Assembly: GCA_964405845.1 (NCBI GenBank) | Contig: CAYOPL010000009.1 | Location: 24,497 to 88,496 of the forward strand | DNA: 64,000 nt | From: an uncultured Dehalococcoidia bacterium | GTDB lineage: Bacteria > Chloroflexota > Dehalococcoidia > UBA6926 | Direction: 5' to 3' | In this document: in pieces, positions 1 to 64,000 of the stretch | Position numbering within the stretch: position 1 is the stretch's first letter | Layout of the letters: each line of letters begins with the position of its first letter | Made by a program: the position numbers and the translations under genes | Notes under the pieces: generated by a model | Told to the model about the DNA's origin: nothing | Seen by the model: the letters and a program-made list of their open reading frames with translations, nothing else | Databases searched by the model: none

Positions 1-655
1 CTGCAATATGGCCAACGTCCCTGCGCGTCAACGGACCCTCTCGCTGCAATAGGCGAGAGAGTATTCCTTGGATCAGATCTCCATCTACGTCCAAGACACA
101 ATGAAGGTAAAAGAACCTCTCTCCAGGAGTTACGAGATAAATGTTCGAGTCGGCGTTGAATTTCCTAATGTCCTCATCGGAAGTCCGTCTCAACCCGCGC
201 AATACCTTGCCCCGGTCCGTAAGGGTGTAGTTTTCGCGCCTCAACAGCTGTAGCCGTACACCCCAAGTTGGCATCTCGACATATACGGCATGCCTGTATC
301 CGGCAGTAGCCGCGTCTCCTGTGATTGCCCCTGACTGGGAAGGCAACAGAGGGTCCGAAAGGTACAAGTCCTGCAGTTCCACTGGCGCGAGCGGATCTTT
401 CCTTCCCCGATATCGATTACCACGGTAAACGCGGGCGTATTCCTGTACGCGGCCCTGAAAGCCGACTGGGATGCGGTGGAGCGCTGTGACTGCACTCTGA
501 AAGCGGTTAGACAGCCCCTCAAGATTTGTCCTGTTACCGGGGTGGGCCAGGGAACACACTACGCGCAGATGACCCAGCCTTTGCCATGAACGTCTCGCAT
601 AATCTATCCACCTCAATGTAGGGCGGCGTCGTGGAAATGGAGTACCCTCAGCCAT
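1..655 (-). CDS. hypothetical protein, 3'-truncated by window edge (N-terminal ~218 aa), in lower-GC DNA
   Basis: Own translation of the minus strand from the ATG at 655-653 runs stop-free to position 1: MAEGTPFPRRRPTLRWIDYARRSWQRL...FYLHCVLDVDGDLIQGILSRLLQREGPLTRRDVGHIA. It is absent from the ORF track because it has no stop inside the window. GC is ~50% against ~67% elsewhere. It has an hhLDVDGD (DxD) motif like nucleotidyltransferase or primase-polymerase motif I; the family is not recognised. Confidence 0.35.
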   Translation of the reverse strand, partial: MAEGTPFPRRRPTLRWIDYARRSWQRLGHLRVVCSLAHPGNRTNLEGLSNRFQSAVTALHRIPVGFQGRVQEYARVYRGNRYRGRKDPLAPVELQDLYLSDPLLPSQSGAITGDAATAGYRHAVYVEMPTWGVRLQLLRRENYTLTDRGKVLRGLRRTSDEDIRKFNADSNIYLVTPGERFFYLHCVLDVDGDLIQGILSRLLQREGPLTRRDVGHIA

Positions 656-1078
656 GCTAGTGCCGATTGAGTTTCTGCTCATGGGCATTATCTGACCTTC
701 CCAGACCCAAGGGGATGGCTCGTGGGTTTAGTTCAACCAATTGGCGCATCTCAGAGGCAATGCCGCAAGCTTGTGGCACATTGATGCAAACTTCAACTCT
801 CTTGTCTTGGGAGGTGAGTTGCTTGGCTCGGGAGGGTCCTTTACCGGGTGTCATAATTTGCTCCGTCGTTGGCTTGAGAGCCCGACAACTCATCTTACTC
901 CTCGGCGTGGAGAAGTGAGAAGCATCGACCGTCTGAATCACGTGTCTTGCATTCTAGTGCGCCACCAGATCTGGCCAAAGAGGAAAAGGTTGCTACACAT
1001 TGCCGGGCAACTGGGAGGACGCAGCGCTGGCGCTGCGTCCTCCCAGCTTTAGGATTGGACTGCCCAAGGCTCTCTCTG

Positions 1079-1430
1079 CTAGGAGTAAGCAGGAACTTCT
1101 ACCTCTTCTTCCTCCACCCGCTGCTGCTCAATTGACACAGCCCATTCGAAGAGGGAGAGGGAGGGTTTGCCGCCGTTATAGTGGCCCTTGGTTTTGGTCG
1201 TCGGCTCAGCCATGAACTCCGCCCAGGAGAAGGGCGACCGTTGCGGCTCGTCGGTGTCGGACTCCTTGTTGACGGCGCTTGGAGCGGCTGCTTGTACTCC
1301 TCTACCAGTTGCATCTCCACGATGGTAGGTGTACACAGCTGCGGAACCTGTCGGCTATCGTCGACAAGGTAGGATGCTAGGATGCGGACTCGGTTTCGAC
1401 TGCGCGGGCTTTGGCCATAAGCGCCATTTC
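1079..1430 (-). pseudogene. frameshifted remnant of a helicase 3' end (left copy of a ~300-bp direct repeat; right copy is 6095-6390)
   Basis: ORF 1079..1336 ends ...ESDTDEPQRSPFSWAEFMAEP...PSLSLFEWAV, matching the helicase C-terminus ...ESDADEPQRSLFSWAEFMVEP...PSLSMFEWAL. The upstream part of the match continues in another frame (ORF 1099..1743: SYLVDDSRQVPQLCTPTIVEMQL vs helicase SYLVDDGWKASKPITPSIVEIHP). DNA 1212-1260 is ~92% identical to 6177-6228. Antisense ORFs 1181..1372 and 6146..6337 also match each other. Confidence 0.5.
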
Positions 1431-1544
1431 GGGCATCTTCGCTTCGGACATTCGTTACCCCTCCGAACTCGAACCAACTGACTTGCCTTCTAACGTGCGA
1501 TGTCACTTTCGACCAAAAAGAGAATAAGTCCGCATACATGGCCC

Positions 1545-1592
1545 CGCAGGGGAGGGACACCAGAGCTGGTGTCCCTCCCTCGTCGTGATGTG
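1545..1592 (-). terminator. stem-loop (12-bp perfect stem GGGAGGGACACC/GGTGTCCCTCCC, loop AGAGCT) just downstream of the last operon gene; candidate operon terminator
   Basis: Plus strand reads gcaggggagggacaccagagctggtgtccctccctcgtc. It lies 20-60 nt after the stop of the 1608..2105 gene on the minus strand, with a T-run (CTCTTTTTGG) about 20 nt further downstream on the minus strand. It also coincides with the inner edge of the duplicated helicase-end repeat. Confidence 0.4.
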
Positions 1593-1607
1593 TGCTGTCG
1601 CGGAGCC

Positions 1608-2105
1608 CTAGAAGAGGTTCAGCGCCTGCTGCTGAGCCTCTTCGGTTTCCGTCTCGGTGGTCGCCTCCTGCTGACGTCTGCGCTGCCGCCGGACCGGGGG
1701 AGCTGGCCTCTCGTAAGCAGGATGTTGGGGGGACTCCTCCCAATTGGCCTTCGCCCTCTCGGTCACCGCCGCGACCTCCTGCGCCAGCGCAGGCAGGTCA
1801 TGGCCGTCGAAGGACTCGACGTGCGGGTCCGACGACGGCTGTTTTACCCCGATGACGGCCCTGCCTCCCTTAATGGAGAGGACGACCTTCAGCTCCTCTG
1901 CGGCGTCCGCCTCTGCCTCGGCGTCTGGCTTGTCCTCAGTGTCGGCAGCGCCCTGTTCGTCCTGTTCAGAGTTCCCGCCGGCGTCCTGCTCCTCGGCGGG
2001 GACAGCATCCGTGTCGTCCGTCTTGTCAGCCGCGTCGCCGAAAAGAGTGTCGTCCGCCCTCGGCGCGTCCGAGCGGACCGTTTCCGTTCCGTTGTCGTCT
2101 GGCAT
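1608..2105 (-). CDS. acidic hypothetical protein (165 aa), last gene of the Ubl/E2/JAB/E1 cassette
   Basis: ORF MPDDNGTETVRSDAPR...KVVLSIKGGRAVIGVKQPSSDPHVESFDGHDL... is very Asp/Glu-rich. It sits in the same orientation and is tightly packed with the upstream genes. Confidence 0.5.
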   Translation of the reverse strand: MPDDNGTETVRSDAPRADDTLFGDAADKTDDTDAVPAEEQDAGGNSEQDEQGAADTEDKPDAEAEADAAEELKVVLSIKGGRAVIGVKQPSSDPHVESFDGHDLPALAQEVAAVTERAKANWEESPQHPAYERPAPPVRRQRRRQQEATTETETEEAQQQALNLF

Positions 2106-2156
2106 TGTCCTCTCCTTTCCTCTATATGCTCCAGCGGTGCTACCGTGAACCGGTGG

Positions 2157-2546
2157 CTATGCCGCCAATCCCGACGACTCCCTCTTGATCTCGCCGATTG
2201 TCCTCGGCTCCCAGTAGAGGTCGCGTTCGATGGCGGGTACGCCGCCGAGCACCGTTGCCGCCGCCAACTCGGTCAGGTCGAAGTACCCCCACTCCTCCTC
2301 GAATCCCTGGACGAGGCCGAAGCACTCGCCGGTCTGGGCGTTCCATTCGGTGACGTACCAGCGCCAGCCGTTGTACGGGCAGAACAGCTTGGCGCGCGCC
2401 ATCACGTCGTCGGTGTTCTCAACGTTCTCGTTCGTGTAAAGGGCGGGGATCGTGTCCCCGAGCTCCGTCGGCATCAGCTTGTGCCTTCGCGCCCCGCTGT
2501 TCGGGTCCTGCCAGGTCGTGGTGGTTCCGTTATTCTTGTCGGTCAT
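2157..2546 (-). CDS. DUF2958-family protein (129 aa)
   Basis: Internal ATG at 2546 is preceded by GGGAGAG. Sequence LFCPYNGWRWYVTEWNAQTGECFGLVQGFEEEWGYFDLTELAAATVLGGVPAIERDLYWEPRTIGEI fits my recollection of the DUF2958 signature (FGL..G..ELGY..L.EL....G.P.ERDL.FEP.T), a family typical of conjugative elements. The longer ORF-track N-terminus (2999) is Pro/Gly/Arg-rich junk overlapping the ThiF gene. Confidence 0.6.
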   Translation of the reverse strand: MTDKNNGTTTTWQDPNSGARRHKLMPTELGDTIPALYTNENVENTDDVMARAKLFCPYNGWRWYVTEWNAQTGECFGLVQGFEEEWGYFDLTELAAATVLGGVPAIERDLYWEPRTIGEIKRESSGLAA

Positions 2547-2590
2547 CGGTCTCTCCCATTCCTTGATGCCTGTGCGTCCGGGTGCGCCGG

Positions 2591-3391
2591 TTAGTCGACG
2601 TAGGGCCCCACCGTCCTCTCCACCGCCTCCGGCGTGACGTGCCTGGGCGTGACCGTCCCCAGGTCCATGTCCAGGTAGAGGGCCATGAAGGGGCACGTGC
2701 CCGCCACCATACGGCGGACGACCTGGAGCACCAGCGACGCCATCATCTGGTTGATGGTGGGGTCCTGGTCGGTGAGGTCGAGGGCCGCGGCGCAGTCCAC
2801 GTCCGGCGGCCTGGTCGAGACGGCCGTCAGCAGGTCGGGACGCTGGATGGTGGGCGCCGGTGCCAGGTAACAGGTCTCGCCCTCGAAAGGGGGTTCCTCC
2901 CAGTCCACGCGACCGGAGACGTTGCCGACGAGCACCTGTCCCCAGTTGGTGTCGTTGCCCGCGTCGATGAGCCAGCGGGCCGGGTGGCCGGGCAGGCACT
3001 CGGCCATCGCCCGCCGTGCGGCGGCGTTGTCGGAGCAGCCGATGACAAGGCTCTCGCCGATGTCGATGAGGCCGGAATAGGCGTGTCCGTCGGGGCTTTC
3101 GTCGTACTCCCGGAAGGGGTAGACCGAGTAGCCCACGGGCCGGTCGTATGCGCGGGCGAGCCTGTCGGCCAGGGCTTCGCTCTTGAACCTGCCCACGTCG
3201 CCTGCGTAGAAGTTCTGGCGGAGCAGGTTGTGGGGCTCCACCCGGTCGTGGTCGACGAGGACGATGGTGGCCGCCCGCCCCTGGAAGAGGCGGCAGAGGC
3301 CCTCGGCGACGAAGCCACCGGTCCCGCCGCAGCCGACCACGGTGATCCAGGGGTTGTCCAGCAGGAAGGCGTTGTCCAGGTAGTAGGCCAA
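2591..3391 (-). CDS. ThiF/MoeB/E1-like adenylyltransferase (ubiquitin-activating-like), ~266 aa
   Basis: Rossmann motif VVGCGGTGGFVAEGL and ThiF-like core (LVDHDRVEPHNLLRQ). The ORF-track start at 3466 overlaps the JAB gene by 74 nt. A TTG at 3391 directly follows the JAB stop and has a perfect AAGGAGG 8 nt upstream, so translational coupling is likely (MAYYLDNAFLLDNPWITVVGCGG...). Confidence 0.8.
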   Translation of the reverse strand: MAYYLDNAFLLDNPWITVVGCGGTGGFVAEGLCRLFQGRAATIVLVDHDRVEPHNLLRQNFYAGDVGRFKSEALADRLARAYDRPVGYSVYPFREYDESPDGHAYSGLIDIGESLVIGCSDNAAARRAMAECLPGHPARWLIDAGNDTNWGQVLVGNVSGRVDWEEPPFEGETCYLAPAPTIQRPDLLTAVSTRPPDVDCAAALDLTDQDPTINQMMASLVLQVVRRMVAGTCPFMALYLDMDLGTVTPRHVTPEAVERTVGPYVD

Positions 3392-3392
3392 T

Positions 3393-4031
3393 TCAGTCAC
3401 CTCCTTCGAATGACTTGTTCGTGCCCGACTCCTCGCCAGCCAGCCTGAAGCCGGTCGGGAGGCCATCGAAGACGTGCGGCCAATCGAGTGGGGCGAAGTG
3501 GCCGTAGACGCCGACCCGTAAGCTCACCTCGGGCCGGTCGCTATCGAGGCGTCCGGCGACGCCGTACACGCGGAACCCCTGCTCGTCCCGATCGTCGGTG
3601 GCCGAGAAGAAGGAGCGCGAGCGTCCGTGTGAGTGGAACTCCGCGACCACCCCGGCGGGCGGCGCGTACGCGAGGGATGTTGCGGTCCCCAGCTGCGGGG
3701 GCACGACTAACCGATAGGCGCGCCCGTCCCATCGCACGGCGAAGAACTGTTCCGTGTCCGGGTCGTCCATGAACCAGCGCAGTCCCGTCTCGAACAGCCG
3801 AACCGGGATCGCCCCATGGGCAAGATCCACCTTCTCGGTGACGGATGCCAAGCCACGAACCGTGCAGGGGGCGGCGAGCACCCGCGCCGTCAGGTGAGCG
3901 TTCTCGGACTGGACGTAGAGGCCGTCCGCTCCGAGAACGTAGTCGAATCCGATGCCCTGGACACCTGCCAGCCCGTCCTTGCAATTGACGAGGTAGCCGA
4001 CCGGTCCGGGCCCGGCCTCAGCGGAAGGCAT
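3393..4031 (-). CDS. JAB/MPN (JAMM) metallopeptidase-like protein, 212 aa
   Basis: Canonical JAMM motif E-x(n)-HSH-x7-S-x2-D within VVAEFHSHGRSRSFFSATDDRDEQGFRVYGV. Start taken at ATG 4031 (MPSAEAGPGPVGYLV...), overlapping the upstream E2-like gene stop by 14 nt. The 408-aa ORF-track extension upstream is out-of-frame junk. Confidence 0.8.
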   Translation of the reverse strand: MPSAEAGPGPVGYLVNCKDGLAGVQGIGFDYVLGADGLYVQSENAHLTARVLAAPCTVRGLASVTEKVDLAHGAIPVRLFETGLRWFMDDPDTEQFFAVRWDGRAYRLVVPPQLGTATSLAYAPPAGVVAEFHSHGRSRSFFSATDDRDEQGFRVYGVAGRLDSDRPEVSLRVGVYGHFAPLDWPHVFDGLPTGFRLAGEESGTNKSFEGGD

Positions 4032-4728
4032 AGCCCCGTCTCCCCTGAGAGGCCGCGATGGCCTGGGCCACCGTGCACTGGGCAACCAGATCATCGAGTG
4101 GGTACTCGGTCTGTCCATCCAATTCCTCCCATAGCGCGTGCAGGTTGTCGGGGAACTTCTTCGAGCGGCTGCGGGAGTCCCCGGTGCCGGAGAAGTAGGA
4201 CTGGAAGAAGGACTCCGGTATGAGTCCGACCTCCTCCGGGAACTTGTGGCTACCGGGGCAGGCCCTCCCGTCCGAGAAGACGTTGAAGGCGGGCATCCGG
4301 TAGAGACGGTCATCAGGGTGCGTCGGACGCTCCAGTGCCGCGTAGACCCACGGCGCGCGGCCAGGCGAGCAGACGAAGACCAGCCCCGGCATGGGAAGCC
4401 GGAGGCGTGCGGGGGGCTTGAACGCCTCCCGTTGCAGGGCCACGGGCCAGACCCGTGGCGGTCTCCAGAGGGCGACCATCTGACCGGTTTCGCCCTGGTT
4501 CCACCAGAGGGCGTCCTTGGGCAAGAGGCCCGAGGAGAAGCCCAGGTGTTGGATGAAGACGTTCGCGATCTCGTCCGCCGAGACGGTCCTGACCCAGGTC
4601 GAGTCGCCCTCGAAACCACGCAGCAGGAGCGTCTCGCCGTACACCTCCAGTTGGAGGCTCAGTCTGTCCCTGGGTATGTCCGTCGATCCCGGCAGGGACC
4701 ATTCGGTCTTTTCCGCGTCAGTCGTCAT
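4018..4728 (-). CDS. E2-like (UBC-fold candidate) protein, 236 aa
   Basis: Start at ATG 4728 with AGGAGGAAAG 7 nt upstream. The segment YRMPAFNVFSDGRACPG resembles the E2 HPN(I/V)...DG.IC active-site region (P.FN....DGRAC) and offers a candidate catalytic Cys. Position between Ubl and JAB/E1 matches known bacterial Ubl-E2-JAB-E1 operons. The assignment is by motif and context only. Confidence 0.45.
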   Translation of the reverse strand: MTTDAEKTEWSLPGSTDIPRDRLSLQLEVYGETLLLRGFEGDSTWVRTVSADEIANVFIQHLGFSSGLLPKDALWWNQGETGQMVALWRPPRVWPVALQREAFKPPARLRLPMPGLVFVCSPGRAPWVYAALERPTHPDDRLYRMPAFNVFSDGRACPGSHKFPEEVGLIPESFFQSYFSGTGDSRSRSKKFPDNLHALWEELDGQTEYPLDDLVAQCTVAQAIAASQGRRGYAFR

Positions 4729-5563
4729 GGTTGCTTTCCTCCTGTTCATGTGGTTGTTCCGGGATGCGGGGCAGCACAAAGTCCAGCATCTCGGCGAATC
4801 GGCCGGGGAGGTTGTGCTCCAACCAGTCGGCCAGTGAGCACACAGAGTCCATCAGCGCGCTGGCCTCCCGCCACTCCTCCGTGCCGACGGCGATGACCTC
4901 GTCCTCCCATGCGTCGGCGAAGCCGTCAAAAGAGCCATCCTCGTAGTTGTGGTCGAGGAAGAAGTTACGGGTCCCGGCAAAGACCCATGAAACGGCCTGC
5001 GCCGCCCCCGCGAAACGGGTATCCTTCACGGCCTCGGCGAGGGCTTCCATGTGTATGCCGCCCTCGGGAATCCGCTCCAAGGTCGCTTGCGGGATACGCT
5101 GGGCCGCCGATTCCAGCCAGGCCGTCCGTATCTCGTCGGAATCCCCGTAGAAGAACTCCGGAGGTTCCACCAGCAACAGCAGGGCCGAGATGCCCTCCCG
5201 GTAGCCATTCCACAGCTCGTGGATGTCCTCGTAACCGAAGCCCATCAGGTCGAAGGGGATGCCCCTCCGCATCCAACTCCAGGGTGGCTCATCGTCGGCG
5301 TCGGCCCAGAATTCGATCGCCGGCATGTACAGAGGGAAGTGCTTTTCGCCGACGAGCCGGGCGAAATTCTCCACCCTGGCGCGCGCGTCGGGTGCCGACA
5401 ACGCCTCCTCCGCCTCATCGGGGAAGAGGCGGCGCACCAGCCCTGTGAACCATGCGTAGTCCTCGGCATATCCGATGATCGTGACGAGCTCCCGCAGCGA
5501 CGGCGGACGCCGCAGGAGCGATTGGGCGAGTCCGCTCAGGAGCGCCGGGGCCGCAGATGCCAC
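4718..5563 (-). CDS. hypothetical acidic protein, 281 aa, inside the Ubl cassette
   Basis: GTG at 5563 is preceded by AAGGAGG 7 nt upstream (MASAAPALLSGLAQSLLRRPPSLRELVTIIGYAEDYAWF...EQEESNHDD). The 358-aa ORF-track N-terminus is junk overlapping the upstream 76-aa gene. No family recognised. Confidence 0.5.
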   Translation of the reverse strand: MASAAPALLSGLAQSLLRRPPSLRELVTIIGYAEDYAWFTGLVRRLFPDEAEEALSAPDARARVENFARLVGEKHFPLYMPAIEFWADADDEPPWSWMRRGIPFDLMGFGYEDIHELWNGYREGISALLLLVEPPEFFYGDSDEIRTAWLESAAQRIPQATLERIPEGGIHMEALAEAVKDTRFAGAAQAVSWVFAGTRNFFLDHNYEDGSFDGFADAWEDEVIAVGTEEWREASALMDSVCSLADWLEHNLPGRFAEMLDFVLPRIPEQPHEQEESNHDD

Positions 5564-5766
5564 CGCAGCGCCTCCTTGAGCCGCCCCGTGGTCGAGGCGT
5601 AGTCCTGGGCCTGCGCAGAGGCCGTGTCGACATCCTTCTGTCGTGCGGCCGCGGCGTCCAGGTCGAGGGATCCGTCGGGTCGTGTGAGCTCCGCCGTGAG
5701 CTCGATGATGCGCAGTGCCGTTGGCGGGGTCTCCGCCAGCAGTCCGGCAAAGGTGCGGGTGTCCAT
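5536..5766 (-). CDS. small hypothetical protein, 76 aa
   Basis: ORF MDTRTFAGLLAETPPTALRIIELTAELTRPDGSLDLDAAAARQKDVDTASAQAQDYASTTGRLKEALRWHLRPRRS has plausible composition. It lies between the Ubl and the 281-aa gene, and its 3' end overlaps the next start by 28 nt. Confidence 0.4.
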   Translation of the reverse strand: MDTRTFAGLLAETPPTALRIIELTAELTRPDGSLDLDAAAARQKDVDTASAQAQDYASTTGRLKEALRWHLRPRRS

Positions 5767-5778
5767 CGGATGCCCTCC

Positions 5779-5976
5779 TTATGGGGTGGAGCACCCCTTG
5801 GTGCCCACCCGCCGCTGGAACTCGTAGATGGTGTCGTCGCCCCGTTTCGTCTCCTTCACCGAGGCGTTTGCGATCTCTCCGTAGAAATCGGCGAGCGTTC
5901 CCTTCACCTGGTCGACGGTCATCTCGGGGTCGGGGTCCGGGAACTCTCTGTCGTCGTACACAAACACGCGTGCCAT
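5779..5976 (-). CDS. small ubiquitin-like (beta-grasp, ThiS/MoaD/PRTRC-protein-C-like) protein, 65 aa, with C-terminal ...VGTKG followed by a 4-residue extension (CSTP)
   Basis: ATG at 5976 with GGAAGGAGAAG RBS: MARVFVYDDREFPDPDPEMTVDQVKGTLADFYGEIANASVKETKRGDDTIYEFQRRVGTKGCSTP. Size, charge pattern and the ...GTKG tail fit the small Ubls found next to ThiF/JAB genes on plasmids. Confidence 0.6.
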   Translation of the reverse strand: MARVFVYDDREFPDPDPEMTVDQVKGTLADFYGEIANASVKETKRGDDTIYEFQRRVGTKGCSTP

Positions 5977-6069
5977 GGTCTTCTCCTTCCGGCGTTGCCG
6001 ATACGTGATTCGTCGTGCGGGAGAGGCCGCCGCCACATGCGCGACGGCCTCTCCCGTGATCCTAGCGGC

Positions 6070-8349
6070 CTAGCGTCCCGCGCCGACCGTCTCCTGTTGC
6101 AGCGCCCACTCGAACATCGAGAGGCTCGGGGGCTGGGGCTTCCCGTTGCGTCGCTTCGACTGGACGGGCTCGACCATGAACTCCGCCCAGGAGAAGAGCG
6201 ATCGTTGCGGCTCGTCGGCATCGGACTCCGTGTTGGCGGCGGCCTGGAGCGGTAGCTCGGTCTCTGTAGCCGGATGGATCTCCACGATGCTGGGTGTGAT
6301 GGGCTTTGATGCCTTCCATCCGTCGTCGACGAGGTAGGATTCCGATTCGGTTTCGGCCGCGCGAGCTTGGGCGAAGGCGGCTTCCACCGTGTCGGCCGCG
6401 TCGTCCTCCTCGCTGTTGACCAGCTTGCGAGCCAGGGCGAGCATGAGGTCGTCGCCGTCGTCTCCGTAGGCGGCTAAACCGTCCTCGGGGAGTTCTCCCT
6501 CGACCGCCAGCGAGCTCTGCAGCTTCTGCGCGACCAGCTTCAGCGCGTCGGCCTGCAATGTGCTCCGGTAGGCCATGAAGATGACCTTCACGGGCCGCGT
6601 CTGGCCGATCCGCCACGAGCGCCGTGACGCCTGCCGCATGGTGTACACCGAGTAGTCCGTCTCGTACCAGACGATGGTCGGGAAATCCACGAGGTCGAGG
6701 CCGGTCTGGACGAGGCGCGGGTGACAGATGATGACATCCACGCCCTTCTTGACCTTCTCTGCGACCCACGCCTCGCGTTTCTCCGGCGCGACCGCGTCAG
6801 CCTTCATGACGGCGACCCTGAACCCGTGCCGCGTGAGCATGTCGTCCATGCGGCCAGTGATGTCCCGGGTTCCCGTATGCGTCGCGTAGACGAGGACACG
6901 CCGTCCAGCCAACCGTTCCGCGGCGACTAGGTCGAGCAGCGCCTTCTCCTTTGGGTACACGCGGTCCTCGGACAGCGGCGGCAACTGGATGAGCGGCTCA
7001 CCTGAGTCGGGATCGAACACCGTCTCGCCGCGCGTGCAGCCGTCGGGGTAGGCGAGGAGCGACTGCAGGTAGATCGAGAGCAACCGACGCGAGCCACCGG
7101 CCAGTGCCTTGACCATCGCGTGGCGCAACTTCTCGAACAGCTTGTCGTAGGCGGACTTCTGGGAGAAGCCCGTCGCGTCGGCGTCGCTGTCCATCGCGGT
7201 CAGCATGACCTGCTCCTCGTAGTCGGGCAGCCCGGACGCCACGTCCGACAGCCGCAGGAAGACCGAGTTGCCGATCAGGTGGAACAGTGCCGACGGCGCG
7301 AGGCCGGGGCGCTCCTTCACCGTCTTGCGGTACTTCCGGCGACGGCTGTTGCGGCCGTCCTCCATCGAGTGGTCGTCGTCCTTGCCGATGGTGTGCTCGA
7401 CGAACCCGTAGCGGTTGACCCACCGCCCTTCCTCCGACCTCCCGAACTCCGTCCGAATCGCCGGGCTGAACCGGTAGAGCAGGTGGAAGAGCGTGGATGA
7501 GTACCCGCCGAGCAGCGTGCCGGTGAGGGTGAGCGACCTCCCGCAGGCGTCGGCGAGCACGCCCGCCGCGATGCCCTGCGCGGATCCCCTTCCCTTGTAT
7601 TCGTGGACCTCGTCGCCGATGAGCAGGTCGAAGAATCCCCGCATGTGGTTCTTGACGTAGTCGGCGAGCGGATAGCGGCGCGGACCGGAGTTGTCGGCCT
7701 GCCAGAGCGGACCGCCGCATTCGGGACACTTCCGCTTGCGGCGGGCGAGGTCCTCATGCGAGAGGGGCACGCCGTCGGCGTCCACGATCTGCGTCGCGCA
7801 GCCGGGGCACGTCGGGATGCGGAATGGCTCCAAGGTCTCGTCCAGCCGCATCAGCCGTCCGCTCGAAACCGCCCAGCGGCTAACGACGGCGGGCTGCCAC
7901 CGGTAGGAGAGCTTGGCGCGCTCGCGGGACATGATGGCGAAGAGCGGGCCGAGACTGACTGCGCGGCCGAGGCTGTCGAGGTCCGTGATGGAACTGACGA
8001 TGACGGCCCTGGCGTTTGGAATCGTCTGCTCGACCTCCCTCTTCCACTTCACGGTGAGGTGGGGCGGAGCGAGGACGAGGATGTGCCGGAATCCGGCGGC
8101 GTGGGCGGCGGCCGTCGCGATGAACGTCTTGCCCGTGCCCATCTCGCCGACAACGGCAGTGCCCTGATTGGCCCTGAGCGAGAGCGCCGACCCGCGAATC
8201 GCGTCCGCCTGCGCCCCGAGCGGGGTGCGGAGAAGCGGTGGCAGCGGGACGGCGCTGGCGTCGGACGGCCGGTACAGGGGCGGGTAGGAATCGACGACGC
8301 GCTGCGCGATGGCGTCCCTGTAGGTGTCGATGAATTCGCCGAGGTTCAT
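6070..8349 (-). CDS. superfamily-2 helicase (SNF2/DEAD-like, DEVH box) with inserted C4 zinc ribbon, 759 aa
   Basis: ATG at 8349 with GGAAGGA RBS. Walker A GEMGTGKT, motif II LIGDEVHEYKG, zinc ribbon CPGCATQ...CPECGG, helicase-C region with motif VI SWRIGQTRPVKV. The acidic C-terminal tail (FSWAEFM...MFEWAL) is the segment duplicated at 1079-1430. Confidence 0.8.
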   Translation of the reverse strand: MNLGEFIDTYRDAIAQRVVDSYPPLYRPSDASAVPLPPLLRTPLGAQADAIRGSALSLRANQGTAVVGEMGTGKTFIATAAAHAAGFRHILVLAPPHLTVKWKREVEQTIPNARAVIVSSITDLDSLGRAVSLGPLFAIMSRERAKLSYRWQPAVVSRWAVSSGRLMRLDETLEPFRIPTCPGCATQIVDADGVPLSHEDLARRKRKCPECGGPLWQADNSGPRRYPLADYVKNHMRGFFDLLIGDEVHEYKGRGSAQGIAAGVLADACGRSLTLTGTLLGGYSSTLFHLLYRFSPAIRTEFGRSEEGRWVNRYGFVEHTIGKDDDHSMEDGRNSRRRKYRKTVKERPGLAPSALFHLIGNSVFLRLSDVASGLPDYEEQVMLTAMDSDADATGFSQKSAYDKLFEKLRHAMVKALAGGSRRLLSIYLQSLLAYPDGCTRGETVFDPDSGEPLIQLPPLSEDRVYPKEKALLDLVAAERLAGRRVLVYATHTGTRDITGRMDDMLTRHGFRVAVMKADAVAPEKREAWVAEKVKKGVDVIICHPRLVQTGLDLVDFPTIVWYETDYSVYTMRQASRRSWRIGQTRPVKVIFMAYRSTLQADALKLVAQKLQSSLAVEGELPEDGLAAYGDDGDDLMLALARKLVNSEEDDAADTVEAAFAQARAAETESESYLVDDGWKASKPITPSIVEIHPATETELPLQAAANTESDADEPQRSLFSWAEFMVEPVQSKRRNGKPQPPSLSMFEWALQQETVGAGR

Positions 8350-8454
8350 TGGCGTCCTTCCTTTCTTCGTGGTGCTATGGTGAATCGGCGAGGTCCCGTC
8401 GCCTTGTGGGGGGAGGCGACGGGACCCCGTGATGCGGCCTGTCTGCGAGGCAGA

Positions 8455-9495
8455 CTAGGCGGCGATGTCCGTGATCTCGCCGTCGTCGAGGCCGAGCGCG
8501 ACGACGGTCGTCTTGATCCTCTCGCGGAACACCTCCTTCTCCGGGGTGTCGTCCACGAGGACCATCTCCTTCGACGTGCGTCCCTTGACGAGGATGCGCC
8601 TGCCGTCGGCCTCGAGCTGGAGGTTGTCGAGGAATCCCGCCGCCACCAGCATGGCCATGTGGCCGCGCCGGAGCGGCATGAGCGGGCGGGTGGGGTCTTC
8701 CCTCGCCGGCCAGAGCGCGTCCGTGATCTGCGGGTTCGTCCACAGACCTGCCCGTCGCGCCTCGGCTGCGGCCTCCACGGGATCGACCGTCCGCCGCGTG
8801 AAGAGGATGTCTCCCGCCGCCGTCAGTTGGGGACTGAAGACCGGGTACTGGGACAGCCTGAGCGTCTCCGGTTCCCCCTCGGCCCACTCCTTGATTTGCG
8901 CCTCGGTGTACCCGTCTGGGCTGGGGTCGGCACGGCGGACGGCCATCAGCACGACCTGGTCGAAGGCCTCGCGCTCCGGTTCGGGGAACGCCCAGCATCG
9001 AACGCGGGTGTAGTGCGTCGACAGGAACCGCGCCGACACCGCTAGTCGCTGGCGCGGCACGATGAACACGAGCACCCCGCCGTCGATGAGGTACCGGGTG
9101 CAGTGGGTGAGGAAGGCATGTTCGACGCGCTTCTTGTCGTCGTTCTCCCAGTCGTAGGGAGGATTGAGGAAAAGCAGCCCAAACGCGCCGTTGGCGATGG
9201 ACGTCTGGAAGGCGTCCGCAGTGAGCACGTGATCGAGCCGTTCTGCGGCCTCCTCGGCGCGTTCCTTGTGGAGCTCGACGCCGTAGGTCTCGATGGCCGT
9301 GTTGCCGGCTTCGCGGAGCCGGTCGGTGAGGTGCCGAAGCGCGTCGCCTGCGCCGCAGCACGGATCGAGCGCGCGGATGGTGGCCTTGGCCCTGTTGACG
9401 TAGCCGTAGGGGGGGCGCATGAGGGTGGTGACCATGTTGACCACCCGATCCGGCGTGGGGTAGAAGCCGCCCTTGGCCTGTCCCGCAAGTCGCAT
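8455..9495 (-). CDS. N6-adenine DNA methyltransferase (gamma-class motif order), 346 aa, no restriction partner seen nearby
   Basis: ATG at 9495 with GAGAGGAG RBS. Motif X FYPTP, motif I DPCCGAG, motif IV NPPY (FLNPPYDWEND). It sits immediately upstream of the helicase in the same operon. Confidence 0.8.
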   Translation of the reverse strand: MRLAGQAKGGFYPTPDRVVNMVTTLMRPPYGYVNRAKATIRALDPCCGAGDALRHLTDRLREAGNTAIETYGVELHKERAEEAAERLDHVLTADAFQTSIANGAFGLLFLNPPYDWENDDKKRVEHAFLTHCTRYLIDGGVLVFIVPRQRLAVSARFLSTHYTRVRCWAFPEPEREAFDQVVLMAVRRADPSPDGYTEAQIKEWAEGEPETLRLSQYPVFSPQLTAAGDILFTRRTVDPVEAAAEARRAGLWTNPQITDALWPAREDPTRPLMPLRRGHMAMLVAAGFLDNLQLEADGRRILVKGRTSKEMVLVDDTPEKEVFRERIKTTVVALGLDDGEITDIAA

Positions 9496-9508
9496 GTATG
9501 TCTCCTCT

Positions 9509-9901
9509 CTAGTCCGTGTCCGTGTCGTTGATGCCGACGACCTCGCCGACGCCGTGCGTCTGCTGGAAGCAGAGCGCCTGGCTTGTCCTGAGACGGCTGG
9601 CGCAGGTCGTGCAGTAGACCGTGACGATGTCCGCGTCGCGGGCGACGGTGATGCGCCTGACGAGGATGACCCGGTCCGCGCCGATGCGGTGCGTGTAGAG
9701 CATCACCCGCCCGTCTCCCGACTCCTCCGGCGTGGCGGGCCTGTAGAAGTGGGGCTGTTTCGCGACGGTCAGGTGGGAGCCGCCGTCGTGTCCGCAGTAG
9801 GGGCAGATGCTGCCATCGAGGGCGAACCTCCTCCATGCGCGGACATTCTTCTGGCGGCGCTTGACGCTGGCCCGCCGGGCCTTCCTGAGTGTCTTATCCA
9901 T
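9509..9901 (-). CDS. zinc-ribbon protein, 130 aa
   Basis: Internal ATG at 9901 (GAGGGGGA RBS) lies 4 nt after the stop of the upstream gene. MDKTLRKARRASVKRRQKNVRAWRRFALDGSICPYCGH...VYCTTCASRL has two CxxC pairs. The ORF-track 262-aa extension is antisense junk. Confidence 0.5.
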   Translation of the reverse strand: MDKTLRKARRASVKRRQKNVRAWRRFALDGSICPYCGHDGGSHLTVAKQPHFYRPATPEESGDGRVMLYTHRIGADRVILVRRITVARDADIVTVYCTTCASRLRTSQALCFQQTHGVGEVVGINDTDTD

Positions 9902-10526
9902 CGGCGTCCCCCTCGTTCGGGAGGGTGAGCGCGCCCATGCCGACGGCCATCGAGAGGTCCTCGCGCAGCGCCTCGGAATCGGGAGAGCACCGGTAGGCAA
10001 TGATGCCCTCGGAATCGAGCTTGACGATCTCCTTCCTCCGCTGGCCGCGTTTCCAGAGCCAATCGGCCCAGTTGCGGTGAAGCGGTAAGGGGCTGCGCCG
10101 ATCCAGGAAGCGGTGGTGCAGCGCCGGAGCGGCGTCCTCGGACTCGGCGAGCACGAGGAAGTCGTCGCGCTCGAAGGCGTACTCGGCCATGCGGGTGAAG
10201 ACGAGCGCGTGCCAGCCGCCCGACGACGGGAGTCGCTGGATCTTCGTCGTCCACGTGCCGATGGTGGAGTGGGGGATGACGCAGCGCTCGTACCCACCGG
10301 AGACGGCCATGCCGTCGGCCCCGCGAATGAGGTGGGCGGGCTCAGGGGGCTGCTTCAGCATGGATGCCCAGATGGCCTTGAGCGCAGTCTGGGAGCCGAC
10401 CATCGACAGGAACCAGAGCGTGCCGTCCTGCGAATCGCGTGCGAAGGCGTCCGCGGTGGCGGAGAAGCCGCCCGCATTGACGGTGTAGAGCGACTCGGCG
10501 TCGATCATCGCAGATTGAACGGTCAT
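9894..10526 (-). CDS. hypothetical protein, 210 aa
   Basis: ATG at 10526 with AAAGGAAGGA RBS. Protein-like composition (MTVQSAMIDAESLYTVNAGGFSATADAFARDSQDGTLWFL...). No family recognised. Confidence 0.5.
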   Translation of the reverse strand: MTVQSAMIDAESLYTVNAGGFSATADAFARDSQDGTLWFLSMVGSQTALKAIWASMLKQPPEPAHLIRGADGMAVSGGYERCVIPHSTIGTWTTKIQRLPSSGGWHALVFTRMAEYAFERDDFLVLAESEDAAPALHHRFLDRRSPLPLHRNWADWLWKRGQRRKEIVKLDSEGIIAYRCSPDSEALREDLSMAVGMGALTLPNEGDADG

Positions 10527-10586
10527 TGGCGTGTCCTTCCTTTAGGGAACAGATTGTCCGGCGCGGGTCCTTGCCCGCGTGATGCC

Positions 10587-11096
10587 TCAGTCGCTGATGT
10601 GACCGAGGTCCTTGAGGCTCGCGAAGTGAACGCCGCCGATGACGACGTGATCGAGGAGGTCGATGCCCAGCAGCTTGCAGGCATCGTTGAGTTCCCTCGT
10701 GGTCCTGACATCATCGGGGCTCGGCGTGGGGTCGCCGGATGGATGGTTGTGGACGACGATGACGTTTGGCAGGCCGTCCACGACGGCGGGGCGGATCACC
10801 TCGGCGGGCCGGACTCTGCATTCGCTGACCGTCCCCTGGTAGATGACTCGTTGTCCGACGAGGTGGTTTCTCTTGTCGAGGAGCAGAACGCGTAACTGTT
10901 CCTGCGCGAGGTTGGCCATCTCGTCCCGCAGCGCCGCGTGCACGTCGGCGGGGCTGGAGATGATGACCCTGGAATTGTTCTGACTGGCGGTCTTCGTGCC
11001 CACCTCGTACCTGACCGAGAGTTCAGCGAGGAGCTGCAAGTTGGCGCGGAGCGCGTCGATCAACTCGGACGGCTCCTGAGCGCGTTTGCGCGGCAT
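10587..11096 (-). CDS. radC: RadC-family JAB-domain protein
   Basis: ATG at 11096 with GGGAGG RBS. Hallmark HNHPSGDPTPSPDD motif (RadC/JAMM-like) and a helix-hairpin-helix-like N-terminus. Confidence 0.8.
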   Translation of the reverse strand: MPRKRAQEPSELIDALRANLQLLAELSVRYEVGTKTASQNNSRVIISSPADVHAALRDEMANLAQEQLRVLLLDKRNHLVGQRVIYQGTVSECRVRPAEVIRPAVVDGLPNVIVVHNHPSGDPTPSPDDVRTTRELNDACKLLGIDLLDHVVIGGVHFASLKDLGHISD

Positions 11097-11207
11097 AGCG
11101 TGTGCCTCCCATTGGGATATCCTTAAAGGAAGGCGGGGCCGCTCCCGGTGGGGGAGTCGGCCCCGTGTCGCGTTCGGCCGGAGCCGAGCGCCGCGTGGTC
11201 TGTGCCC

Positions 11208-11603
11208 CTAGAAGGGCGAGCTGCCCGGCTCCACGCCGTCCTCGTACTCCGCTGAATCGTGGTTGGGCGAGCCGTTGCCGCCGCCGCCGTCGAGGAAGAC
11301 CACCTCGGCGGCGTAGATCTCGGTGGAGTAGCGGCGCGTCCCGTCCTTCGCCTCGTAGGAGTTCTGGGCGAGGCGGCCCGCGACGTAGATGCGCTGGCCC
11401 TTCTCCACGTACTGGTTGACGGCCTCGCCTAGCTTGTCCCACACCGTGACGGTGTGCCAATCGGTCTCGGTCTCGCCGTTCTGGCGGTGGCGGTCGGTGG
11501 CCACCCTGAGCTGCGTGACGGCGGTGCCGTTCGGCGTGTAGCGCATCTCGGGCTCGGCGCCCACGCGGCCCAAAAGCTCGACGCGGTTGATCGTGCGTGA
11601 CAT
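11208..11603 (-). CDS. ssb: single-stranded DNA-binding protein
   Basis: ATG at 11603 with GAAGGAG RBS. OB-fold signature MSRTINRVELLGRVGAEPEMRYTPNGTAVTQLRVAT...WHTVTVWDKLGE, a Gly-rich linker and an acidic tail ending ...SSPF (cf. the SSB DDIPF tail). Confidence 0.8.
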   Translation of the reverse strand: MSRTINRVELLGRVGAEPEMRYTPNGTAVTQLRVATDRHRQNGETETDWHTVTVWDKLGEAVNQYVEKGQRIYVAGRLAQNSYEAKDGTRRYSTEIYAAEVVFLDGGGGNGSPNHDSAEYEDGVEPGSSPF

Positions 11604-11726
11604 TTTTGCTCCTTCTCGCAATGGGATGCGATGTGAACTGGCGCGATTCGCGCCTCCTTTGGATGAGAGCGAAGCCGCTCCCGGTACGGGAACAGCCCCG
11701 TGTTGCGCCCTCTGAATGAGGGGCGG

Positions 11727-12779
11727 CTAGCTGACGCGGATGTAGTTCGAAGAACTCTCCGTGACTATCTGTGCGCGGGTCTTCGGATCCAGCAGGGCGT
11801 TGAGCCTCCTGTGGTCGACGGCGTAACGCCGCGACTGCACGAGGCTGACGGTGTGACCGTCGATCTCCGCCTTGCCGGAATCCCGGCCCGTCATCCACGC
11901 CTTGAGCGTGTTGAGCGCCGCGCGCTTGGCCTGCTCCGGCCCGCGCACCGCGTCCTGAGCCGACAGGTAGTCCGCGACCGCCTGCCGTGCTTGATCGTCG
12001 CTCACCTCCTCGACCTCGTGTTCTTCCTGTTGCAACTCGTCTGTCTCTGCCGCCTCTGGCTGGCACTCTGCCAGGAATGGACAGCTGCGGCACTGCCACG
12101 ACTCCGCTGTGAAGTCGCGGCCGGGCAGGGCGTCTGGGTCCGGCCCGACCAGCGTGTGATGGGCGGCGAGTTCTCCCAACCGACCGGAGACATCCTTGAG
12201 GACCTTCTCAAGCCGCTCGGCGGAAATGACCTCGTAGTCCCATACCCGTGAGCCCGTGTCCATGCAGGCGATGACGGCATCGCGTATCTCGCCGTAGGTT
12301 CCGAGGGTGTAGAGGGCGGCCTGCGCGACGGCGTTCGGATGGGAGCGTTCCGCACCGAGCATCTGCCAGCGCTTGAATGCGTCGGGGTTGCGGGTCTTGA
12401 CCTCGATGACCGCTTCCCCGGCGAAGATGGGCATGATTCCTGTGGCATCGGGATGGCCGGTCACCCGCAGGGTGGGGCCGATAGGGACGGACACGGGTGC
12501 GGGGTCGTCGCGGTCCGCGGGGTGGATCTCCCATCGGGCACGCTCCATCGCCCGGAGGACGACGGGCTCGAGCGCGGTCCCCGCCTCCATGATCGTGAGC
12601 GATTCGTCGGTCGGCGGGTTCGTGACGGGGTGTCCCGTCGCGGCGTACCAGAGGGCCCGGCGGCAGTCGCCCGCCGCCGATGCGCGGACCTCCAGCACAC
12701 CGTCCTGCGTGAACTGCGCGGCGGGCCGCGAGTACGCGTCCGCCATGTCGGTCGTCTGTTTCTGGATTGTGTCTCTCAT
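11727..12779 (-). CDS. PD-(D/E)XK nuclease of the Cas4/RecB-like Fe-S type, 350 aa; putative exonuclease partner of the Rad52-like annealase
   Basis: ATG at 12779 with AGGAGAA RBS. N-terminal Cys (AAGDCRRALWY), E-V-K catalytic triad context (AGEAVIEVKTRNPDAFKRW) and C-terminal Cys cluster WQCRSCPFLAEC, the 1+3 Cys arrangement of Cas4/AddB nucleases. The ORF-track 497-aa N-terminus is junk. Confidence 0.65.
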   Translation of the reverse strand: MRDTIQKQTTDMADAYSRPAAQFTQDGVLEVRASAAGDCRRALWYAATGHPVTNPPTDESLTIMEAGTALEPVVLRAMERARWEIHPADRDDPAPVSVPIGPTLRVTGHPDATGIMPIFAGEAVIEVKTRNPDAFKRWQMLGAERSHPNAVAQAALYTLGTYGEIRDAVIACMDTGSRVWDYEVISAERLEKVLKDVSGRLGELAAHHTLVGPDPDALPGRDFTAESWQCRSCPFLAECQPEAAETDELQQEEHEVEEVSDDQARQAVADYLSAQDAVRGPEQAKRAALNTLKAWMTGRDSGKAEIDGHTVSLVQSRRYAVDHRRLNALLDPKTRAQIVTESSSNYIRVS

Positions 12780-12823
12780 CGCTATTCTCCTGTAGGGAAT
12801 GTGCGGCGGGGTTAGACGGCTAG

Positions 12824-13195
12824 CTACGGTTCGTCTCCCCTGCTGTCCGCGAAAGGTCGCAGGACGTGGGCGATGGCATCGGAGATGCCGAGTACCCAGC
12901 CGTTCGAACCGTTGGGCAGTTCGTTCGCCCAAGGCTGCATCTCCTGGATGCCCTCGCACTGGGCGACGATCTCCGCGATGGAGGTACCCCGCCTCAGGTG
13001 GAGCGACACGAGGCGGCAGGCCATCTCGGTGACCCCCTTCTCGAAGACGCCCGCCTTGCCGATCTGCCCGAAGACCTCGAAGGGCCGGCCCGCGTCGTCC
13101 ACCGAAACGGTCAGGTAGAGGTTGCCGCGTGCGGTGGTGAGCACCGTCGTCAGGCCGCTCAGGCTCCGAGGGCGTAAGCGTGTCTGTTGGGTCAT
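12824..13195 (-). CDS. TSCPD-domain-like small protein, 123 aa
   Basis: ATG at 13195 with AAAGGAAGGAG RBS. GNLYLTVSVDDAGRPFEVFGQIGKAGVFEKG and the C-terminal GWVLGISDAIAHVL resemble the TSCPD domain pattern from memory (G.LY.T...E.G.P.EVF...GK.G ... TSCPDAIA). Not verified. Confidence 0.35.
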   Translation of the reverse strand: MTQQTRLRPRSLSGLTTVLTTARGNLYLTVSVDDAGRPFEVFGQIGKAGVFEKGVTEMACRLVSLHLRRGTSIAEIVAQCEGIQEMQPWANELPNGSNGWVLGISDAIAHVLRPFADSRGDEP

Positions 13196-13210
13196 GGCGT
13201 CTCCTTCCTT

Positions 13211-13531
13211 TCAGCGGCACGCGTAGCAGATTCCGCCGTGCTCAATGAAGCACTCAGTACAAAGGATGTTTGAGCACGTGAAGTCGATGCACTCCTCGAT
13301 GCCGACGTTTTCGCACTGGTCGCACTGTGCATCCTCGCCGCGGTCATTCCACATACTTACGCATTCGTCGGCGTCTCCCCACCGATGGGGAAGCAGGGTA
13401 ATGCACTCAGGAGAATGACCATCGCGGCACGCCGAAACGTGCACAGCGATGAAGTAGGTGTTGAGTGGGAGTAGGCCGTCGCAGTAGCGGCAACGGAAGG
13501 GCCTAGTTCCGATGGGTTCAGCGATGTACAT
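13211..13531 (-). CDS. small cysteine-rich protein (16 Cys in 106 aa)
   Basis: ATG at 13531 with GAGAGGAG RBS. MYIAEPIGTRPFRCRYCDG...CDQCEN...CIDFTCSNILCTECFIEHGGICYACR carries several CxxC pairs, presumably metal-binding. Confidence 0.45.
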   Translation of the reverse strand: MYIAEPIGTRPFRCRYCDGLLPLNTYFIAVHVSACRDGHSPECITLLPHRWGDADECVSMWNDRGEDAQCDQCENVGIEECIDFTCSNILCTECFIEHGGICYACR

Positions 13532-13638
13532 TGCAGAGCTCCTCTCTCTGGTCACGGGTCACTACAGCTATCGTCAAAGGAAGCGGTGGGGCGGCCCCGA
13601 TTCGGGACAGCCCCGCCGTGCTGTTGTGGGCTGCGAGT

Positions 13639-14403
13639 CTAGGCGGCCGACGGCGGCTCCTGTTCCATGGACTCGTTGATCTTCTTCGCTGCCGCCGCGA
13701 CCAGTTCCGAGAGCTCCTCGTGCCTGAGCTGGTCGAGGGTTCGTCCGGTACGCGCCCTCACCGCTGTCTCCACCTGTTCGGCGTCGAAGCCCTGCTTCTC
13801 GCCGAGTTCGAGCAGGCGTGCCCGCAGCTTCTGCATCTCGCCGTCGGGCGCGACGGGCGGTTGCTTCGTCACCTCGACGATGCCCGTCTGTGGATCGCCG
13901 TAGAGGGCGTTCCCGAACCGCGCCCCGAAGGAGCGCAGCGCCCGCTTGAGGCCGTCCGTGACCGCGCCCTTGCTGGCCGTCTCATGCCCGTCGGCATTGT
14001 CCTCAACGACGGCGTGGAAGCCGATATCCACGCGGGGCGGCGCTCCCAATACCGTGACCCGCACGGGGGCGGTGTAGGCGTGGATGCGGCGGATTTCGCC
14101 CGTCTTGGCGTCGACACTGTTGATCTCCCGCAGCATGACCTCGCCCGCTAGCTCATAGCCCCAGCCGCCGTACCCGAAGACGCGGTTCGCCTCGTCGATA
14201 ACGGTGTGTCCCTCGATGTATGAGAAGGTCTTGCCGCCGCGCCCCTTCCTCTGCGAGACGAGGGCGGCGTCGATGGGAGTGTCCAACTCCGGCGCGATGC
14301 CCGGCGCGAGACCATCCCAGAGGATGGCGTCATGCCCGTTCGCGGGCGTGATGGCGGTGGGCTTCGCACCATTCTTGTGACCGTTGCCGTTGGTGCTGAC
14401 CAT
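13639..14403 (-). CDS. Rad52/Rad22-family single-strand annealing protein (phage Sak-like)
   Basis: ATG at 14403 with AAGGAGA RBS. GGKTFSYIEGHTVIDEANRVFGYGGWGYE matches the Rad52 N-terminal signature (cf. human RAD52 [21 protein letters not shown]). Confidence 0.75.
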   Translation of the reverse strand: MVSTNGNGHKNGAKPTAITPANGHDAILWDGLAPGIAPELDTPIDAALVSQRKGRGGKTFSYIEGHTVIDEANRVFGYGGWGYELAGEVMLREINSVDAKTGEIRRIHAYTAPVRVTVLGAPPRVDIGFHAVVEDNADGHETASKGAVTDGLKRALRSFGARFGNALYGDPQTGIVEVTKQPPVAPDGEMQKLRARLLELGEKQGFDAEQVETAVRARTGRTLDQLRHEELSELVAAAAKKINESMEQEPPSAA

Positions 14404-14486
14404 GGTTGTCTCCTTGCTTGTCCGATAAGTGAGCGGACCGTCAGTGGGCCCGTGGGCGGGGTGTTCGTCCCCGTCGTTCGTGTCGG

Positions 14487-15539
14487 TTATCCTTCCCTTC
14501 TCCTCTTCCGTACCGACTCGGCCAGCTGGGCGATGAAGGCGGCGCGACCGTCCGGTGCCGTGGCCACTTCGCCAACATCGAGGAAGTCGCGGGGAAACCT
14601 GACGACCGCCGAACGTCGTCCCAGCAGGGCGGAGAGACGTTCGGCGGCGGCCTCGCCAGCGTCATCTCTGTCGAAAGCGACGAAGATGTTGGCGAACCGC
14701 GAGACCGCCTGGGCGATCCGTTCCATGCCCTGGGTTCCCAGGGCGGCGCAGGCGGGCAGCCCCCAGTGGGTCAGCGTCAACCAGTCGAAGACGCCCTCTG
14801 TGACGATGACCCACCGCGCCATGCGTGGGATTCGCCCCAGACCGAGTATCGGTTTGGGGCCCGGCACCGCCTGAAAGCGGGGGCGAACGCCGCGGGCGAC
14901 GGCGCGCCCGCCGAGCCACTGCACGCAGCCGTCGGCCATGTCGGGGATGACGATCATCCCCGCAAACCGCTCCGCGCCGCGTTCCGTGAACAGCACTGAG
15001 CGGGCGACGCGCTCGCCGTCGAAACCTGCGGTCAGGAGGGATTCGCGTAAGCCCGCGCCCGGCGCATAGCCGAGACCGAGACGGATCGCCGTTTCCATAC
15101 CGATCCCGCGTCCCGTGAGGTACTCCGAGGCGGCTCGGTTACCCCGCAGCTCCCGCGCGTAGAACCGTGCCGCTGCCGTCATGGCCGCGACATCGCGTAC
15201 CGGCGGCGGCTCGCTGAAGTCCGGCCTCACGGAGGCCGGTGGGCCTGCAGCGACGGTTGCGCCGTCGCTGCCAAGCAGTGTCAGCGCACCGCCGAGCGTC
15301 ATCGACTCCGACCGCTGGACGAAGTCGATGACGTCGCCGCCCTCGCCGCAGCCGAAGCAGTACCATCGCTGCGAGTCGCCGTAGACGGTGAAGCTTCCCT
15401 CCGTCTCGTCGTGGAACGGGCAGACGCCCTGCCGGACGCGGCCCGTTCCACGCAGCGTCACGCCGGCGGATTCCACGACGGCGGCGAGGGGATGCCGCGC
15501 CTTGACCGCGGCGAAATCGACGCGGGCGGCGGCGTTCAC
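14487..15539 (-). CDS. DNA primase (CHC2 zinc finger + Toprim)
   Basis: Zinc finger CPFHDETEGSFTVYGDSQRWYCFGCGEGGDVIDF, Toprim-like VIVTEGVFDWLTL...AFDRDDAG. Start set at GTG 15539, which overlaps the upstream gene stop (GTGA) and puts the zinc finger near the N-terminus. The ORF-track start at 15608 would overlap the upstream gene by 72 nt. Confidence 0.75.
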   Translation of the reverse strand: MNAAARVDFAAVKARHPLAAVVESAGVTLRGTGRVRQGVCPFHDETEGSFTVYGDSQRWYCFGCGEGGDVIDFVQRSESMTLGGALTLLGSDGATVAAGPPASVRPDFSEPPPVRDVAAMTAAARFYARELRGNRAASEYLTGRGIGMETAIRLGLGYAPGAGLRESLLTAGFDGERVARSVLFTERGAERFAGMIVIPDMADGCVQWLGGRAVARGVRPRFQAVPGPKPILGLGRIPRMARWVIVTEGVFDWLTLTHWGLPACAALGTQGMERIAQAVSRFANIFVAFDRDDAGEAAAERLSALLGRRSAVVRFPRDFLDVGEVATAPDGRAAFIAQLAESVRKRRREG

Positions 15540-15991
15540 GCCGGCCTCCCGTGCAGGTCCCGCAGCCCCCTGAGGCTGCGGCGCGAGACGACCTTGCCGA
15601 GGTGCCACTTCATGCCGAGCACGGCGACCACCTCAAGGTCGCCGGGGGCGACCTGTTCCAGGGCGGCGGCGTGCCCGTCGCCCTGCGTGTACAGGTAGAC
15701 GCGCCGCCGTCCGTAGCGACGGCGCACGAGGTCGATCCACTCGTTGTAGAGCCACCGCTTCTGTTCCAGCGTGGCGTAACCCGCGTCGGCGACAGCCAAC
15801 GTCGCCAGCGCGTCGTCCAGCCTGTTCACGCGCCGCAGGCGCCGCGCCTCATGCACCGACTTGCCGATGCTGAGCCGCTCCGTGCCGGCGTTGCGACCTC
15901 CGAAGATGGCCGCGATCACTCGGTCGACCAGCGGCTCCAACGCCGCCATCGGCCTCTCGTCGATTGCCTCAACTGCGATTGCCGTCGTCAT
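15536..15991 (-). CDS. hypothetical protein, 151 aa
   Basis: ATG at 15991 with GGAAGGGAG RBS. No family recognised. Confidence 0.4.
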   Translation of the reverse strand: MTTAIAVEAIDERPMAALEPLVDRVIAAIFGGRNAGTERLSIGKSVHEARRLRRVNRLDDALATLAVADAGYATLEQKRWLYNEWIDLVRRRYGRRRVYLYTQGDGHAAALEQVAPGDLEVVAVLGMKWHLGKVVSRRSLRGLRDLHGRPA

Positions 15992-16265
15992 CTCGATCTC
16001 CCTTCCGTGCCTTGTTCTTCTGTGCGCGTTCCGCCTGACGCCGCTGCGCCGCTCCGGCCGCCTTGCCGACCGCCCATCCCAGGGCGAATCGCCTGAACTG
16101 GAACAGGACGTATGCGAGCCCGATGGCGTTCAAGACGCAGATCTCGGGGTCTCGTGACAGGGCGAACGGCAGGATGAACAGCGCCGCCACGGCGGCGATG
16201 AGCAGCAGGCACCGGTGGCGGACCAGCAGTCCCAGTGCCTTCACGGGAATCAATACGATGCGCAT
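15969..16265 (-). CDS. small membrane protein (2 predicted TM), first gene of the long leftward operon
   Basis: ATG at 16265 with AAAGGAGG RBS. Hydrophobic stretches LLLIAAVAALFILPFAL and ICVLNAIGLAYVLF, and a basic C-terminus. Confidence 0.4.
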   Translation of the reverse strand: MRIVLIPVKALGLLVRHRCLLLIAAVAALFILPFALSRDPEICVLNAIGLAYVLFQFRRFALGWAVGKAAGAAQRRQAERAQKNKARKGDRDDDGNRS

Positions 16266-16666
16266 GTGGCCTCCTTTGAGTTGCGGCCCACGCCGGCATC
16301 CGGGCGCAGGCCAAGTGCGATTAACGAGTGGAATGCAAGAGCCCGCCGACGACCGGATGCCAAGCCGCCACGCGGGGCCTAAGGGGATTCAGTGGGCGCA
16401 GAGGCGGACATCATCCAAGTGGAGACGCGCGGCTACTGCCGTCCGAAAAGGAAACGCTGGCCTGCGGCAGATGCCGAGACCAGCGATGTGTGAGAGGCCC
16501 GCCTAGCTACGACCGATGTCGTTTCGACGGGCACGTCGAATCAGCCGAACCGCGAGTGGCGTTCCGGCCGATGCAGAAGGGATCAAGCCGCGCACGGCAA
16601 CCTGTCCGTCGATTCCCGCTGTTTGAGATGGTCTCGCCTGTGACAGGAGCCCCAGCCGTGATCCGC

Positions 16667-16768
16667 CTCTCGCCCCGGGGAGCGATGGTCCCATGTTCGC
16701 GATAAGAATGGGGAGAAACTCGACCCTTTCCCGTCACTCGCCGCGGGAGGCGATGGTCCCGATTTCGG
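16667..16768. repeat. two ~33-bp imperfect direct repeats (TCGCC-SCGGG-R-GCGATGGTCCC...TTCG) 68 bp apart in the 1.2-kb non-coding leader of the operon; candidate iteron, operator or oriT-associated sites
   Basis: ctctcgccccggggagcgatggtcccatgttcg at 16667-16699 versus cactcgccgcgggaggcgatggtcccgatttcgg at 16735-16768. The core GGGACCATCGC (reverse strand) resembles GGACCGTCGG in the operator repeats at 18413-18496. Confidence 0.4.
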
Positions 16769-17015
16769 ATGCTCGGAGAGAATTCAATCGATCCCCGTGC
16801 ATGTGATCCAGGTCGTTCGGGACAACCCCGTCCAGGTTTCTGTGGTTGGAAACGCTGGAAAGCCAAACAACTCTGCCATTCTTGTCGTCCGTCCGTCCTC
16901 TGGCAAGGGTTTTCTGTCCGTTTTGAGCGTCGAGGGGAGAATCGTTCGCAGACGTTGCCGAGCCGGCCTCTTTTCGTTCACAAATGATGCGCAACATGGA
17001 AACCGTCCCGGTCGG

Positions 17016-17064
17016 CTAGCCCCACCACGCCCCGAAGGTTACCACCCGTCTGACCCAGCACACC
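17016..17064 (-). repeat. duplicated gene 3' end: ~48-bp copy of the last 10 codons plus stop of gene 17506..18387, located 490 bp downstream of it
   Basis: Minus-strand 17046-17016 reads CGG GTG GTA ACC TTC GGG GCG TGG TGG GGC TAG (...RVVTFGAWWG*) against the intact gene end ...RRLATFGAWWG* at 17536-17506. Plus-strand 17017-17064 versus 17506-17555 is ~80% identical. Confidence 0.5.
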
Positions 17065-17505
17065 GACAGGTCTCTTGCTGGTTCATCGGGAAACGCATGA
17101 AGGCGAGGTCATCGAGTGGCGGCAAGGTGCCTCCCCGCAGCGATGGGAAACCGCAACTTGTCCCGGTCAGCGCCGGGGCACCCGGGAGCCGCGGGGAGAC
17201 TCGATGCCCGTCCGTTTGCCGCTCGCGACTCGCGCATGGACAAACTGGCGACGTCTATACGAAGTGACACAACCCCGCGAAGTCACAGGGACCAGTCTGC
17301 GCGAACGAATTGCCGATTCCCATGATGTCCTCGCGTCGTCAGGGGCATGCAATGTGCCATTTCGTATGTGATTGTCATTCTCATCGCCCGTCCGGCCGCT
17401 CGCAAGCGATTCTGGCCGATCTCGGCAATCAGGACGGGAAGAGTTCGCATAACTTATCATTTTGTTCCATTTTGTTCGCAGAACGTCCTGAACCGCTTCT
17501 GTGTG

Positions 17506-18387
17506 CTAACCCCACCATGCCCCGAACGTCGCCAGCCGTCTGACCCAGCGCAGCAGCTTGCGACGGAGGATCCGCCTCCGCACGTCGCGGAGATCGTCCA
17601 GCCGCCAGTTCGTGATGTGCGTGCGCCACAAGTCGTCAATGGGCTTGTTGTCCGGGGGCAATACCAGCATGTACTCGGTTACCAGCGCCAGTTCCACCTC
17701 CAACAGCCGCTTGTGCTTCTCCATCCACGTGAGCGTTCTGCCCTCCCGCGGATGACCCCGGCTCAGCATCCGCCACTCGCGAATCAGCGGCCACGCCTTT
17801 CCGTATACATAGGAATCGTCGTTGGCAGCTTCGACCGTCACCACCTCGTTGTAGTTGCGTCTCGGAAAACCTGGCCTGGTCGGTTTCTCGGGAGCCTCGA
17901 TTGAGTTGATCGTCAGGACGCCCTTGCCACCCTTGGCCGACTTCCTCGCGCCTCCAGTGACAGGGACAGCTTCCTGTGCCGCCGGGCCGCCGCCGAGCCT
18001 TCGATCAATGGCGCGATTGATCCTGTCCTGTTCGGCCCTGTGACCCTCCACCGCTGCCCGCAGCTGCTCAGCTCCCGCCACGACCTCCTTGACGATGCCC
18101 TCCAGCTTGTCGAGCCGTTCGTCCATCGCCGTCAGCCGTTCCTCGTGAACCTGAAAGACCGGGTTCTCCTCGGATAGCATCTGCAGTTCTAACACCTGCG
18201 TCATCCGCCGCGACAGGCGACGGGTTTCCAGAGCGACCGCCACCGTCTTGTAGTTGACTCCCAGCCGTTCGGCCGCCCCAAGTTGCCCCTGCTCCCGCAC
18301 CATGCGCTCCAGCAAGACCAACAGCGATGACCTCTCGTCCGCCGCGGCGATCTGTCGATCCTCCAGCATCAGAAAGTCGTCTTCCAT
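17506..18387 (-). CDS. putative DNA-binding regulator (HTH-like N-terminal region, long coiled coil), 293 aa
   Basis: ATG at 18387 with GGGAGGTGA RBS. LGVNYKTVAVALETRRLSRRMTQ is HTH-like. The heptad-rich middle and the Trp/Arg-rich C-terminus are unassigned. Transcribed divergently from the T4SS operon. Confidence 0.5.
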   Translation of the reverse strand: MEDDFLMLEDRQIAAADERSSLLVLLERMVREQGQLGAAERLGVNYKTVAVALETRRLSRRMTQVLELQMLSEENPVFQVHEERLTAMDERLDKLEGIVKEVVAGAEQLRAAVEGHRAEQDRINRAIDRRLGGGPAAQEAVPVTGGARKSAKGGKGVLTINSIEAPEKPTRPGFPRRNYNEVVTVEAANDDSYVYGKAWPLIREWRMLSRGHPREGRTLTWMEKHKRLLEVELALVTEYMLVLPPDNKPIDDLWRTHITNWRLDDLRDVRRRILRRKLLRWVRRLATFGAWWG

Positions 18388-18412
18388 GCGTCACCTCCCT
18401 CTCATCACCGAT

Positions 18413-18496
18413 TTCGGTGTCGACCCAATCGGACCGTCGGTGTCCGAGACCCGCCGCATCCCTCAACAATTCGGTGTCCCTCAATTGGACCGTTGG
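18413..18496. promoter_or_regulatory. pair of 27-bp direct repeats (TTCGGTGTC-N6-AAT-N-GGACCGT-N-GG) in the divergent promoter region between the regulator gene and the T4SS operon; candidate operators
   Basis: ttcggtgtcgacccaatcggaccgtcgg at 18413-18440 and ttcggtgtccctcaattggaccgttgg at 18470-18496, with a partial third copy cggtgtccgag at 18437-18447. Confidence 0.4.
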
Positions 18497-18791
18497 ATGA
18501 CCAAATGGCACGCCGCTCTAAAGTTCCAGTTCCCGGATTGCACCCTCTTCATTTCCTGTTTGCCGCGTGGCGGCGTGATAAACAGCCCCTGCGTTGTCCT
18601 TGGGCACAGGCGTCTATCCCTGTACACGCCAAAGACTTACAGAAGCCGTCTCACCACGACATGGTGCGCAGGGCAGGCCTGTGGACGAGCCCGGGCTTGT
18701 CGGGAAGCCCGCCTTAAACACCATTTGCAGACCGTCCAATGATGCGAACACTTGTCCTCATCCGTTACGACAACGACGCGAGGAGGCACAC

Positions 18792-19418
18792 GTGGAGCAT
18801 CGACCTGGAACCATCACGACGCAGGCTCAAGGAACCCCCTTTAGGCGCAAGGCTCTGACGGCCGCACTGTTGGCAATCGTCCTGGTGGCCACCGCAGCGG
18901 ATTTCCTCGGAAGCCCCGTCCTGGCCCAGACGCCTCCGGACGCGACCGTCCTGATGAGCGGTCTTGACGACGTTGTCGAGCGGGACGACGACGGCAGTTT
19001 CACGGCGCGGCCCGTCTTCAACCGGCGAGTGCCCCTCCTGCATTACGGCGTCCGCGACGCCGACACCGGGCGGTGGGTGAGCTCCGTCTATCAGGTGCGG
19101 GGCGGCGAGCGCCGCCACCGCGACGGCTGGGAGTACACGTTCGAGTATCCCGTTCTGAGCGAGCAACCAGAGCTGGATCCTCAGGAGCCGTACGTTCTGG
19201 CGATGATCACGCGGCAAGCGGTCGGGGCGGATGTCTACACTTTCCACGCCGTCATCCCGGTGCATCAATCGGACGCGCTCTGGGACCGTGTGCTCGGCGC
19301 GCTGAGTCCGGACCGATGGGCGCGGTCGGTGGCGCGGTGGATCATCGAGGGCGTTCACGGCGCGCTCTGCGGCGTCGTCGAGAGGGCGACGGGCGTGAAC
19401 GTGGCGGAGTGCCGGTAG
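18792..19418 (+). CDS. secreted protein with a Tat/Sec-like signal peptide, first gene of the T4SS operon, 208 aa
   Basis: GTG at 18792 with GAGGAGG 5 nt upstream. N-terminus ...TPFRRKALTAALLAIVLVATAADFLGSPVLAQTPP has a twin-arginine-like motif plus hydrophobic core. The ORF-track start at 18594 lacks an RBS. Confidence 0.5.
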   Translation: MEHRPGTITTQAQGTPFRRKALTAALLAIVLVATAADFLGSPVLAQTPPDATVLMSGLDDVVERDDDGSFTARPVFNRRVPLLHYGVRDADTGRWVSSVYQVRGGERRHRDGWEYTFEYPVLSEQPELDPQEPYVLAMITRQAVGADVYTFHAVIPVHQSDALWDRVLGALSPDRWARSVARWIIEGVHGALCGVVERATGVNVAECR

Positions 19419-19431
19419 GTGTTGACGCAGC

Positions 19432-20394
19432 ATGAGCGACATCCTGACCGGCACTCCGCCGGAACTCACCTACCTTCACCCGCTTGTGATTCAGGCGTGG
19501 CGCGTCGTCTGGGCCGTCACGTCGGGAGCACTGGTGGTCATCATCGGCTGGATCGGCCTGACGCTGATCGTGCAGGAGCACCTCGGCGGCGGACGTGCCG
19601 GCTGGCGAGAGATGGTGCCGCGCCTCGTGTTGGGACTGGTCGGTGCAGCAAGCTCGCTGTGGTGGTGTGCCCTCGTCATCGACGTGGCGGATGGCGTCTC
19701 CGGTTTCATCGCCTCGTCCCTCGGTATCACGGCCGGGGACTTCCTCCGCTCCGCCCTGGACACGTTGCTGCAGGCGGTCAATGCGGGGAGTGTCGGCATG
19801 AGCCTGCTGATGGCCGTGCTCTACATGATCTACGCCTTCTTCGTGCTATACGTCTTGGTTCAGATGATTCTGCGCATCGCGCTGATCGACATCCTGCTGA
19901 CCCTGGCGCCGATCGCGCTGGGCCTGTGGATTCTGCCGCATACGGCAGGTTGGGGGCGGCAGTGGCTGAGGAACTTCATGCTGACCGTCTTCCAGCAGGC
20001 GGTGCAACTGATCGCCCTCGCTCTGGGGTTCGGGTTCCTGAATCAATTCGCGGCCATCGCGGCGTTCGAGGCCGTGGAGGACCTGATCTGGAAGCTGCTG
20101 CTCTCGATGGCATTCATCTACATGGCGGGGCGCATCCCGTCCCTGCTGGGCAACGGAGGGACGTTCGACGCCTGGCTGAGAACGCTTTATTTCGGCATGT
20201 CGCTCCCGAGCTCCATCGCCCGTTCGAGTCGCGCCATCGGCCTGATCGCCGGAGGCGCGGGAGGTCCGGCGGGGATTACGGCGGGGGCAATTGCGGTGGG
20301 GGGCGGCGTCTCGGCGCTGGGAGGCAGCATCCGCTCTGCGGCGTCCGGAGCGTCGTCCATGGAGGGCGGGACATTCAGAAGCGCCGATGAGTGA
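19432..20394 (+). CDS. polytopic membrane protein, VirB6/TrbL-like candidate
   Basis: ATG at 19432. At least six hydrophobic segments and a Gly/Ala/Ser-rich C-terminus. Its position ahead of the pilin-like and VirB4 genes supports the role. No sequence motif-level support. Confidence 0.4.
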   Translation: MSDILTGTPPELTYLHPLVIQAWRVVWAVTSGALVVIIGWIGLTLIVQEHLGGGRAGWREMVPRLVLGLVGAASSLWWCALVIDVADGVSGFIASSLGITAGDFLRSALDTLLQAVNAGSVGMSLLMAVLYMIYAFFVLYVLVQMILRIALIDILLTLAPIALGLWILPHTAGWGRQWLRNFMLTVFQQAVQLIALALGFGFLNQFAAIAAFEAVEDLIWKLLLSMAFIYMAGRIPSLLGNGGTFDAWLRTLYFGMSLPSSIARSSRAIGLIAGGAGGPAGITAGAIAVGGGVSALGGSIRSAASGASSMEGGTFRSADE

Positions 20395-20475
20395 CGGCCG
20401 GAGGGCAGGGCAAACGTAGGGAACCGACATGAAATGTTGCGAACAGCATAGGCAGAAGAGAAAAGGAGGGTAGCG

Positions 20476-20757
20476 ATGGAGCAGTTGACGCAGACGATAT
20501 CGAACCTGGTGGGCATTGTGCTCGGCCTGGTCGGCGTGGTGGGAGTTGGGTTCTTCATCTTCGGCGCGTTCCAGTACCTGACGGCGAGCGGCGCGCCGAG
20601 CCAGATGGAACGAGGCAAGACCGCCATGATGTCCGCCGTCGCCGGCATCGTCCTGGCGTTGGTCGCCTACGGCGTTGTCGACGTGGTGATCAACGCGGTG
20701 GTGGACCCGGCGGTCGATGTCGACATACCCGATCCCACGACCGTCGAAGGCAGCTAG
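20476..20757 (+). CDS. small two-TM protein, VirB2/TrbC pilin-like candidate
   Basis: ATG at 20476 with AAGGAGGG RBS. 93 aa with two hydrophobic helices (IVLGLVGVVGVGFFIFGAF ... AVAGIVLALVAYGVV). Size and topology are typical of T4SS pilins. Confidence 0.4.
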   Translation: MEQLTQTISNLVGIVLGLVGVVGVGFFIFGAFQYLTASGAPSQMERGKTAMMSAVAGIVLALVAYGVVDVVINAVVDPAVDVDIPDPTTVEGS

Positions 20758-20781
20758 GACGAGCGCGGAGAGGAGGAAGAC

Positions 20782-22482
20782 ATGAGAGAACACGAGGTAC
20801 CGACACACGTGCAGGCCGAGGACAAGGTGCTGTTGTGGCTGACCTTCCCCCAGATCGTGTCGCTGATCGCGGTGGCCGCCGTGGGTTACGGGGTCTTCAA
20901 CTACGCTCCCGGACCGACGGCGTTGCGCATCGGGATCGCCGTGGTCGTCGGCGTTGTGGGCACCGCCGCAGCGGTCGGACAGGTAGGTGGGCGGCGTTTG
21001 CCGATGGTGGTCGCTGACTTGCTGAAGTACTGGTTGGGGCCGCGACGGTTCGCCGGTCGGGTCGAGGAGCTTGTCCGGCCAGCGCCCGTCCTAGCCGTCG
21101 AGGCCGACCCGGGGTTGTTCGAACGCATGCAGGAGAAGGGGCGTCGTCGATTCCGACGGCTGTGCCGAGAGCGTGACCGGCGGGACGGCGGGAAACCCAA
21201 CCATCGCTCGGACGAACCCGTGAAGAGCAGGCCCAAGGGATCGAAGCCTTCCAGAAAGGGCAGGGGCACGCGAAGAATCTCCCTTGACCGGCGCAGGTGG
21301 GTCGCGGGAACAGCGATGGTCGTCCTTGCCGTCGCCGCTGTGATTCCCCAGGTGGCGATCGCGCAGGGCGAGGGGGACGGGGGTGGTTCTCGCATCTCGG
21401 AGGTGGGGCTCGAGCTGCCGCCTCCGGTCCTGGGAAGGCGGGTGTTCATCGAGGGCATCGCGGTCTCCGGGGATCGAGCGCAGGTCTCAGTCCGCGCCGC
21501 GACGGACGTCAGTCTCATCGCTAGGGCGTTTGGCGGCGACGACGGCGAAGATGTGCGATTCGTTGAACAGGCATCCCTTCGACAGGGCGCAACGGCGACG
21601 TTCGACGTGCCGCTGAGCGGCGACAAACCATCGATCACTCTCTCGTGGGTCGATTCGCTGGGTCAGGCCGGAGGATTCAGCCTGTCGGGGGAGCAGATTC
21701 CGCATCATTTTCCGTCGTTGGACGGCGAGCTCTGCGACGTGGAGTTGACGGCACTGTCCCTCTCACGTACCGGCGTGGGCGGGTCACTGACGACGACATG
21801 TGAACGGCAGGTGATGGAGACGATGGAACTGCGGACCGTCTCCGGCCCCGATCCGGTCGAGGTCCTGACCGTGAGAGAGGCGGAGGTCACGGGTATCACC
21901 GGTCGGCTGCATGTGCGACTCGGCAATGACGAGGCAACCGTGCCCCTTATTGCCGACGGAACGACATCCTTCAGCCTTGCGCTCGCCCCCGCGGAGGCCG
22001 TCCACGACGTCTCGCTCAGTGTGGACATGCGCGGTACGCTGCGCGTTCCACAACCTCCGCTGGTCGAGGTGAGCACCGTCCCGGAACGGACGGTGCTGCA
22101 ATCGCACGTCGTCTCGGTCCTCCGCCCCGGGGTGAGCAGAAACGTCCGTGAGACCTGGCTCATTGAGTGCGAGGACGGGACGGAGGAACTCCACAGCCTC
22201 TCGGCATGGCTGTCCATCCCCGCTAGGACGATCGACATAACAACGAGAGTGCCCGTGACGCACAAGGCGTACGTCACGGCGAAGATCGTGGAGCGGGAAA
22301 CCGCCATGAGCTGGCGGGATGAGACCGTTCATCTGCAGGCGACCGCCTGGGCGGACGCGCCATTTTCCGTGCTTCCGCTTCCCGCGCCTGAACCTGCTCC
22401 GGAGACGGCGGAGCAGGTTCCCGCGAGCAGCGGAGTTGTTGAAGACCTCTTCGACAGGCTCGGCTGGGAGTGGCCGTGGTGA
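20782..22482 (+). CDS. membrane-anchored T4SS-associated protein, 566 aa (N-terminal 2 TM, large extracytoplasmic domain)
   Basis: ATG at 20782 with GAGGAGGAAGAC RBS. N-terminus KVLLWLTFPQIVSLIAVAAVGYGV... then a soluble domain. Function unknown. Confidence 0.45.
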   Translation: MREHEVPTHVQAEDKVLLWLTFPQIVSLIAVAAVGYGVFNYAPGPTALRIGIAVVVGVVGTAAAVGQVGGRRLPMVVADLLKYWLGPRRFAGRVEELVRPAPVLAVEADPGLFERMQEKGRRRFRRLCRERDRRDGGKPNHRSDEPVKSRPKGSKPSRKGRGTRRISLDRRRWVAGTAMVVLAVAAVIPQVAIAQGEGDGGGSRISEVGLELPPPVLGRRVFIEGIAVSGDRAQVSVRAATDVSLIARAFGGDDGEDVRFVEQASLRQGATATFDVPLSGDKPSITLSWVDSLGQAGGFSLSGEQIPHHFPSLDGELCDVELTALSLSRTGVGGSLTTTCERQVMETMELRTVSGPDPVEVLTVREAEVTGITGRLHVRLGNDEATVPLIADGTTSFSLALAPAEAVHDVSLSVDMRGTLRVPQPPLVEVSTVPERTVLQSHVVSVLRPGVSRNVRETWLIECEDGTEELHSLSAWLSIPARTIDITTRVPVTHKAYVTAKIVERETAMSWRDETVHLQATAWADAPFSVLPLPAPEPAPETAEQVPASSGVVEDLFDRLGWEWPW

Positions 22483-22790
22483 GACGCCGCATCGCGTCCG
22501 CGGGAATCGTCGCGATGTCTCTCCTCTCGTTGGGCGCGATCACGCCCGAGCAGCAGGCGATGCTCGACACATTCGACCGGGTGCTGACGGGCATGGTCTA
22601 TGCCTCGGCGGGCCTGACCGTGTTCTCGGTTGTCTGGGCGGGCTTCATCCTCATGGCTGAGGGTGCTGATGACAGGGAGACGGGGCGCGCGCGGAATGCG
22701 GTCGTTCTCGCCCTCTCCGGCCTCGTCCTCGTCCTGTCGGCGAAGATCCTCGCCCTCGTCCTGACCAACGGTATCGTTCCAATCCCATAG
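22470..22790 (+). CDS. small membrane protein, VirB3-like candidate
   Basis: GTG at 22470 overlapping the upstream stop. 106 aa with three hydrophobic segments. It lies immediately upstream of VirB4, the usual VirB3 position. Confidence 0.35.
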   Translation: MAVVRRRIASAGIVAMSLLSLGAITPEQQAMLDTFDRVLTGMVYASAGLTVFSVVWAGFILMAEGADDRETGRARNAVVLALSGLVLVLSAKILALVLTNGIVPIP

Positions 22791-22807
22791 CCAATGGAGT
22801 ACCCGAC

Positions 22808-25027
22808 GTGGAAGACTTCCTGACCCAAGCCGATGATCCTGACGCTGCCGCCCGGGAGGGCCAGCTAGCCCGATTCTTCATGCTGTCTCACGTTGAGGAT
22901 GACGGTCCGATCCGCGTAGACGACGTCAAGCTCGGAATCCTCGAGGCGCTCGGCCTCGAACTTGACGAGGCGAAGCTCGGCGCGTTCACCGGGGCGCTGA
23001 ACGCGATGGACTTTCCCGTGCAGCTCCTGATCCGGCAGCACGCGCCGGAACTCAGCCGCCTGAGGTCTCAGTTGACCGCTGATCAACCGGAGAACCTGCC
23101 TCCGCAGACGGACGCAGCGGCCGATTCCCTGCGTGGCCTGCTGACCGACCTGGAACATCGCGAGGGTGTCGTGGACCGCCGTTTCTACGCGGTCTGCGAG
23201 TTCGAGCGCATGGACGATCTGCGCGGCCTCATGGTGCGCGCGGGGTTGGCGGTCAATCCCATGACCGGCCGCCAACTGAGGATGCTGATGGTCGCGTCCG
23301 CGGCGGGCAACTCCCCGCGAGAGGTCGATGATGATGAGAGCCTTGAGATCGAGATCCGTCGGCGTGAGATTCGCGTCGGCGATACGCTTGTCCGCTCTCT
23401 GCATCTGGGCAAGTGGCCCCGCGCCCTGATACCCGGCTTCCTTCAGGCCCTGATGGCGTCGGGCGCACGGATGGACGTGTCGATTCATCTCGGTCCCATT
23501 CCCGCCGACCAGGCGTCCCGCACCCTCGAATGGCAAAAGGTGCGGTTCGAGTCGGCTCAGTCGCTGTCGCTGCGGCGGGGCAGGAGCATGTCGCCGGAGG
23601 CGGAGATCGCGCTGGAGGACGTGAGGCGCCTCCGCGACGACGTGCAGCGGGGCAGGGAGCGGCTCTTTCATTCCTCGCTGTCGATTACGCTCTACGCCCG
23701 GGACGAGAATGAACTCAAAGAGACGACTCAGGGAGTACGAGCGCACTTCGCTGCGACTCTGGGCAAGCTCGACACGCTGGCCTACCGGCAGCGCGAGGGT
23801 CTCCTATCCTCCCTGCCTATCGGACTGAATGCCGTCGGAACGTGGCGAACGTTGGATACATCTTCGCTTGCTCGCCTCTTTCCCTTCTCGCCGCCCGACC
23901 TCGACACCCGAAGCGGAACGCTCTACGGCATCGACCTTCGCTCGTCTTCCCCCATCGTCTATGACCCCTTCGACGGCATGCATCTCAACGCAAACACGGC
24001 GGTCCTCGCACGCTCCGGCAGCGGCAAGTCCTTTGCCACGAAGCTCGGGGTGCTGCGCGGCATCTGCCGCGGGGTCACCGCCTATGTGATCGATCCTGAG
24101 GGCGAATATGCGGACATGGCGCGGGCGGCGGGAGGCCGCGTGCTGTCACCGGGGGTGCCGGGGCAGGGGATGAATCCCTTCGTCATCGACCGCTCCGACA
24201 GCGAGGAACTCCTGCTCCGCATCGGCAGTCTCAGACGGCTGATCGAAGTGATGATTGGCGAGCCGCTGGGCGCGGAGAGGAGGGCGGCTTTAGACCACGC
24301 GCTCGCGGCCTACTACATGGAGCCGCGTGAGCGCACGGGATTCGGGGACTTCTATGAACACCTGAAGGAACACGGGGACGGCGTGCTGGACAAGCTGCTC
24401 AGGCCCTTCGCGACCGGCAGCCTGCGGCATCTCTTGACGGACGAGGGAGACGACCTTCTGACCAACGAGGCTCCCGTCACCGTCTTCGACCTCCGGCTGC
24501 TTGAGCCTGAACTCCGTCCGGCGGCCGCGATGGTCTGCACGGAAACCGTGTGGACGGCGGCGGCGCAGAATCCGAAACCGCGGCTGCTGGTCGTCGACGA
24601 GGTCTGGTCGATCATGCAACACCCGGAGGGGGCGGCCTTCATGGTCAGCATGGCCAAGCGGGCCAGGAAGCACCGGCTCGGGCTGCAGTTCATCACGCAG
24701 GATGTGCAGGATCTGCTGTCCGAGGACACGTCCCGCGCCATCACCGGCCATTCCGGTCGGGCGCTGCTCCAGAACGCCGCGTTCAAGTTGCTGCTGCAGC
24801 AGGACGCTGCGGCCATCGGGACCGTCGGCGATGCCTTCGACCTGCCCGACGATCTACAGCGCTGGCTGATCTCCTGCCCGCGGGGTGACGGTCTGCTGCT
24901 CGCGAGGGGCGGCAGATTCCCCATCCGCATCGAGGCTACCAGTGAAGAGACCGAGGTCATCGAGTGGCGGCCCGGCCGCCATCGGCGGGAGCCGCTCGTG
25001 ACGGATACCACGGAGGTGAGTCCATGA
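22808..25027 (+). CDS. virB4: VirB4/TraC-type type IV secretion ATPase
   Basis: Walker A ARSGSGKSFATK, Walker B LLVVDEVWSIM, size 739 aa, operon context. Confidence 0.85.
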   Translation: MEDFLTQADDPDAAAREGQLARFFMLSHVEDDGPIRVDDVKLGILEALGLELDEAKLGAFTGALNAMDFPVQLLIRQHAPELSRLRSQLTADQPENLPPQTDAAADSLRGLLTDLEHREGVVDRRFYAVCEFERMDDLRGLMVRAGLAVNPMTGRQLRMLMVASAAGNSPREVDDDESLEIEIRRREIRVGDTLVRSLHLGKWPRALIPGFLQALMASGARMDVSIHLGPIPADQASRTLEWQKVRFESAQSLSLRRGRSMSPEAEIALEDVRRLRDDVQRGRERLFHSSLSITLYARDENELKETTQGVRAHFAATLGKLDTLAYRQREGLLSSLPIGLNAVGTWRTLDTSSLARLFPFSPPDLDTRSGTLYGIDLRSSSPIVYDPFDGMHLNANTAVLARSGSGKSFATKLGVLRGICRGVTAYVIDPEGEYADMARAAGGRVLSPGVPGQGMNPFVIDRSDSEELLLRIGSLRRLIEVMIGEPLGAERRAALDHALAAYYMEPRERTGFGDFYEHLKEHGDGVLDKLLRPFATGSLRHLLTDEGDDLLTNEAPVTVFDLRLLEPELRPAAAMVCTETVWTAAAQNPKPRLLVVDEVWSIMQHPEGAAFMVSMAKRARKHRLGLQFITQDVQDLLSEDTSRAITGHSGRALLQNAAFKLLLQQDAAAIGTVGDAFDLPDDLQRWLISCPRGDGLLLARGGRFPIRIEATSEETEVIEWRPGRHRREPLVTDTTEVSP

Positions 25028-27624
25028 GAATCAGTTTGCCCATCAAGAGACGAACGAGCACCGGAACCCGGGAGGCGCATGTGCTGCTGGCTATCACGCC
25101 GCCCCGTACCGGGGAGAGAACCCTGCTCGCAGTGGAGAACCTGCTCCAGTCCATCGCACAGCCGGAGCCCTTCTCGCTGGAACTCGTCGGTGACCAAGGC
25201 GGCGTGCGGCTGCTTGCACGGTGCCTCGATTCCCAGAACGTAGCCGCTCAGATCCGCGCGCACTACCCGCAATCGCATGTAACCCGGCTCTACGTGGAGG
25301 ACGACCCGATGCTTTCAGGACCTGGCCAGGAGGTGTGGAGCACAACCCTGCGGCCAAGCGGCCCCGAGCCGGCCTCGCTGCATCATTCCGGGGACAAGGT
25401 TGTCCACCACGAAGGCTCCGATCCCATGCTCGCCGTCGTCGGCGCACTGTCCTCACTGCGGCCGGGCGAGCGAATCATCTCCCGCCTTCTCCTCCGGCCG
25501 CTGGGCCCGGAGTGGTCGACCCGCTACCTATCCGAACTGGATGAGCCGAAAACGGCCCAGCGCTATCAGGAGCACGAGTCGCGGGTCAGCAGCGGAGAGG
25601 TGGCGAGGCTGATGCTCCTCGGCGGCGGAGCTCTCGTCGGGCTGAAGACGTGGCAGCTCTGGCAGGCGGGGGACGAGGTCAGGGCGATCGGGCTCGCGGG
25701 CGGTGCGGTGGTCGCTGCGCTCGCCGCCGCGGTCATGTGGACGCGGTTCAGGGGAGGCCGCTCATCGTTGACGGAATCGCCGGAGGTGAGAGAGAAACTC
25801 TCCCACATGGCGTTCGTCGCGGAGATCCAGGTCACTGCCATCGTGAGCCGGAGCGAGGGCAACCGCCGCGGGGAGGAGCTCCTGGATCTCGTCGCGGCGG
25901 CCTACCACCACTACGATAACCCGGCAGGGGCGCACTTCGTCGCCGGGAAGATTCGTCCCGCCCCCGAGACCGTAGAGCTCGGACCGTCCGCCCCGGGATT
26001 CTTCGACAGCCGCAGCGTCCTCGGAGTGAAGGAAGTCGCCAGTCTGTGGCATCCGCCCAACACGCGCGACGAGACGCCGCCGATCGAACGATCCGGCTCT
26101 CGCATCCTCTCACCATCGCTCGAAGAGATGAGCGACGGCGCACACGCCGGCCGCACCACGACGGATGACCGCGACGCGATTCGTTTCCCCGACGATCTGC
26201 TGCGCCGGCACCATCTCTACGTCGCCCGAACGCGCATGGGCAAGTCCACGCTCATGCAGCACATCGTCGTGCACAAGATGCAGCAGAAGGCGCAGGGGCG
26301 CGACGATGACGCGATCGTCGTCATCGATCCGCACGCCGACCTCGTCACCTCTCTCCTGGAGCACGTGCCCGACAAGCTGGCGGACAGGGTTCGGCTCATC
26401 GACCTCGCCGATCCCAACGGAGCGCCCGGCATCAACCTTCTGGACACGCGCATCTTCACCGACCGTGACCGCACCGCCGACTCCGTCGTCCGCATCGCGC
26501 GCGGCCTGTGGGACCAGTGGGGGCCCCGCATGCAGTCGATCCTCGAACAGGTCGTCAAGACGCTCCATGAGGCCAATGAGCAGAGGGAAGAGGATGAACA
26601 ATACACGATCCTCGACGGTCTTCGGCTCCTCGCCTCCAACGACGAGTCCTTCCGGCACAGCGTGCTGAAGGACGTCGACGATGTCCATCTCCTTGAGTGG
26701 TGGGCACGTGACTTTACGAGCTGGCACCGCCAGTACCAATCCGAGGCCCTCGCACCCGTCCAGACGCGGCTCTCTTACTACGCCACGTCAAAGAGGGCGC
26801 GGGCCATCCTCGGCCAGAACCGGTCGACGGTCGACATCCGCCAGACCATTCGCGACGGAGGCATTCTCCTGGTATCGACGGCACAGGGAGTGGCCGGGCG
26901 CGACGTGTCGGCCCTCGTCGGGTCCTCCCTGCTCAATCTCGTCGACGCCGTGATCCGTGAGCAGGGCGAGAGGCCGATCGAGGAACGCCCCGCCGTTCTG
27001 GTCGTGGTCGACGAGATGCAGTCGATGCCCGGCGTGGACTACGATTCCATGCTGTCGGAACTGGGGAAATTCGGGGCGAACTTCGTCCTCGCGACGCAGA
27101 GCCTCTCCAAGCTCGACGACCTCTCGCGTTCGATGCGCCACAGCGTGCTGGCGAACGTCGGCTGTCTCGCCGTGTTCCAGGTGGCGGCATCCGATGCCCG
27201 GCAACTCGCCGACGAGCTGGGAACCGACCGCGTCACCCAGGACGACATTACATCGCTGCCCGTTCATCAGTGTTATGTCCGCGCGACCATCGGTACCCAG
27301 CGGATGCCGGCATTTTCGATGGAGGTCAGGAAGCCGGAACCGGGAAGCGCGGATATTGCGCGCCGCATACGCGACGCCACACAGGGGTACACGACCGGCC
27401 ACCCGACGCTGAGGGCTCGCGACACCAGCCTCGATCGACTGATTGCGGACTATCGCAGGGGCGATAAGGACGCGAGCCGGTCCGATCCGCGCGACGAGCA
27501 TGCAGGGGCTTCGACCGATGCCCCTCCGGAGACGGCGAGGCCGCATCGACGAAGACGTCACGAGAACTCGAGTGACGCCAATGAGTCGACCACTCCACAG
27601 GCAGGGGAAGGGGGAACGAAATGA
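25024..27624 (+). CDS. type IV coupling protein (VirD4/TraG/TraD, FtsK-like ATPase)
   Basis: Start at ATG 25024 overlapping the VirB4 stop (ATGA). Walker A YVARTRMGKSTLMQH, Walker B VLVVVDEMQSMPG. The C-terminal acidic and basic tail is typical of coupling proteins. Confidence 0.8.
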   Translation: MRISLPIKRRTSTGTREAHVLLAITPPRTGERTLLAVENLLQSIAQPEPFSLELVGDQGGVRLLARCLDSQNVAAQIRAHYPQSHVTRLYVEDDPMLSGPGQEVWSTTLRPSGPEPASLHHSGDKVVHHEGSDPMLAVVGALSSLRPGERIISRLLLRPLGPEWSTRYLSELDEPKTAQRYQEHESRVSSGEVARLMLLGGGALVGLKTWQLWQAGDEVRAIGLAGGAVVAALAAAVMWTRFRGGRSSLTESPEVREKLSHMAFVAEIQVTAIVSRSEGNRRGEELLDLVAAAYHHYDNPAGAHFVAGKIRPAPETVELGPSAPGFFDSRSVLGVKEVASLWHPPNTRDETPPIERSGSRILSPSLEEMSDGAHAGRTTTDDRDAIRFPDDLLRRHHLYVARTRMGKSTLMQHIVVHKMQQKAQGRDDDAIVVIDPHADLVTSLLEHVPDKLADRVRLIDLADPNGAPGINLLDTRIFTDRDRTADSVVRIARGLWDQWGPRMQSILEQVVKTLHEANEQREEDEQYTILDGLRLLASNDESFRHSVLKDVDDVHLLEWWARDFTSWHRQYQSEALAPVQTRLSYYATSKRARAILGQNRSTVDIRQTIRDGGILLVSTAQGVAGRDVSALVGSSLLNLVDAVIREQGERPIEERPAVLVVVDEMQSMPGVDYDSMLSELGKFGANFVLATQSLSKLDDLSRSMRHSVLANVGCLAVFQVAASDARQLADELGTDRVTQDDITSLPVHQCYVRATIGTQRMPAFSMEVRKPEPGSADIARRIRDATQGYTTGHPTLRARDTSLDRLIADYRRGDKDASRSDPRDEHAGASTDAPPETARPHRRRRHENSSDANESTTPQAGEGGTK

Positions 27625-29183
27625 GAGAGAACACGTCGTCCGACGATATCATCGGCCGACTCGCAGAAGTGCCCTTCGTCGACCGCCTCGAACTATCGTC
27701 CCTCACCGGCCTCCCCGAGAGCACGGTTTCGCAGGCAACGCGACGGCTTGAGGACGCCGGTCTCATTACGTCCGTTCCCCACACCCCGGAGCATGGAGCT
27801 CACTCGAAGCGTTTTTCGCTCAACGCCGGTGGTGTCCGACAACTGGCGAGGAACGAAGGCAAATCGGTGGAGGATGCGCTCAGATCACACCCCGTTTCGG
27901 CGCAGTGGCAGCGGCTTCTCATTCAGCGTCTCGACGCCCTCGCGGTCGTGTACTCGGTGGTCGAGACGATATCAGGGGTTGCGGCCCCACTATCGGTGCG
28001 CCTCTACCGGTCGCGCCCGTTGGACGCGATGGTGACCTTGCCTGACGGCCGAACCATCGGCATCAGCCGCCAGGGGCGCACGGCGGACAGGTCGTCATTT
28101 GGCAAGCGGCTGCAACAGATCGTGCAGGGGCCGATACCGGGGGCGTTGTTGTTCATCGTCCATGACGAGATTCGCATGCGGCACACGCGCCGCATGCTCT
28201 CGTCGATACGGGCTCCTGTGTTCCTCGCCCTCGAGCAGGATGCCGCGACTGCATTCGTCGACGATATCGTCTGGCAGCGCCCGGGGACGACGGCGCGATT
28301 CGATATGGAATCCATCGTCGCGAGTTCCGCACATGCGGGGGGCATCCCCGGCGAGCCGACCGTGACACGAGTCTCGCTACCCGCCGACCTGTCCCTGGGC
28401 GAGGCACCGACCCAGACCTCGTCCCACCTATTGGCTTCCGTCCTCCAGCCCGCAGAGAAGCGTGCGCTCGATCTGTTGACCGACTGGCCGGGGATAACCC
28501 CACAGAATCTAAGGGAATTGATCGGCATCAGTCCATCACGGGCTTCGCAGATCCTGTCACGACTGAAGGCGGCTCATCTGGTGACCGAGGTCGATCTGGC
28601 CGGGCGGCGGCTCATTCCGACGGATCGAGCGCTTGCCCACATTGCGCGGCGCGATCGAACATCGGTCGGTATTGGGCAGAAGCGCTGGAGCGCGGGCCCC
28701 GTCGGCAGCGACACGCCGGTCGATTGGCGGGACGTGCCGGGTCGACGCCTTCGCCAACTGCTTCGACACATTGAGCACACGGACGCCGTCCACTCGTACC
28801 TTGCCTCCACGATCACCGCGGCAATGCAGACAGGCTGGGACATTGTTCAGCTTGATCCTCCGCACCGCGCCTCGCGCTACTTCCGGTACGAGGGCGGTCA
28901 GCGCTCCGTCCACCCCGACGCATTCTTCATGATGAGGCGTGGCGACGAGACGAAGGCCTTCTTCCTTGAATGGGAGCGGCGTGCGGTCCGGCCGAGCACG
29001 ATGCGGGAGCGCCTCGCCCCCTACCTCCGCTACTACTCGACCAAGAGGCCCCTAGACGACCATGGCGTGGAACCCGCCGTCCTGATCGTCGTCGAGGACG
29101 ACATCATCGCCCCGCACTTTCGGCGGATCGCGAGAGAAGAGATGGCTCGCAAGGGAGCTCGGATTCCCCTGAGCATCCGCTGA
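27621..29183 (+). CDS. replication-relaxation family protein (winged-HTH N-terminus; putative relaxase or replication initiator of actinobacterial-type elements), paralog of 60294..61997
   Basis: ATG at 27621 with GGGAAGGGGGAA RBS. Shares with the 60294..61997 protein the pattern ...PFVD/ES.EL....G.P.STV..RL..L...GL...V.H...H..... then RLDA.AVVYS/RL and V.LPDGR..G. Assignment to the Replic_Relax family is from memory. Confidence 0.5.
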   Translation: MRENTSSDDIIGRLAEVPFVDRLELSSLTGLPESTVSQATRRLEDAGLITSVPHTPEHGAHSKRFSLNAGGVRQLARNEGKSVEDALRSHPVSAQWQRLLIQRLDALAVVYSVVETISGVAAPLSVRLYRSRPLDAMVTLPDGRTIGISRQGRTADRSSFGKRLQQIVQGPIPGALLFIVHDEIRMRHTRRMLSSIRAPVFLALEQDAATAFVDDIVWQRPGTTARFDMESIVASSAHAGGIPGEPTVTRVSLPADLSLGEAPTQTSSHLLASVLQPAEKRALDLLTDWPGITPQNLRELIGISPSRASQILSRLKAAHLVTEVDLAGRRLIPTDRALAHIARRDRTSVGIGQKRWSAGPVGSDTPVDWRDVPGRRLRQLLRHIEHTDAVHSYLASTITAAMQTGWDIVQLDPPHRASRYFRYEGGQRSVHPDAFFMMRRGDETKAFFLEWERRAVRPSTMRERLAPYLRYYSTKRPLDDHGVEPAVLIVVEDDIIAPHFRRIAREEMARKGARIPLSIR

Positions 29184-29439
29184 CGATGCGCTCCGCGGGG
29201 CTGAGGAGAACCTCCAGGAGCCCCATGGTGTGCGCCAGGTTAACGAGCCTCATGAAGTTCTCGGCGTCGGGCCTGACTCCGCGCCGCCACTCCCGGAGCC
29301 GAAACGGGGTGACGCCAAGCCGTCGTGCCAGCCGCCGCCACGAGAGCCCCGAATCCTCCTTGAATCTCTCGATCCGATGACGAAAGTCATCGGGAAAGTC
29401 GAAGCGGTGGCTCAGCCGCCTCCGGTCAGCCGCCGCCAT
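29104..29439 (-). CDS. small HTH DNA-binding protein, paralog 1 of 3
   Basis: ATG at 29439. FPDDFRHRIERFKEDSGLSWRRLARRLGVTPFRLREWRRG is the pattern shared with the next two genes. Confidence 0.45.
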   Translation of the reverse strand: MAAADRRRLSHRFDFPDDFRHRIERFKEDSGLSWRRLARRLGVTPFRLREWRRGVRPDAENFMRLVNLAHTMGLLEVLLSPAERIVSGCSGESELPCEPSLLSRSAESAGR

Positions 29440-29716
29440 GGAGCTTGTCTCGCCGCGCGTCCAGTGCTCTGATATCGGCCGCGATCAGCGGGAACATCGT
29501 GTCCAGGCCATCGGGGGTCTTCGACGCCAACACCATGAGGTTCAGCAGCGCCATTCCCCGCGGAACCCTTCCCTTCTGCCAATCCCTGACCAGCTCGACA
29601 GGCGCCTCAATCCGCTCCGCGATCTCCACGTTCGACATGCCGGTGAGCTTCTTGAATGCCCGAAGGCGCGTCGGGAAGTCCGGCTGCTCCTCTGAGTGGA
29701 GTGACTGACTGTTCAT
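29426..29716 (-). CDS. small HTH DNA-binding protein, paralog 2 of 3
   Basis: ATG at 29716. FPTRLRAFKKLTGMSNVEIAERIEAPVELVRDWQKGRVP. Confidence 0.45.
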   Translation of the reverse strand: MNSQSLHSEEQPDFPTRLRAFKKLTGMSNVEIAERIEAPVELVRDWQKGRVPRGMALLNLMVLASKTPDGLDTMFPLIAADIRALDARRDKLHGGG

Positions 29717-30033
29717 CGCCTAACAGCCTTCGATGCACTAGGCGTTGCCGCCACCAGCGGCAACTGCCGAGCCTCCCGTATCAGCAGGATGCGGAGGCCG
29801 TCCTGCACCCGTGAGGCAAAGAGGAAAAGCGAGAAGAGCGCGTGACCGTTGGGCGCCGCCGTCCCAATTCGCCAGCGATGCAACTGTCGCAGGTCGACAC
29901 CGACGCATTCGGCCATTCCTTCCCATGTCAGACCACTCCTCTGCTTCAGCGCCTCCAGCCTGCGGCCGAAATCCTCGGGCACTTGGGTATCCGCGAGAAT
30001 CAGGTGGTCGGGCGGGGTTCTCCTACGTGTCAT
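29713..30033 (-). CDS. small HTH DNA-binding protein, paralog 3 of 3
   Basis: ATG at 30033 with GGAGGAGGGAG RBS. VPEDFGRRLEALKQRSGLTWEGMAECVGVDLRQLHRWRIG. Confidence 0.45.
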   Translation of the reverse strand: MTRRRTPPDHLILADTQVPEDFGRRLEALKQRSGLTWEGMAECVGVDLRQLHRWRIGTAAPNGHALFSLFLFASRVQDGLRILLIREARQLPLVAATPSASKAVRR

Positions 30034-30265
30034 CTCCCTCCTCCATCTCAAATATCTCGTCGAAGTCGACGCGCAGCGCCTCCTGGATGCGACGCCGTGT
30101 ACGCGGACCAGGGCGGCGAGTGCCGCTGATGACGGCTGAAAGATGGCTCTCCGAGAGACCTGCCAGCTCGGCGAGCTGGCGCTGAGTCAGGTTGAAACGA
30201 TTCATCAGGTCATAGACCTCTCTGGTCCTGACCCTGACGCGTGGAGCACGCGGGCCGTCGGTCAT
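30023..30265 (-). CDS. XRE-family HTH transcriptional regulator, 80 aa
   Basis: ATG at 30265 with GGAGGA RBS. LTQRQLAELAGLSESHLSAVISGTRRP is a classic Cro/C1-type HTH. Confidence 0.6.
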   Translation of the reverse strand: MTDGPRAPRVRVRTREVYDLMNRFNLTQRQLAELAGLSESHLSAVISGTRRPGPRTRRRIQEALRVDFDEIFEMEEGDDT

Positions 30266-30764
30266 CAGTGGTCCTCCGACCGCTCCGTCTCAGTCTGCTT
30301 GCCTCCGACGGCATCGTGCTGCACGCGTCGCGCAATCATGCGAGCTAGGATGCGCAGGCCATCGTCGACGATCTGCTGCTGATCCGGGGTCAGTCTGAAA
30401 TCTCTATCGTGTGCAGCCTTTCGCATGGTCACACCCCCCTTCGGCTCGTCGGTGTCGACAGGTTTGCCCTGGATTGGAATAGTACATTCGTGCTGTTTTG
30501 AGCCTAGCTATACCGGTTCCCCGTTACAACGGATATTGGTACGAATCAGCGTCGCCAGCCACGATCCTTCGCAATCGATCGCATTTCGTTGCCAAAGGTT
30601 TGCCAATATGTTCCCTCCAATTGGAGATCGGACTCCGGTGGGCTGCGTTCCAGAGCTCAAGGCGAAGGCTGCAACCAATACTTGTGCGTTTCAGTAGAAG
30701 GGCGACGCGACCTCCGGGTCCCCGCGCCAGGTGGCGTCGAGGAAGTCGGGGATGTGCGCGTTGG

Positions 30765-31430
30765 TCAGCTCGCCTTTCCAGTAGGCGGCGCGCTCAACCT
30801 TGGCGAGGCTGGCCCCTGAACCTTCCATCCGGGGTTGGACTCCCGTATGGCGCGGGCGATGTCGGCGAGGGTCGCGCCCCGGGTGCAGAAGTCGTCGACA
30901 ACGATCACGAGGCCGGGCTCGCCTCCGATGGGGGAAGCCAGGTACACCCCGTCCACGGTGGCGTCCCGCTCGACCGCGGAGGCGAGGCCGCTGATCCTGG
31001 GATGCCGGTCCTTGGTGACGTGATGCGGAAGCCACTCCCAGGCACGGGATATTGCAAGCGCGGACGCGAGTTTCGACGCCGGCGTGTCCTGTTGCGCAAT
31101 ATTCTGCCCTGAAGAGACCGAGGAGACGACGACGATGCGCGGGTTCCCGGTGGGGAGGAAGTCCTCGAACGCCGCACAGAACGTGCGGATGGCCGCGCTG
31201 GCGGCGGTAGGTTCGCCGTACTTGAACCGGTTGAAGCGCCGGGTCCACTTCTCGCCGAGCCGGTCCGTGATGCGGAAACCGATCGTGAGCAGCCCCAGAT
31301 CGCCGACCGGGAGCCGGTTGATGACCATCAACCGGCCCATTACGCCGTAGTTGCCCGCGGCCTCCTCGCCGAACATGCGCGCCGCGTAGCTGGACGGCGT
31401 TTCCGATGCCGGTCTCGTTTTCCTGTCCAT
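30765..31430 (-). CDS. phosphoribosyltransferase (PRTase)-domain protein, 221 aa, orphan
   Basis: ATG at 31430 with AGGAGGAG RBS. PRPP-binding motif GLVIVVDDFCTRGATLADIARAI (cf. VLLVDDVLTTGAT). Confidence 0.6.
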   Translation of the reverse strand: MDRKTRPASETPSSYAARMFGEEAAGNYGVMGRLMVINRLPVGDLGLLTIGFRITDRLGEKWTRRFNRFKYGEPTAASAAIRTFCAAFEDFLPTGNPRIVVVSSVSSGQNIAQQDTPASKLASALAISRAWEWLPHHVTKDRHPRISGLASAVERDATVDGVYLASPIGGEPGLVIVVDDFCTRGATLADIARAIRESNPGWKVQGPASPRLSAPPTGKAS

Positions 31431-31633
31431 GCGTTCTCCTCCTGTACGGTTGCCGTAAACGACCTCGGCTTCAATGCGGCCAGCGGTCCCCCGCCGTCCA
31501 GCCGCCTCCTCGCCCGGGGCAGGGGATGGAAGGCCACCCCCTCACCCGCCGGGGCCGCCCGCAATCGGTTCGTGGGGCGGTCAGCGCCATCGAGGGACGG
31601 GCGCGGCCCAGCGGCCCGTGCGGGGCCCTCTGG

Positions 31634-34600
31634 TCACCCGGAGCCCGAGGGCCTAACCTCCGGCCCCGGCACGATGAACTCCAGGCGGCCGGACAGCATC
31701 CTGCCGTCGGCGGTGCAGATTGCGCCCTGGGCCTCGCAGTCGGTCGTGGGGGGCAGGACGACGGTCACCTGGCCGTTGCCGTGCGGCGTGACGGTGATCT
31801 CCCACCTCATGTTGCGCGTCTCGCCCTCCCGTTCCGGGCGTCTCGCCTTGGTCACCGCGCCGCCGGTCACGGTGAAGGCGTCGTCCCGCAGGACCTTGTA
31901 GCTGAAGGACCGCGGGGCCTCGCTGAAACGCAGCTCGAAGGTGAAGACGCCGGCGCTGCCGTCGTGAGAGTCCGGGGCGTCGTGGACCGTGGCCGTCAGC
32001 GGGGTCGGCTCCGGCTCCGGCGCGGCGGCCACGGCCGCCGTGGCCGCGCTGGTCAGAACCTCGGGGTTGCCGGCGTCGTCGGTGAAGGACACCCGCACCT
32101 TGATCGTCTTGCCCTCGTCGGCCTCCACCGGCGTGTAGCTGGTGGCGGTCGCGTTGCCGATGTCCACGTCGTCGGCGAGCCACTGGTAGGCGTAGGACAC
32201 ACCAGTCAGGCCGTCGGAGTCGGCGATGCCGGAGGTGTCGGCCTCCAGCGCCTCGCCCACCTGGGCCGTGCCCGTGACGGCGGGGGCGCCCGTGGCGGGA
32301 GAGTTGGCAACCTCTGCAGCCGCGACGGCTGTCGTGGCCGTGCTGGTCAGAACCTCGGGGTTGCCGGCGTCGTCGGAGAACGACACCCGGACCTTGATGG
32401 CCTTGCCCTGTTCGTCAGTCGTCAGGGTGAAGCTGCTGGCCGTCGCGTTGGCGATGTCCACGTCGTCGGCCAGCCACTGGTAGGCGTACGACACGTTGGT
32501 CAGGCCGTCGGTGTCGGCGATGGCGGAGGTGTCGGCCTCCAGCGCCTCGCCGACCTGGGCGGTGCCGGTGATGGCGGGCGCGCCCGTGGCGGGAGAGTTG
32601 GCGACCTCAGCGGCGGCCACGGCTGTTGTGGCCGCGCTGGTCAGAACCTCGGGGTTGCCGGCGTCGTCGGAGAACGACACCCGCAACTTGATGGCCTTGC
32701 CCTCGTCGGCCTCCACGAGCGTGTAGCTGCGGCCCGTGGCGTTGGCGATGTCCACGTCGTCTGCGAGCCACTGGTAGGCGTAGGACACGCCGGTCAGGCC
32801 GTCGGAGTCGGCGATGCCGGAGGTGTCCGCCTCCAGCGCCTCGCCGACCTGCGCCGTGCCGGTGATGGCGGGCGCGCCCGTGGCGGGAGAGTTGGCTGCG
32901 GACGCGGTGTTGTTGGTGACCGCCTGCCCGCTGAAGGACGCGGCGGGGTTGCGGGACTCGTCCTGTATTTTCGCCGCATTGGCATCCGTCGGCGCGGTGT
33001 AGGACACGGTGACCGTGTCTCCGGCGACCACCGCCGGGGACACGAACAGGATGACGTTGCTCTGGCCCGCTCCCGCGCCCAGGACGGAGCGGGGGGACCC
33101 GTTGACGGTCACCGCAAAGTCGGCGGGGGACAGGGAGGCAGTGTTGTCCAGGGTCTCGCTGTAGGCCAGGGTGAGGGTCGAGCCGTCCACGGCGGCCGAC
33201 TGCAGCGTCGGCGCCTCGCGGTCCAGGAAGAAGATTCCCGTTCCCTCGTGCGCGATGGCCGCGTCCAGGCCGTTGTCCGTGTCGCGAATGGCGCCGCCGT
33301 TCAGGGCCAGGGCGTTGGGACTCAGCAGTATCGAACTATGGCTGCCGTCCCCGTCGGCGAGGGTGTAGCTGAAGACCAGTTGCAGCGTGCCGCTGCCCCT
33401 GTCGAACTGCGCCTCCCTGAGGGCGTCGCCGAGCAGGAACTGCACCGACGGCGTGCCGCCGGTTTCGTCCACCTCCACGGGCTTGCTGAAGACGAAGGAG
33501 ATCTCCACCGTCTCGCCGGGGCTAAAGGCGCCGTCCCGCCCCGGGTTGCTTATGGCGGGCACTCGCTCAATGACGGCCGGTTCCCCGCCGTCGGTGGCGT
33601 AGGCCTTGACCCCGTCGGAGCGGTAGGCCCGGTGGCCCAGGATGGCCGGGATGCCTCCCTGGGCGGCGACGATGCTGCCCGGCGGCGACAGAGAAAGCGG
33701 ATCGACCACGAACAGCGAATCCGCCCCCACCGCCACGTGGGCGAAGGACGTGCCGTTTCCGAAGTCCTCAATGGTGTGGGTGAACACCGTCCGGTCGCTG
33801 TCCGGCCCGCCCTGATCCTGGTAGTAGGCCCGCCTGTGATTGCCGCCGCCGTAGTCATAGACCAGCCAGAGCGCCGGATGACCGTTCGGCGTGGTCGTCA
33901 CCGTGACCGCCTCGCTCCACACCACCGTGACCTCGACCGTGTCACCCACGTCATATGAACCGTCGCCTCCGGGAGGTTCGTTGAACTCCATGTCGACGAT
34001 GAACGGCCCGTCGTTCTTGATGCAGCGCAGCCCCACGTCCTCCGCGTGCCGGCAGTTGTGCCCGCCCACGTCGTACCTCCTGGGACACCCCAGCAGCCCC
34101 GCCTCGCCGCCGTCGCACTGGACGTCATCCAGCCAGATGGGCTGGTTCCTGTCGCCGGCCGGGAAGAAGTTCCTGTACTTCCGGCTGAAGCCTTCCTCAA
34201 TCGAGCCCCCGGCGAAGCCAAGCGCCCGGCAGGCCACGTCTGCGTTGGGCTTGGTCCAGTAGTCGTCGCAGATGGTGCCCCACTGGCCGTCGTAGTAGAT
34301 CTCCAGGCGTCCCTCGCACAGGTTCCCGGCCCCGTCGGTCAACGTGCCGTCCATCAGGCGTAGGTCGCCCGTGTTGTCCTCGATGGTCACCGGCAGGTCC
34401 TGCGTGATGGGGTCGTACTCACCGCCGGCGGCGGTGTGGGTCAGGATCTCCGCGTCGTCGTCCCGGTCCTCGTCGTGGAGCGCCGTCAGAGTCACCGTCT
34501 GCGGGACGTTCCAGTCCGCGTCCGTGAACGTGAGGGTTGTTTCGCTGTGGTCGAGATCACTGTCGCCGTCGTCCATGATGGTCACCGTCACCGCTTGCGT

Positions 34601-37600
34601 GGGCTCGGTGGCCAGTCTGACGCTGTAGTCGGCGCTGTCGCTCTCCTCCACCGCCAGCGAGAGAGGGTCGAGCATGATGCCCAGCGGGTCGTTGTCATTG
34701 ATGGTCACCGGCAGGTCGCTGTCGACGTCGTCGTACTCCGCGCCTGCCGCGGCGTGCGCCAGCGTGACGCTTTCGGCGACGCCGTCGTCGTCGTGGGCCG
34801 CCGTCACTGAGATCGACCGGGGCGTGTTCCAGTTATGGGGAGTGAAGGTGAGGGTGTTGTTGTTCAGCCTGGCGCCCGAGAGGGTCAGGTCCGTTCCGGC
34901 GTGGCCGCTGACAATCACTGTCACCTCGACCGTGGGTTCGGTGGCCAGCGCGACAGTGTAGCCGGCGCCGGCGGCGTCCTCCTCCTCCAGCGTCAGCGAC
35001 GTGGGGCTCAGCACGACGTCCGCGGTGTCGTCGTCGGCGATAGAAATAGTGAGCTCGTCCGTGGTCCCGGCGGTGACCCGCTCGTCCGGCATGGTCCCGA
35101 ACTCCAGCTTCACGCCCTCGTCATCATCGTCGATGAAGTCCTGCGTGGCGGCGAAGGTGAAGGTCTGGGACGTAGTTCCGCCGTCTGTGAAGGTGACGTG
35201 CTCCGGCACACCCGAGTAGTCGGCGGCGCTGCCCGTTCCCTGCAGCGTCTCGTTTATGGGGATGATGATGGTGCGCTCCGGGTCCTTGTCCACCGTCACG
35301 GTTACGACCTGGCTCGCGCCCTCGGCCACGGTGTAGGCCGACTCGGAGAAGGCGACCGTGACCTCGGGAAAGTCGTCGTCGATTATCTTGACGACCGTGT
35401 CGTCCCTGGCCCCCTCGGTTATCCGTTCCGGCAGTCTCGAGCCGAATTCCAGCTTCACCTCCTCCTCGTCGTCATCTATGTCGTCTTGCGTCGCCACGAA
35501 GGCGATGGTCTTCAGCGTCTCGCCCGCGTCGAAGGTGACTTTGCCCGGCACGGTGTAGTCGGCGTCGCTGGCCATCACTCGGTTCGTCTTTGTGATGGGA
35601 ATCTCGACGGCGCGCTCGGGATCGGCGTCCAGGGTGATGGTGACGTTGATCGTTTGCCCCTCGTTGATGAGATAGGTGTCCTGCCCGAACTGCACTTGCA
35701 CGTGAGGAAAGTCGTCGTCGTTGATGCTCACGACTGCTTCGTCCGTCGTGCCCGGACTGACACGCGCGTCCGGCATGACGCCGAATCCCAGGATCACACT
35801 TTCGTCATCGTCGTCCACGCTGTCCTGGGTGGCTGTGAAATCGATCGTCTTTAGGGTCTCGCCGGATTCAAAAGTGACGGTTCTCGTCGACACGGAGAAG
35901 TCTGCGGCGCTCGCGCCGCCTTGGCGTGTTGTCGTGATCGGAATCTCCAGTTCGCGCTCGGGATCCGCGCTCAGCGAGACGTTGACATATCCCGTCCCGC
36001 CCTCATCAACGGTGTACTCCGACGAGGCGAACGACACGGACACCACCGGGTCGTCGTCGTCATTGATGGCGACGCTGCTTGCGCCCGGCATCCCGCGGCT
36101 CACCCGCTCCGGCAGCGCGCCGAACCCGATCCGTACGCTTTCATCATCGTCGTCCACAGTGTCATCGACGGCCGAGAAGGTCAGCGTCGTTGATGTCTGG
36201 CCGGAGGTGAAGGTGACTTTCTCCGGCACGGAGAAATCGCCGTCGCTCGCGCCGTCCTCACCGACTGCGGTGATGAGGATCTCGACGGTGCGCTCCGGGT
36301 CGGCGTTCAGGGTCACTGTCACGTCCACGGTCCCGCCCTCGTCCGCCGAGTAGGACGCCTGCCCGAACGACACCTCCACCTCCGGGTGGTCGTCGTCGGC
36401 GATGCTGACCGTCGTCTCGTTGGTGGACCCTTCGCTCACCTTGGCGGGCAGTGACCCGAAGCCGAGCAGCACGCTCTCGTCGTCGTCGTCCACAGTGTCG
36501 TTGACGGCCGTGACGGTGAGCGTCGCCGACGTCTGGCCGGAGGTAAATGTGACTCTCTCCGGCACGGAGAAATCGCCGTCGGTCGCCCCGCCCTGGGGCG
36601 TGGCCTCGATGGGAATGACGACGATGCGCTCCGGGTCGCCGCTCAGGGTCACCGTCACATCCACGGTTCCGCCCTCGTCCGCCGAGTAAGACGCCTGCCC
36701 GAACGACACCTCCACCTCCGGAGCGGCGATATCTGTGATATGCACGGTGGACTCGCGCGTCGTTCCCTGCTGCACGCCGGCGGGCGGCGTTCCGAATCCG
36801 AGCAGCACGCTCTCGCCGGCATCGTCGTCGCCGTCGGCCATGGCACTGACGGTGAATGACTGCGATGTGTCGCCCGCGCTGAAGGTCACGTTCTGTGGGA
36901 CGCCGTCGTAGTCGCCGGCGACCGCTCCTCCCCGGGGCGTGTGCGTGACGGGGATCGTCACCGTGCTGTTCGGGGCGGAGGTGAGCGTCACGTCCACGCT
37001 GACCGTTCCGCCCTCCAGCACGGCGTACGAGGACGCGCCGAAGTCGACCTCCGGCGCGTCATTGTCCACGATGGTGATGACGGCCGTCTCGTTCGTTCCC
37101 CCGGACAGCAGGTGGACGTCGACGAGGCTGAGCGTCAGGCTCTCCCCCTCGTCGTCGCGGGTGTCGTCCACGAGCGTGACGGTGAAGGTTTTGGAGGTGT
37201 CGCCGGGGGCGAAGACCAGCTCGTCCGTGCTCAGCGTGTAGTCCGCCTCCGTGGCTCCGCCGCCGCCGGTGACCGTTATGGGCAGCGTGACCGTGGTTTC
37301 GAGGAACGCCTCGTCCAGCGTCACCGTTACCTCGACGTCGTCGCCCTCTGTGGCCTGGTACGTGGCCGCGTCGAAGGAGGCGGTGGCGGTCTCGATCAGC
37401 TTGAGGTCGACCTCGTCGCCATCCTCCCAGCCGAGTTCCAGATCATCCCATTCGACGTAATGGCTGAAGACTGAATCGGCCTCGCTCAGGATCATGCGCG
37501 TTCCGTCCAGAACGAGCGCGCCGCGGTCAAGAAACGACTGGGGAACGTCACTTACGAAGGCAATGTACATCGGTTGACTCCGGGAGACGGGATAACTGAT

Positions 37601-40054
37601 AAGCGCCCGGACAGCTGCTACGCTCTCTCCGTATGCAATGGTCCTTGCGTTGAGCCTTCCGAGGTACTCATAGGGATAGTACTGTTGAAGACTTATGAAA
37701 TCCGATCCGAAGGAGGTTCCGTCACGGCCGACGGTCATGGTCGAGCAGAGGACCTCCGGGCACGCCCGCGCGCGGGAGCCGTCCACGGCCTGGCCGGCGG
37801 GCAGCTGTTTGGCCGGAAGGGACAGGTCGGCGGGGACCAGGGGGTCGTCATCAGCGTGCACGTCGACTCCCGCGTTGTCTCCGAGCGGATCGGCGCCTAT
37901 GTAGATGCCGTCCGCATCGATGTCGCCCGGCTGAACCGTGTATGCGAACAGCGAGGTATAGCCCAATGGATTTCCGATCAATGCCGCCTCACGGCGGTGT
38001 TCCTTCCCCTCTCCGAGCCAGAACGTCGCGACGGTGGAGTCCGGGATCTCCACAGGGTCGTTGAAGGTGAAAAGCATCTCGATCTGCTCGCCGGCGGTAT
38101 AGGCGACGCCGTCCGCCGGACTCGAGACGACAACGACGTCAGTCAGCTCGCGGACTGCTTCCGGGTGACCTTCCATGCGGAACCGGGGGATATGGTGCTT
38201 TACGTTAGCGTCGGTGAACAATATGTCCAGGTCGCTCAGGCTGCCCGGTTCTGCCTCCAGAGTGCGAACCGCTTCCAGCTTGATGGTGCCGGGCCCCTTT
38301 CCCGTAACTTCCGCAAACAGGTCCCCGCTGAAAGTGCTCCATTCGGGGTGGGGACCGTCTGCGATTGTGAAGGTCTGCAGCCCCGCGGACGTGACCGAGC
38401 CTTTGTATTCGAATTCCCCTGAGTCAATAAATTGACCATATAACGTCACCGTCACCTCAAGGGTGTCGGACGGCGTCCTGACGTCAAGCGTGAATGCCGT
38501 CGTAGTCGTTTCAAGAAAGTTGGTGTAGTAAAGCTGGATTAATGCGCTTTGGTCGGCGCTGATCGTCAGCGGAGGCCCCTTCGGTAGGTTGAAGTTGCCG
38601 ACCAGGAAGGTCTGCGTGTCCACCTTGTGGGTGGGGAAGGTCATGGCGGCGTGGGCGAGGGCGGCGGGGGCGGAGTTGTCCGTCGCCCGGATGGTTCCGC
38701 CGTTCAGTTCGAGACTGTTCGCGAGCAAGGAGATACCGTCATCGTCGTGGTCGCCGACGAGCGCGGTGTAGCTGAACCTCAGCGCCGTCGCGCTGCTCCC
38801 GATGCCGGAGTAGGCGGCGTAGCGCGGCTGGTCGCCGATGTCCAGGGTGACGCGGGGAGTCCCGTTGGCGGTGTCAACCGTGACGGACTCGTTGAAAACA
38901 AGGGTCACGCTCATCCTGTTGCCGGTGACATAGGTTTGGTCGGGGCCCGGGTCGGACACGATGAGGATGGACGAGACGGCAGGATCGACGCCGGGGACGG
39001 ACACGGGGGAATGCACGTTGACGGTCATATCGTACGCGTCCGTGCTCGTCAGGGAGGCGCCCTTTACGCGGAAGACGAAGGCGGTGTAGGGGTCGCCAAC
39101 CTCTCCGGCGTCGGGCGTGAACACGAGATCACCGGCCTCGATGTCTGCGACGTCTATCTCCTGCCCCGCAGTGACCGCGCTGCCGCTCAGCGTGAGTGCG
39201 CCGTCACCCGGCAATGTGATGATGAGGATGCCGGTGAGCGCATCGTTGGGGGTGGTAGCTGTGAATGGGAAGTCTGACACGCTGAATGTGTGCGCGGTGT
39301 TCGCCAACAGTCCCACACTGCCGTTCATTGACGTGGGGGAGCCGGGGACCGCCTTGGGCCTGCCCTTGACGGCAAGCCGGAACGCCATGTTCGAGCTGGC
39401 GTTGTTCCAGCTTGAGCTCGGCCGGTGATGGAACCTGTCCCTGATGGTCCAGCCGATCAGAGACGAGGAGTCCTGGTCAGTACTCCCCGTGCCACTCATG
39501 GCAACATCTCCCGAATCATTGGGAGTCCTCATCGTCACGGCGTAGTGGGCCCTGGCATCGAGTTCCAGGCCGCTCGGAGCGGTGAAGGTAAGCGTTCCCG
39601 CGGCAAAGGAGTCAGGCGGGTTGAGCCCCGTGCAGGGGGTTGTCGGCTGCCTTCGGGAGTTCGTATTGCATATGGACACCTGGAATTCGTCGCCCTCCGG
39701 GTCCGTGGAGACGACCTGCACCTCGCTGATGACGTAGCCGGTGGAGTTGTATCCGGTCCTGAATACCTGCGCGCGGCGGGAGTTGATGCTGAGGCCTTCC
39801 TCGGATCCCTGCTGCACGTTGCTGACCAGCGTCACGTCGTTCGCGACGCTCTGCGCCCGGACGTCGGACGGCAGTTCCACAGCAGCGAGCGCGACCAGCA
39901 CGAGGAGGAGCAGCACGACCGGACTGCGCCAAAGCAGGGAGGCCGTTCGAATCAACGCCGGGATAGATGAGCCGGATGGTTGATATGCCATGGTTGGCGG
40001 GGGCACGGCAGGGGTCGCCGTGCCAAGGGTTATCGTTTCGTCGCTACTCCGCAT
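31634..40054 (-). CDS. giant secreted or surface protein (2806 aa): signal/TM N-terminus, Ig-like region, SRCR domain, >=10 Calx-beta repeats, three ~98-aa tandem repeats, conserved ~110-aa C-terminal domain
   Basis: Calx-beta units (VSFGQASYSADEGGTVDVTVTL...DFSVPERVTFTSGQTS...DDDDESVLLGFG). SRCR signature (CEGRLEIYYDGQWGTICDDYWTKPNADVACRALGF...PIWLDDVQCDGGEAGLLGC...GHNCRHAEDVGLRC). Triplicated PATGAPAITGTAQVGEALEADTSGIADSDGLTGVSYAYQWLADDVDIANATG...VSFSDDAGNPEVLTS. Confidence 0.8.
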   Translation of the reverse strand: MRSSDETITLGTATPAVPPPTMAYQPSGSSIPALIRTASLLWRSPVVLLLLVLVALAAVELPSDVRAQSVANDVTLVSNVQQGSEEGLSINSRRAQVFRTGYNSTGYVISEVQVVSTDPEGDEFQVSICNTNSRRQPTTPCTGLNPPDSFAAGTLTFTAPSGLELDARAHYAVTMRTPNDSGDVAMSGTGSTDQDSSSLIGWTIRDRFHHRPSSSWNNASSNMAFRLAVKGRPKAVPGSPTSMNGSVGLLANTAHTFSVSDFPFTATTPNDALTGILIITLPGDGALTLSGSAVTAGQEIDVADIEAGDLVFTPDAGEVGDPYTAFVFRVKGASLTSTDAYDMTVNVHSPVSVPGVDPAVSSILIVSDPGPDQTYVTGNRMSVTLVFNESVTVDTANGTPRVTLDIGDQPRYAAYSGIGSSATALRFSYTALVGDHDDDGISLLANSLELNGGTIRATDNSAPAALAHAAMTFPTHKVDTQTFLVGNFNLPKGPPLTISADQSALIQLYYTNFLETTTTAFTLDVRTPSDTLEVTVTLYGQFIDSGEFEYKGSVTSAGLQTFTIADGPHPEWSTFSGDLFAEVTGKGPGTIKLEAVRTLEAEPGSLSDLDILFTDANVKHHIPRFRMEGHPEAVRELTDVVVVSSPADGVAYTAGEQIEMLFTFNDPVEIPDSTVATFWLGEGKEHRREAALIGNPLGYTSLFAYTVQPGDIDADGIYIGADPLGDNAGVDVHADDDPLVPADLSLPAKQLPAGQAVDGSRARACPEVLCSTMTVGRDGTSFGSDFISLQQYYPYEYLGRLNARTIAYGESVAAVRALISYPVSRSQPMYIAFVSDVPQSFLDRGALVLDGTRMILSEADSVFSHYVEWDDLELGWEDGDEVDLKLIETATASFDAATYQATEGDDVEVTVTLDEAFLETTVTLPITVTGGGGATEADYTLSTDELVFAPGDTSKTFTVTLVDDTRDDEGESLTLSLVDVHLLSGGTNETAVITIVDNDAPEVDFGASSYAVLEGGTVSVDVTLTSAPNSTVTIPVTHTPRGGAVAGDYDGVPQNVTFSAGDTSQSFTVSAMADGDDDAGESVLLGFGTPPAGVQQGTTRESTVHITDIAAPEVEVSFGQASYSADEGGTVDVTVTLSGDPERIVVIPIEATPQGGATDGDFSVPERVTFTSGQTSATLTVTAVNDTVDDDDESVLLGFGSLPAKVSEGSTNETTVSIADDDHPEVEVSFGQASYSADEGGTVDVTVTLNADPERTVEILITAVGEDGASDGDFSVPEKVTFTSGQTSTTLTFSAVDDTVDDDDESVRIGFGALPERVSRGMPGASSVAINDDDDPVVSVSFASSEYTVDEGGTGYVNVSLSADPERELEIPITTTRQGGASAADFSVSTRTVTFESGETLKTIDFTATQDSVDDDDESVILGFGVMPDARVSPGTTDEAVVSINDDDFPHVQVQFGQDTYLINEGQTINVTITLDADPERAVEIPITKTNRVMASDADYTVPGKVTFDAGETLKTIAFVATQDDIDDDEEEVKLEFGSRLPERITEGARDDTVVKIIDDDFPEVTVAFSESAYTVAEGASQVVTVTVDKDPERTIIIPINETLQGTGSAADYSGVPEHVTFTDGGTTSQTFTFAATQDFIDDDDEGVKLEFGTMPDERVTAGTTDELTISIADDDTADVVLSPTSLTLEEEDAAGAGYTVALATEPTVEVTVIVSGHAGTDLTLSGARLNNNTLTFTPHNWNTPRSISVTAAHDDDGVAESVTLAHAAAGAEYDDVDSDLPVTINDNDPLGIMLDPLSLAVEESDSADYSVRLATEPTQAVTVTIMDDGDSDLDHSETTLTFTDADWNVPQTVTLTALHDEDRDDDAEILTHTAAGGEYDPITQDLPVTIEDNTGDLRLMDGTLTDGAGNLCEGRLEIYYDGQWGTICDDYWTKPNADVACRALGFAGGSIEEGFSRKYRNFFPAGDRNQPIWLDDVQCDGGEAGLLGCPRRYDVGGHNCRHAEDVGLRCIKNDGPFIVDMEFNEPPGGDGSYDVGDTVEVTVVWSEAVTVTTTPNGHPALWLVYDYGGGNHRRAYYQDQGGPDSDRTVFTHTIEDFGNGTSFAHVAVGADSLFVVDPLSLSPPGSIVAAQGGIPAILGHRAYRSDGVKAYATDGGEPAVIERVPAISNPGRDGAFSPGETVEISFVFSKPVEVDETGGTPSVQFLLGDALREAQFDRGSGTLQLVFSYTLADGDGSHSSILLSPNALALNGGAIRDTDNGLDAAIAHEGTGIFFLDREAPTLQSAAVDGSTLTLAYSETLDNTASLSPADFAVTVNGSPRSVLGAGAGQSNVILFVSPAVVAGDTVTVSYTAPTDANAAKIQDESRNPAASFSGQAVTNNTASAANSPATGAPAITGTAQVGEALEADTSGIADSDGLTGVSYAYQWLADDVDIANATGRSYTLVEADEGKAIKLRVSFSDDAGNPEVLTSAATTAVAAAEVANSPATGAPAITGTAQVGEALEADTSAIADTDGLTNVSYAYQWLADDVDIANATASSFTLTTDEQGKAIKVRVSFSDDAGNPEVLTSTATTAVAAAEVANSPATGAPAVTGTAQVGEALEADTSGIADSDGLTGVSYAYQWLADDVDIGNATATSYTPVEADEGKTIKVRVSFTDDAGNPEVLTSAATAAVAAAPEPEPTPLTATVHDAPDSHDGSAGVFTFELRFSEAPRSFSYKVLRDDAFTVTGGAVTKARRPEREGETRNMRWEITVTPHGNGQVTVVLPPTTDCEAQGAICTADGRMLSGRLEFIVPGPEVRPSGSG
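32040..32935. repeat. three near-identical tandem DNA repeats of 294 bp inside the giant gene (starts ~32051, 32345, 32639); a diverged fourth copy lies in the LRR-protein gene at ~42929-43200
   Basis: ggtcagaacctcggggttgccggcgtcgtcgg...accttgat recurs with a 294-bp period. Antisense ORFs 32226..32483, 32496..32726 and 32814..33002 translate almost identically. Confidence 0.7.
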
Positions 40055-40278
40055 CCAATTCTTCTATAGCAAAGTGGTCCGTGGCCTTGTTCATGCCACG
40101 GAGTTGTCGGTTACTACCCCATTTATGATTGTGAAAACCAACACAAGCCGCTGACTAGATTCTTTTGTACACAATTTGGTATGGACTTTGGTCACAATTT
40201 TGAGGGGTGGATTGCCTATGGTTTAGGTGAGGAGAATGATGTGTGCACGGGATTCTCCTATTGGCAGGCTCATCCAGG

Positions 40279-41358
40279 TCAGCGTCCGGTCCAATCGTCA
40301 TGCCATCCTGCGCCGATCAGGCGGCCGGCGACTGTCACAACCCAGATACGCATGGAATCAGAAGTGAGCCACTCCCCCTCCTGCCGGACTGTCGACGCAC
40401 CCAGGCCGAGCAGATCCCTGATGGGTGTGTCAATGACTGCGGGGTTGACGTGATGGGCCACAGCGCCGGTTTCGTCGGCAATGATGATGGACCACTCCCC
40501 CTGGGCGGCGCCGGACGCGTAGTCGGTCACGGCGGACGCGGTCACTCCATCCAGTACGTTCCCGGGGTTGTTTTGCAGGTATTCGAGGGTTCCTTCCAGT
40601 CCAACTGACCAGAGCAGATCGACAACCGCGGCAACGACGTCCTGCGTGAACTGATCGACGTCGACGTACCAGCCGGAGGCGAACAGAAGCCCGTCATGCC
40701 GCATCACCCAAACGTTCTTCAACTGCACGCCGCCCGGATCACCCGGTGTGATGCTTCCGGTTTCCGGGTTCTGGTAGACATATGAAACCCACTTGCCGTC
40801 TTCGTCGGCGGAGAGCATATCCGCACGAAAGTTGTAACCGTTGGCGTCGATGCTCACCCAGCCCGATAAATCCAGCCCCCGGCGGCCGGGGTCCGGATGG
40901 GCGATCACCAGGCCGTTCTCGTCGACGATGAAGACGTACCACTGGCCGTCCACGCTCTGCGCACGGTTGTAATGAGCGATGGCAGCCTCCCGGCCTTGGG
41001 TTTCGTACCGGGAGATGGCGCTCTCGACGATGTACCTGGTGTACTCGGCGGGGTCCGATCTGGGAGGCGCCAGGGCCACCACGCCGCGAGCGATACGTTC
41101 AGCCTCGGCAGGCGTGAGACCCGCCTCCGGTTGTTCGATGGACGCAATGGCGGCATCGACAGTTTCCCGTACTTCCTCACCGGAGACTCCCGGTTCAGGC
41201 GGGGTCGGCTCAGGAGTCCGGGCAAGCTCCTCGCGCACAATTTCTTCCACGTCCTCGCGAGACAGGCCCGTCTCCTCGTTTCCACATGCGATCACCAGAG
41301 CAGCGATCAGCAGGAGGAGAACCGCGGTCACAGCAGCGAACGGCAGTCTGATATTCAT
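40279..41358 (-). CDS. lipoprotein with an internally duplicated sensor-like domain, 359 aa
   Basis: ATG at 41358. Signal peptide with lipobox LVIACG. Two related modules (WYVFIVDENGLVIAHPDP / WSIIIADETGAVAHHVNP). No firm family call. Confidence 0.5.
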   Translation of the reverse strand: MNIRLPFAAVTAVLLLLIAALVIACGNEETGLSREDVEEIVREELARTPEPTPPEPGVSGEEVRETVDAAIASIEQPEAGLTPAEAERIARGVVALAPPRSDPAEYTRYIVESAISRYETQGREAAIAHYNRAQSVDGQWYVFIVDENGLVIAHPDPGRRGLDLSGWVSIDANGYNFRADMLSADEDGKWVSYVYQNPETGSITPGDPGGVQLKNVWVMRHDGLLFASGWYVDVDQFTQDVVAAVVDLLWSVGLEGTLEYLQNNPGNVLDGVTASAVTDYASGAAQGEWSIIIADETGAVAHHVNPAVIDTPIRDLLGLGASTVRQEGEWLTSDSMRIWVVTVAGRLIGAGWHDDWTGR

Positions 41359-41370
41359 GAATCCAATCCC

Positions 41371-42477
41371 CTAAAGCCCTCCTACTACTACGGTTGACGT
41401 GCCCGCACCGGTCACCGATTCATTGCTCCCCGTGTCGTCAACGAAGCTGACCCGCACCATGATGACCTTGCCGTTGTCTGATGCCTGAACCGTGTAGGAC
41501 TCATTGGTTGCGCCGCGGATTTCCACGCCGTGGGCCAGCCACTGGTAGCTGTATGACACGTTGTCCAAGCCGTCGGTGTCGGAAATACCGGAGGTGTCGG
41601 CCGTCAGGGTCAGCCCTGCCTGGGCCGTTCCGCTGATGACAGGGATGCCCGTTGCCGGGGTATTTGTCACCGTGACGAGCACCGGAGGGAACAGCTGACA
41701 GTTGTCCGCTGCTGCCGCCTCATCCGTCACCGTGTCCGCGCATGCGTAATAGAAATAGAAGCCGACTGCAGGCGGGGCTGTCAGAGTGAATGAACGGTTG
41801 CTCGCCGCCCCCGAGACGAGGGGTTCAACCAGGCTGTTTCCCAGTTCGGCATCAGAATCCGACGTGAGTATCACAGAGTTCCTGCCGCCTCTGTAGTAGC
41901 GGAGTGTGGTCGCCTCCGCATCCTCAATGCCATGGTTGGCCACGACGATAGACAGAGTGAGAGACCCACCGGGAGACGGGCTGTCGTCGCTCGTCGAGGC
42001 AACCCACGCAACCAGGTTTGGACCGGCCTGAGGCACGTGCAGCGTGGTAGGGGCGGAACAATTGTTGATGGCGTCAGACTCACCCGGTACCGAATCAACG
42101 CAGGCGCCGTAGTGGTAGGAGCCCGCCGTGGACGGCGCTTTCAGCCAGATCGATTTCCGGACGGAGTCTCCTGCCGCAATCGCCTCTATTGTGTCGGCGC
42201 CCACCTGCGTGTCCGACGCGCTGATCACGGTATCCCGGGAGCGGTAGTACCTCAGGGTGGTGGCCACCGATTCTCCGTCTCCGTCATTTCTCAGATCCAC
42301 ATGCAGTTGAAACGGACTTCCCGGACCAAAGGGGATGCCAAGCGCGTGTGAGGTCTGAACCGTCAAATCGGGAGCGGCGTTGGCGTGAATGGGCACATTG
42401 GCGGTCACCGCCAGTGCCAGGAGTACCCCGAGGGCAAGCGCAGCCCCCAGGAGCTTCGCCCGCTTACCAGCGCTCAT
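41371..42477 (-). CDS. secreted protein with two CARDB-like domains plus one copy of the ~98-aa repeat unit
   Basis: ATG at 42477. Signal peptide MSAGKRAKLLGAALALGVLLALAVTANV. Repeated GDGESVATTLRYYRS... and EDAEATTLRYYRGG... modules. C-terminal PATGIPVISGTAQAGLTLTADTSGISDTDGLDNVSYSYQWL repeat. Confidence 0.5.
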   Translation of the reverse strand: MSAGKRAKLLGAALALGVLLALAVTANVPIHANAAPDLTVQTSHALGIPFGPGSPFQLHVDLRNDGDGESVATTLRYYRSRDTVISASDTQVGADTIEAIAAGDSVRKSIWLKAPSTAGSYHYGACVDSVPGESDAINNCSAPTTLHVPQAGPNLVAWVASTSDDSPSPGGSLTLSIVVANHGIEDAEATTLRYYRGGRNSVILTSDSDAELGNSLVEPLVSGAASNRSFTLTAPPAVGFYFYYACADTVTDEAAAADNCQLFPPVLVTVTNTPATGIPVISGTAQAGLTLTADTSGISDTDGLDNVSYSYQWLAHGVEIRGATNESYTVQASDNGKVIMVRVSFVDDTGSNESVTGAGTSTVVVGGL

Positions 42478-42529
42478 CGAGGGCGCTCTGCCGACGTGGA
42501 TGCAATCACATCATTCGGAGGCCGGGAGC

Positions 42530-45500
42530 CTAGCCCCCCGGCCCCGGCACGGTGATGTCCAGGCGGCTAGACAGCATCCGCCCGTCGGCGGCGCAGATGG
42601 CGCCCTCGGCCTCGCAGTCGGTCGTGGCGGGCAACACGATGGTCACCGCGCCGTTCCCATCCGGCCGGACGCTGATCTCCCAGCGGATGTTGGGCGTCTC
42701 ACTCTTCCGGTCCAGACGCCTCGCCTTGGTCACCGCGCCGCCGGTCACCGTGAAGGCGTCATCCCGTAGAAGTCTGTAGCTGAAGGGCCTCTTCGGGGAC
42801 TCGCTGAGACGCAGTTCGAATGTGAAGACGGAGGAGCTGCCATCGTGAGAGGTGTCCGCATTGTGGATCGTTGCCGTAAACGGGGTCGACTGCTCCGGCG
42901 CTGCCGCCACCGCCGCCGTCGACGCGCTGGTCAGAACCTCGGGGTTGCCCGCGTCATCGGTGAACGACACCCGCACCGTGATCGTCTTATCCTCGTCCGC
43001 GTCCACGAGCGTGTAGCTGCTGCCCGTCGCGTTGCTGATGTCCACGTCGTCGGCCAGCCACTGGTAGGTGTATGACACATTGGTCAGGCCGTCGGAATCG
43101 CCGATGCCGGACGTATCCACCGTCAGGACCTCGCCCACCTGCGCGGCACCTGTGATGGCGGGCGCGCCCGTGGCGGGTGAGTTCTGTTGTTGGCCTGACG
43201 GACCCGGAATCACAGTCTCGGCCATTTCTGCAAGCATCCGCCCACCGGCGTCGCAGATGGCGCCTGCGAAGCCGCAGTTCGTCGTGGCGGGAAGCGCCAC
43301 GGTAACGTCATCGTTTCCATCCGGCCTGACGGTTATCTCCCAGCGGAGATCATTGCCCCGCTTCAGGCGTCTCGCTTTGGTGACCTCGCCGCCTGTAACC
43401 ACGAATGCGTCATCCTCCAGCGTCCTGTAGCTCAATCCCCTGGGCGATTCGTTGAAGCGCAGTTCAAAGCTAAACGCCGCGCTCCCGTCGTGGGACTCCG
43501 GCACATTAATCAAAGTTGCGGAGAAGAGCTGCTGCTTCACCGTGGCTCTCACCGTGACTCTCACCGAGTCCTCTGCGTATAGCCCCCCGCCGTCCGTCAC
43601 CCGCAGCCTAAAGACCAGCGTTGCATCAGCTGTCAAGTCTGCGGGCGCCGTGAAGGTTGGTGAAGACGCCGCAGGATCCGACAGAGTCACCGTGTTCCCG
43701 GACGTTTGCGTCCACGCATAGGACAGAACATCACCTGAGTCCGGATCTGTGCCTGATCCGCTAAGGGTCACTAAAGCGCCCCCCTCAACGTTCCGCTGGT
43801 CGGAGCCTGCATTCGCCGTTGGACGCTCGTTGACGTTTGACAGCCGTACTGTCAGCTCTGCCGAGCCTCCCCGTTCACCGTCGGAAACCTCCACGCGTAC
43901 CTCGAATACCCCGTCTCCATCGGCGTCGTACGGTGCCTCGAAGTTTCTCGGTTCAGCAAAGGAGAGCGCGCCCGATAGATCGATTATGAACATCGATTCG
44001 TCCGCGCCGCCCGCAGTCCACCACATCAAGTCTGCTGCGCTGCGGCCCTCGTGGGTCGCCCTCAACGCTGCCACGCCCGTTTGCCCCTCCGGAACCGTGA
44101 AGGAGGTCTCTCCGGCTACCTCCAATCCGTCCCCGAGATTCGCCCCGCCGAGCCTGCTCTTTTTGATGGCTTGGCAGACCTTGGGGAGCATGGCATTAAC
44201 CTGGGCTTCCGAAAACGCTACCGTAAATTGTTCGGTTCGTGCTCCATTCCTACCCCCGGCGTCTTCGCCAAAGGCATAGTTGGCGGTGTCCAACGCTCTG
44301 ATGGATTCCCGGTTTCCGTGGCCGAAATACAGACGCCGCAGCTGGATCAATTCGTCTTCCACGGTTGCCTGTCCGGCGGGGTAGAACAGGTACCAATCGA
44401 TTTTTCGATTAGATCGCACGGCGTCGTCGTTGTCGGTATTCCGGTACGCGCGGCGCACCTCCGGGTGTGTTTCCCACATGTCATTCAGGAGAAGGAACAG
44501 GAGGTTTCCGTCCATCGTGCCGGAGTTGAAGTTGTACTCGAAGTTGCCGCCCTCGGTAGCGCCGCTCAGGGCGAGGGTGCTTGAATAAGGAAGCAGGCCC
44601 AAAGTGTGTTCGCGACTCTCGCGGAACGGCGCGGTGACCACACTCGCTGCGTCGTCCGGATTGGGGGCGCAGACCGCCCGCTCGGCCAGCGCTGCGTAGT
44701 CGTCCTGTTGCTTCAGGCGTTCGAGGAGCATCTCCGCGTGGCGCAGGGACAGGAATATGGAAAGCTGCTCCGCGGGCCACAGGTACATAGCCATGCCGCT
44801 GTACCCTTTGAAGAGTCGGTTGCCCAGCCCCATCGTGAAGTCGGAACCTTCCAGGTCCAGCGGAACGATCCGTGGATTGGTGGAGGCCAACAAACCGCGC
44901 ATGGCCTCTTCCGTTTCGCTCCTGCTCCGGGAATCGCTGACACCGCCTTCCGCGCTCTCCCAAAACAGTCCCGACCACAAAGGTTTGCCAAGTTCTCCGT
45001 GGCAGGACTGGCAAGCCTCCGGTTGCCGTATCTCCAGCGAGTCGCCTGAGAAGTCGATCAGCCCTGCGGTCCAGCGTGTCTCCCCCGGCAGCAGGAACTC
45101 CACCGAACTCCTGAATTTGTCGGAGGCATCGGGGTTTGTCTGCCATGCGAAGACGAACTCGGCATCGGCGCCCCAACTGATCACCCGTGGGTGCTCCGTA
45201 GAGACGAACTCCGCGCCCAGCCCGGCGGAGTCATAAACAAAAACAAATCGTTCCTTATGCAGCTCAGGCAGCGCCTCGATGAACTGTTCAACAGTCTCCA
45301 CCTCATGCTCGGCCAGGAACTGCCGTATCCGGGCAATGCCCTCCACCTCTTCACCGTCCAACAGACCCTTGAAGCGGGACAGGTCGCCGAACATCCCGTC
45401 CGGCAGCGCGTCCATCGTGTTGTCGTGAAGCGTCAGCTCTTCAAGCAGGAACAGCGTGTCAAAGATGGTCGCCGGCAGCGTGGTCAACTGATTGTTGTCA

Positions 45501-45982
45501 AGGCGCAGTTCCGTAAGCAGGAAAAGCTCGTTGAACAAGCCCGCCGGCAGCGTGGTCAGGCTATTCCCGGAGAGGTCCAACGCATCGAGCCGGTGTAGCC
45601 CGCCAAAGTCTCCAACGCTCAAGCTCGCGATACCCTGATCGCTCAGATCAAGCTCAGTGATGTCCCGGAGGTGCAGGGAGGTTACCTCCCCGCATTCGGA
45701 TGCAGGGCTTGCCTCAACCAGGGCGTCTCGCACCGTCTCCGTGCGTTCGCACACCTCAACCCGGTAGTAATCGTCCACGTATGCAGCGCCGATCCCGCTC
45801 AGAAACGGAATCGACACGATAGTAAACAAGGCGAGAAGCGCAATTACGATGCCGAAGCGACTGGCTATCGGCAAGCCGGTCCCTAAAGACCTGAAGACGG
45901 TCACGCGGTTATCAGGCTCTTTCTGTCCCGAGCCCGCTGATTTGGTTGACCAAGCTGAACGGTGAAAAAGCCGGCGAATCAT
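42530..45982 (-). CDS. large surface protein (1150 aa) with N-terminal TM, leucine-rich repeats, cadherin-like region and two copies of the conserved ~110-aa C-terminal domain
   Basis: ATG at 45982. LRR units (LDLSGNSLTTLPAGLFNELFLLTELRLDNNQLTTLPATIFDTLF). C-terminal domains ...HDGSAAFSFELRFNESPRGLSYRTLEDDAFVVTGGEVTKARRL...ATTNCGFAGAICDAGGRML and ...TTDCEAEGAICAADGRML. Confidence 0.7.
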   Translation of the reverse strand: MIRRLFHRSAWSTKSAGSGQKEPDNRVTVFRSLGTGLPIASRFGIVIALLALFTIVSIPFLSGIGAAYVDDYYRVEVCERTETVRDALVEASPASECGEVTSLHLRDITELDLSDQGIASLSVGDFGGLHRLDALDLSGNSLTTLPAGLFNELFLLTELRLDNNQLTTLPATIFDTLFLLEELTLHDNTMDALPDGMFGDLSRFKGLLDGEEVEGIARIRQFLAEHEVETVEQFIEALPELHKERFVFVYDSAGLGAEFVSTEHPRVISWGADAEFVFAWQTNPDASDKFRSSVEFLLPGETRWTAGLIDFSGDSLEIRQPEACQSCHGELGKPLWSGLFWESAEGGVSDSRSRSETEEAMRGLLASTNPRIVPLDLEGSDFTMGLGNRLFKGYSGMAMYLWPAEQLSIFLSLRHAEMLLERLKQQDDYAALAERAVCAPNPDDAASVVTAPFRESREHTLGLLPYSSTLALSGATEGGNFEYNFNSGTMDGNLLFLLLNDMWETHPEVRRAYRNTDNDDAVRSNRKIDWYLFYPAGQATVEDELIQLRRLYFGHGNRESIRALDTANYAFGEDAGGRNGARTEQFTVAFSEAQVNAMLPKVCQAIKKSRLGGANLGDGLEVAGETSFTVPEGQTGVAALRATHEGRSAADLMWWTAGGADESMFIIDLSGALSFAEPRNFEAPYDADGDGVFEVRVEVSDGERGGSAELTVRLSNVNERPTANAGSDQRNVEGGALVTLSGSGTDPDSGDVLSYAWTQTSGNTVTLSDPAASSPTFTAPADLTADATLVFRLRVTDGGGLYAEDSVRVTVRATVKQQLFSATLINVPESHDGSAAFSFELRFNESPRGLSYRTLEDDAFVVTGGEVTKARRLKRGNDLRWEITVRPDGNDDVTVALPATTNCGFAGAICDAGGRMLAEMAETVIPGPSGQQQNSPATGAPAITGAAQVGEVLTVDTSGIGDSDGLTNVSYTYQWLADDVDISNATGSSYTLVDADEDKTITVRVSFTDDAGNPEVLTSASTAAVAAAPEQSTPFTATIHNADTSHDGSSSVFTFELRLSESPKRPFSYRLLRDDAFTVTGGAVTKARRLDRKSETPNIRWEISVRPDGNGAVTIVLPATTDCEAEGAICAADGRMLSSRLDITVPGPGG

Positions 45983-46307
45983 CCTTCACAGCCCCCTGCC
46001 TCTCGGCTTGAGTGTTGCGCCGTCCGTGTCTTGCGCTCCATGGCCTGCTCTCCGCCGGGAGCTTTCAAAGCAATACCCCAATAAAGAGTGGAAGCCGGCC
46101 GCGCCCCCGCCAAGATTCCTTTGAACACAACCCGGTGGGTGTTTTTGCGCTGCCGGCGGTATGTACAAACAAACCTGGCCTTCCCACACCCGTGCGCGCC
46201 CTGCGGCGATTCCCGCCCCGCCCTCAGAGGCAGCCGCGAGCAACTCACTTGGCTTGCGCCCTGAATTGACCCGCAAAACCGCTCCCATTCAGGCGCCTGC
46301 CGATGTC

Positions 46308-47378
46308 TTATTGTGTGCAGGTGATCTGCGGGCCCATGCGGAACCGCTGGCTATTGGTGTCGCTTGGAACGGTGCCCATGAACGGGTTGGCCTTGCTGGC
46401 GGGCCTTGAACCATCTGCGATGCAAGGCGTCTTCCGGAGGATCTTCCAGTTGGCTTCGTGATCGCAGCTATCCATGCCCGTGTTTGCGACCAGGTTACCG
46501 TCTACACGGCGGTGAGTGTCGCAGACCTCAATCGTATAGATTTTGCCCGGCCGGTCCGCGGCTTCGACAAGTTCTTCGAACTCGTCTTCGTCAGACAGAG
46601 GCGCCGTCGAGGATGACTGCTGGTCATCGTTGATGGTTACATCGTTGCTTGACTGGCCTTCGGGTGGCCCGGTTCCTGACTCAATGCATCCCGTGCGGTA
46701 ATACTGGGTAACAACGTGCTCATCAGGCTTCCCCCGGTTCACGGTGACCTCCATGGTGCCCCAGGAGTACTGCCCGCCGTGACACGTGCGGGTTGACTCA
46801 TACGAGACGACCGGTAGCCCGTCGACGGTTCCAGTGGTTCTTCTGGACACTATCGTCTCAGTCGGCTTCCCTTCACGGATTAACCCGCCGTCGGACACCT
46901 GGACCGTCACCTTACTGCCGCGGGTCGAGTCTGACGCCAGTCTGCTGTTCGATTCCGGATCCGGCGCATCCGGCTCCGGTGTCGCAATGGGATCACCACC
47001 ATCAGTACCCTTACTGACAACTCTCACGCCCTCCGTCTGCAACCTGGAGCAGTTACGGCTGACCGAAGCCGCAACGAACATGGCGATTGACGCCCGGCTC
47101 GGGTATCTGCCCGTTACCGTCACTGAACTGACGCCGGAGTCTCCCTCAGTTGGGCCGCCGGGGTACCAGACGGTGATCTTGCGGTCAGCGCCGCTGCACC
47201 GGTTGCTGAACGTCTTGTTGAACCCAGTTCCCGTCCTGACGGAAGGACGGTTGTCAGGAGTGGACTGCGCCTCAGCCTGCTGGACCATGAACAGCGCCGC
47301 TACTGCAATCATCACAACCAGGAACAGCAGAGACCACAGCGCCCATCCATGTCCGCTTGTCACTAATTTCGCAACCAA
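46308..47378 (-). CDS. secreted hypothetical protein, 356 aa
   Basis: TTG at 47378 with GGAAGGAGAAG 5 nt upstream. N-terminal signal/TM LWSLLFLVVMIAVAALFMV. Cys-containing and Thr/Ser-rich. Confidence 0.45.
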   Translation of the reverse strand: MVAKLVTSGHGWALWSLLFLVVMIAVAALFMVQQAEAQSTPDNRPSVRTGTGFNKTFSNRCSGADRKITVWYPGGPTEGDSGVSSVTVTGRYPSRASIAMFVAASVSRNCSRLQTEGVRVVSKGTDGGDPIATPEPDAPDPESNSRLASDSTRGSKVTVQVSDGGLIREGKPTETIVSRRTTGTVDGLPVVSYESTRTCHGGQYSWGTMEVTVNRGKPDEHVVTQYYRTGCIESGTGPPEGQSSNDVTINDDQQSSSTAPLSDEDEFEELVEAADRPGKIYTIEVCDTHRRVDGNLVANTGMDSCDHEANWKILRKTPCIADGSRPASKANPFMGTVPSDTNSQRFRMGPQITCTQ

Positions 47379-47590
47379 CTTCTTCTCCTTCCGGACCGCT
47401 TAAGGCCTGCCATCCTTGTCCTTCGCAACGGTGTGTTCCCGGATTGAATGGGGAGAAGATACAGACACCGGGGCAGATCGTGACCGGGCGGCTTCTTTCG
47501 GTTCAGTGCTCTATCGTTTCCTGACTGCTTCTCTGACCAGGAATAGTTTTCTTAATTCCTGAACTACTCTTATAGCAATGGGTCGAAACC

Positions 47591-47618
47591 GCTGTCTAGA
47601 TTGCTTTGCACACAGTTA
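47591..47618. promoter_or_regulatory. conserved 20-bp cis-motif AGATT[CG][CT]TTTG[ACT]ACACA[AG][CT][CT]; also at 40159-40178 and 46114-46133, upstream of three surface-protein transcription units and of the sensor-kinase gene
   Basis: agattgctttgcacacagtt (47599-47618), agattcttttgtacacaatt (40159-40178), agattcctttgaacacaacc (46114-46133). Copies A and B share a longer ~30-bp match (CCGCTGWCTAGATT...) and a second box CT(T)ATAGCAAWGKGGTC. Confidence 0.45.
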
Positions 47619-47857
47619 CATTTGAACCCCAGAAATCGCTTGAGAACCCGGATCACAGCTCACATTAATGCAGAGAACAGTGTGTATTTTTGTACTCTCA
47701 CTAGTATGTATATTGCTCTCTAGCCTTTTCTCGAAACTGAGAGTTATATTGAAACTGGACTTTCGTGCAGACCATGAGTCTTTCCCTCCACCTGCGCCAA
47801 ACAAGGCGGAGCGCTGCTCTAGCGCCTGCGCGTGACTGTGTTTGAGACGCGCCCGCT

Positions 47858-49123
47858 GTGCCGGGGGTGGATGCGGGGGCCGAGCCGGATTTCCTGATGA
47901 CGAAGGCAAAGACCATAGTGAAGCGGCTGGAGCCGCTGTTCGAGGCCGATGCCGAGGTGCTGCGCCACACAGTGTGGATCTCGGTCTGGGGGCGCTGGCT
48001 TATCTGGCTGGCCGGCGTCGCCATGCTGGCCCGCCGCCCGGACACCTGGTATCCCGAGCAGATCGAGTTCGTGTACCTAAGCGTCTCGCTGGCGGCTATC
48101 AACGGCCTCGTCCACTACCTGCTCCTGCGCAAGCGACCCGTGACGTGGCGATGGATGATCGCCCTCAGCGCTGCGGACCTGGCCCTGATCACGGCCAACG
48201 TCGCCGTGAACGTCGCCGCAACCGGCAACCCCGACAACCTCGTTTTTATCGCCTACTACCCGTCCCTTGCCATCTTCGCCGTGGTCTTCTCGTCGCTCCG
48301 GCTCGTTGTGGCGTGGGTGACGATGGCGGCCGTGGTGTACAGCCTGGTGTCGGTGACGGCGGGCCCCGGCATAGACCTCTCTGTGGGTCAGGACAACATG
48401 ATGCTGGCGAGGCTGTTCGTGATGTATCTCGTCACTGTGGGCGTCACCCTGATCACCCGGTTCGAGCGGGCCAGGCGGCAGGCTGCCCTGGCACGCGAGC
48501 GGCGGCTGCAGCAGGAGCGCGTCGAGCTCTCCCAGGCTATCCACGACACCAACGCCCAGACCGCGTACCTGATCGGCCTGGGCATCGAGAACGCGATGCG
48601 GCTGGCCGGGGACGCGAACCCCGAGTTGACCGAGCAGCTCGACGCAACGGCCGCGCTGTCCAAGTCGTCCATGTGGGAGCTGAGGGGACCCATCGACGTG
48701 GGCCGCATCTTCGAGGGACGGGACCTGGGCCGGGTGCTGGGGGCGCACACCTCCAACTTTTCCTCGATTACCTCCGTGCCCGCCGAGATGGCGCAGTCGG
48801 GGGAGGAGCCGCCGCTGCCCACCGATGTGAAGACGGGGCTCTTCTCCATCGCCCACAACGCCCTCGCCAACGCCTTCCTGCACGCGCGGGCGTCGGAGGT
48901 CAAGGTCGACTTGGAGTTCGGGGAGGACGGCGTGCGCCTGTCGGTCTCGGACGACGGCGTCGGCCTGCCGGACGACTACGCAGAGCGGGGCCGCGGCTTC
49001 AGCGGCATGGAGAAGGCGGCGGCGAGAATGGGCGGCAAACTAATCGTGCAATCGGGCGGACCGGATGAGGGGACGATCGTAACCTGCGTGGTCTCCCGCG
49101 AGTTTGCGGCAAGAGGAGACTAG
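47858..49123 (+). CDS. sensor histidine kinase (HisKA_3/NarX-DesK type) with polytopic N-terminal membrane domain
   Basis: H-box LSQAIHDTNAQTAYLIGLGIE and HATPase_c (LHARASEVKVDLEFGEDGVRLSVSDDGVGLPDD). Start is GTG 47858 or ATG 47897; neither has a clear RBS. Confidence 0.8.
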   Translation: MPGVDAGAEPDFLMTKAKTIVKRLEPLFEADAEVLRHTVWISVWGRWLIWLAGVAMLARRPDTWYPEQIEFVYLSVSLAAINGLVHYLLLRKRPVTWRWMIALSAADLALITANVAVNVAATGNPDNLVFIAYYPSLAIFAVVFSSLRLVVAWVTMAAVVYSLVSVTAGPGIDLSVGQDNMMLARLFVMYLVTVGVTLITRFERARRQAALARERRLQQERVELSQAIHDTNAQTAYLIGLGIENAMRLAGDANPELTEQLDATAALSKSSMWELRGPIDVGRIFEGRDLGRVLGAHTSNFSSITSVPAEMAQSGEEPPLPTDVKTGLFSIAHNALANAFLHARASEVKVDLEFGEDGVRLSVSDDGVGLPDDYAERGRGFSGMEKAAARMGGKLIVQSGGPDEGTIVTCVVSREFAARGD

Positions 49124-49125
49124 CG

Positions 49126-49815
49126 ATGTCATCGAACGAGGGAATCAGGGTGCTGCTGGTGGACGACCATCCCATCATGCTGGCGGGGCTTCGGCAGGTG
49201 CTGGAGGCTTCAGAGGGGCTGGAGGTCGTGGCGCAGGCGGCGGACGGTGTGGAGGCCATTGCCCGGGCGGAGGAGTCACGGCCTGACGTGATTGTGATGG
49301 ACGTGATTATGCCCAACAAAGACGGCGTGGATGCCTGCCGGGAGATCCTTGACCTGCTGCCGGGCACGAAAGTGCTGATGCTGACCGCCTCTTCGGAGGA
49401 CGACGCAGTGATTGAGGCGCTAGCCGCCGGGGCGACAGGCTTTGTCAAGAAGTACTCCGGGGGCGACGAGCTGGTAGAGGCCCTCCGGCATGTTGCGAGA
49501 GGCCAACTGGCGATTGCGGACGACGCTGTGCGCCGGGTCTTCGAGTTGATACGCAGCGGGAAGGTGATGACACCGGCCCCGAAGGTGCTGACCACGAGGG
49601 AACGGGAAATCCTTGCTCACTTCGCCAAGGGGAAATCGTACAGCAAGATTGGGGAGGATCTTGGGATAAAGATGGTGACCGTCAGGAACGCTATCTACCG
49701 GGTACAGGACAAGCTGGGCATGGAGTCCAAGCAGGAGATCGTGGTGTGGGCCGTGCGCAACGGCCTGCTGGGCGGGGAGAAGGAAGATGATGCTCAGCCG
49801 ACTGTGTGGGAGTGA
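49126..49815 (+). CDS. NarL/FixJ (LuxR)-family response regulator
   Basis: ATG at 49126 with GAGGAG RBS. Receiver domain (RVLLVDDHPIMLAGL...VIVMDVIMP) and C-terminal LuxR HTH (LTTREREILAHFAKGKSYSKIGEDLGIKMVTVRNAIYRVQDKLG). Confidence 0.85.
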   Translation: MSSNEGIRVLLVDDHPIMLAGLRQVLEASEGLEVVAQAADGVEAIARAEESRPDVIVMDVIMPNKDGVDACREILDLLPGTKVLMLTASSEDDAVIEALAAGATGFVKKYSGGDELVEALRHVARGQLAIADDAVRRVFELIRSGKVMTPAPKVLTTREREILAHFAKGKSYSKIGEDLGIKMVTVRNAIYRVQDKLGMESKQEIVVWAVRNGLLGGEKEDDAQPTVWE

Positions 49816-49993
49816 TAGCCCGATATGTAGATGAAGGCGGGTTGGGGCGTGATGACGTATCGACTCGAAGCGGGTATAGCGCAACTCGGTGATGCGTAGC
49901 CCCAAGATACTTTTGCTGCACTGCTTCATGAACTGGCGCCCAGCAGAGACCATGGGAAATGAGGCTTTGAAACCGGCTCCTATTAGCAATCCT

Positions 49994-50022
49994 TGACACA
50001 AGAACACCCGTTCTTTTACTCT
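49994..50022 (+). promoter_or_regulatory. sigma-70-like promoter (TTGACA-N17-TACTCT) with an embedded Cheo-type LexA box GAAC-N4-GTTC (agaacacccgttct, 50001-50014) upstream of imuB
   Basis: The sequence ccttgacacaagaacacccgttcttttactctg is directly visible. The palindrome AGAAC-ACCC-GTTCT fits the Gram-positive/actinobacterial SOS box. Confidence 0.55.
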
Positions 50023-50053
50023 GCCCCTTACCAATCGTTCGGTGGGGGAAGCG

Positions 50054-51499
50054 ATGCGGATTGCGTGCGTGCTCATCACGCATCTGAGGGCGAAGACCGA
50101 GATGCGGCGGCGGCCGGATCTGGCAGACAGTCCCGCCGTGATTGTCGCGCGCGGGCAGAAGAAGCCCCTCGTAGTCGACTACTCGCCCGCCGCGTCCCGA
50201 ATCAGCATCGGCATGACGCCGGAACAGGCGCTCTCCCAGCAGGCGGACACCCTAATCCTTGAGGCAGACGAGCCAACCTATCGCGGTGTCTTCCGACAGA
50301 CTCTCACTGCGCTGCAACAGGTCAGCGACCAAGTGGAGGACGCGGAACTCGGAACCGCTTACGTGCGGGTGGCCGGACTGGATGAAATGTATGGCGGCGA
50401 GGACGTGCTGTTCACCGCATTGCACCGGGCGGTCCCGAACTACCTTCAAGCACGCATCGGCGTTGGAGAGGGCAAGTTCCCCGCATTCGCCGCCGCCGTT
50501 GCCAGTCCTCCGCTCGGGGTCACCACCGTCCCGTCCGACGCCGCGAAGTTCCTGTCCCCACGCCCCGTTGATCTGTTGCCGATAAAGGGGGAAACCCGTT
50601 TTGGTCTGCACCGATTCGGCCTCCGCACGCTGGGTGACGTGGCTGCGATGTCTGAGGCCGTGTTGGTGGACCAGTTCGGAACTGAGGGCAGCGCGGCATG
50701 GCGGCTGTCGCACGGCAACGACGACGACCCTCTCATTCCGCTTGCTTATGAGGAATCCGTCTCGGAGCGCATGTCCCTCCCGTTCGCGTCGAGGTCCCTG
50801 GAACTCGTCACCGTCACGGTGGACGCCCTCCTTAAGCGAGCATATGACGCGCCGCGAATGCGCGGACGCTACGCCGGAGCCGTCACCCTCCACTGCCTTC
50901 TGCTTAACGCGCCTATGTGGGAGCGGACGGTGCGGTTCAAGCAGCCCGCCGGTTCATGGGAGCGTGCATCGGAGATCATGGCGACGCAGATGGCGCAAGA
51001 CCACCCACTTGCGCCCGTCGAGGAGGTCAGCGTAACGCTGAGGGACTTGGGCGGCGATGTAGGAATGCAGATGGGCCTGCTGCATGACTACCGGCGTGAC
51101 AGACGTGAGCGGCTGTTGGAGGCGGGCAGGGGACTCGGCGACCGTCTCAGGGGCGGCAGCGCCCTCTACCAGGTTCTGAACGTTGCGCCGTGGCACCCCG
51201 CGCCGGAGATGCGCGCCCTTCGGGTGCCCATCGATTCGTCCACGGGCGACGATGCGACACCCCTCGCCATGCCGACTGCGCTGGCCGTGCAGGAGGGTTC
51301 GAATCGTCAGCCGATGGCCGTTCAACTCGGCAAGAAGTGGCACAGAATCGTCAACATCGAAGACCGATGGAGCTTCGATCTCTGGTGGCTGCCACACCCT
51401 CTCACCCGAACGTATTACCGTGTCAGCCGCGAGGACGGCTCCGAGCTGATTCTGTTCCGGGATCGGCGCGACGACTGCTGGTACCAGCACGTGCCCTAG
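50054..51499 (+). CDS. imuB: ImuB-like Y-family polymerase paralog (mutasome subunit)
   Basis: ATG at 50054 (MRIACVLITHL...). DinB-like fold lacking obvious catalytic acidic residues. Immediately upstream of dnaE2 and downstream of the LexA box. Confidence 0.7.
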   Translation: MRIACVLITHLRAKTEMRRRPDLADSPAVIVARGQKKPLVVDYSPAASRISIGMTPEQALSQQADTLILEADEPTYRGVFRQTLTALQQVSDQVEDAELGTAYVRVAGLDEMYGGEDVLFTALHRAVPNYLQARIGVGEGKFPAFAAAVASPPLGVTTVPSDAAKFLSPRPVDLLPIKGETRFGLHRFGLRTLGDVAAMSEAVLVDQFGTEGSAAWRLSHGNDDDPLIPLAYEESVSERMSLPFASRSLELVTVTVDALLKRAYDAPRMRGRYAGAVTLHCLLLNAPMWERTVRFKQPAGSWERASEIMATQMAQDHPLAPVEEVSVTLRDLGGDVGMQMGLLHDYRRDRRERLLEAGRGLGDRLRGGSALYQVLNVAPWHPAPEMRALRVPIDSSTGDDATPLAMPTALAVQEGSNRQPMAVQLGKKWHRIVNIEDRWSFDLWWLPHPLTRTYYRVSREDGSELILFRDRRDDCWYQHVP

Positions 51500-51512
51500 A
51501 CACTGCCGTACC

Positions 51513-54500
51513 ATGACATCCCCATACGTTGAGTTGCACGCTAAGAGTTTCTATTCCTTCGGGGAAGGAGCGGCGCACGTCCATGAACTACTGGCACAGG
51601 CAAAGGAATACGGCTATGACGCGCTCGCGCTGACGGACACGAATCTCTGTGGTGCACTGGAGTTCGCGCGGCTTGCCAAGAGCCTTGGGGTCAAGCCGAT
51701 CACAGGTGGCGAACTGATCCTCTGTGACGGCTCCCGCATCACGCTGCTGGCAAAGAACAAGCGGGGCTACGCCAACATCTCAAGACTGTTCACGCTCGCC
51801 AACGGTGTTGACCGCCGCGAACCGCGACTTGATCCCATCCATCTGCCTGACCACGCCCAGGGTGTCATGCTCATCGCCGGCGGACGCGATGGCCAACTCT
51901 CTCAACTCGCCCTCAACGGCCGTCATGACGATGCCCAAAAACTCCTGCGTGACTACATGGACTGGTTCGGCTCGGATTCCGTCTTTATGGAGTTGCAGCA
52001 GAACTTCATTCGCGGCGATACGGCGCGGAACCGCGAACTCGCCCGCCTTGGCAGGGATGCGGGAGTCTGCCTCGTTCCCACCAACGACGTCCATTACCAC
52101 GCGCCGGAGCGGTACCGCCTTCAACACGCCCTTGTCGCCGCCAAGCACAACACCACCATCGACCAGGCCCTCCCACATATTCGCCCCAACCACCATTTCC
52201 ACCTGAAGCCTGCTGAGGCAATGGCGCGACTCTTTGAGAGGGAATATCCGGGAATCATCGACGTCACACGCCGCATCGCTGAGGAGTGCGACTTCAATCT
52301 GGCCGACAGCATCAACTACGAGTTGCCGGAGCCGGACGTGCCCGCGGGGTACACCACGGACAGCTACCTGCAACGCCTCTGCTTTGAGGCGGCCATGCGG
52401 CGCTACGGCGGCATCTCACAGCGCGTCCAGGACCGGCTTGGCGAAGAGTTTGCCCTCATCAAGCGGTATGGCATCGCGGGTTTCCTGCTGCTGTATCGGG
52501 ACATCGTGCTACTGGCTCAGCAGATCATGGAGGAGCGAGGGCTGACTCCACCGGAGGTTCCATTAGAAGAGAGACCGCCGGGCAGGGGGCGCGGCTCGTC
52601 CGTCGCACTGCTCGTCGGCTACCTCATTGGCATCAGCCACATCGACCCCATCAAGTGGGACCTGACGCTGGAGCGATTCATCTCTGAGGACATGTCCATG
52701 CTGCCCGACATCGATCTCGATTTCCCGCGCGGACTGCGCGATGAGCTCATCAATCGCGTCCACCAGCGATATGGCCCGAACTACGCGGCGCTCACCGGCG
52801 CGATCAGCACCTACTCCGTCAAGGGCATCATTCAGGACATCGGCAAGGCGCTCGGCCTCCCGAAAGAGGACCTCACCCTCCTCTCCAAGCAGTTGCACTC
52901 CCACCATGCCGATGACCTCAAAGAGGAGATGCTGCGCCTGCCCGCCTATAAGGACCGGGTTGAGTCGCAGGGCTGGCGAGAACTGATTGAACTTGCGCCC
53001 CAGCTCATGGACGCCCCCCGCAGTCTCGGCCAGCACGTCGGCGGCATGATCCTCAGCAGTTCCCCCATCTCTGAGATGACGCCCATCCGCGAGGGCGCAA
53101 TTGGCGGGCGCTACATCATCGACTGGAACAAGGACACCATCGCGGATGCCAACGTCGCCAAGATCGACCTGCTCTCGCTGCCCGTCCTCGACCAGTTGGA
53201 GCAGGCGCTCGACCTCATCGAGCAACGGATTGGCAGTCGCCCCGACCTCAGCCGCGTGGAGCCGGACGACAACAACGTTTACGACATGATTAATGAGGGT
53301 CATGCCAAGGGCGTCTTCCTGCTGCAGTCACCGGCGCAGCTCAAGATGGCTCAGCGCCTCCGCTCCCGTAATCTCCTTGACCTCGCCTATCAGGTCGCGC
53401 TCATCCGCCCTGGCGTCGGCGTGCAGGGCAGTTCCGTGAGCCAGTTCGTGGAGCGCTATCGGCACGGCGTGGAATGGAACTACGACCATCCCCTCGAAAG
53501 GCGTGCGCTGGAACGCGGCTACGGCATCATCGTCTGGCAGGAACAGGTCGTGCAGTTGTTGGCGGACGTTGCCGGCGTGACGACGGCGGAGGCGGACGAG
53601 ATTCGTCGTGCCTTTGGCCGTTCCAACAATTCCGCCCTGATTGCCATGCACTGGCAGCGATTTCTGGAGGGAGCACGACGAAACGGGGTCTCAGAGGAAA
53701 CAGCTCAAAAAATCTTCGGCAAGGTCAATGGCCACTATATGTTTCCCGAGAGCCATAGCCACGCCTTTGCCATCACTGCCTATCAAGCCGCGTGGCTCAA
53801 GCGCTACCACCCGCTGGAGTTCTTTGTGACCCTCATCAACAATCAGCCGATGGGTTTCTATCCGATGGAGACGCTCAAGCAGGACGCGCGGCGGTTTGGC
53901 GTTCCGTTCCTCAATCCCTGCGTGAACCGCAGCCAAATCCAGTGCGTGCCGGAGGATGGAGCGGTGCGTCTGGGGCTTGGCCTCATCAAGGATGTTGGCG
54001 AGGCGGCTGCGCGTGCCATCGTGCAGGAACGAGAGGCAAGAGGCCGATATGGCAGTCCCGCCGACCTTGTGAGCAGGACGGGAATCAAACAGCAGGCCGC
54101 CGCGTCGCTTGTCATGGCGGGAGCGTTCGATGATGTCGCGTCCAACCGCAGGCACGCCCTGTGGGACATTGGCCTCGCCAACCGCCCGCTCAGGAGCGGT
54201 CAGCGCACCCTCGCGGCGTCCACAGATCATGCCATCCCCCGACTCAAGGATTTCTCCGAGTACGAGAAGATGGTTGGTGAGTATCGCGTCATGGGCATCT
54301 ACCCGCGCGGCCACGTGATGGAATTCGTGCGCCCGACATTGAATGACCGTGTGCTCCGCACGTCCGACGTGTACGACGTGCCCGAAGAACAGGAGGTGCT
54401 TGTGGCCGGGTGGCCCATCGCACGGCAGCACCCGCGTGGAAAAGACGGCACGGTCTTTGTCACCATCGAGGACGAGTGCGGCGACGTTCAAGTCATTCTC

Positions 54501-54662
54501 TGGAAAGACGTGTTCGCCCGTTCCCGTCGCGCCCTACGCAATCGCGTCATCATGGTTCGGGGCATTGTCTCCCGCTGGGATGGCACGACGAACATCATTG
54601 CCTCCGAGATTCGCGCCATCAACACCGATGTGCCCATGCCGAACGCCCACGACTGGCACTGA
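51513..54662 (+). CDS. dnaE2: error-prone DNA polymerase III alpha-subunit paralog DnaE2 (ImuC)
   Basis: ATG at 51513. N-terminal PHP domain (VELHAKSFYSFGEGAAHVHELLAQAKEYGYDALALTDTNLCGA), polymerase core, 1049 aa, coupled to imuB. Confidence 0.85.
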   Translation: MTSPYVELHAKSFYSFGEGAAHVHELLAQAKEYGYDALALTDTNLCGALEFARLAKSLGVKPITGGELILCDGSRITLLAKNKRGYANISRLFTLANGVDRREPRLDPIHLPDHAQGVMLIAGGRDGQLSQLALNGRHDDAQKLLRDYMDWFGSDSVFMELQQNFIRGDTARNRELARLGRDAGVCLVPTNDVHYHAPERYRLQHALVAAKHNTTIDQALPHIRPNHHFHLKPAEAMARLFEREYPGIIDVTRRIAEECDFNLADSINYELPEPDVPAGYTTDSYLQRLCFEAAMRRYGGISQRVQDRLGEEFALIKRYGIAGFLLLYRDIVLLAQQIMEERGLTPPEVPLEERPPGRGRGSSVALLVGYLIGISHIDPIKWDLTLERFISEDMSMLPDIDLDFPRGLRDELINRVHQRYGPNYAALTGAISTYSVKGIIQDIGKALGLPKEDLTLLSKQLHSHHADDLKEEMLRLPAYKDRVESQGWRELIELAPQLMDAPRSLGQHVGGMILSSSPISEMTPIREGAIGGRYIIDWNKDTIADANVAKIDLLSLPVLDQLEQALDLIEQRIGSRPDLSRVEPDDNNVYDMINEGHAKGVFLLQSPAQLKMAQRLRSRNLLDLAYQVALIRPGVGVQGSSVSQFVERYRHGVEWNYDHPLERRALERGYGIIVWQEQVVQLLADVAGVTTAEADEIRRAFGRSNNSALIAMHWQRFLEGARRNGVSEETAQKIFGKVNGHYMFPESHSHAFAITAYQAAWLKRYHPLEFFVTLINNQPMGFYPMETLKQDARRFGVPFLNPCVNRSQIQCVPEDGAVRLGLGLIKDVGEAAARAIVQEREARGRYGSPADLVSRTGIKQQAAASLVMAGAFDDVASNRRHALWDIGLANRPLRSGQRTLAASTDHAIPRLKDFSEYEKMVGEYRVMGIYPRGHVMEFVRPTLNDRVLRTSDVYDVPEEQEVLVAGWPIARQHPRGKDGTVFVTIEDECGDVQVILWKDVFARSRRALRNRVIMVRGIVSRWDGTTNIIASEIRAINTDVPMPNAHDWH

Positions 54663-54723
54663 GCCGCGATAAACTGCTTCAACGAGAAGTTGAAAGTACC
54701 GCCAAGGCGGTCAGTTCAAAAAG

Positions 54724-55392
54724 ATGTGTGGACGATTCAGCCTGATCAGCGACCTGAGCGAACTGCAGCTGCGGTTTGACTTCGAGAATCCCCTCACCGA
54801 CTATGCGCCCCGCTTCAACATCTCGCCCACGCAGGACGTGCTCACAGTGCGCTGGGAGGACGGGCATAACGTTGGGGAATATATGCGGTGGGGACTCATC
54901 CCCTCGTGGGCGAAGGACATGTCCATCGGCAACAGGGCCATCAACGCGCGAGCGGAGACCCTGCCGGAAAGACCAATGTTCCGCGCGGCATTGCGCCGCC
55001 GCCGATGCCTCATCCTCGCGGACGGCTTCTATGAGTGGACGGGCAAAGGCGAGGCAAGGCAACCCATGCGCATCCTTCTGAAGACAGGTGAGCCATTCGC
55101 CTTCGCCGGGCTGTGGGAGACCTGGACAAACCCCGAAGGCGAGACCATCCGCTCCTGCACAATCGTCACTACGACGCCGAACGACATCGTGCGCCCAATC
55201 CACGACCGAATGCCTGTCATCCTGCCGCCAGAATCTGAAGCCGTCTGGCTAGACCAAGCTAACGAGGATGCCGCCGTGCTGGGTGAACTTCTGATCCCTT
55301 ATCCGCTGGACACCATGGAAGCCTACCCCGTCTCGACGCTCGTCAACTCCCCCGCTAACGACACGCCGGATGTGATTCTCAGAGCGTCATAG
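54724..55392 (+). CDS. SOS-response-associated peptidase (SRAP/YedK, abasic-site DNA-protein crosslinking)
   Basis: N-terminal MCGRF (catalytic Cys2) and conserved SRAP core (FNISPTQ...WGLIPSW...FYEW). Sits downstream of imuB-dnaE2. Confidence 0.8.
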   Translation: MCGRFSLISDLSELQLRFDFENPLTDYAPRFNISPTQDVLTVRWEDGHNVGEYMRWGLIPSWAKDMSIGNRAINARAETLPERPMFRAALRRRRCLILADGFYEWTGKGEARQPMRILLKTGEPFAFAGLWETWTNPEGETIRSCTIVTTTPNDIVRPIHDRMPVILPPESEAVWLDQANEDAAVLGELLIPYPLDTMEAYPVSTLVNSPANDTPDVILRAS

Positions 55393-55594
55393 AGTTAGGT
55401 TCCTGATCGCTCAGGAACACAAGACGGCCCATCTTGGGTGACCGGGTATTCCGGTATCAAGTGTCTGATCAAAGAATGAGAACTTTTGCGAATACTTTGC
55501 TTGCTCGGAATCAAGAACCCTTGACCGCTTGCATGTAGTTATGACAAGTATGTCGTAGCTCGAACGTACGAAACCAATACAAAGGAATCCTGTA

Positions 55595-57559
55595 ATGAAG
55601 AATCAGTCACCCCTTAAAGATGGGAAGGATGCACACACTCCCGTCGCGCTCTATGCAAGAGTGTCCAGCGATAGGCAGGACGTCGATCTGTCCGTCTCGG
55701 CTCAACTGAGAGCGCTGAGAGACCATGCGGCCAAAAACGGGTATGTGGTCGCAGGGGAATACATCGATGAGGCCGAGAGCGGCCGAAACTCTAAGAGACC
55801 GCAGTTCCGGCAGATGATTGATGATGCCACGCAAGCACACGCTCCTTTCAAGGAGATACTCGTATGGAAATTCTCACGATTCACCCGCAAGCGCGAGCAC
55901 GCAGTCGCATACAAGTCTCTGCTGCGTCGCCGCGGTATCAGGGTTGTCTCCATCACGGAGCACGCCGACGAAAGCCCTCTCGGCAAGTTGATGGAAGGCA
56001 TTATCGAGAGCGTGGATGAGTTCTACTCTGAGAACTTGGGCCAAGAGGTCATGCGTGGTCTGCGAGAGGCTGCGACCCGCGGCTACTGGGTGTCGCCTCA
56101 GAAGCCTATCGGCTATCGCAAGGTGAGGGTGGATGACAACGGCAAGATGCGGCCCAAGCTGGAACTTGACCCACCCAACGACGGAATTGTACGGCGCATC
56201 TTCGATATGGCGCTGAATGGTAAGACTCCGATGGACATCGTCAAGACCCTGAACGACGAAGGAGTCCGCTCACCGAAGGGCAAGCAGTGGCGCAAGTCTC
56301 GACTGACCGCAATCCTCACCAACGAGGTGTACACCGGGACACTGATCTGGGGTGCGAAAGCACAGGACGAGGGCGAAGTGGTACGCGTCGAGAACGCCTT
56401 TCCGGCTATCGTCACGCAGGCCGAGTTTCGCCGGATCAAGAAGATGCTCAACCTCCGGTCACCCAAGCATATGCACCCTCGGCGCACATCGAGCCCCTAT
56501 CTCTTGAGCGGTCTGCTAACGTGCGCGATGTGCGGGAGTTCCATGACTGCGTCCGAGGCGAAGAGTGGCAAATACACGTATTACGTGTGCCAGACGATGC
56601 TCACTAAAGGCGCGCAGGCCTGTGATACGCCGCGGCTTAACGCCAAACACTTTGAGCGGCTGATCATAGAACAACTACGGACCAATGTCCTCACTGAGCA
56701 GAACATTCGCCACTTGGCCATCACTCTCGATGAAGAAATGGATGGCCAAGCCCATGCATTGCGGGAGAAACTACATACCACAGACGCCGAATTGGGTGAG
56801 GTCAGTCGCCGACTCGACACGCTCTATGAAGCGCTAGAGACGTCAGAACTTGATCTTGCCGATGTCGCGCCCCGGATCCGCCAACACCGTGAGCGGCAGG
56901 CCCAGTTGGAGGCCGCTGTCGACGAGGCACGAGCTGGCTTGGCAGAACGACGCAGGATTCTCGACCGGGTTGAAACCATCACAGCATTCGCGAAGGAAAT
57001 GGGGGAGTTCCTTCGAACGAGTGAGATTACGGAAACGCGGTCATTCATTCGCTCATTCGTCAAAGGCGTCGTCGTAAGGGCAGGCAGGGCAGTGATCACC
57101 TACACCGTTCCGATGCCGGATGATAGCCCGATTGGCCAGTCCCGGGTTGCTGATCTAAGGCTGGAGGAGCTTAGCACAGAAGAAGTTCGCAATACAGACC
57201 TGTATGGTGGGCCGGACTGGACGAAATCAAGAACCGATGCCGATTCCGACGTCACCCCGTCGCTGGGCATGGGGACCGTGTACGTCAGCGTCGCCTCGTC
57301 TCCCTCCACCTCGATGCCCTCCACGAAGTTGCGGATGAGCGCCTTCTTCTCCGGGATCGTCCCCTCCTTCAGGAAGTCCCGGAAGTCCGCCACGTACCGC
57401 GCTATCTCCTCGGTGTCGGGCAGGGCTACCCTGCGCTGCTCCAGCCGGGTCTCCGCGTCCTCCCGCGCAGCCTCCAGTTGCTCCTCACGGTGCCTCAGGG
57501 ACATGATGCGGGGCGACAGGACCTCCAACGTCAGGTCGCTCGTCTCTATGGCCTCGTAG
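55595..57559 (+). CDS. large serine recombinase (integrase) paralog 1; ORF probably over-extended at the 3' end (true end likely ~57125-57300)
   Basis: ATG at 55595. Resolvase catalytic domain VALYARVSSDRQD...SVSAQ, recombinase and zinc-ribbon domains (CAMCGSSM...YYVC), coiled coil, ...ITYTVPMPDD near residue 510. Downstream, the frame runs stop-free antisense to the convergent paralog. Confidence 0.75.
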   Translation: MKNQSPLKDGKDAHTPVALYARVSSDRQDVDLSVSAQLRALRDHAAKNGYVVAGEYIDEAESGRNSKRPQFRQMIDDATQAHAPFKEILVWKFSRFTRKREHAVAYKSLLRRRGIRVVSITEHADESPLGKLMEGIIESVDEFYSENLGQEVMRGLREAATRGYWVSPQKPIGYRKVRVDDNGKMRPKLELDPPNDGIVRRIFDMALNGKTPMDIVKTLNDEGVRSPKGKQWRKSRLTAILTNEVYTGTLIWGAKAQDEGEVVRVENAFPAIVTQAEFRRIKKMLNLRSPKHMHPRRTSSPYLLSGLLTCAMCGSSMTASEAKSGKYTYYVCQTMLTKGAQACDTPRLNAKHFERLIIEQLRTNVLTEQNIRHLAITLDEEMDGQAHALREKLHTTDAELGEVSRRLDTLYEALETSELDLADVAPRIRQHRERQAQLEAAVDEARAGLAERRRILDRVETITAFAKEMGEFLRTSEITETRSFIRSFVKGVVVRAGRAVITYTVPMPDDSPIGQSRVADLRLEELSTEEVRNTDLYGGPDWTKSRTDADSDVTPSLGMGTVYVSVASSPSTSMPSTKLRMSAFFSGIVPSFRKSRKSATYRAISSVSGRATLRCSSRVSASSRAASSCSSRCLRDMMRGDRTSNVRSLVSMAS

Positions 57560-58776
57560 AGCTTCCCAAGACGCTTCCTCACGTCGGATAGCTCCGCCTC
57601 GACGACCTCCAGCCTACCGGAAAGCTCACCGGCCATCGCGTCTATCTCCTCCGCCACCAGCTGCACCAGCTCGGTAATGGTCTCCTCGGTCAGGATTCGC
57701 TCCCTGATCTTCTCCACCACGAAGGTCTCCAGCTTCGGGGCGTTCAGGTAGCGTGCGCTGCACGTCCCCGCTCCCTCTCTGAACAACGTGCCGCAGATGT
57801 AGTAGGCGAACTGGCCGCTCTTGGCTCCCTGGGCCGAGTAGGGCCTGCCGCACACCCCGCACTTCAGCAGCCCGCTCAGGAGATACGGGCTTCCCACCCT
57901 TGCTGGCCTCTGCACCTTCGGGGCTCGCTCGCTCATCGCCTGCTGCACGTCCTCGAATAGCTCCCTCGACACCAGGGCGGGCCACGCTCCCTCAACCCTC
58001 ACAGGCTCCTGGGCCTTATCGTTCTTGCCTTTGACTCCCCAGACGGCAGCGCCGGTGTACGCCTCGTTGCGCAGCACGTAGTGGAGTCCGCCCTTGTACC
58101 AGCGCTTCCCCCGGTTGGTGACGCCCCGGTCGTTCAACTCCCTGCACAGCTCCTTGAGGCCGTAGCCCTGGAGCGACTTCTCGAATATCTCCTTCACTAC
58201 GGGAGCGGTGGCCGGGTCTACCTCCAACGAGGGGCGCTCCTTCGCTCCGTCCTGCACCTTGATCTTCCGGTAGCCGAAGGGAGCCTTGGAGCCGAGGAAG
58301 AAGCCACGAGACGCGGCCTCCCGCATTCCCCGGACGACTTCTTGTGCAAGATTCTCGCTGTAGTATTCATCGACGCTCTCGATGATCCCCTCCAGCAGTC
58401 TGCCGGTGGCGTTGTCCTCGGCCTGCTCGGTGATGGACACGACGCGGATGCCCTTGCGCCGCAGCTGGGCCTTGAACGCCACGGCGTGCTCGCGCTTGCG
58501 GGTGAACCTCGAAAACTTCCAGACGAGAATCACGTCAAAGGGCGCCTGGGGCTTACTGCCTTCCTCGATCATCTCTCTGAACTGGGGCCGGTCGGCGACG
58601 CGGCCGCTCTCGGCCTCGTCCACGTACTCCCTGGCCACGGAGTAGCCGTTGGCCTTCGCGTACTCCTTGAGTGCCCGTAACTGGGCGGACACGGACAGGT
58701 CCACGTCCTGCCGGTCGCTGGACACCCTGGCGTAGAGCGCCGCCGGCGTCAGCGGCTGTAGGTGCTTCTTCTCCAT
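57100..58776 (-). CDS. large serine recombinase (integrase) paralog 2
   Basis: ATG at 58776 with AAGGAGG RBS. AALYARVSSDRQD...SVSAQ, zinc ribbon CGVCGRPY...YYIC, ...TLTYTVPMPSDG tail. Its 3' end (57100-57300) overlaps the 3' region of paralog 1 on the opposite strand. Confidence 0.8.
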   Translation of the reverse strand: MEKKHLQPLTPAALYARVSSDRQDVDLSVSAQLRALKEYAKANGYSVAREYVDEAESGRVADRPQFREMIEEGSKPQAPFDVILVWKFSRFTRKREHAVAFKAQLRRKGIRVVSITEQAEDNATGRLLEGIIESVDEYYSENLAQEVVRGMREAASRGFFLGSKAPFGYRKIKVQDGAKERPSLEVDPATAPVVKEIFEKSLQGYGLKELCRELNDRGVTNRGKRWYKGGLHYVLRNEAYTGAAVWGVKGKNDKAQEPVRVEGAWPALVSRELFEDVQQAMSERAPKVQRPARVGSPYLLSGLLKCGVCGRPYSAQGAKSGQFAYYICGTLFREGAGTCSARYLNAPKLETFVVEKIRERILTEETITELVQLVAEEIDAMAGELSGRLEVVEAELSDVRKRLGKLYEAIETSDLTLEVLSPRIMSLRHREEQLEAAREDAETRLEQRRVALPDTEEIARYVADFRDFLKEGTIPEKKALIRNFVEGIEVEGDEATLTYTVPMPSDGVTSESASVLDFVQSGPPYRSVLRTSSVLSSSSLRSATRDWPIGLSSGIGTV

Positions 58777-58792
58777 ATCGTCCTCCTTGGTT

Positions 58793-59191
58793 TCAGTTGG
58801 TCGTTATCGGTGTCCAGACTATCCCGTCAACGTGCTCAAAGTGGCGATCCGCCGATACCAGGTCGGCGCCCGTTTCCATTGCGTGGGCCGCAATCCAGAC
58901 ATCGTTCGTCGGGATAGGCCGCCCCTTCGCCTTCAGCGCAGTCATTACCCTTGAGTAGCGGTCGGCGGTCACCGGACCCACGGGAACGAAGGACACATAG
59001 GTACGTTCGAGGAAGGACCGAAGCTCTGCCATGTTTCGCTCGAAGTGCGTACCCTGTCGGAAGCCGTATAGCTGCTCGCCCACCACAACAGCCGAGAACA
59101 GCACCTCTTCGGCGTCCTGTATCAGGCTTCTCACCTGCTCGTTGCCCCGCATGAACGCGGAGTAGGCGTTGGAGTCCAGAAGAATCCTCAT
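58793..59191 (-). CDS. vapC: PIN-domain toxin VapC
   Basis: ATG at 59191 overlapping the antitoxin stop (ATGA). MRILLDSNAYSAF... with conserved acidic residues (D8, E, D...D) of PIN domains. Confidence 0.75.
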   Translation of the reverse strand: MRILLDSNAYSAFMRGNEQVRSLIQDAEEVLFSAVVVGEQLYGFRQGTHFERNMAELRSFLERTYVSFVPVGPVTADRYSRVMTALKAKGRPIPTNDVWIAAHAMETGADLVSADRHFEHVDGIVWTPITTN

Positions 59192-59472
59192 GCCCACGCT
59201 GCCTCGTCCACGGTTCCGAAGACCTCAAGAGCGCTATCGAAACTCTCAGCCTCTTCCTCGCTCCATACACCGAACAGGTCGTCCAATGCAGACCCTATGG
59301 CGTTGGGGTTTCTCTTGCTGTCCGTTATCCCCGCTCCCTTCCTCAGCAGCCTCAGCGCGGCCTGATTAAGGGAGATTCCCTCCCGCCTGGCGAGGCTGTG
59401 CATAGCGGCGCTCAGCTCGTCGTCGAACCCTCTGACGGTGAGTTGGTTCACGTCACGCTCCTTGTGAGTCAT
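59188..59472 (-). CDS. vapB: VapB-type antitoxin (RHH/AbrB-like DNA-binding N-terminus)
   Basis: 94 aa immediately upstream of and coupled to vapC. LTVRGFDDELSAAMHSLARREGISLNQAALRLL. Confidence 0.5.
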   Translation of the reverse strand: MTHKERDVNQLTVRGFDDELSAAMHSLARREGISLNQAALRLLRKGAGITDSKRNPNAIGSALDDLFGVWSEEEAESFDSALEVFGTVDEAAWA

Positions 59473-59539
59473 TCATAGAGGCTACGTGAGTCATTCTACC
59501 CATACCCTGGTGTGATGGTCAAGACTCGGTGGTCAATTC

Positions 59540-59992
59540 CTACGCAACCAGCCGCCACACGAGCAGGCCAACGACTACGAGCAGCACGACCACGGCCAGG
59601 CCAAGCCTGACTATCCAGCGTCGCGTCCGTCCGTGCTCGCCCATCTCGTCCCCATACATCCTCTCCATCTCCCTGTGGGCCTGTATAGCGGCGTCTTCGG
59701 ACTTCCTGGCCGCATCCCGCTCCCGCTCCACCTCCGACGCTCGCTCCTCCGACTCGGACAGCTTCCGCTCCAACTCCCGCATCGTCCGCTCCAACTCGTC
59801 CTGTCTGACGATGGACCGGCGCAGCAACTCCTCGTCGGTGATGTACTCTCCCTCCATCCGCACGTAGACCCTGCGGCCCTCGCGGCGGACATCGACCTCT
59901 CCGGTCCTGATCTTTCGGTCGAGGGTGGACAGGGAGACCTCCAACTCCTCGGCGGCCTCCGCTTTCGTCACCCACCGGACACGCTCATTCAT
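59540..59992 (-). CDS. excisionase-family HTH protein with coiled coil and C-terminal TM, 150 aa
   Basis: ATG at 59992 with GGAGGAA RBS. VTKAEAAEELEVSLSTLDRKIRTGEV matches the excisionase/MerR-type HTH (cf. LTVEEAAELLGVSRSTVYRLIRSGEL). Acidic and basic coiled coil. Hydrophobic tail RWIVRLGLAVVVLLVVVGLLVWRLV. Confidence 0.5.
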   Translation of the reverse strand: MNERVRWVTKAEAAEELEVSLSTLDRKIRTGEVDVRREGRRVYVRMEGEYITDEELLRRSIVRQDELERTMRELERKLSESEERASEVERERDAARKSEDAAIQAHREMERMYGDEMGEHGRTRRWIVRLGLAVVVLLVVVGLLVWRLVA

Positions 59993-60293
59993 CGCTTTAT
60001 TCCTCCAATATCGGCTGACACGTCAGGGTTGCAAAAGTGCAAACACGTTGTCATCGGGCTGGTCTGCTATTTTAGCACAGCTTCGCATTTTCAGGCCCGA
60101 TACGTTGCGACACGTCACGGCGACACGTCAACTCCGTTTCATCGCTGGAACAGGGGCAAACGGAGCCGTTTCCGGCCTCCTGAAGAACCTGCCGACAGTA
60201 CAAAATGTCCACTCTTGCAGCCCCCAGACAACATAGAGGGGAGATAGCGACGCATCGTCGCTATCTATGTGTCATGTCATTACCCCTACAGGA

Positions 60294-61997
60294 TTAGCCC
60301 TCTACAGGACGGGGACGCATCCGGTGGTAGAGACTGTCCCACTGGTAGGCGCTCAGCCCAGACAGCGCCAGTCGGGGGGAGGACGGCTCCCACAAGGGAC
60401 GCCAGGACTCCCCCAGTATCCCCCTGCGTGACAGCACGAACATGCAGGACACCAGGACAGGCACGGTCATAAGAGTCATGCTGGCCGCTGTGCTCACGTA
60501 GGTCTCTTCGACCTCCTCGGTGTCCACGACGAACAGGGTGATGGGGAACGGCGGCTGGTCCTCCCCTGGCTCGTTGGAGTGGTAGTACATGGTGTAGGGT
60601 CTCAGGCGGGCCATGACTCCCTGCGGGTGGCGGGCTCTCAGCTCGTGTTCGAGGTAGAACGGCACGTGTAGCCCGGCGGTGATGAGATGCCCCACGGCGT
60701 CGGGGGCGATGGCCGACTGTCCCCAGTTGTAGGCCCGGTCGGAGCGGGCGGTGGGAACGGACCACACCAGCTCGCTGTCGGGGTTCTCCCTGGCCTCAGC
60801 CTGAAGCTTCGAGAGGACCCACGTGATGCCGTCGGCGTGCTTCGTCTGCCTCGCCCACGTCGCGATGCGGTGCCCCACGTGACGGGGGCGTCCCTCTTTG
60901 TCGGTGGTGAGATCCGTGCTCCAGATGCCCCGCGTGGTGGGAAGCTCGGCCCGGTCCCGGTGGGTGACGTAGCGTATCCCCTCGCCGGACAGCGTGTAGC
61001 GCACCTCGCCCCGTTTGCCCAGGCGTTCGATGAGGCCCCGGGTCTTCACCAGGCTGCGCATCATCTGACTGACCCGCCCGTCGGAGACGCCGAGCCAGGT
61101 TGCCAGGTGCTCACGGGGGATCATCGGATGGTCGGTGATCAGGTCAAGCGTCCGCTTCTCAGCGGGGCTGAGGCCGAAAGCTGGCGCAGCCTGCGTCATG
61201 CGTTCAGGCTGCGGCATGGAGGCGCGTTTCCGCTCCGGCGACTGGCCAAGCCCTCCGCCGCGCTTGCCGTAAGCGGTCACCGACTCCAGCGGGTAATACG
61301 TAAGTCCGAACAGTCCCGTGGGTTGGCACCAGACTCGGCGATTTCGTCGTTCCAGGGCGTCCCTGGACTCCACGGCGACGTAGCAGTCGCTCAGGTCGTT
61401 GTTGATGCAGTACCTCGCCGTCCTTCGCAGCTCCCATGCGCTGGGCACAAGGATCAGCACCGTACCGGGGCGACGCGAATAGCTGTACTGCGCTATAGCC
61501 TTCAGCCGGTCGTAGAGAGACCGGCGTCGCAGAGCCAGACCCTGGCGCACCACGCCGAAGTCACGGCCGTCGTGGAGAGTGATGGTGGCGTCGAAACGGC
61601 CCCGGCGGTGGAACTCCACACGGGAACGCAACCCGTCCGTGCCGGGGGACATGGTGGCGGCCAAGCGGTAGACGGCGGCCACCGCGTCCATCCGGCGGAG
61701 GAGAAGCGTGAGCCACTCCCTGGACATGGGGTAGGCCCGCACGAAGTCGGAGGGCGTGTCGAAGTCCAGGAAGTCGGCGGACTCGCGAACGCCCTGCGCC
61801 GTGAGGCAGTATCGTGCACTGGACGGCAGGTGCACGGTGCCGTGGGTGGCCTTCCCCACGATACCGTCGGTCAGCAGCTCGGACAGCCTGCGGTGGACGG
61901 TGGCGTGGGGCTCGCCCAGGATGAGCGCCAACTCCGTCGATTCGACGAACGGCATCCGGCTGAGGGCGTCGAGCAACTGATGGTCTGAGAGGGCCAT
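60294..61997 (-). CDS. replication-relaxation family protein, paralog of 27621..29183
   Basis: Start taken at ATG 61997 (MALSDHQLLDALSRMPFVESTEL...) by alignment with the paralog. A GTG at 62102 would add a Cys-rich 35-aa N-terminus. Shared motifs RMDAVAAVYRL, ITLHDGRDFGV. Confidence 0.5.
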   Translation of the reverse strand: MALSDHQLLDALSRMPFVESTELALILGEPHATVHRRLSELLTDGIVGKATHGTVHLPSSARYCLTAQGVRESADFLDFDTPSDFVRAYPMSREWLTLLLRRMDAVAAVYRLAATMSPGTDGLRSRVEFHRRGRFDATITLHDGRDFGVVRQGLALRRRSLYDRLKAIAQYSYSRRPGTVLILVPSAWELRRTARYCINNDLSDCYVAVESRDALERRNRRVWCQPTGLFGLTYYPLESVTAYGKRGGGLGQSPERKRASMPQPERMTQAAPAFGLSPAEKRTLDLITDHPMIPREHLATWLGVSDGRVSQMMRSLVKTRGLIERLGKRGEVRYTLSGEGIRYVTHRDRAELPTTRGIWSTDLTTDKEGRPRHVGHRIATWARQTKHADGITWVLSKLQAEARENPDSELVWSVPTARSDRAYNWGQSAIAPDAVGHLITAGLHVPFYLEHELRARHPQGVMARLRPYTMYYHSNEPGEDQPPFPITLFVVDTEEVEETYVSTAASMTLMTVPVLVSCMFVLSRRGILGESWRPLWEPSSPRLALSGLSAYQWDSLYHRMRPRPVEG

Positions 61998-62213
61998 AAG
62001 CCTGACTGTAGCGAGAAAGCGCCCTCGTGGGCAATCACCACATGACAGCGACTCCGATTGGCACCGCCAGACTGCTGAGAAGCATTGATCGCAAGGAGTC
62101 ACCTACGGCTAGTCGTGCTCGTAGCCAGCCCGCGCATATCGTCCATGCGTCTCTCTAGTTGAAGGCTTTTAGACGTTGATTCACCGCTACTTGAAGTATA
62201 TACTTCCGAGTAG

Positions 62214-62420
62214 TTGGAAGGGAGTAGCAGCTTGAAAGGTACTGAGAACGGACAACGTGGAACTTTCCTGGTGACGGCGTATAGGTGTCGTTGTGGACAC
62301 GAGTGGGTTCCAAAGAAACTTCGCAGCGCGGAACGTCCACGGGTTTGCCCAAAGTGCAAGAGCGCCAATTGGGACAGGCCCTATCAATTTCGGAGGGGAG
62401 GTGCTCCTAGCCAATCATGA
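62214..62420 (+). CDS. small zinc-ribbon protein, 68 aa
   Basis: CRCGHEW...CPKCKS. Its stop overlaps the MTase start (ATGA). Lies in the lower-GC island. Confidence 0.3.
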   Translation: MEGSSSLKGTENGQRGTFLVTAYRCRCGHEWVPKKLRSAERPRVCPKCKSANWDRPYQFRRGGAPSQS

Positions 62421-63340
62421 GTATTCTTGAAGCACTCAACTCTGCCGACTTGCTGACTTTGGACAAAGGCCACATTCTTCTTGGAAACGCATTCGACTGG
62501 CTGGAGAAGGCCGAACGGAACTCGATTCACGCCGTGGTGACCGACCCGCCGTACGGGTTGGTTGAGTACTCACCATGTCAACTCGAAAAGCTCCGCAACG
62601 GCAACGGAGGGGTTTGGCGGATACCCCCGGCGTTCGACAACGCCGCCCGCAAGCCCGTTCCTAGATTCACAGTGCTAAATGACGACGATAAGGAGCGTCT
62701 TGAGGCGTTCTTTGATCACTTTGCCGCCCTGCTGATGCCGGTCTTGGTTCCCGGTGCTCACGTCTTTATAGCGACCAACCCTCTAGTTTCCCACTTCGTC
62801 TATCTGCCCTTCGTCAAGGCGGGCTTCGAGAAGCGAGGAGAGATCGTCCGTGTGGTTCAAACCCTGCGTGGTGGTGACCGTCCCAAGAATGCTCACGTTG
62901 AGTTCTCCTCTGTCTCGGTGATGCCCCGGTCCTGCTGGGAACCGTGGGGCCTGTTCCGCAAGCCATGTGAAGGACGTGTCCAAGACAATCTCCGCAAATG
63001 GAAGACAGGGGGGCTTTCGCGTGTGTCTGACACTGAACCATTTCGGGATCTCATTCAATCCTCTCCCGCTCGGGGACTCGAAAAGAAGGTAGCTCCTCAC
63101 CCGACGCTAAAGCCCCAAGACTTCATGCGGCAACTTGCACGGGCTTCTCTCCCGTTGGGCGAAGGCGTAATCCTTGACCCGTTTATGGGTTCCGGCTCTA
63201 CGATCGCGGCAGCTACCGCTTGTGGTCTCGACAGTATAGGTATCGAGATTGACCCGGAGTACTTCAAGATGGCGCGTACAGCTATTCCTCAGCTAGCGAA
63301 GTACGTCCCTAACGGAAGTAGGCATAATGGTCAGAAATGA
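62417..63340 (+). CDS. DNA methyltransferase, beta-class N4-C/N6-A type (motif IV DPPY before motif I)
   Basis: ATG at 62417. VVTDPPYGL (motif IV) near the N-terminus and DPFMGSGSTIAAA (motif I/AdoMet) near the C-terminus. ~53% GC against ~67% background. Confidence 0.8.
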   Translation: MSILEALNSADLLTLDKGHILLGNAFDWLEKAERNSIHAVVTDPPYGLVEYSPCQLEKLRNGNGGVWRIPPAFDNAARKPVPRFTVLNDDDKERLEAFFDHFAALLMPVLVPGAHVFIATNPLVSHFVYLPFVKAGFEKRGEIVRVVQTLRGGDRPKNAHVEFSSVSVMPRSCWEPWGLFRKPCEGRVQDNLRKWKTGGLSRVSDTEPFRDLIQSSPARGLEKKVAPHPTLKPQDFMRQLARASLPLGEGVILDPFMGSGSTIAAATACGLDSIGIEIDPEYFKMARTAIPQLAKYVPNGSRHNGQK

Positions 63341-63935
63341 CTGGTTCGATTCATCGGTGCCGCTGCCTCCAGGTCTAACTGTCGGCGCGATCCGTAGGTC
63401 TATAGACTATGTCCAGCGTGAGCTTGCGGAGTTGGTGGAAATCTACGATGAGCAGATGAACGTATTCAGCGCAATTGTCGGTATCTTCGGTACGCGAGCA
63501 CTAGATTCGGTCAGCAACTACGAGAAGCACAGGAACCTTGACACCGCCCAGCAACGGTTTCCCGATCTGCGTCGAAGAGGGTCCGGTTCGAACCCCACGG
63601 CCAACGACTCATTGGAGAGTAAGGCAAGCAAGAGGCCGTGGGCGCTGCAATCGCATTTCGACCATCCTGGATGGTACATCGTCTGGCGGTATCTTGTTGA
63701 CCCTACCGAGACGTTAGAAGCTGGCAGGCCGGTCATTGTTTGGCGCGTGGACGTCGCATTCATCAACAAGGAAGATTGGAAGTACGAATCAAGCAGGGCA
63801 GGACCGGCGGGCGGAGGACGCACCCATACGTTCGGTCTACATCGCCCGGCAACCAAATTGCGGGGCAAGTCAGTCTATCGACGACGCGATGTCGTCCTAG
63901 TTGGTGGGAAGCCGATCCCTGCAAATGGCGATTAG
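63327..63935 (+). CDS. hypothetical protein translationally coupled to the MTase; candidate restriction endonuclease partner
   Basis: ATG at 63327 overlapping the MTase 3' end by 14 nt. 202 aa, no recognisable family. The putative PD-(D/E)XK-like stretch VDVAFINKEDWK is weak. Confidence 0.3.
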   Translation: MVRNDWFDSSVPLPPGLTVGAIRRSIDYVQRELAELVEIYDEQMNVFSAIVGIFGTRALDSVSNYEKHRNLDTAQQRFPDLRRRGSGSNPTANDSLESKASKRPWALQSHFDHPGWYIVWRYLVDPTETLEAGRPVIVWRVDVAFINKEDWKYESSRAGPAGGGRTHTFGLHRPATKLRGKSVYRRRDVVLVGGKPIPANGD

Positions 63936-64000
63936 GCACATTAGGTAAGGTGCCGATGGCGAATGACGGAAGGGGGTCCGCCATGCTAAACCTAAAGGCC

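Follow-up and report, generated by a model that had tools for sequence, protein, structure and literature searches.

What does it mean that the 3′ end of a helicase gene recurs, in the same orientation, on the far side of the ubiquitin-like (Ubl) cassette that follows it? The locus lies in a stretch of 64,000 nucleotides (the window) that carries an integrative conjugative element (ICE) of an uncultured Dehalococcoidia, recognised by TrbL/VirB6, a VirB4-like ATPase, a coupling protein, Replic_Relax and a primase. The ICE also encodes a Rad52-type annealing protein (SSAP), a Cas4/RecE-like exonuclease and SSB. Our analysis supports the view that the two copies are helicase tails of two different lineages joined by recombination, with no fresh duplication involved. 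All genes in the region studied are on the minus strand; from the helicase to the end of the cassette, the features are as follows.

6070–8349, minus strand: SF2 helicase, 759 aa (Pfam ResIII and Helicase_C)
6018–6056, minus strand: GC-rich hairpin with a 16-bp stem (RNA fold −46.3 kcal/mol, z −3.15)
5779–5976, minus strand: ubiquitin-like protein (Prok_Ub / PRTRC_C), 65 aa (Pfam PF14454, E 4.7e-15)
5536–5766, minus strand: 76-aa protein, at the same position in all cassette loci
4718–5494, minus strand: ~258-aa protein, kept in all cassette loci
4018–4728, minus strand: E2-like protein (Prok-E2_D / PRTRC_B-like; Pfam PF14460, E 1.4e-14)
3393–4031, minus strand: JAB-domain peptidase (PRTRC_A-like; TIGR03735, E 1.3e-12)
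2591–3466, minus strand: E1-like ThiF-family adenylyltransferase (PRTRC_ThiF-like; Pfam ThiF, E 2.4e-14)
2157–2549, minus strand: DUF2958 protein (Pfam PF11171, E 2.4e-6)
1608–2105, minus strand: acidic 165-aa protein, the final cassette gene, conserved at the cassette end in siblings

The right, functional copy of the repeat consists of the last ~105–119 codons of the helicase (6070–6426), and alignment of the tails identifies it as c-type, ending in SLSMFEWALQQETVGAGR. The overall match, between 1203–1415 and 6167–6372, comprises three direct-repeat segments: 1203–1277 with 6167–6241 (89% over 75 nt, spacing 4964 nt), 1277–1332 with 6242–6297 (71%, spacing 4965 nt) and 1378–1415 with 6335–6372 (82%, spacing 4957 nt). 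Because the spacings differ, the segments are separated by indels. Pairwise BLASTN of the copies gave 109/132 identities (83%) in a 132-nt core with an E value of 2e-29, and a search against the whole window gave 74.4% over 215 nt (E 4e-31), this being the sole such repeat within the ICE part. The direct repeat that the earlier note had described is thus real. Its local identity, put there at up to ~92%, is indeed high, but the best values are slightly lower, ~89–90% over 57–75 nt. Overall, the copies are ~330 nt long and diverged (74–83% identical), their longest exact run being 23 nt, and the ~90% core reflects the universally conserved peptide motif SLFSWAEFM and is no sign of recency.

The DNA between the copies had been described as exactly the Ubl/E2/JAB/E1 cassette. 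Those four genes are present, but four constant companions, for the 76-aa, ~258-aa, DUF2958 and acidic 165-aa proteins, always travel along with them. The cassette resembles the PRTRC system (TIGR03734–03742) in combining Prok_Ub, Prok-E2_D, JAB and a ThiF-type E1 in one operon on a conjugative element. It differs in that only the Ubl reaches a curated cut-off, scoring 47.9 bits with the PRTRC_C model TIGR03738 (cut-off 45.95). The E2, JAB and E1 proteins have PRTRC models as their top matches, each below the cut-off: 57 bits against 131 for TIGR03737, 47.7 against 101.8 for TIGR03735 and 92 (E 3.1e-26) against 144.75 for TIGR03736. Prok-E2_D and ThiF pass the Pfam thresholds, and Prok-JAB is marginal at 24.7 bits. 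The accessory genes and the host, Dehalococcoidia rather than Proteobacteria, set it apart further, and no ParB-family partner or PRTRC D/E/F protein was detected in the remaining cassette ORFs or in nine ICE ORFs nearby. Family searches gave no match for the 76-aa, ~258-aa and acidic 165-aa proteins. The PADLOC defence models (2023 library, without Bil-type models) did not match the Ubl, E2, JAB or DUF2958 proteins; the E1 adenylation core alone gave a partial match, at 1e-12, to E1–E2 (Cap2) models. On these comparisons the cassette falls outside the known anti-phage ubiquitin-like systems represented by CBASS Cap2/Cap3 and the PADLOC models.

Beyond the last cassette gene, the following features are observed.

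1550–1579, minus strand: hairpin with a 13-bp stem, 3′ of the cassette (RNA fold −38.9 kcal/mol, z −2.9)
1452–1545, minus strand: conserved intergenic module, copy 1 (nhmmer E 2e-30)
1377–1451, minus strand: chimeric 24-codon ORF, the start of gene X fused to the helicase-tail remnant
1079–1412, minus strand: left copy of the repeat, a 5′-truncated, twice-frameshifted helicase C-terminus pseudogene of n-type lineage, ending in SLSLFEWAVSIEQQRVEEEEVEVPAYS and a stop codon
1370–1385, no strand: 8-bp tandem duplication, TAGGATGC twice (alignment and sequence)
1010–1047, minus strand: hairpin with a perfect 17-bp stem, after the stop codon of the remnant (inverted repeat; RNA fold −54 kcal/mol, z −3.9)
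951–1009, minus strand: conserved intergenic module, copy 2 (nhmmer E 8.7e-21)
1–854, minus strand: low-GC (54%) cargo right of the joint, with a 65-aa ORF (657–854) and the 5′ part of a 439-aa gene (1–688)

The left copy had been called a frameshifted remnant, and this is what it is: it lacks the first ~650 helicase codons and is spread over three reading frames, owing to the tandem duplication of 8 bp and the loss of 1 bp near 1277. The duplication throws the sequence out of frame and introduces a stop; SLFSWAEFM and SLFEWA can still be recognised as peptide motifs. Over its 3′ 123 nt, the remnant is 63–66% identical to the cassette-less siblings L005, L007 and L009 (L numbers denote individual loci), against 40–43% for c-type tails and 43% for the window's own tail, and at the protein level L005 and L009 match it best; among sister elements, only cassette-less ones have a tail end of this type. 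The motif segment is nearest to the window's own c-type tail (51/57 versus 48/57 for L005), a closeness that may stem from crossing-over or gene conversion in that segment but may also have no significance. The closest sampled tail is ~60% identical to the remnant in amino acids and 65–71% in nucleotides at best; given this distance, we infer the probable donor lineage from the type of the tail.

The first hairpin lies directly after the helicase stop codon, ahead of the Ubl gene. The hairpin near the left copy, reported previously as a 12-bp-stem terminator, is strong, with a stem of 13 bp and homologues with compensatory changes in L002, L003, L005 and L009, but it lacks a U-tract and the terminator scan does not call it. 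The other hairpins are strong as well; no stem has a T-run within 2 nt, and none is called by the terminator scan. A T-rich stretch is found ~25 nt downstream. Between the 13-bp hairpin and the remnant there are ~135 nt of conserved promoter-like sequence and 13 codons of another gene. Copy 1 of the module comprises a T-rich stretch, a promoter-like TTGGTC-18-TAGAAG at 1516–1487 and an RBS, while a promoter scan of copy 2 picks out TTGGCC-16-TAGAAT at 978–951. The hairpin/promoter module is present in L002, L003, L005 (twice) and L009. The chimeric ORF opens with the first 13 codons, MSEAKMPEMALMA, of gene X, which in siblings comes after the promoter module. Colinearity with L003 stops at 1413 and helicase-tail similarity begins at 1415, placing the recombination junction at ~1412/1413, at a shared GCC 13 codons into gene X, with a microhomology of only 3–4 nt within diverged sequence.

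Comparison with relatives bears on how this arrangement arose. We recovered 80 related loci, with helicases 61–96% identical, from a MAG-derived family whose genomes carry several ICE copies each. The cassette is found 3′ of the helicase in 39 loci; another 39 lack it and 3 have it in partial form. On the helicase tree, this distribution calls for a minimum of 11 gains or losses, and the distances and trees of cassette and helicase disagree. These observations bear out the earlier suggestion that the cassette is portable and missing from some siblings, and a cassette-less sibling was found in L009, an empty site with the hairpin/promoter module immediately after the helicase. Presence that varies between close relatives has been described for Ubl–E2–E1–JAB operons (Iyer, Burroughs & Aravind 2006, PMC1779556).

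The window is colinear, cassette included, with L002 (89%) to position 1482 and with L003 (88%) to 1413, these being its closest cassette-bearing siblings (88–89% identical over 15 kb), and it remains L002/L003-like for at least 15–17 kb upstream. It follows from this long upstream likeness that the linkage of helicase and cassette is older than the joint, and that a whole cassette-bearing arm was joined to the right-hand block of another lineage. Within the ICE family the cassette is an old module, frequently gained, lost and exchanged, and was linked to the helicase before the joint was made.

The region downstream of the helicase is a variable hotspot; in cassette-less siblings, the same site holds Mokosh, type I and IIG restriction–modification, MADS, Mza and PbeA. 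Recurrence is directly observed: 5′-truncated, decayed helicase tails occur in eight other loci, directly after the cassette in L040, L059/L071/L079 and L072, and downstream of other cargo in L014, L035 and L078. Their truncation points lie between about 25 and 150 codons, and the L014 remnant is 76% identical to other lineages against 71% to its own tail. Tail remnants of foreign lineage represent at least seven independent events.

We conclude that the repeat is probably a scar left where two related ICEs were joined illegitimately, at the level of microhomology, in the variable hotspot 3′ of the helicase. The operon usually ends with the helicase tail, a hairpin, an optional PRTRC-like cassette, a hairpin, the promoter module, gene X and variable cargo, and the element in the window contains two such ends head to tail. 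The first, complete and from a cassette-bearing lineage, is interrupted after codon 13 of gene X; the second starts ~105 codons before the stop of the helicase of a different, cassette-less lineage and reaches unrelated low-GC cargo by way of a hairpin and promoter module of its own. Such a joint might be reached by a homology-anchored exchange with one illegitimate end, by a deletion inside a tandem pair of ICEs or by Campbell-type integration of a circle, and the orphaned tail and truncated gene X would have decayed after joining. The mechanism is presumed to be recombination of this kind, in which the element's Rad52-type annealing protein and Cas4/RecE-like exonuclease may have had a role.

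The earlier note read the repeat instead as the footprint of a 4.7-kb cassette insertion. In its strict form, this would have a cassette-less n-type element gain the cassette by recombination in the helicase 3′ end, the new tail being incoming and the left copy the displaced resident tail. The n-type character of the remnant, as in cassette-less sister elements, the variable presence and phylogenetic mobility of the cassette, and the remnants directly after it in L059/L071/L079, L040 and L072 are all consistent with this. Nevertheless, the closest relatives contradict it, and we regard it as unlikely. The cassette is present in all six members of the window's clade, and no second helicase tail is found in L002, L003 or L008, the nearest loci readable past the cassette, which carry the cassette and the same downstream module; at least two losses of the remnant would be needed, against one late event. 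Moreover, the likeness to L002 and L003 extends far beyond the cassette alone, and the incoming piece must also have held the promoter module along with the beginning of gene X.

Somewhat more doubtful still is the idea that the helicase C-terminal coding DNA and the hairpin/promoter module form a portable homology arm, at which the ICE's Rad52-type protein and Cas4/RecE-like exonuclease would both take up and swap cargo. This would account for the foreign-lineage remnants and for the 41-nt repeat of the hairpin/promoter module that flanks the Mokosh insert of L005; if true, it would amount to an integrase-independent cassette-exchange system for the Ubl cassette and defence systems.

That the left copy is functional, as a small gene or regulatory RNA reusing the helicase C-terminal motif, is improbable: both motifs are retained and a promoter-like module stands in front, but there are two frameshifts, a stop 24 codons past the only start downstream of that module, no remnant in the closest siblings, and remnants in other loci that are cut at differing points and visibly decayed. 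A chimeric assembly of co-existing ICE variants, conceivable in a MAG-derived family with several copies per genome, is very improbable, since the junction does not lie at sequence common to both partners, an independently assembled Logan contig (SRR16090826, L081) is 100% identical to positions 1–1992, with the junction and both indels included, and complete long-read chromosomes, L014 among them, contain comparable remnants. Equally slight is the chance of a local tandem duplication of the window's own helicase 3′ end followed by divergence; the 57-nt motif segment would suit it, but the 3′ 123 nt do not, and the remnant comes with a second, different hairpin/promoter module and unrelated cargo.

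Islands and phages that target tRNA or tmRNA genes insert at the 3′ end and carry a replacement 3′ end. The present arrangement resembles theirs in its intact gene with a foreign 3′ end, its cargo and its displaced 3′ end as a direct repeat, and differs in that the bracketed DNA has no integrase, no identical core and no fixed crossover point. That the cassette came in by site-specific integration or by transposition, the flanking repeats being an att site or target duplication, is scarcely credible, as domain searches found no recombinase or transposase domain in the eight bracketed genes, the repeats are too diverged, truncation points vary among independent events and the closest cassette loci are repeat-free. 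Two specific candidates were rejected: an att-flanked module, for want of a recombinase, an identical core and a fixed insertion point, and a transposon insertion, the repeat being ~330 nt and diverged, with no flanking inverted repeats and no transposase found.

The inter-ICE joint that we favour has the marks of a hybrid element: a conserved backbone on one side, content varying among close siblings and pieces of different lineages. It also resembles homology-facilitated illegitimate recombination, which reportedly (de Vries and Wackernagel, 2002) occurs in natural transformation, usually with deletion of recipient DNA. Both have a long homologous anchor on one side, here the helicase and upstream genes, and a G+C-rich microhomology of a few bases on the other; here, in contrast, the result is a partial duplication, produced by a process that is itself unobservable. 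SXT/R391 ICEs have hotspots of variable DNA, for whose acquisition bet/exo-mediated recombination has been proposed, and form hybrids out of tandem copies (Wozniak et al. 2009, PMC2791158; Garriss et al. 2009, cited in that paper). The Dehalococcoidia family shares with them a conserved backbone, an intergenic hotspot that differs between siblings with content common across lineages, signs of earlier insertions, genomes with several ICE copies and recombination genes of its own (the Rad52-type SSAP, Cas4/RecE-like exonuclease and SSB; Bet/Exo in SXT/R391). In SXT/R391, however, boundaries are mostly precise and intergenic, whereas here joints fall at variable points inside the helicase coding end and leave tail pseudogenes, in a Chloroflexota ICE with a different backbone, known here from sequence alone. 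The scar is an ordinary product of inter-ICE recombination, a known kind of event. It shows how cargo is replaced alongside a core gene of a large ICE family, previously undescribed, whose hosts are uncultured, apparently sponge-associated Dehalococcoidia. The PRTRC-like cassette immediately adjoins the hotspot that in siblings holds Mokosh, restriction–modification, MADS and other defence systems, and this comparison supports the long-standing proposal that cassettes of this kind take part in conflicts of mobile elements with their hosts.

Past the joint, 1 kb of sequence is covered in the window and a further 1.1 kb in L081. The right-hand cargo at 1–854 shows no similarity to any of the 80 loci, and on the L081 contig a weakly PLD-like gene lies next to it.

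Comparison of the whole window with itself and pairwise BLASTN revealed that the 3′ end of the helicase gene is repeated in three collinear blocks, in agreement with the earlier note.

Repeat blocks (left copy; right copy; identity; spacing)
1203-1277; 6167-6241; 89%; 4964 nt
1277-1332; 6242-6297; 71%; 4965 nt
1378-1415; 6335-6372; 82%; 4957 nt

The unequal spacings indicate indels between the blocks. Aligned pairwise, the two copies have 109 identities in 132 positions (83%, E 2e-29); in the self-comparison they match at 74.4% over 215 nt (E 4e-31), and this is the only repeat of such a kind in the mobile-element part of the window. All genes around the repeat lie on the minus strand. The right copy comprises the final ~105 codons of a 759-aa SF2 helicase with ResIII and Helicase_C domains (6070-8349, minus). 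The left copy (1079-1412), previously described as a frameshifted remnant, is indeed a 5′-truncated, frameshifted pseudogene requiring three reading frames, because its frame is broken by an 8-bp tandem duplication (TAGGATGC twice, 1370-1385), which creates a stop codon, and by a 1-bp deletion near 1277, which causes a further shift.

The segment between the copies contains eight genes, referred to here as the cassette.

Genes of the cassette
5779-5976, minus: Prok_Ub/PRTRC_C ubiquitin-like gene (Ubl)
in cassette, minus: 76-aa gene, function unknown
in cassette, minus: ~258-aa gene, function unknown
4018-4728, minus: Prok-E2_D/PRTRC_B-like E2
3393-4031, minus: JAB/PRTRC_A-like peptidase
2591-3466, minus: ThiF/PRTRC_ThiF-like E1
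in cassette, minus: DUF2958 gene
in cassette, minus: acidic 165-aa gene

Judged by its domain matches, the cassette appears to be PRTRC-like but divergent. Only the Ubl reaches the curated PRTRC cut-off, the E2, JAB and E1 proteins matching PRTRC models below theirs. No ParB or PRTRC D, E or F partner was found among the other cassette ORFs and nine neighbouring ICE ORFs, and PADLOC defence models gave no match to the cassette proteins beyond the E1 adenylation core.

By its gene content, the window carries an integrative conjugative element (ICE). Genes for TrbL/VirB6, PrgI-like, VirB4/TraC-like ATPase, coupling and MarR-Replic_Relax proteins lie at 18.6-29.2 kb, and a divergently oriented module encodes a primase, a Rad52-type annealing protein, a Cas4/RecE-like exonuclease, SSB, RadC, a DNA methyltransferase and the helicase. 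Past ~31 kb, the genes look host-like (giant Calx-beta/SRCR protein, two-component system, ImuB/DnaE2). A scan of one genome per species identified 80 loci encoding the ICE helicase at 61-96% identity, nearly all in Dehalococcoidia/Chloroflexota MAGs; a chromosome often has two or three of them. Judging from several record names, 'APA_bin' and 'RHO1_bin' among them, sponge metagenomes are a likely origin. Window 1-12000 had no megablast match in phage and plasmid collections, and no relative of the helicase was found in viral contigs.

The related loci, denoted by L numbers, uphold the proposal that the cassette is a portable module missing from siblings. All eight genes lie 3′ of the helicase in 39 loci, none in another 39 and part of the set in 3, a pattern that requires at least 11 changes on a neighbour-joining tree of the N-terminal 640 helicase residues. 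Cassette and helicase distances are incongruent: L053 and L070 are distant by helicase (0.25), yet have the closest non-sibling cassettes (0.17), and L008 is near by helicase (0.08) with a cassette that is farther away (0.19). The cassette-less sibling that the note had advised looking for is L009, an empty site in which a hairpin comes directly after the helicase stop codon, then a conserved promoter-like module (TTGGCC-N17-18-TAGAAT with an RBS) and a gene starting MSEAK..., here named gene X. The variable presence of the cassette agrees with Iyer et al. (2006), who described such operons as differentially present in close relatives and as occurring on conjugative elements (PMC1779556). In cassette-less siblings, the site holds a Mokosh system (L005, 12360-17970; MkoA E 1e-212, MkoB 4e-49) and, across the 35 ORFs compared from 19 loci, restriction-modification of types I and IIG, MADS, Mza, PbeA and HKD+Snf2 proteins. 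This content makes the region 3′ of the helicase a defence-rich hotspot. On either side of the Mokosh insert, 41 nt of the hairpin/promoter module (CCACCTGCCCGGCTATGTATGTGGGCCTTTTTCTGTTTTTG) recur as a near-perfect direct repeat. The cassette is itself decayed in L071 (12356-13861), through an internal deletion from the 258-aa gene to DUF2958, and in L055 (12373-21626) it lies 2.5 kb away from the helicase, its 258-aa gene broken by a 2.4-kb insert.

The earlier note had also taken the repeat for the footprint of cassette acquisition by recombination in the helicase 3′ end. This reading is not supported, as L002, L003 and L008 carry the cassette, yet a further helicase tail is absent from the 10 kb searched in each. 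Collinearity of the window with L002 runs from 16573 to 1482 (89%) and with L003 down to 1413 (88%), a stretch that takes in the cassette, hairpin and promoter module. On the helicase tree, the cassette is present in all six loci of the clade that includes the window and is missing from its sister clade (L004, L005, L007 and L009). Since the cassette occurs throughout the clade and the collinear L002 and L003 have no second tail, the helicase-cassette linkage is older than the repeat-forming event.

The part of the repeat with ~90% identity codes for SLFSWAEFM, the first of two invariant tail motifs, the second being S(L/M)FEWA. This DNA is 84-92% identical even to that of elements whose helicases are only ~75% identical, and high local identity is therefore uninformative on recency. 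That the motif DNA is conserved for use as a recombination site was considered and set aside, since GC3 bias and amino-acid constraint explain the conservation and truncation points vary. In all 80 loci, the helicase C-terminus (window 6070-6426) has the two motifs after a hypervariable linker that is acidic or rich in His/Gly/Asn; such a tail could be an interaction or transfer signal.

Past the first motif, the final 123 nt of the remnant are 63-66% identical to the tails of cassette-less L005, L007 and L009 (n-type; ...FEWAVAVEQ...VAVPA), against no more than 40-43% for those of the window, L001 and L003 (c-type, of the cassette-bearing lineage; ...FEWALQQETVGAGR). L005 and L009 are also the best protein matches of the remnant. 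Among 5.8 billion proteins, the search for a sampled donor yielded nothing but the identical ORF and an unrelated relic, and metagenome scans gave no match to a degenerate n-type tail motif or to the junction 33-mer. Collinearity with L003 stops at 1413, which is codon 13 of gene X (MSEAKMPEMALMA), and helicase-tail similarity starts at 1415; at the junction, only GCC(C) is common to both partners. The 85-aa remnant ORF is recorded once, in a Logan contig from SRR16090826 (L081) that is 100% identical to window 1-1992, junction and both indels included. Repeat-induced misassembly is unlikely, because the junction is not at sequence common to both partners.

The anatomy is that of two operon ends in tandem. 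The first consists of the c-tail, hairpin, cassette, hairpin, module 1 and X′ (13 codons), and the second of n-tail′ (last ~105 codons), hairpin, module 2 and new cargo.

Strong GC-rich hairpins
6018-6056, minus: 3′ of the helicase
1550-1579, minus: 3′ of the cassette
1010-1047, minus: 3′ of the remnant

No U-tract directly follows any of the three, which thus do not match the intrinsic-terminator pattern. The hairpins have a GGGAGG...CCTCCC stem base in common in the window, L002, L003, L005 and L009; their upper stems differ, with compensatory changes between these loci. The remnant stop codon is followed by the second hairpin and then by a second promoter-module copy (nhmmer E 8.7e-21), in which a promoter scan located a promoter-like TTGGCC-16-TAGAAT at 978-951; pairwise identities of this hairpin/promoter module to n- and c-lineage modules are 72-84%. 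The DNA 3′ of module 2 is 54% GC and unrelated to any sibling. Neither tblastx of window 1-1100 nor tblastn of the L081 proteins past the window's left edge found a homologue among all loci, and this right-hand cargo is therefore unique among them. L081 extends it by only 1.1 kb; the genes seen there are one of 439 aa and unknown function and one that is weakly PLD-like.

A six-frame search using a profile built from the final 62 residues of the tail identified a second tail, 5′-truncated and decayed, in eight other loci. It lies 3′ of the cassette in L040, in L059, L071 and L079 (one common junction) and in L072, and 3′ of other cargo in L014, L035 and L078. The tails are cut at points between about 25 and 150 codons; this variation and the lack of a recombinase gene in the bracketed DNA disfavour site-specific integration or transposition. 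The survival of short 3′ pieces only is consistent with joints close to a homologous anchor, and also with selection against long direct repeats. The L014 repeat spans 440 nt at 76% identity, and its remnant is nearer the tails of other lineages (76%) than its own tail (71%). The L014 cargo between the repeats (12508-14704) is no defence system but comprises two opposite-strand secreted proteins, which by eye resemble the window's Cache (40279-41358) and CARDB (41371-42477) genes; downstream of the remnant are a 360-aa gene without a family match and a HerA-like ATPase gene.

Overall, the repeat is best read as the scar of an illegitimate joint by which two related ICEs were connected at the hotspot. 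The joint might have formed by homology-anchored exchange with one illegitimate end, by deletion inside a tandem ICE pair (compare L073, with a second helicase ~8 kb downstream) or by Campbell-type integration of a circle. The ICE family itself encodes the Rad52-type annealing protein, exonuclease and SSB, and these may have had a role in joint formation. The closest documented analogue is the SXT/R391 ICEs, with their hotspots, traces of earlier insertions and hybrids from tandem copies, for whose hotspot acquisitions bet/exo-mediated recombination has been proposed (PMC2791158). The resident may have been an n-type ICE, overwritten from the left by a cassette-bearing one; alternatively, an n-type block with new cargo may have entered a cassette-bearing ICE. 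The sequence past the joint comprises 1 kb in the window and 1.1 kb in L081. In either direction, a whole arm of at least 15-17 kb was joined, not the 4.7-kb cassette. The repeat is a further, well-explained example of a known event type, that of mosaic ICE hotspots and hybrid joints. Of more use are three by-products of the analysis: the ICE family, the defence hotspot beside a ubiquitin-like cassette and the recurrent tail remnants. That these remnants trace a dedicated homology-arm mechanism for cargo capture is improbable.

Elsewhere in the window, 31634-45982 encodes giant surface proteins of 2806 aa (Calx-beta, SRCR and SWM repeats) and 1150 aa (LRR, PKD), of a kind typical of host association, whose genes share internal and mutual DNA repeats (31639-32305 versus 42516-43183, 82%). 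At 55595-62102, two large serine recombinase genes (55595-57559, plus; 57100-58776, minus) are accompanied by a second MarR-Replic_Relax gene (60294-62102), which suggests another mobile element or an ICE end. A homologous recombinase lies 8-10 kb downstream of the helicase in L001 and L024. Taken as markers of a nearby ICE end, serine recombinases occur within 10 kb in only 3 loci, and the helicase therefore does not generally lie at the end of the element. A ~3.3-kb insert interrupts the helicase gene after ~codon 78 in L066 (6743-10001), L075, L077 and L079; it encodes a group II intron protein (RT, maturase, HNH), and L077 additionally has a DDE transposase. The second helicase copy of L073 (20219-22138) suggests tandem or adjacent ICEs on one chromosome. 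What looks like an ICE relic occurs in L082 (9424-10192), where a LysR-type gene on one side and giant adhesin genes on the other border a frameshifted 3′ fragment of the helicase (residues ~500-759) and the vicinity has no further ICE genes.

Follow-up and report, generated by a model that had tools for sequence, protein, structure and literature searches.

A complete kit for tagging proteins with a ubiquitin-like modifier (Ubl) is found here in the company of DNA-transfer genes and not in an anti-phage defence island. The window, 64,000 nucleotides from an uncultured Dehalococcoidia bacterium, was described in a sequence-only reading as holding an eight-gene Ubl-E2-JAB-E1 operon in the leading region of a conjugative element. 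We place roughly even confidence in the view that this is a putative working cascade for Ubl conjugation, related to PRTRC / class 6d and a backbone module of a Dehalococcoidia ICE that serves its transfer or establishment.

Gene content and junctions

The cassette comprises eight co-oriented minus-strand genes (5976..1608). All eight open reading frames proposed earlier are present on that strand, their coordinates exact or off by few codons, in this order:

5779..5976, minus strand: pro-Ubl, 65 aa, beta-grasp Prok_Ub / PRTRC_C
5536..5766, minus strand: p76, 76 aa, without known family; ribosome-binding site AAGGAGG, ATG start
4718..5563, minus strand: p281, 281 aa, acidic (pI 4.4), all-alpha
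4018..4728, minus strand: E2-like conjugating enzyme, 236 aa, Prok-E2_D
3393..4031, minus strand: JAMM/JAB metallopeptidase, 212 aa, with an N-terminal extension of ~90 aa
2591..3391, minus strand: ThiF-type E1, 266 aa from TTG 3391, ThiF profile
2157..2546, minus strand: DUF2958 protein, 129 aa, PF11171
1608..2105, minus strand: p165, 165 aa, acidic (pI 4.2), last gene of the conserved block

The likeliest E1 start is TTG 3391, which has GGAGG 8 nt upstream, follows the JAB stop by 1 nt and coincides with the onset of the PRTRC_ThiF profile; ATG 3466 (291 aa) was judged less likely. DUF2958 starts at ATG 2546. Translational coupling, claimed for the whole operon, stands at five of the seven junctions, namely the overlaps p76/p281, p281/E2 and E2/JAB and the gaps of 12 nt (Ubl/p76) and 1 nt (JAB/E1), but not at E1/DUF2958 (44-nt gap) or DUF2958/p165 (51 nt). 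Upstream, a helicase gene is separated from the cassette by a 93-nt gap, and no terminator-like site was found on the minus strand within 1600-8400, so that the two are apparently co-transcribed.

All eight genes are real. Third codon positions hold most substitutions in seven of them; for p165 the test covered 495 codons, with too few ungapped comparisons to show a third-position excess, and it is counted as a real gene because its core and C-terminus are conserved. Neither p76, p281 nor p165 has a match in Pfam, NCBIfam, PADLOC or PHROGs.

The modifier and its enzymes

The Ubl assignment was confirmed by matches to Prok_Ub (PF14454, 55.6 bits) and PRTRC_C (TIGR03738, 47.9 bits against a cut-off of 45.95). 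Its segment RRVGTKG is invariant and closes at Gly61 (codon 5794-5796), followed by the four-residue tail CSTP; across 72 homologues there is no change up to Gly61, and hypervariable tails of 4-11 aa come afterwards, a pattern which argues that the Ubl is probably trimmed ahead of use. A Burkholderia homologue ends in GAKG plus SHA, and in a Pseudanabaena homologue GPKG is the very end, without a tail.

The identities proposed for the three enzymes likewise held. The E2 matches Prok-E2_D (PF14460, 54.8 bits), with a candidate catalytic Cys157 (4258-4260), Asn149 (4282-4284) and His161. The peptidase matches Prok-JAB (PF14464, 26 bits) and PRTRC_A (50.5 bits, under the cut-off of 101.8) and has a complete JAMM motif, E94...H133-S-H135...S143-x2-D146; its predicted task is to cut the tail off the Ubl, possibly along with deconjugation. 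The E1 matches ThiF (PF00899, 53.5 bits) and PRTRC_ThiF (92 bits, under the cut-off of 144.75), possesses the nucleotide loop GCGGTGG and an invariant Cys200 (2792-2794), likely in the crossover loop, and in the PDB finds generic E1-like matches only (MccB, Uba4, UBA7). E2 N149-x7-C157, E1 C200 with the nucleotide loop, and JAMM E94/H133/H135/S143/D146 are invariant across Chloroflexota, Cyanobacteria and Betaproteobacteria. For the class 6d E2 the classical His was described in 2006 as absent and the Cys as kept, while the His behind the Cys (C157-x3-H161 here) was termed absolutely conserved (PMC1779556); the H161 counterpart is absent from cyanobacterial and Chlorohelix relatives, which counts against our main reading.

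Kinship with PRTRC and other Ubl systems

The cassette is a divergent relative of PRTRC (ParB-Related, ThiF-Related Cassette, TIGR03734-03742), class '6d' of Iyer, Burroughs & Aravind 2006, a type predicted in that year. This kinship had been suspected, and the top NCBIfam matches are indeed PRTRC_C, B, A and ThiF; both cassettes share these four core proteins (C the Ubl, B the Prok-E2_D E2, A the JAB), while the order of Ubl, small ORF, protein of ~280-330 aa, E2, JAB and E1 is that of the canonical C-hyp71-F-B-A-ThiF. Also shared are a Ubl terminus G-x-K-G, often with a short tail added, carriage on plasmids or ICEs and an SF2/SNF2 helicase gene close by. However, only the Ubl exceeds its curated cut-off, B, A and ThiF reaching 40-65% of theirs; ParB, D, E and F are undetected, the reported lack of ParB being upheld over the ~50 ORFs scanned across the window; p281 has no detectable kinship to PRTRC_F; the 3' end carries two additional genes, for DUF2958 and the acidic p165; and the hosts are Chloroflexota (Dehalococcoidia/SAR202) instead of Proteobacteria. 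No experimental study of PRTRC or class 6d was found in the literature.

The view that the middle genes lack any recognisable family needs revision. p281 is one member of a large family that forms 539 clusters at 50% identity, with relatives directly upstream of E2 in cyanobacterial and Chloroflexota plasmids. Its predicted structure is confident and all-helical, and no solved structural relative was found; class 6d as listed in 2006 comprises Ubl, JAB, E1, E2 and a 'novel alpha-helical protein' (PMC1779556), for which p281 is a candidate, and it might act as an adaptor or E3-like factor. p76 is found at 74 of 80 loci (mean identity 79.6%), its substitutions by codon position (0.119/0.106/0.303) being in excess at the third. 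A small ORF also trails the Ubl in other phyla, of 71 aa in Burkholderia, 83 aa in Pseudanabaena and 88 aa in Aggregatilineales; no sequence similarity between p76 and these three positional counterparts was detected.

DUF2958 (PF11171, 30.8 bits) occurs at 75 of 80 loci and at none of six plasmid loci checked (L081-L086), and is an addition specific to this lineage; in other settings the domain is joined to giant, helicase-related proteins of conjugative transposons or sits beside MobC/relaxase. p165, present at 77 of 80 loci with 54% mean identity, has a disordered acidic N-terminus, a conserved core at residues ~71-125, a basic stretch and a conserved C-terminus ...QQTLRLF (QQALNLF in the window). 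A likeness of p165 to PRTRC_E, in layout and in a C-terminal L-x-S-L-F, lacks statistical support (hhalign E 0.076).

The label 'Bil/Bub-type' goes too far, since the common features are gene order and presumed chemistry only; the E1 and E2 families differ and DUF6527 is absent. As in Bil types I and II (BilABCD), Ubl, E2, JAB and E1 are separate genes, Cys-based E1/E2 chemistry is expected and the JAB could mature a pro-Ubl. In type II Bil, however, the E1 has inactive and active adenylation domains and a mobile Cys domain, whereas here it is a 266-aa single-domain ThiF, and the E2 is a CEHH-type E2-like protein rather than Prok-E2_D; Bil Ubls are ISG15-like, in contrast to the single 61-residue beta-grasp here, and Bil is anti-phage, whereas the cassette stands in a string of transfer genes. 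Bub (6E / DUF6527) resembles it in uniting a bacterial Ubl, E1, E2 and peptidase on mobile elements, but employs Tyr/Ser oxyester intermediates without a catalytic Cys, where the E1 and E2 Cys are here invariant, and a Ser-type E2 instead of a Prok-E2_D with Cys; its BubE (DUF6527) serine protease, fused proteins and multi-domain Ubls have no equivalent here. Type II CBASS shares E1 and E2 domains and a JAB peptidase (Cap2/Cap3), and the cassette E1 weakly matches the Cap2-type 'E1-E2' models of PADLOC; yet Cap2 is an E2-E1 fusion that conjugates the CD-NTase instead of a Ubl, and CD-NTase and effector genes are absent here. With the eukaryotic cascade the cassette shares a beta-grasp precursor trimmed to a C-terminal Gly, an adenylating E1, a JAMM deubiquitinase and a UBC-like E2 with Asn eight residues ahead of the catalytic Cys. 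Unlike that cascade, it has a minimal ThiF-type E1, an E2 that lacks the HPN His and has an additional beta domain at its N-terminus, no E3 recognisable as RING, HECT or any other type, and a modifier ending in K-G, not G-G.

Element context and role

The genes upstream of the cassette are:

6070..8349, minus strand: SF2 helicase (ResIII / Helicase_C by Pfam, Zn-ribbon insert), directly upstream
8455..15608, minus strand: DUF6094 methyltransferase, p210, RadC, SSB, Cas4/RecE-like exonuclease, TSCPD protein, Rad52 annealase and DnaG-type primase, in 26-60 of 80 loci where flanks permit

The transfer-associated placement was corroborated for primase, Rad52, SSB, RadC, methyltransferase and helicase, with a T4SS gene set in addition; the cassette shares the strand of the DNA-processing genes, and the T4SS set is divergent. 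The term 'leading region' stays tentative because neither an oriT nor a nick site was located. The helicase precedes the cassette at 73 of 80 loci and is a linked neighbour, for which we claim no membership in the Ubl system; SNF2-related genes ahead of PRTRC in three Burkholderiaceae plasmids resemble it at motif level only.

Each of the eight genes is present at 72-80 of 80 related loci; these represent one ICE family in Dehalococcoidia/SAR202 genomes, several of which hold two or three copies. Mean identity is 82-90% for Ubl, E1 and E2 against 66-69% for helicase, methyltransferase and SSB, and the cassette would appear to be a backbone module of the family. Among typed plasmids with relatives, 21 of 31 are conjugative or mobilisable; plasmid relatives adjoin SSB, ParB, SNF2/DEAD helicases, Gp157 or Lar. 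On the Nostoc plasmid p057_B, cassette and MobC/relaxase share a strand, with the cassette ~6 kb further downstream, a position not obviously leading. A search of IMG/VR viral contigs yielded no relatives.

We infer the biochemical steps, their timing and their targets as follows. The eight genes would be transcribed as the distal end of the string of primase, annealase, exonuclease, SSB, RadC, methyltransferase and helicase. JAMM would cut CSTP off the pro-Ubl to expose Gly61, which the small homodimer-type E1 would adenylate before loading the Ubl on Cys200; the Ubl would pass to E2 Cys157, Asn149 acting as the Asn of the canonical HPN motif, and be joined to lysines of one or few targets, with p281 and p76 probably the substrate adaptor and JAMM perhaps also reversing the mark. 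The most likely role is in the element's own transfer or establishment, and the targets may be its DNA-processing proteins or host factors acting on DNA as it enters. No target could be recognised, and the cassette proteins are unremarkable in lysine content. An anti-defence role in the recipient, suggested earlier as a possibility, is a reasonable inference.

Protection of the host from phage is less likely, although it has a strong prior because CBASS type II and Bil, the bacterial Ubl-conjugation systems characterised so far, are all anti-phage, and many such systems are found on mobile elements. The ICE would then carry an anti-phage or anti-plasmid system that puts the Ubl on an invader's structural or replication protein, as Bil does; we consider this unlikely, and doubtful too the elaboration in which p281 and p76 form a sensor or specificity factor and JAMM restrains the system. 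The type I Bil order, Ubl-E2-DUB-E1, is that of the cassette, uncharacterised bacterial E1/E2/JAB/Ubl families are mostly predicted to be immune and are often on mobile elements, and the cassette occupies the extreme end of the conserved block, a frequent cargo site. Protection against invasive replicons was also one option in Iyer et al. 2006 (PMC1779556). Against this, Ubl, E2, JAB and accessory proteins match no PADLOC model, generic E1 similarity excepted (PADLOC 2.0.0, 2023, which may lack the family); the cassette is in essentially every ICE copy and better conserved than the DNA-processing backbone, unlike swappable cargo; it is apparently co-transcribed with the helicase; and across phyla it is flanked by genes for DNA entry or partition and not by defence islands.

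Alternatively, Ubl tagging might tune how stable or active the element's proteins for replication, partition, excision or transfer are, which we hold to be rather improbable, as we do an addiction-like opposition of E1 and E2 to JAB. An addiction-like or stability-regulating role was proposed by Iyer et al. 2006 (PMC1779556), and canonical PRTRC was defined along with a ParB homologue and protein D, but neither is present here. The two or three ICE copies per genome make copy control or exclusion between copies plausible, and the element does carry maintenance functions, as a PIN/FitA toxin-antitoxin pair in another part of it shows; yet the cassette is linked to helicase, methyltransferase and SSB, the recombinase or toxin-antitoxin region is ~55 kb away, and no toxic component is indicated anywhere in the sequence.

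A sulfur-carrier or peptide-adenylation pathway (MoaD/ThiS/CysO or MccB type) without protein conjugation, of which the sulfur-carrier form was named earlier as the alternative to watch for, is highly improbable: outside PRTRC the closest solved or named E1 relatives are ThiF/MoeB/MccB, and JAB-processed sulfur carriers such as CysO/Mec+ exist, but the cassette has a dedicated E2 with an invariant Asn-x7-Cys and a Ubl ending in T-K-G plus tail rather than GG, and moves with conjugative elements, and neither its operon nor the window holds genes for a rhodanese, a sulfurtransferase, or cofactor or cysteine biosynthesis.

Downstream of p165, likeness to other element copies stops at about 1413-1480; one further feature lies on this side of p165:

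1110..1415, minus strand: degenerate, frameshifted copy of the helicase 3' end, in direct repeat with 6167-6297

This repeat (D1/D2, 1203-1332 versus 6167-6297, identity 89% and 71%) was found in the window and locus L060 only. The bacteria that host the mobile element are sponge-associated Dehalococcoidia.

Gene content and conservation of the cassette

The cassette lies in a part of the window with a GC content of about 66%, and comprises eight minus-strand genes, as the sequence-only reading had described. All eight ORFs are present, five were identified by profile, and only small corrections to coordinates were required. They are listed here in order of transcription, with mean protein identity over the related loci described below.

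Features of the cassette
5779-5976, minus strand: Ubl, 65 aa, a beta-grasp protein; Prok_Ub PF14454 (55.6 bits), PRTRC_C TIGR03738 (47.9 bits); identity 89.5%
p76, minus strand: 76-aa protein; identity 79.6%
p281, minus strand: 281-aa protein; identity 70.8%
4018-4728, minus strand: E2, 236 aa; Prokaryotic E2 family D PF14460 (54.8 bits); identity 81.8%
3393-4031, minus strand: JAB, a JAMM metallopeptidase, 212 aa; Prok-JAB (26 bits); identity 73.8%
From TTG 3391, minus strand: E1, 266 aa; ThiF (53.5 bits); identity 85.5%
2157-2546, minus strand: DUF2958 protein; DUF2958 profile (30.8 bits); identity 69.0%
1608-2105, minus strand: p165, 165-aa protein; identity 54.4%

No match was obtained for p76, p281 or p165 in Pfam, NCBIfam, PADLOC or PHROGs. 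The genes are tightly packed: 12 nt separate the Ubl stop from the p76 start, the p76/p281, p281/E2 and E2/JAB pairs overlap by 28, 11 and 14 nt respectively, and gaps of 44 and 51 nt precede the DUF2958 gene and p165. The TTG at 3391 lies one base past the JAB stop and has a well-placed GGAGG; because of this placement, and its agreement with the beginning of the PRTRC_ThiF profile, it was preferred to ATG 3466 as the E1 start. There is no terminator-like site on the coding strand within the block. A megablast search with positions 1500-8400 returned no match in plasmid and phage collections, and neither Rfam nor a tRNA scan produced any match across the entire window.

A scan with the E2 protein, restricted to one genome per species, identified 110 stretches encoding a relative, of which 80 loci were kept, nearly all from metagenome-assembled genomes of Dehalococcoidia, SAR202 or Chloroflexota. 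Several genomes carry two or three element copies per chromosome and, judged by bin names, many of the source genomes appear to come from sponge metagenomes. When the window proteins were compared by tblastn, each of the eight genes was found in 72-80 of the 80 loci, and missing genes mostly coincided with loci truncated by contig ends. Mean identities for the upstream helicase, methyltransferase and SSB are 66-69%; the cassette enzymes are more strongly constrained than these adjoining DNA-processing genes. An excess of third-codon-position substitutions (0.119/0.106/0.303 for p76) indicates that seven of the genes are real and subject to purifying selection. For p165, ungapped comparisons were too few for the codon-position test, and support comes from its conserved core and C-terminus. 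Similarity between copies ends approximately 130-200 nt past the p165 stop, making p165 the final gene of the conserved block. The element is an integrative conjugative element (ICE) whose highly successful family inhabits apparently sponge-associated Dehalococcoidia, and the cassette belongs to its fixed backbone. Database relatives of this family's E2 number over 1200 at E<=1e-3, with identities of 77-88% among the best 120, and the family is unusually prolific in Dehalococcoidia (e.g. OY760104.1, OZ244064.1 and CBDBNU01).

Relationship to PRTRC and class 6d operons

A survey in 2006 recognised five types of bacterial E1/E2/JAB operon, 6a-6e, among which 6d is an uncharacterised operon with Ub-like, JAB, E1-like and E2-like components and a rapidly diverging novel alpha-helical protein (PMC1779556, Table 1). 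The window likewise has separate Ubl, JAB, E1-like and E2-like genes together with a gene for an alpha-helical protein. TIGRFAM later gave the proteobacterial form of class 6d the name PRTRC, for ParB-Related, ThiF-Related Cassette. A relation to PRTRC had been proposed from sequence alone, and it is borne out both by the top NCBIfam matches of Ubl, E2, JAB and E1, which are PRTRC proteins C, B, A and ThiF, and by gene order. The Ubl covers positions 6-66 of 66 in TIGR03738 and exceeds its cut-off (47.9 against 45.95 bits), whereas the B, A and ThiF counterparts fall under theirs (57.3 against 131.45, 50.5 against 101.8 and 92.2 against 144.75 bits). The canonical order on a Burkholderia plasmid is ParB - E (157 aa) - C (72 aa) - hypothetical (71 aa) - F (329 aa) - B - A - ThiF, and the window order Ubl-p76-p281-E2-JAB-E1 equals that of Burkholderia/Paraburkholderia plasmids from C onwards. 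Canonical cassettes carry ParB directly upstream, whereas no ParB domain occurs among the roughly 50 ORFs of the window; nor is there an NCBIfam match to PRTRC D, E or F for p76, p281 or p165, which correspond in position and size only.

Three other Burkholderiaceae plasmids have the same order without an annotated small ORF and with a SNF2-related gene in front. This gene, of approximately 1040 aa (comparison loci L089, L090, L091 (locus 1-270) and L092:550-3669), parallels the helicase of the window in its position, the similarity between the two being at motif level only (E ~0.002). In Paraburkholderia sp. PGU19, a Lar restriction-alleviation gene and PRTRC protein D are found approximately 9-13 kb from the cassette.

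When plasmids were searched with E1 by tblastn, 31 records were found in cyanobacteria, Burkholderiaceae and one Chloroflexota plasmid, all at less than 60% identity; 16 of the 31 are typed as conjugative and five as mobilisable. Of the operon types, class 6d has the closest association with plasmids and ICEs. Among the non-proteobacterial examples examined, most have the order Ubl - small ORF - protein of about 250-320 aa - E2 - JAB - ThiF without ParB, and their neighbours include SSB, helicases, Gp157 or relaxase. On a Stanieria plasmid the helical protein and E2 are encoded about 3 kb from the ThiF gene, and one metagenomic contig has a ParB_N protein and extra genes between E2 and ThiF. 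The cassette is a ParB-less, Chloroflexota-type variant of PRTRC/6d, in a lineage that has lost ParB. Class 6d was predicted nearly twenty years ago and has apparently gone without experimental characterisation since; a literature search found no experimental study of PRTRC or class 6d, and no functional study for its Pfam/TIGRFAM accessions or for DUF2958.

Among the accessory proteins, p281 belongs to a large family, a profile search of 1.84 billion representatives returning 539 clusters at E<=1e-3. Homologues are encoded directly upstream of E2 on a Chlorohelix plasmid (hhalign probability 97%) and on four cyanobacterial plasmids, and the AlphaFold2 model is all-alpha with a pLDDT of 92. 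The protein holds the operon position of PRTRC_F; identity with PRTRC_F was rejected at the sequence level, there being no NCBIfam match among 45 diverse relatives and an hhalign probability of 0.1%. It is a suitable match for the 'novel alpha-helical protein' listed under class 6d and, from its fixed place beside E2, we infer that it may be an adaptor or E3-like partner. Counterparts of p76 with similar size occur at the same position in other cassettes with no detectable sequence similarity, and a comparison with the 71-aa Burkholderia ORF likewise showed none. The DUF2958 gene is absent from the six plasmid loci examined (L081-L086). Elsewhere, the domain lies within a 2094-aa helicase-related protein on a Prevotella plasmid, beside topoisomerase and primase genes, and a DUF2958 gene is divergent from MobC/relaxase on a planctomycete plasmid; these occurrences tie it to DNA-transfer functions.

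In p165, conservation is poor across the acidic N-terminus; a conserved core follows, then a basic stretch, and the protein ends in a conserved QQTLRLF, which reads QQALNLF in the window. Proteobacterial PRTRC_E (L081:5513-5986 and L089:2518-2994) has an acidic low-complexity region and the ending G-T-D-L-x-S-L-F. Alignment of p165 residues 67-88 with PRTRC_E residues 10-31, the same segment as had been noticed by eye, gave a non-significant hhalign E of 0.076, so that an identification of p165 as PRTRC_E was rejected as lacking statistical support and is retained as a hint. Both tails resemble sliding-clamp-binding motifs of the QL[SD]LF type, a likeness that is no more than a lead.

Catalytic residues and characterised conjugation systems

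Residue alignments spanning Dehalococcoidia, Chlorohelix, four cyanobacteria and Burkholderia show that the three enzymes retain their predicted catalytic residues. In E2, P146, N149, G154, C157 and G159 are invariant. Asn149 is eight residues ahead of Cys157, and in canonical E2s the HPN Asn stands at this same distance from the catalytic Cys. JAB has a full invariant JAMM motif (E94, H133-S-H135, S143 and D146). Invariant features of E1 are the GCGGTGG loop, D-x-D...N..RQ, D-x-GN...GQV and a single Cys, C200, after PDLL, the segment in which ThiF/MoeB-type enzymes have their crossover-loop Cys. The E2 of class 6d was described as keeping Cys, without the classical His of HPN and with a conserved His C-terminal to the Cys, and its JAB as having an N-terminal alpha+beta domain with conserved Arg and Trp (PMC1779556). 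The window E2 segment M-P-A-F-N149 is without the HPN His and has C157 and H161 (C-P-G-S-H); H161 is kept in the Dehalococcoidia lineage and missing in the cyanobacterial and Chlorohelix relatives, in contrast to the 2006 account. In JAB, about 90 aa lie ahead of the JAMM core and, as read from the sequence, contain LRW and VRW.

An AlphaFold2 model of E2 from 37 sequences (mean pLDDT 83) comprises a helix (51-61), four main strands (73-113), a long loop bearing N149 and C157, and helices at 167-176, 196-203 and 220-228, with an extra N-terminal beta unit ahead of helix 51-61. In the UBC/E2 fold, alpha1 is followed by a four-stranded sheet, a loop holding Asn and the catalytic Cys, and alpha2-4. 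Foldseek comparison of this model with the PDB produced no significant match. When PDB sequences were searched with the E2 profile at E<=10, the only five matches were unrelated, and neither an E2-like nor a Bil protein was among them.

The Ubl is invariant through R-R-V-G-T-K-G61 in 72 Dehalococcoidia homologues and then continues into unalignable tails of 4-11 residues; elsewhere it ends G-A-K-G-S-H-A in Burkholderia and exactly G-P-K-G in Pseudanabaena. Conservation that stops at Gly, followed by a tail free in length and sequence, is the pattern expected of a tail that is removed. The Ubl is probably made as a precursor, with the JAMM peptidase as the obvious candidate trimming enzyme. From the sequence, a trypsin cut past K60 should leave a single Gly on modified lysines, a signature readable by mass spectrometry. 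Depletion of Lys as a means of avoiding self-modification was considered and rejected: Lys makes up 0.4% of E1 and 0.7% of p281, but the primase and TrbL are equally poor, and the cassette value of 0.21 for K/(K+R) compares with 0.23 for other genes. The cassette probably encodes a functioning E1-E2 conjugation cascade, for which residues suitable for mutation can be named (Ubl G61, E1 C200, E2 N149/C157 and JAMM H133/H135/D146).

A comparison with Bil/Bub-type operons had also been drawn, and it holds only for gene order and chemistry, whereas the defining features of Bil and Bub are all absent. In type II CBASS, presumably class 6b of the 2006 table, Cap2 is an E2-E1 fusion beside a CD-NTase and an effector, whereas E1 and E2 of the window are separate genes and no CD-NTase occurs among its scanned ORFs. 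Biochemical studies have dissected classes 6b (CBASS type II), 6c (Type II Bil) and 6e (Bub) (PMC11601596, PMC10557695). Type II BilD combines inactive and active adenylation domains with an inserted mobile Cys domain and works with a CEHH-type E2 (PMC10557695), whereas the window E1 has 266 aa and one ThiF domain, and the E2 matches only Prok-E2_D. Bub forms Tyr/Ser oxyesters, has no catalytic Cys in E1 or E2 and employs the DUF6527 protease BubE (PMC11601596); the operon in the window has no DUF6527, and its E1 and E2 have invariant Cys residues (C200 and C157). An anti-phage system called 6A-MBL is also listed in NCBIfam. PADLOC and PHROGs searches with the cassette proteins gave nothing beyond generic E1 similarity, the PADLOC matches being limited to the nucleotide-binding region of E1. 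In the PDB, E1 has generic relatives only (MccB, Uba4 and UBA7), no relative of Ubl, E2, JAB, p281, DUF2958 or p165 was detectable, and no solved structure was found for any class 6d protein.

Element context and possible role

The DNA in the window is an integrative conjugative element, with the following components outside the cassette.

Features of the element
6070-8349, minus strand, upstream of the cassette: SF2 helicase
Further upstream, minus strand: DUF6094 methyltransferase, 210-aa protein without known family, RadC, SSB
Further upstream, minus strand: Cas4/RecE-like exonuclease, TSCPD protein, Rad52-type annealase, DnaG-type primase
From about 18.5 kb, divergent: type IV secretion set of TrbL/VirB6, pilin, PrgI-like protein, VirB4/TraC, coupling protein, Replic_Relax
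More distal: eukaryote-like surface proteins, two-component system, ImuB/DnaE2, SRAP, serine recombinase, PIN/FitA, second Replic_Relax

We suggest that the cassette serves transfer or establishment of the element, although its role is much less certain than the cascade itself. In favour of this, the cassette is fixed in the backbone and strongly constrained, it stands at the end of a string of DNA-processing genes with no terminator-like site before it, in other phyla related cassettes have SSB, ParB, helicases and restriction-alleviation genes as neighbours, no defence-system model recognises it, and a search of viral contigs with E1 found no relative. Against it, the characterised relatives CBASS type II and Bil are anti-phage, no origin of transfer was found, and one Nostoc plasmid has the cassette downstream of a relaxase operon. 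A leading region in the sense of Samuel et al. 2024 lies directly downstream of oriT in the direction of transfer, and SSB and orphan methyltransferases have been described in plasmid leading regions; placement of the cassette in a leading region, with an anti-defence role, is plausible. A search for inverted repeats in 15900-18700 and 29100-31700 found only weak repeats and no recognisable origin of transfer, so the leading-region label is drawn solely from the SSB and orphan methyltransferase content. With the cassette it becomes testable whether ubiquitin-like tagging helps conjugative elements to transfer or establish themselves, and no functional study of ubiquitin-like systems in conjugation or leading regions was found in the literature.

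Anti-phage activity of the characterised relatives CBASS type II and Bil invites the view that the cassette is defence cargo; this is unlikely given that no defence-system model matches and that the backbone includes the cassette as a constant component under strong constraint. Even as a normal defence against phage, the family would extend the catalogue by a minimal E1/E2 pair of single-domain type and by a new helical partner protein. A module for maintenance or regulation of the element is doubtful to a similar degree. A more specific form of the anti-defence role, in which the cassette is a counter-defence or host-takeover device, is a long shot: the machinery would be expressed on entry of the ICE and put Ubl on host proteins that restrain its DNA, p281 (which has no solved fold relative) and p76 would form a new, substrate-selecting E3-like adaptor, and the C-terminal QxxLxLF of p165 would anchor it to a hub protein of the host, for example the sliding clamp. 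If real, such a device would to our knowledge be the first case of a mobile element turning ubiquitin-like conjugation on its bacterial host, as opposed to a host turning it on phage. A sulfur-carrier pathway of the MoaD/CysO type, raised earlier as an alternative, is highly improbable, as MoaD/ThiS/CysO carriers end in Gly-Gly and have no E2, whereas the window Ubl ends in T-K-G plus a tail, has a dedicated E2, and has no sulfurtransferase or biosynthetic gene in the window.

Several further features of the element were observed. The helicase C-terminus carries SLF/SMF-W repeats, and a degenerate, frameshifted copy of the helicase 3'-end lies at 1110-1415, just downstream of p165, forming a direct repeat (1203-1332 and 6167-6297; 89% and 71% identity; spacing 4964) that brackets all eight genes. 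It was rejected as a general cassette boundary, being seen only in the window and in one related locus (L060), and probably marks recombination between element copies. Positions 1-1100 have a GC content of about 58%, no convincing ORF and no Rfam or tRNA match; they resemble none of the 80 related loci and may be an element boundary or insertion site. At 11727-14661 the Cas4/RecE-like exonuclease (PHROG 1990/434) adjoins the Rad52-type annealase as a RecET-like recombination pair; the TSCPD-domain gene at 12824-13210 is in an overlapping frame, and the 504-aa ORF is therefore probably shorter than listed. Between the small primase-proximal ORFs and a 293-aa HTH-like gene (17506-18387), the first of the minus-strand string, there is approximately 1.1 kb of apparently non-coding sequence (16400-17500) with lower GC. 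Its inverted repeats are all weak, and it may be a regulatory region or hold oriT.

Surface-protein genes occupy 31634-40063 and 42530-45985. One encodes a giant protein of 2809 aa, in which seven Calx-beta stretches are combined with SRCR and SWM repeats, and the other a protein of 1151 aa with LRR/PKD. Eukaryote-like surface proteins of this kind are typical of sponge symbionts, and these may be ICE cargo. An ImuB-like Y-family polymerase, a DnaE2-type error-prone polymerase and SRAP at 49997-55392 constitute a mutagenesis/DNA-damage cassette, apparently inside or beside the element. Two Replic_Relax genes (relaxase-like, wHTH-fused), a large serine recombinase and a PIN/FitA toxin-antitoxin pair are located at 27585-29183, 57100-58803, 58793-59472 and 60294-62102; the two Replic_Relax genes are about 31 kb apart, and the DNA represents either a single large element, 60 kb or more in length, or a tandem pair.

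Follow-up and report, generated by a model that had tools for sequence, protein, structure and literature searches.

Among the described systems closest to the locus analysed here, a pair of large serine recombinase (LSR) genes in a 64,000-nucleotide stretch of DNA from an uncultured Dehalococcoidia bacterium (the window), are the ssrA islands of Dehalococcoides, which encode a serine recombinase of ~540 aa, DsiB (McMurdie et al. 2011, PMC3146451). Like the two genes of the window, which we call LSR-A and LSR-B and which are compared with DsiB on the published description of the islands, these islands belong to the class Dehalococcoidia and are integrative, probably mobilizable and driven by an LSR (PMC3146451). 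They insert at the 3' end of a stable-RNA gene, where it resembles a tRNA, and carry the integrase gene next to the att site and in antisense to the RNA gene, both as in the LSR-A lineage, and several of them accrete in tandem at one site, as here (PMC3146451). Their target is ssrA, with a 20-bp direct repeat, and they carry a small second recombinase, DsiA, together with homologues of RecF, ParB and Mom (PMC3146451), whereas the sites considered here are of tRNA type with a CCACCA core, there is no DsiA-type gene, and the backbone consists of Replic_Relax and HTH_17 genes. The window pair further differs from the ssrA islands in comprising two lineages of opposite polarity whose convergent integrase ORFs overlap.

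Composite tandem SCC islands and the promiscuity of CcrAB are known for SCCmec, where, as here, LSR islands stack at one chromosomal site and two paralogous LSR genes can co-occur; the hybrid att sites of SCCmec stay usable for more insertions, which likens them to the joint in the window. However, ccrA and ccrB point the same way, are transcribed together and are both needed, whereas LSR-A and LSR-B are convergent and form separate units, each lineage being found also alone, and SCCmec inserts at the 3' end of rlmH (orfX) rather than at a tRNA-type site. SCCmec and its large serine recombinases, CcrA/CcrB or CcrC, are described in PMC3146451. We considered an obligate pair of the CcrA/CcrB type for the window and rejected it, given the convergent genes, the LSR-B copies without a partner at over half of the 82 loci and the solitary A-type genes at tRNAs. 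Islands with tyrosine integrases integrate at tRNA 3' ends, which are restored by element DNA, and form tandem arrays at tRNA hot spots, and the integrase gene of SSV1-type fuselloviruses spans attP. The window pair has in common with the tyrosine-integrase tRNA islands the restored tRNA end, an att site overlapping the integrase ORF and the tandem arrays, although the enzymes belong to another superfamily with another chemistry. Where those islands duplicate a long direct repeat, the window pair duplicates 2 bp plus the shared ACCA, and, unlike in the SSV1 type, the integrase gene remains unsplit and only a dispensable-looking C-terminal tail is exchanged.

With the phage serine integrases (Listeria A118/LI, phiC31, Bxb1, SPbeta), the window proteins share the order of resolvase domain, recombinase domain and zinc ribbon, at an identity to any phage or plasmid LSR of at most 33.5% in the collections searched; PDB matches are weak. 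The phage enzymes use, as is reconstructed for LSR-B, an attP of roughly 50 bp with inverted arms and a 2-bp crossover (PMC3783163). A shift of the ZD motif between attP and attB is described for serine integrases (PMC3783163), and the long and short arms found here parallel it, the distal motif lying nearer the centre in host-type arms by roughly half a helical turn, 6 bp here compared with 5 bp for the LI integrase (PMC3783163). Unlike in the phage systems, the attP arm here is part of the coding region of the integrase, whose C-terminal tail therefore varies with the integration state. The features around the joint are as follows; related loci are cited by L numbers.

55393-55594, plus strand: spacer from SRAP to LSR-A, GC 51-52% against 60-63% upstream
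55595-57214, plus strand: conserved recombinase part of LSR-A, 540 aa, ending ...LYGGP
57185-57208, plus strand: LSR-A P arm, GTTCGCAATACAGACCTGTATGGT, a long, attP-type half-site, aligned with L084
57215-57559, plus strand: read-through tail of LSR-A, 114 aa, antisense of LSR-B
57103-57204, minus strand: read-through tail of LSR-B, 34 aa, antisense of the LSR-A 3' end
57209-57210, unstranded: inferred 2-bp crossover, GG on the plus strand, read as CC in the sense of LSR-B, inside GC[CC]ACCA
57211-57235, minus strand: LSR-B P arm, coding strand GGTTCTTGATTTCGTCCAGTCCGGC, encoding ...SVLDFVQSG
57205-58776, minus strand: conserved part of LSR-B, 524 aa, ending ...SVLDFVQSGPP

The open frame of LSR-A runs from 55595 to 57559 on the plus strand (654 aa) and that of LSR-B from 57100 to 58776 on the minus strand (558 aa), so oriented that they converge and overlap by 460 bp. 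The original prediction described them as convergent paralogous LSRs with a resolvase domain and a zinc ribbon, and both coordinates and Pfam domains agree: PF00239 (Resolvase) is found with E = 7e-32 in LSR-A and 2e-33 in LSR-B, and PF07508 (Recombinase) and PF13408 (Zn_ribbon_recom) exceed the gathering score in both. The two share the motif YARVSSDRQD, and the identity of about 50% once estimated by eye is 51% across 504 aa by BLASTP (E = 0). Judged by domain content, both are full large serine recombinases, and a stretch of ~110 residues rich in E, L and R, between zinc ribbon and TYTVPMP, looks like the coiled-coil insertion.

That the TYTVPMP segment of each gene is antisense to the tail of its partner follows from the coordinates: the TYTVPMPDD codons of LSR-A (57098-57124) contain the LSR-B stop codon (57100-57102), and the TYTVPMPSD codons of LSR-B (57259-57285) are traversed by the LSR-A ORF as ...GMGTVYV.... 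As had also been noticed, LSR-A meets its first in-frame stop only at 57559. The sequence said to be shared at the 3' ends, on the other hand, is shared by position and not by homology. An exact-seed search found no inverted repeat between the two 3' ends, the TYTVPMPxD codons match at 18/27 bases and the att arms at 13/24, and 95 of 20,000 random 24-mer pairs drawn from the window matched as well as the two arms. The conserved parts of the proteins overlap by merely 10 bp (57205-57214), and it is at this stretch that the homology of both LSRs ends. GC shifts at the joint, from ~57% over LSR-A to ~64.5% over LSR-B, and the 64-kb window contains no tRNA gene.

The conservation boundary is sharpest in LSR-B. 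In all of its 120 best homologues, at 83-93% identity, conservation reaches ...DFV(K/Q)S(G/S)PP or stops within 1-2 residues of it, and beyond ...S(G/S)PP they fall into unrelated tail classes of 0 to >300 aa. At the nucleotide level, conservation in the family drops from about 1.0 to 0.35-0.5 directly after GCCCACCA, and third codon positions are invariant over the ~30 nt before the joint, compared with a range of 0.33 to 1.0 upstream. The sequence beyond the joint in both ORFs is an unselected read-through tail, and the last ~30 coding bases of LSR-B are its own att P arm, in which the DNA itself is constrained.

A 16-base core of this arm, GGTTCTTGATTTCGTC, is identical at 78 of 82 related loci and differs by one base in the other 4. 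Related elements have an inverted counterpart of the arm, GACTTGACGAAATCAAGAACC, at their far end; this copy, with CCACCA ahead of it, lies 9.8-11.5 kb upstream in L020, L021, L028, L029, L033, L056 and L081, and an intact P-CC-P' site is present in L065 and L074. The reconstructed attP has 52 bp, GGTTCTTGATTTCGTC(A/C)AGTC C(A/G)GC[CC]ACCA GACTTGACGAAATCAAGAACC, in which two inverted arms of 21 bp enclose a 10-bp spacer that has CC at its centre, and is elsewhere split into attL and attR. Conservation extends as far as ...GCCC in every attR of the family and begins at CCACCAGACTT... in every attL, and the crossover dinucleotide is the symmetry centre of the site. We infer that strand exchange would take place at GG/CC, 57209-57210, within the codons GGP of LSR-A and SGPP of LSR-B.

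A GAAC motif separates two kinds of arm, lying at +21-24 from the core in long arms, including the LSR-A P arm, and at +15-18 in short arms, including the T-loop of a real tRNA. Long element-type arms adjoin 43 of 82 LSR-B copies. Since most copies thus adjoin these and not canonical short arms, the arrangement suggests that site pairing is looser than a strict attP x attB rule. Among the attLs of LSR-B type examined, ARAGORN recognised no tRNA, the left arms being T-loop-like only. The P' arm begins with ACCA directly after the crossover; the CCACCA core, the T-loop-like arms and L084 make a tRNA the candidate native target of LSR-B.

For the A lineage, the tRNA is directly visible at related loci. 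L084 and L169 have the gene order imuB-dnaE2-SRAP-LSR-A, followed by tRNA-Val(cac), with no LSR-B and an LSR-A orthologue that is 79% identical. Window and related loci agree through ...ATGGTGGGC and diverge thereafter; in L084, the arm corresponding to the LSR-A P arm is AGTTCGCAAAACAGACCAACATGGT, followed by tRNA-Val. The L084 orthologue has 551 aa and stops 16 codons past the joint, within the antisense tRNA-Val. In the window, antisense LSR-B, stop-free for 114 codons, occupies the place of that tRNA, and the long open tail of LSR-A arises because the tRNA-Val sequence has been replaced. The sequencing correction once contemplated for the unclear C-terminus of LSR-A is thus unneeded.

Tails of A-lineage homologues are likewise translations of antisense tRNA, and at 17 A-lineage loci ARAGORN places a convergent tRNA (Val, Gln, Ala, Ile, Arg, Glu or Met) overlapping or within ~30 bp of the conserved LSR end. 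The last four bases of the LSR-A P arm, TGGT, are complementary to the ACCA terminus of tRNAs. As read from these loci, the A lineage targets the 3' end of tRNA genes, with element DNA restoring the end; A-type LSRs also occur singly beside tRNAs. A dN/dS of 0.07 against the L084 orthologue indicates that LSR-A is under purifying selection. Its dS in the same comparison, 1.85, is far above that of neighbouring genes (0.61-0.73), which makes simple vertical co-inheritance with the flank doubtful. The spacer between SRAP and LSR-A is about 70% conserved with L084 and contains half-site-like motifs, TTTTGCGAAT near 55483 and GGAATCAAGAACC at 55507-55519, and might be what is left of a decayed left boundary of the LSR-A unit; a convincing P' arm for this unit was not found in 55393-55594. 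Of the two regions proposed to hold att-like sequences, the joint thus has arms around a central dinucleotide, and 55.39-55.6 kb has half-site-like motifs only. This tRNA-linked hot spot adjoins the imuB-dnaE2-SRAP mutagenesis cassette, and its downstream neighbour varies among related genomes.

On the other side of the joint, the element of LSR-B starts at 57210 and extends rightward past the window end. Beyond the integrase gene, it contains the following.

58793-59197, minus strand: PIN toxin (PF01850), accessory cargo
59188-59472, minus strand: ribbon-helix-helix antitoxin (PF22513), accessory cargo
59540-59992, minus strand: HTH_17 (excisionase-like) DNA-binding protein, weak PF12728 match, backbone gene
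60294-62102, minus strand: Replic_Relax / MarR-type protein (PF13814), backbone gene
62417-63340, plus strand: N6/N4 DNA methyltransferase (PF01555), cargo
63327-63935, plus strand: 202-aa ORF without assigned function, cargo

Replic_Relax homologues are present at 75 of the 82 loci (the best about 80% identical), at 72 of them upstream of and co-directional with the LSR, and HTH_17 homologues lie upstream of the LSR at 66; the HTH_17 protein is a candidate directionality or regulatory factor. The conserved module is Replic_Relax, HTH_17 and LSR, and the toxin-antitoxin, methyltransferase, restriction-modification and other genes vary, the PIN/RHH pair being in the equivalent position at only 8/82 loci. 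The gene order is repeated in L001 and L002. Methyltransferase and 202-aa ORF are 97.7% and 96.5% identical to cargo of the L021 element, whose attL lies about 2.4 kb past their counterparts, and the far end of the window element is therefore predicted near 66.3 kb. Genome comparison thus identifies LSR-B as the integrase of a ~9-11 kb integrative element, multi-copy in uncultured Dehalococcoidia, with up to 8 copies per MAG and 488 places in bacterial and archaeal genomes taken one per species. The family is undescribed, and its conduct is the known tandem accretion of serine-recombinase islands.

The convergent arrangement recurs. Across the 82 related genome loci carrying the LSR-B family, and metagenome contigs, it is found in base-exact register at 30 loci, with the partner reduced to a 3' fragment at 4 further loci, and in 7 metagenome contigs. 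The partners are 47-64% identical to LSR-A of the window, some being 5'-truncated or reduced to 3' fragments, and more than half of the 82 loci have LSR-B without a partner. In L002, a separate Replic_Relax and HTH_17 module flanks the A-type partner as a mirror image, so that two complete elements meet at the joint. The convergent pair is real, recurrent in many genomes and follows from known integrase biology.

We give a probability of roughly 80% to the reading that two serine-integrase units are stacked at a single attachment site of tRNA type and that the pair marks where they join. This reading is carried by what is observed of gene anatomy, of recurrence, of where conservation stops, of how the arms are built and of the tRNAs beside A-lineage genes. 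Two of the explanations first offered, a junction of integrated elements and an att site within an integrase gene end, hold together here, the pair marking the joint of two units and the site lying inside the 3' ends of both ORFs. The hybrid joint would be P_A-GG-rc(P_B), and each ORF would run on as the antisense of its partner because the two P arms are joined at a common dinucleotide. The left arm of the LSR-B attP is the last ~10 integrase codons, so that ORF always crosses into adjoining DNA. LSR-A belongs to a sister lineage of opposite polarity, in which the gene abuts a tRNA 3' end convergently and the TGGT of the P arm restores the ACCA of the tRNA.

The order of integration events we can only infer. 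LSR-A would first have been beside tRNA-Val(cac), as in L084, and the LSR-B element would then have integrated at the tRNA-Val/LSR-A joint, from which tRNA-Val is predicted at the far end of the element, near 66-68 kb, and an inverted P' arm, GGTTCTTGATTTYGTCAAGTC and then TGGTGG, is expected past the window end. Under the canonical serine-integrase rule, the partner site of an attP must be short-armed on both sides (PMC3783163). At the tRNA/LSR-A joint one arm is short and the other long, so this insertion needs relaxed specificity or heterologous recognition. For this genome, neither an excised circle nor an empty site was seen.

One could also envisage the same stacking in reverse, which we consider possible but doubtful: the LSR-B element came first at the tRNA, the LSR-A unit then entered attR of B with the P_B arm serving as a mimic of a tRNA 3' end, and the L084-type state arose by later excision of B. 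From the core, the P_B arm (GCCGGACTGGACGAAAT...) and the tRNA-Val arm (GCGATACAGGACTCGAACC) agree in 8 of their initial 12 positions, GGAC at +9-12 among them, and P_B has a T-loop-like GATTTCG. It could therefore count for LSR-A as a legitimate short-armed attB, which would keep the attP x attB rule, and with a dS ~2.5x that of flanking genes LSR-A need not be an old resident. Against this order, related genomes have LSR-A beside SRAP and tRNA-Val with no B element, and several B-adjacent A-type partners are 5'-truncated or 3' fragments, as older residents would be.

The overlap itself might be functional, which we think improbable. Integration, excision and stacking would rewrite the C-terminal tail of each integrase and so act as an integration-state switch (LSR-B has a tail of 13 aa as attP and of 0 to >300 aa once integrated, LSR-A one of 16 aa at tRNA-Val and of 114 aa in the window), or the hybrid joint would be a composite attP. 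If true, the tail swap would serve as a built-in sensor of whether the element is integrated and would control directionality with no additional factor, and a composite attP bound by both enzymes would let the units co-move or drive tRNA-to-tRNA chromosomal rearrangements.

The pair could instead be one module of a composite element, like CcrA/CcrB, with the joint as a hybrid attP to which each enzyme contributes an arm. Two long attP-type arms do surround the central dinucleotide, about 40% of LSR-B copies are paired, and both ORFs are intact, LSR-A being kept by purifying selection. We nevertheless give this very little credence: most LSR-B copies are partnerless and A-type LSRs are found alone beside tRNAs, LSR-B has near-perfect inverted P/P' arms of its own with the homotypic attP intact in L065 and L074, L002 contains two complete mirror-image elements, and the partner lineages vary in identity (47-64%) and are sometimes truncated.

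The suggested invertible recombinase pair, flipping a segment via inverted sites, would fit convergent paralogous genes with a quasi-palindromic site between them, but is highly improbable, as the window has no inverted second copy of the site, the core CC/GG is non-palindromic, the two enzymes, with their zinc ribbons, are large serine integrases and not small invertases, and related loci of the LSR-B family have the second att arm ~10-11 kb off with the same CC polarity, which makes the geometry one of integration and excision and not inversion. An artefact, whether a chimeric assembly join where integrase sequence is repeated or a stop codon missed in sequencing, might be suspected from the 114 stop-free codons past the conserved end of LSR-A and the uncultured source organism, yet is hardly credible when the base-exact junction is found at 30 independent long-read MAG loci and in 7 metagenome contigs, the database proteins P0198 and P0222 (643 aa) bear a similar read-through tail, and the loss of tRNA-Val sequence accounts for the absent stop.

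In the LSR-B family, abundant and undescribed, comparing genomes is enough to read off the att sites. Its natural integrase/att pairs (52-bp attP, CC crossover, long versus short arms) are material for the discovery of recombinase tools, and the att data can be used to test how closely natural sites keep to the attP x attB rule. For annotation, integrase ORFs that run through att sites are a trap: they gain arbitrary C-termini, homologues of one enzyme ranging in length from 523 to 868 aa, and may overlap a tRNA or another integrase in antisense. In L002, gene callers dropped the partner integrase gene, an effect of the read-through overlap.

The original prediction, of two paralogous large serine recombinases (LSRs) lying tail to tail with an antisense overlap at TYTVPMP, was confirmed in its gene models. 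Both the plus-strand protein, LSR-A, and its minus-strand paralogue, LSR-B, carry a resolvase catalytic domain, a recombinase domain and a recombinase zinc ribbon, and they are 51% identical over 504 aa. The two reading frames converge and overlap by 460 bp.

Reading frames and conserved protein ends of the recombinase pair
55595..57559, plus strand: LSR-A open reading frame, 654 aa
57100..58776, minus strand: LSR-B open reading frame, 558 aa
57206-57214, plus strand: conserved boundary of LSR-A (...LYGGP)
57205-57216, minus strand: conserved boundary of LSR-B (codons SGPP)

The LSR-B stop codon (57100-57102) falls inside the LSR-A codons for TYTVPMPDD (57098-57124), the LSR-A frame crosses the antisense of the LSR-B segment TYTVPMPSD (57259-57285), and homology between the proteins ends a few residues past TYTVPMPxD. 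The idea that the 3' ends share sequence holds for this antisense position and fails as a DNA repeat: the TYTVPMPxD codons match at 18 of 27 bases, an exact-seed search found no inverted repeat around the joint between the genes, and since the att arms are only 13/24 identical, the overlap is positional. A protein search with LSR-B returned thousands of relatives, of which we examined the best 120 (83-93% identical). Nearly all of these are conserved to ...SVLDFV(K/Q)S(G/S)PP, a few exceptions ending 1-2 residues earlier, and past S(G/S)PP they split into unrelated tail classes of 0 to >300 residues. Counted to their conserved boundaries, the two genes overlap by only 10 bp, the read-through beyond amounting to 34 aa in LSR-B and 114 aa in LSR-A; in its attP state the LSR-B tail would be 13 aa long.

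We fetched 80 genome loci with close relatives of LSR-B; the counts cover 82 loci. All fetched loci belong to MAGs assigned to Dehalococcoidia, Chloroflexi or SAR202, and several of the genomes are multi-copy (eight in one MAG, for example). The 16 bases directly before the LSR-B boundary, GGTTCTTGATTTCGTC, do not vary among 78 of the 82 loci and differ by one base in the other four; even the third codon positions show no variation over the last ~30 coding bases, in contrast to those upstream, and nucleotide conservation drops sharply just past GCCCACCA. As judged from these alignments, the constraint on the last ~30 coding bases acts at the DNA level. In seven loci the arm recurs in inverted form as GACTTGACGAAATCAAGAACC, with CCACCA in front of it, 9.8-11.5 kb upstream of the LSR, and both LSR-B-type arms stand side by side in two others (L065 and L074). 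For the two ends of the integrated element, all attR sequences are conserved to ...GCCC and all attL sequences from CCACCAGACTT... onward, from which we infer strand exchange at the CC of GC[CC]ACCA, corresponding in the window to GG at 57209-57210. The reconstructed attP spans 52 bp, with 21-bp inverted arms and a 10-bp spacer that has the CC as its centre. Conservation boundary and arms together place the putative crossover inside both reading frames, as had been suggested, and this is the architectural peculiarity of these elements: an att arm forms part of the integrase gene.

The relatives of LSR-A (62-79% identical) have tails translated from tRNA genes in antisense, e.g. ...GIRTRDL... 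and ...SQLSYSP..., and in 17 fetched loci ARAGORN places a convergent tRNA that overlaps the conserved LSR end or starts no more than ~30 bp from it; tRNAs adjoining A-type LSRs, those of the LSR-A lineage, are Val, Gln, Ala, Ile, Arg, Glu and Met. The closest relative (79%) occupies the same locus in a related genome (L084/L169), where the order is imuB, dnaE2, SRAP and LSR-A, followed on the opposite strand by tRNA-Val(cac) and tRNA-Met, with no LSR-B. The L084 reading frame terminates within tRNA-Val. Window and L084 agree through ...ACAGACC...ATGGTGGGC, past which L084 continues into the tRNA (GATACAGGACTCGAACC) and the window into the antisense of LSR-B (CGGACTGGACGAAATCAAGAACC); no tRNA or Rfam family was found in the window. 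The puzzling lack of a plus-strand stop until 57559 is thus explained, since the antisense of LSR-B, a GC-rich gene, offers a frame free of stops in place of the tRNA-Val terminator.

With a dN/dS of 0.07 against its L084 orthologue, LSR-A is under purifying selection. Its dS between window and L084 is 1.85, compared to 0.61-0.73 for imuB, dnaE2 and SRAP, and its GC content is ~57% against ~62% in the flank; LSR-A thus evolves as a module apart from its neighbours. A search (6.5 kb upstream) for an inverted copy of the LSR-A P arm, its element-type half-site, and for TATTGCGAAC-like motifs gave no convincing site, and a putative mobile element of 1.7 kb consisting of the integrase only, suggested by an arm with three mismatches at 55504, was not adopted. 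After the SRAP orthologues, L084 has LSR-A and tRNA-Val, L168 another A-type LSR and tRNA-Arg, and L166 and L167 no LSR; because these downstream neighbours differ, no clean empty site was obtained from the four loci. The imuB-dnaE2-SRAP mutagenesis cassette itself (50042-55392) is syntenic in related Dehalococcoidia (L084/L169, L166, L167, L168), and the variants downstream of SRAP comprise LSR-A with tRNA-Val and tRNA-Met, an A-type LSR with tRNA-Arg(ccg), a long-arm-like remnant (ACCGACAGTACTATATTGCGAAC) without LSR, and unrelated genes, suggesting either a hot spot of rearrangement or a cassette travelling with the LSR.

The joint is real and recurrent. It is present in the same register in 30/82 genome loci, in four further loci that retain no more of the partner LSR than a 3' fragment, and in seven metagenome contigs, whose B-type enzymes (the LSR-B lineage) are more divergent. 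At one locus, L002, both LSRs have a Replic_Relax/HTH_17 module of their own behind them, the two arrangements mirroring each other, and two complete elements meet at the joint. Recurrence and L002 bear out the earlier proposal of a junction between stacked integrated elements, and we put the probability that the joint consists of serine-integrase units stacked at one tRNA-type site at roughly 80%. Both lineages would use, in opposite polarities, one type of core: the two final acceptor bases of a tRNA-type site, followed by ACCA. The A-type gene abuts the tRNA convergently, its P arm ending in TGGT, and the B-type gene sits at the element end distal to the tRNA-like arm, with a P' arm starting in ACCA. 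On shared occupancy the P arms would be joined at the common dinucleotide as P_A-GG-rc(P_B), and because both arms are coding, each reading frame would continue as the antisense of the other. The far end of the LSR-B element should then carry, on the plus strand, an inverted P' arm reading GGTTCTTGATTT(C/T)GTCAAGTC-TGGT-GG, with antisense tRNA-Val(cac) (GCGATACAGGACTCGAACC...) directly past it, at ~66-68 kb; the joint of the excised circle would read ...GTCCAGTCCGGC-CC-ACCAGACTTGAC... and the restored tRNA-Val/LSR-A joint ...ATCGC-CC-ACCATACAGGTCTG....

In six loci (L018, L030, L055, L039, L043, L047) the A-type partners are 5'-truncated or survive as 3' fragments of 70-130 codons with the att-proximal arm kept; they look like fossil integrase ends buried under later insertions. 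Gene callers miss the convergent partner (L002, 11221-13206) or give it a junk tail of ~100 aa (the database proteins P0198 and P0222; 643 aa), an annotation artefact of reading frames that run through att sites.

The order of arrival is a separate matter. Two lengths of arm occur beside the core: element arms with GAAC at +21-24 and short arms with GAAC at +15-18, the latter comprising the genuine tRNA T-loop and a group of neighbours that resemble a T-loop. The shift resembles that of the zinc-ribbon motif between attP and attB of a Listeria integrase (PMC3783163). Among 82 classified LSR-B junctions (81 loci and the window), the arm facing LSR-B is long in 43, short in 13 and other in 26. 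The window's joint has two long arms. Under a strict attP x attB rule both orders would break with the canonical pairing, except where one of the enzymes recognises the arm of the other as a short one. Judged against L084, LSR-A is more likely to be the older resident, the LSR-B element probably having come second. Alternatively, LSR-A may have arrived second, using the LSR-B end as a tRNA mimic; the LSR-B P arm and the tRNA-Val arm agree at 8 of their first 12 positions, which keeps this order a live, though less likely, alternative given L084. In two loci, L029 (~1060-1100) and L056 (~1660-1700), attL has on its left a long arm of the element type (GTTCGCAGTACGGTA...GGC-CC), one frame of which ends ...KVRSTVRPGPP, like an A-like recombinase C-terminus, with core polarity as for LSR-B; no recombinase gene was detectable upstream of it.

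That the two enzymes form an obligate CcrAB-like pair is highly improbable, as each lineage is found alone and LSR-B has a homotypic attP. The once-proposed invertible pair, an inversion switch, is hardly credible with two B-element att sites in direct polarity and a non-palindromic core, and equally so is an assembly or sequencing artefact, the joint recurring in independent long-read assemblies.

To the right of LSR-B in the window, i.e. upstream of the gene, lie a PIN/RHH toxin-antitoxin pair, HTH_17, Replic_Relax/MarR and a DNA methyltransferase. Replic_Relax homologues occur in 75/82 loci (in 72 upstream of and co-directional with the LSR), HTH_17 lies upstream in 66/82, and gene calls in L001 and L002 give the same gene order as in the window. 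The PIN/RHH pair (58793-59472), which adjoins LSR-B, is found in only 8/82 related elements and is therefore accessory, not backbone. The methyltransferase and the next reading frame (62417-63935) share 97.7% and 96.5% identity with cargo carried by the element in another locus, L021 (2986-4501), whose far att site lies ~2.4 kb past these genes; the window's element is therefore predicted to end near 66.3 kb, beyond the window. The LSR-B genes of the two are only ~92% identical despite the similarity of the cargo, which suggests a recent exchange of cargo modules. A scan of viral contigs gave no match to the P' arm and thus no evidence that LSR-B elements are proviruses.

The nearest described system is that of the Dehalococcoides ssrA genomic islands, which accrete in tandem and have a ~540-aa serine recombinase beside their att site, itself located at a tRNA-like 3' end (PMC3146451). 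No phage or plasmid LSR in the collections searched exceeds 33.5% identity to LSR-A or LSR-B, PDB matches of the two are only weak, and we found no published description of the LSR-B family in the literature searched. The elements belong with those integrative elements that use a serine recombinase and become stacked at sites of the tRNA type.

We also considered whether the LSR-B tails are antisense tRNAs, and rejected this: ARAGORN found no tRNA adjoining any LSR-B, only short T-loop-like arms being present. The commonest non-LSR neighbour of LSR-B copies is a conserved sequence (...ACGGTAGATACCGCCATCTTCGAGATGTSGCTCGG..., ~95 bp in its commonest form) in 20/82 loci, located at ~11570-11900 in L001, L008, L010, L020, L046 and others, downstream of the LSR-B relatives. 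It translates as TVDxTIFEMWLG (class B/C tails), matches nothing in Rfam and lies more than 10 kb from any LSR other than the LSR-B copy, and a similar half-site-like motif appears again ~150 bp beyond it in several of these loci. Class B/C tails as the P' end of A-type elements would fit the A-type proteins, but the core polarity beside LSR-B is wrong, and this candidate was likewise rejected.

Elsewhere in the window, a reading frame of 2806 aa occupies 31634-40054 on the minus strand, L169 having a large fn3-repeat protein at a comparable position, and GC content dips sharply to 47% at 47.4-47.8 kb (47400-47800).
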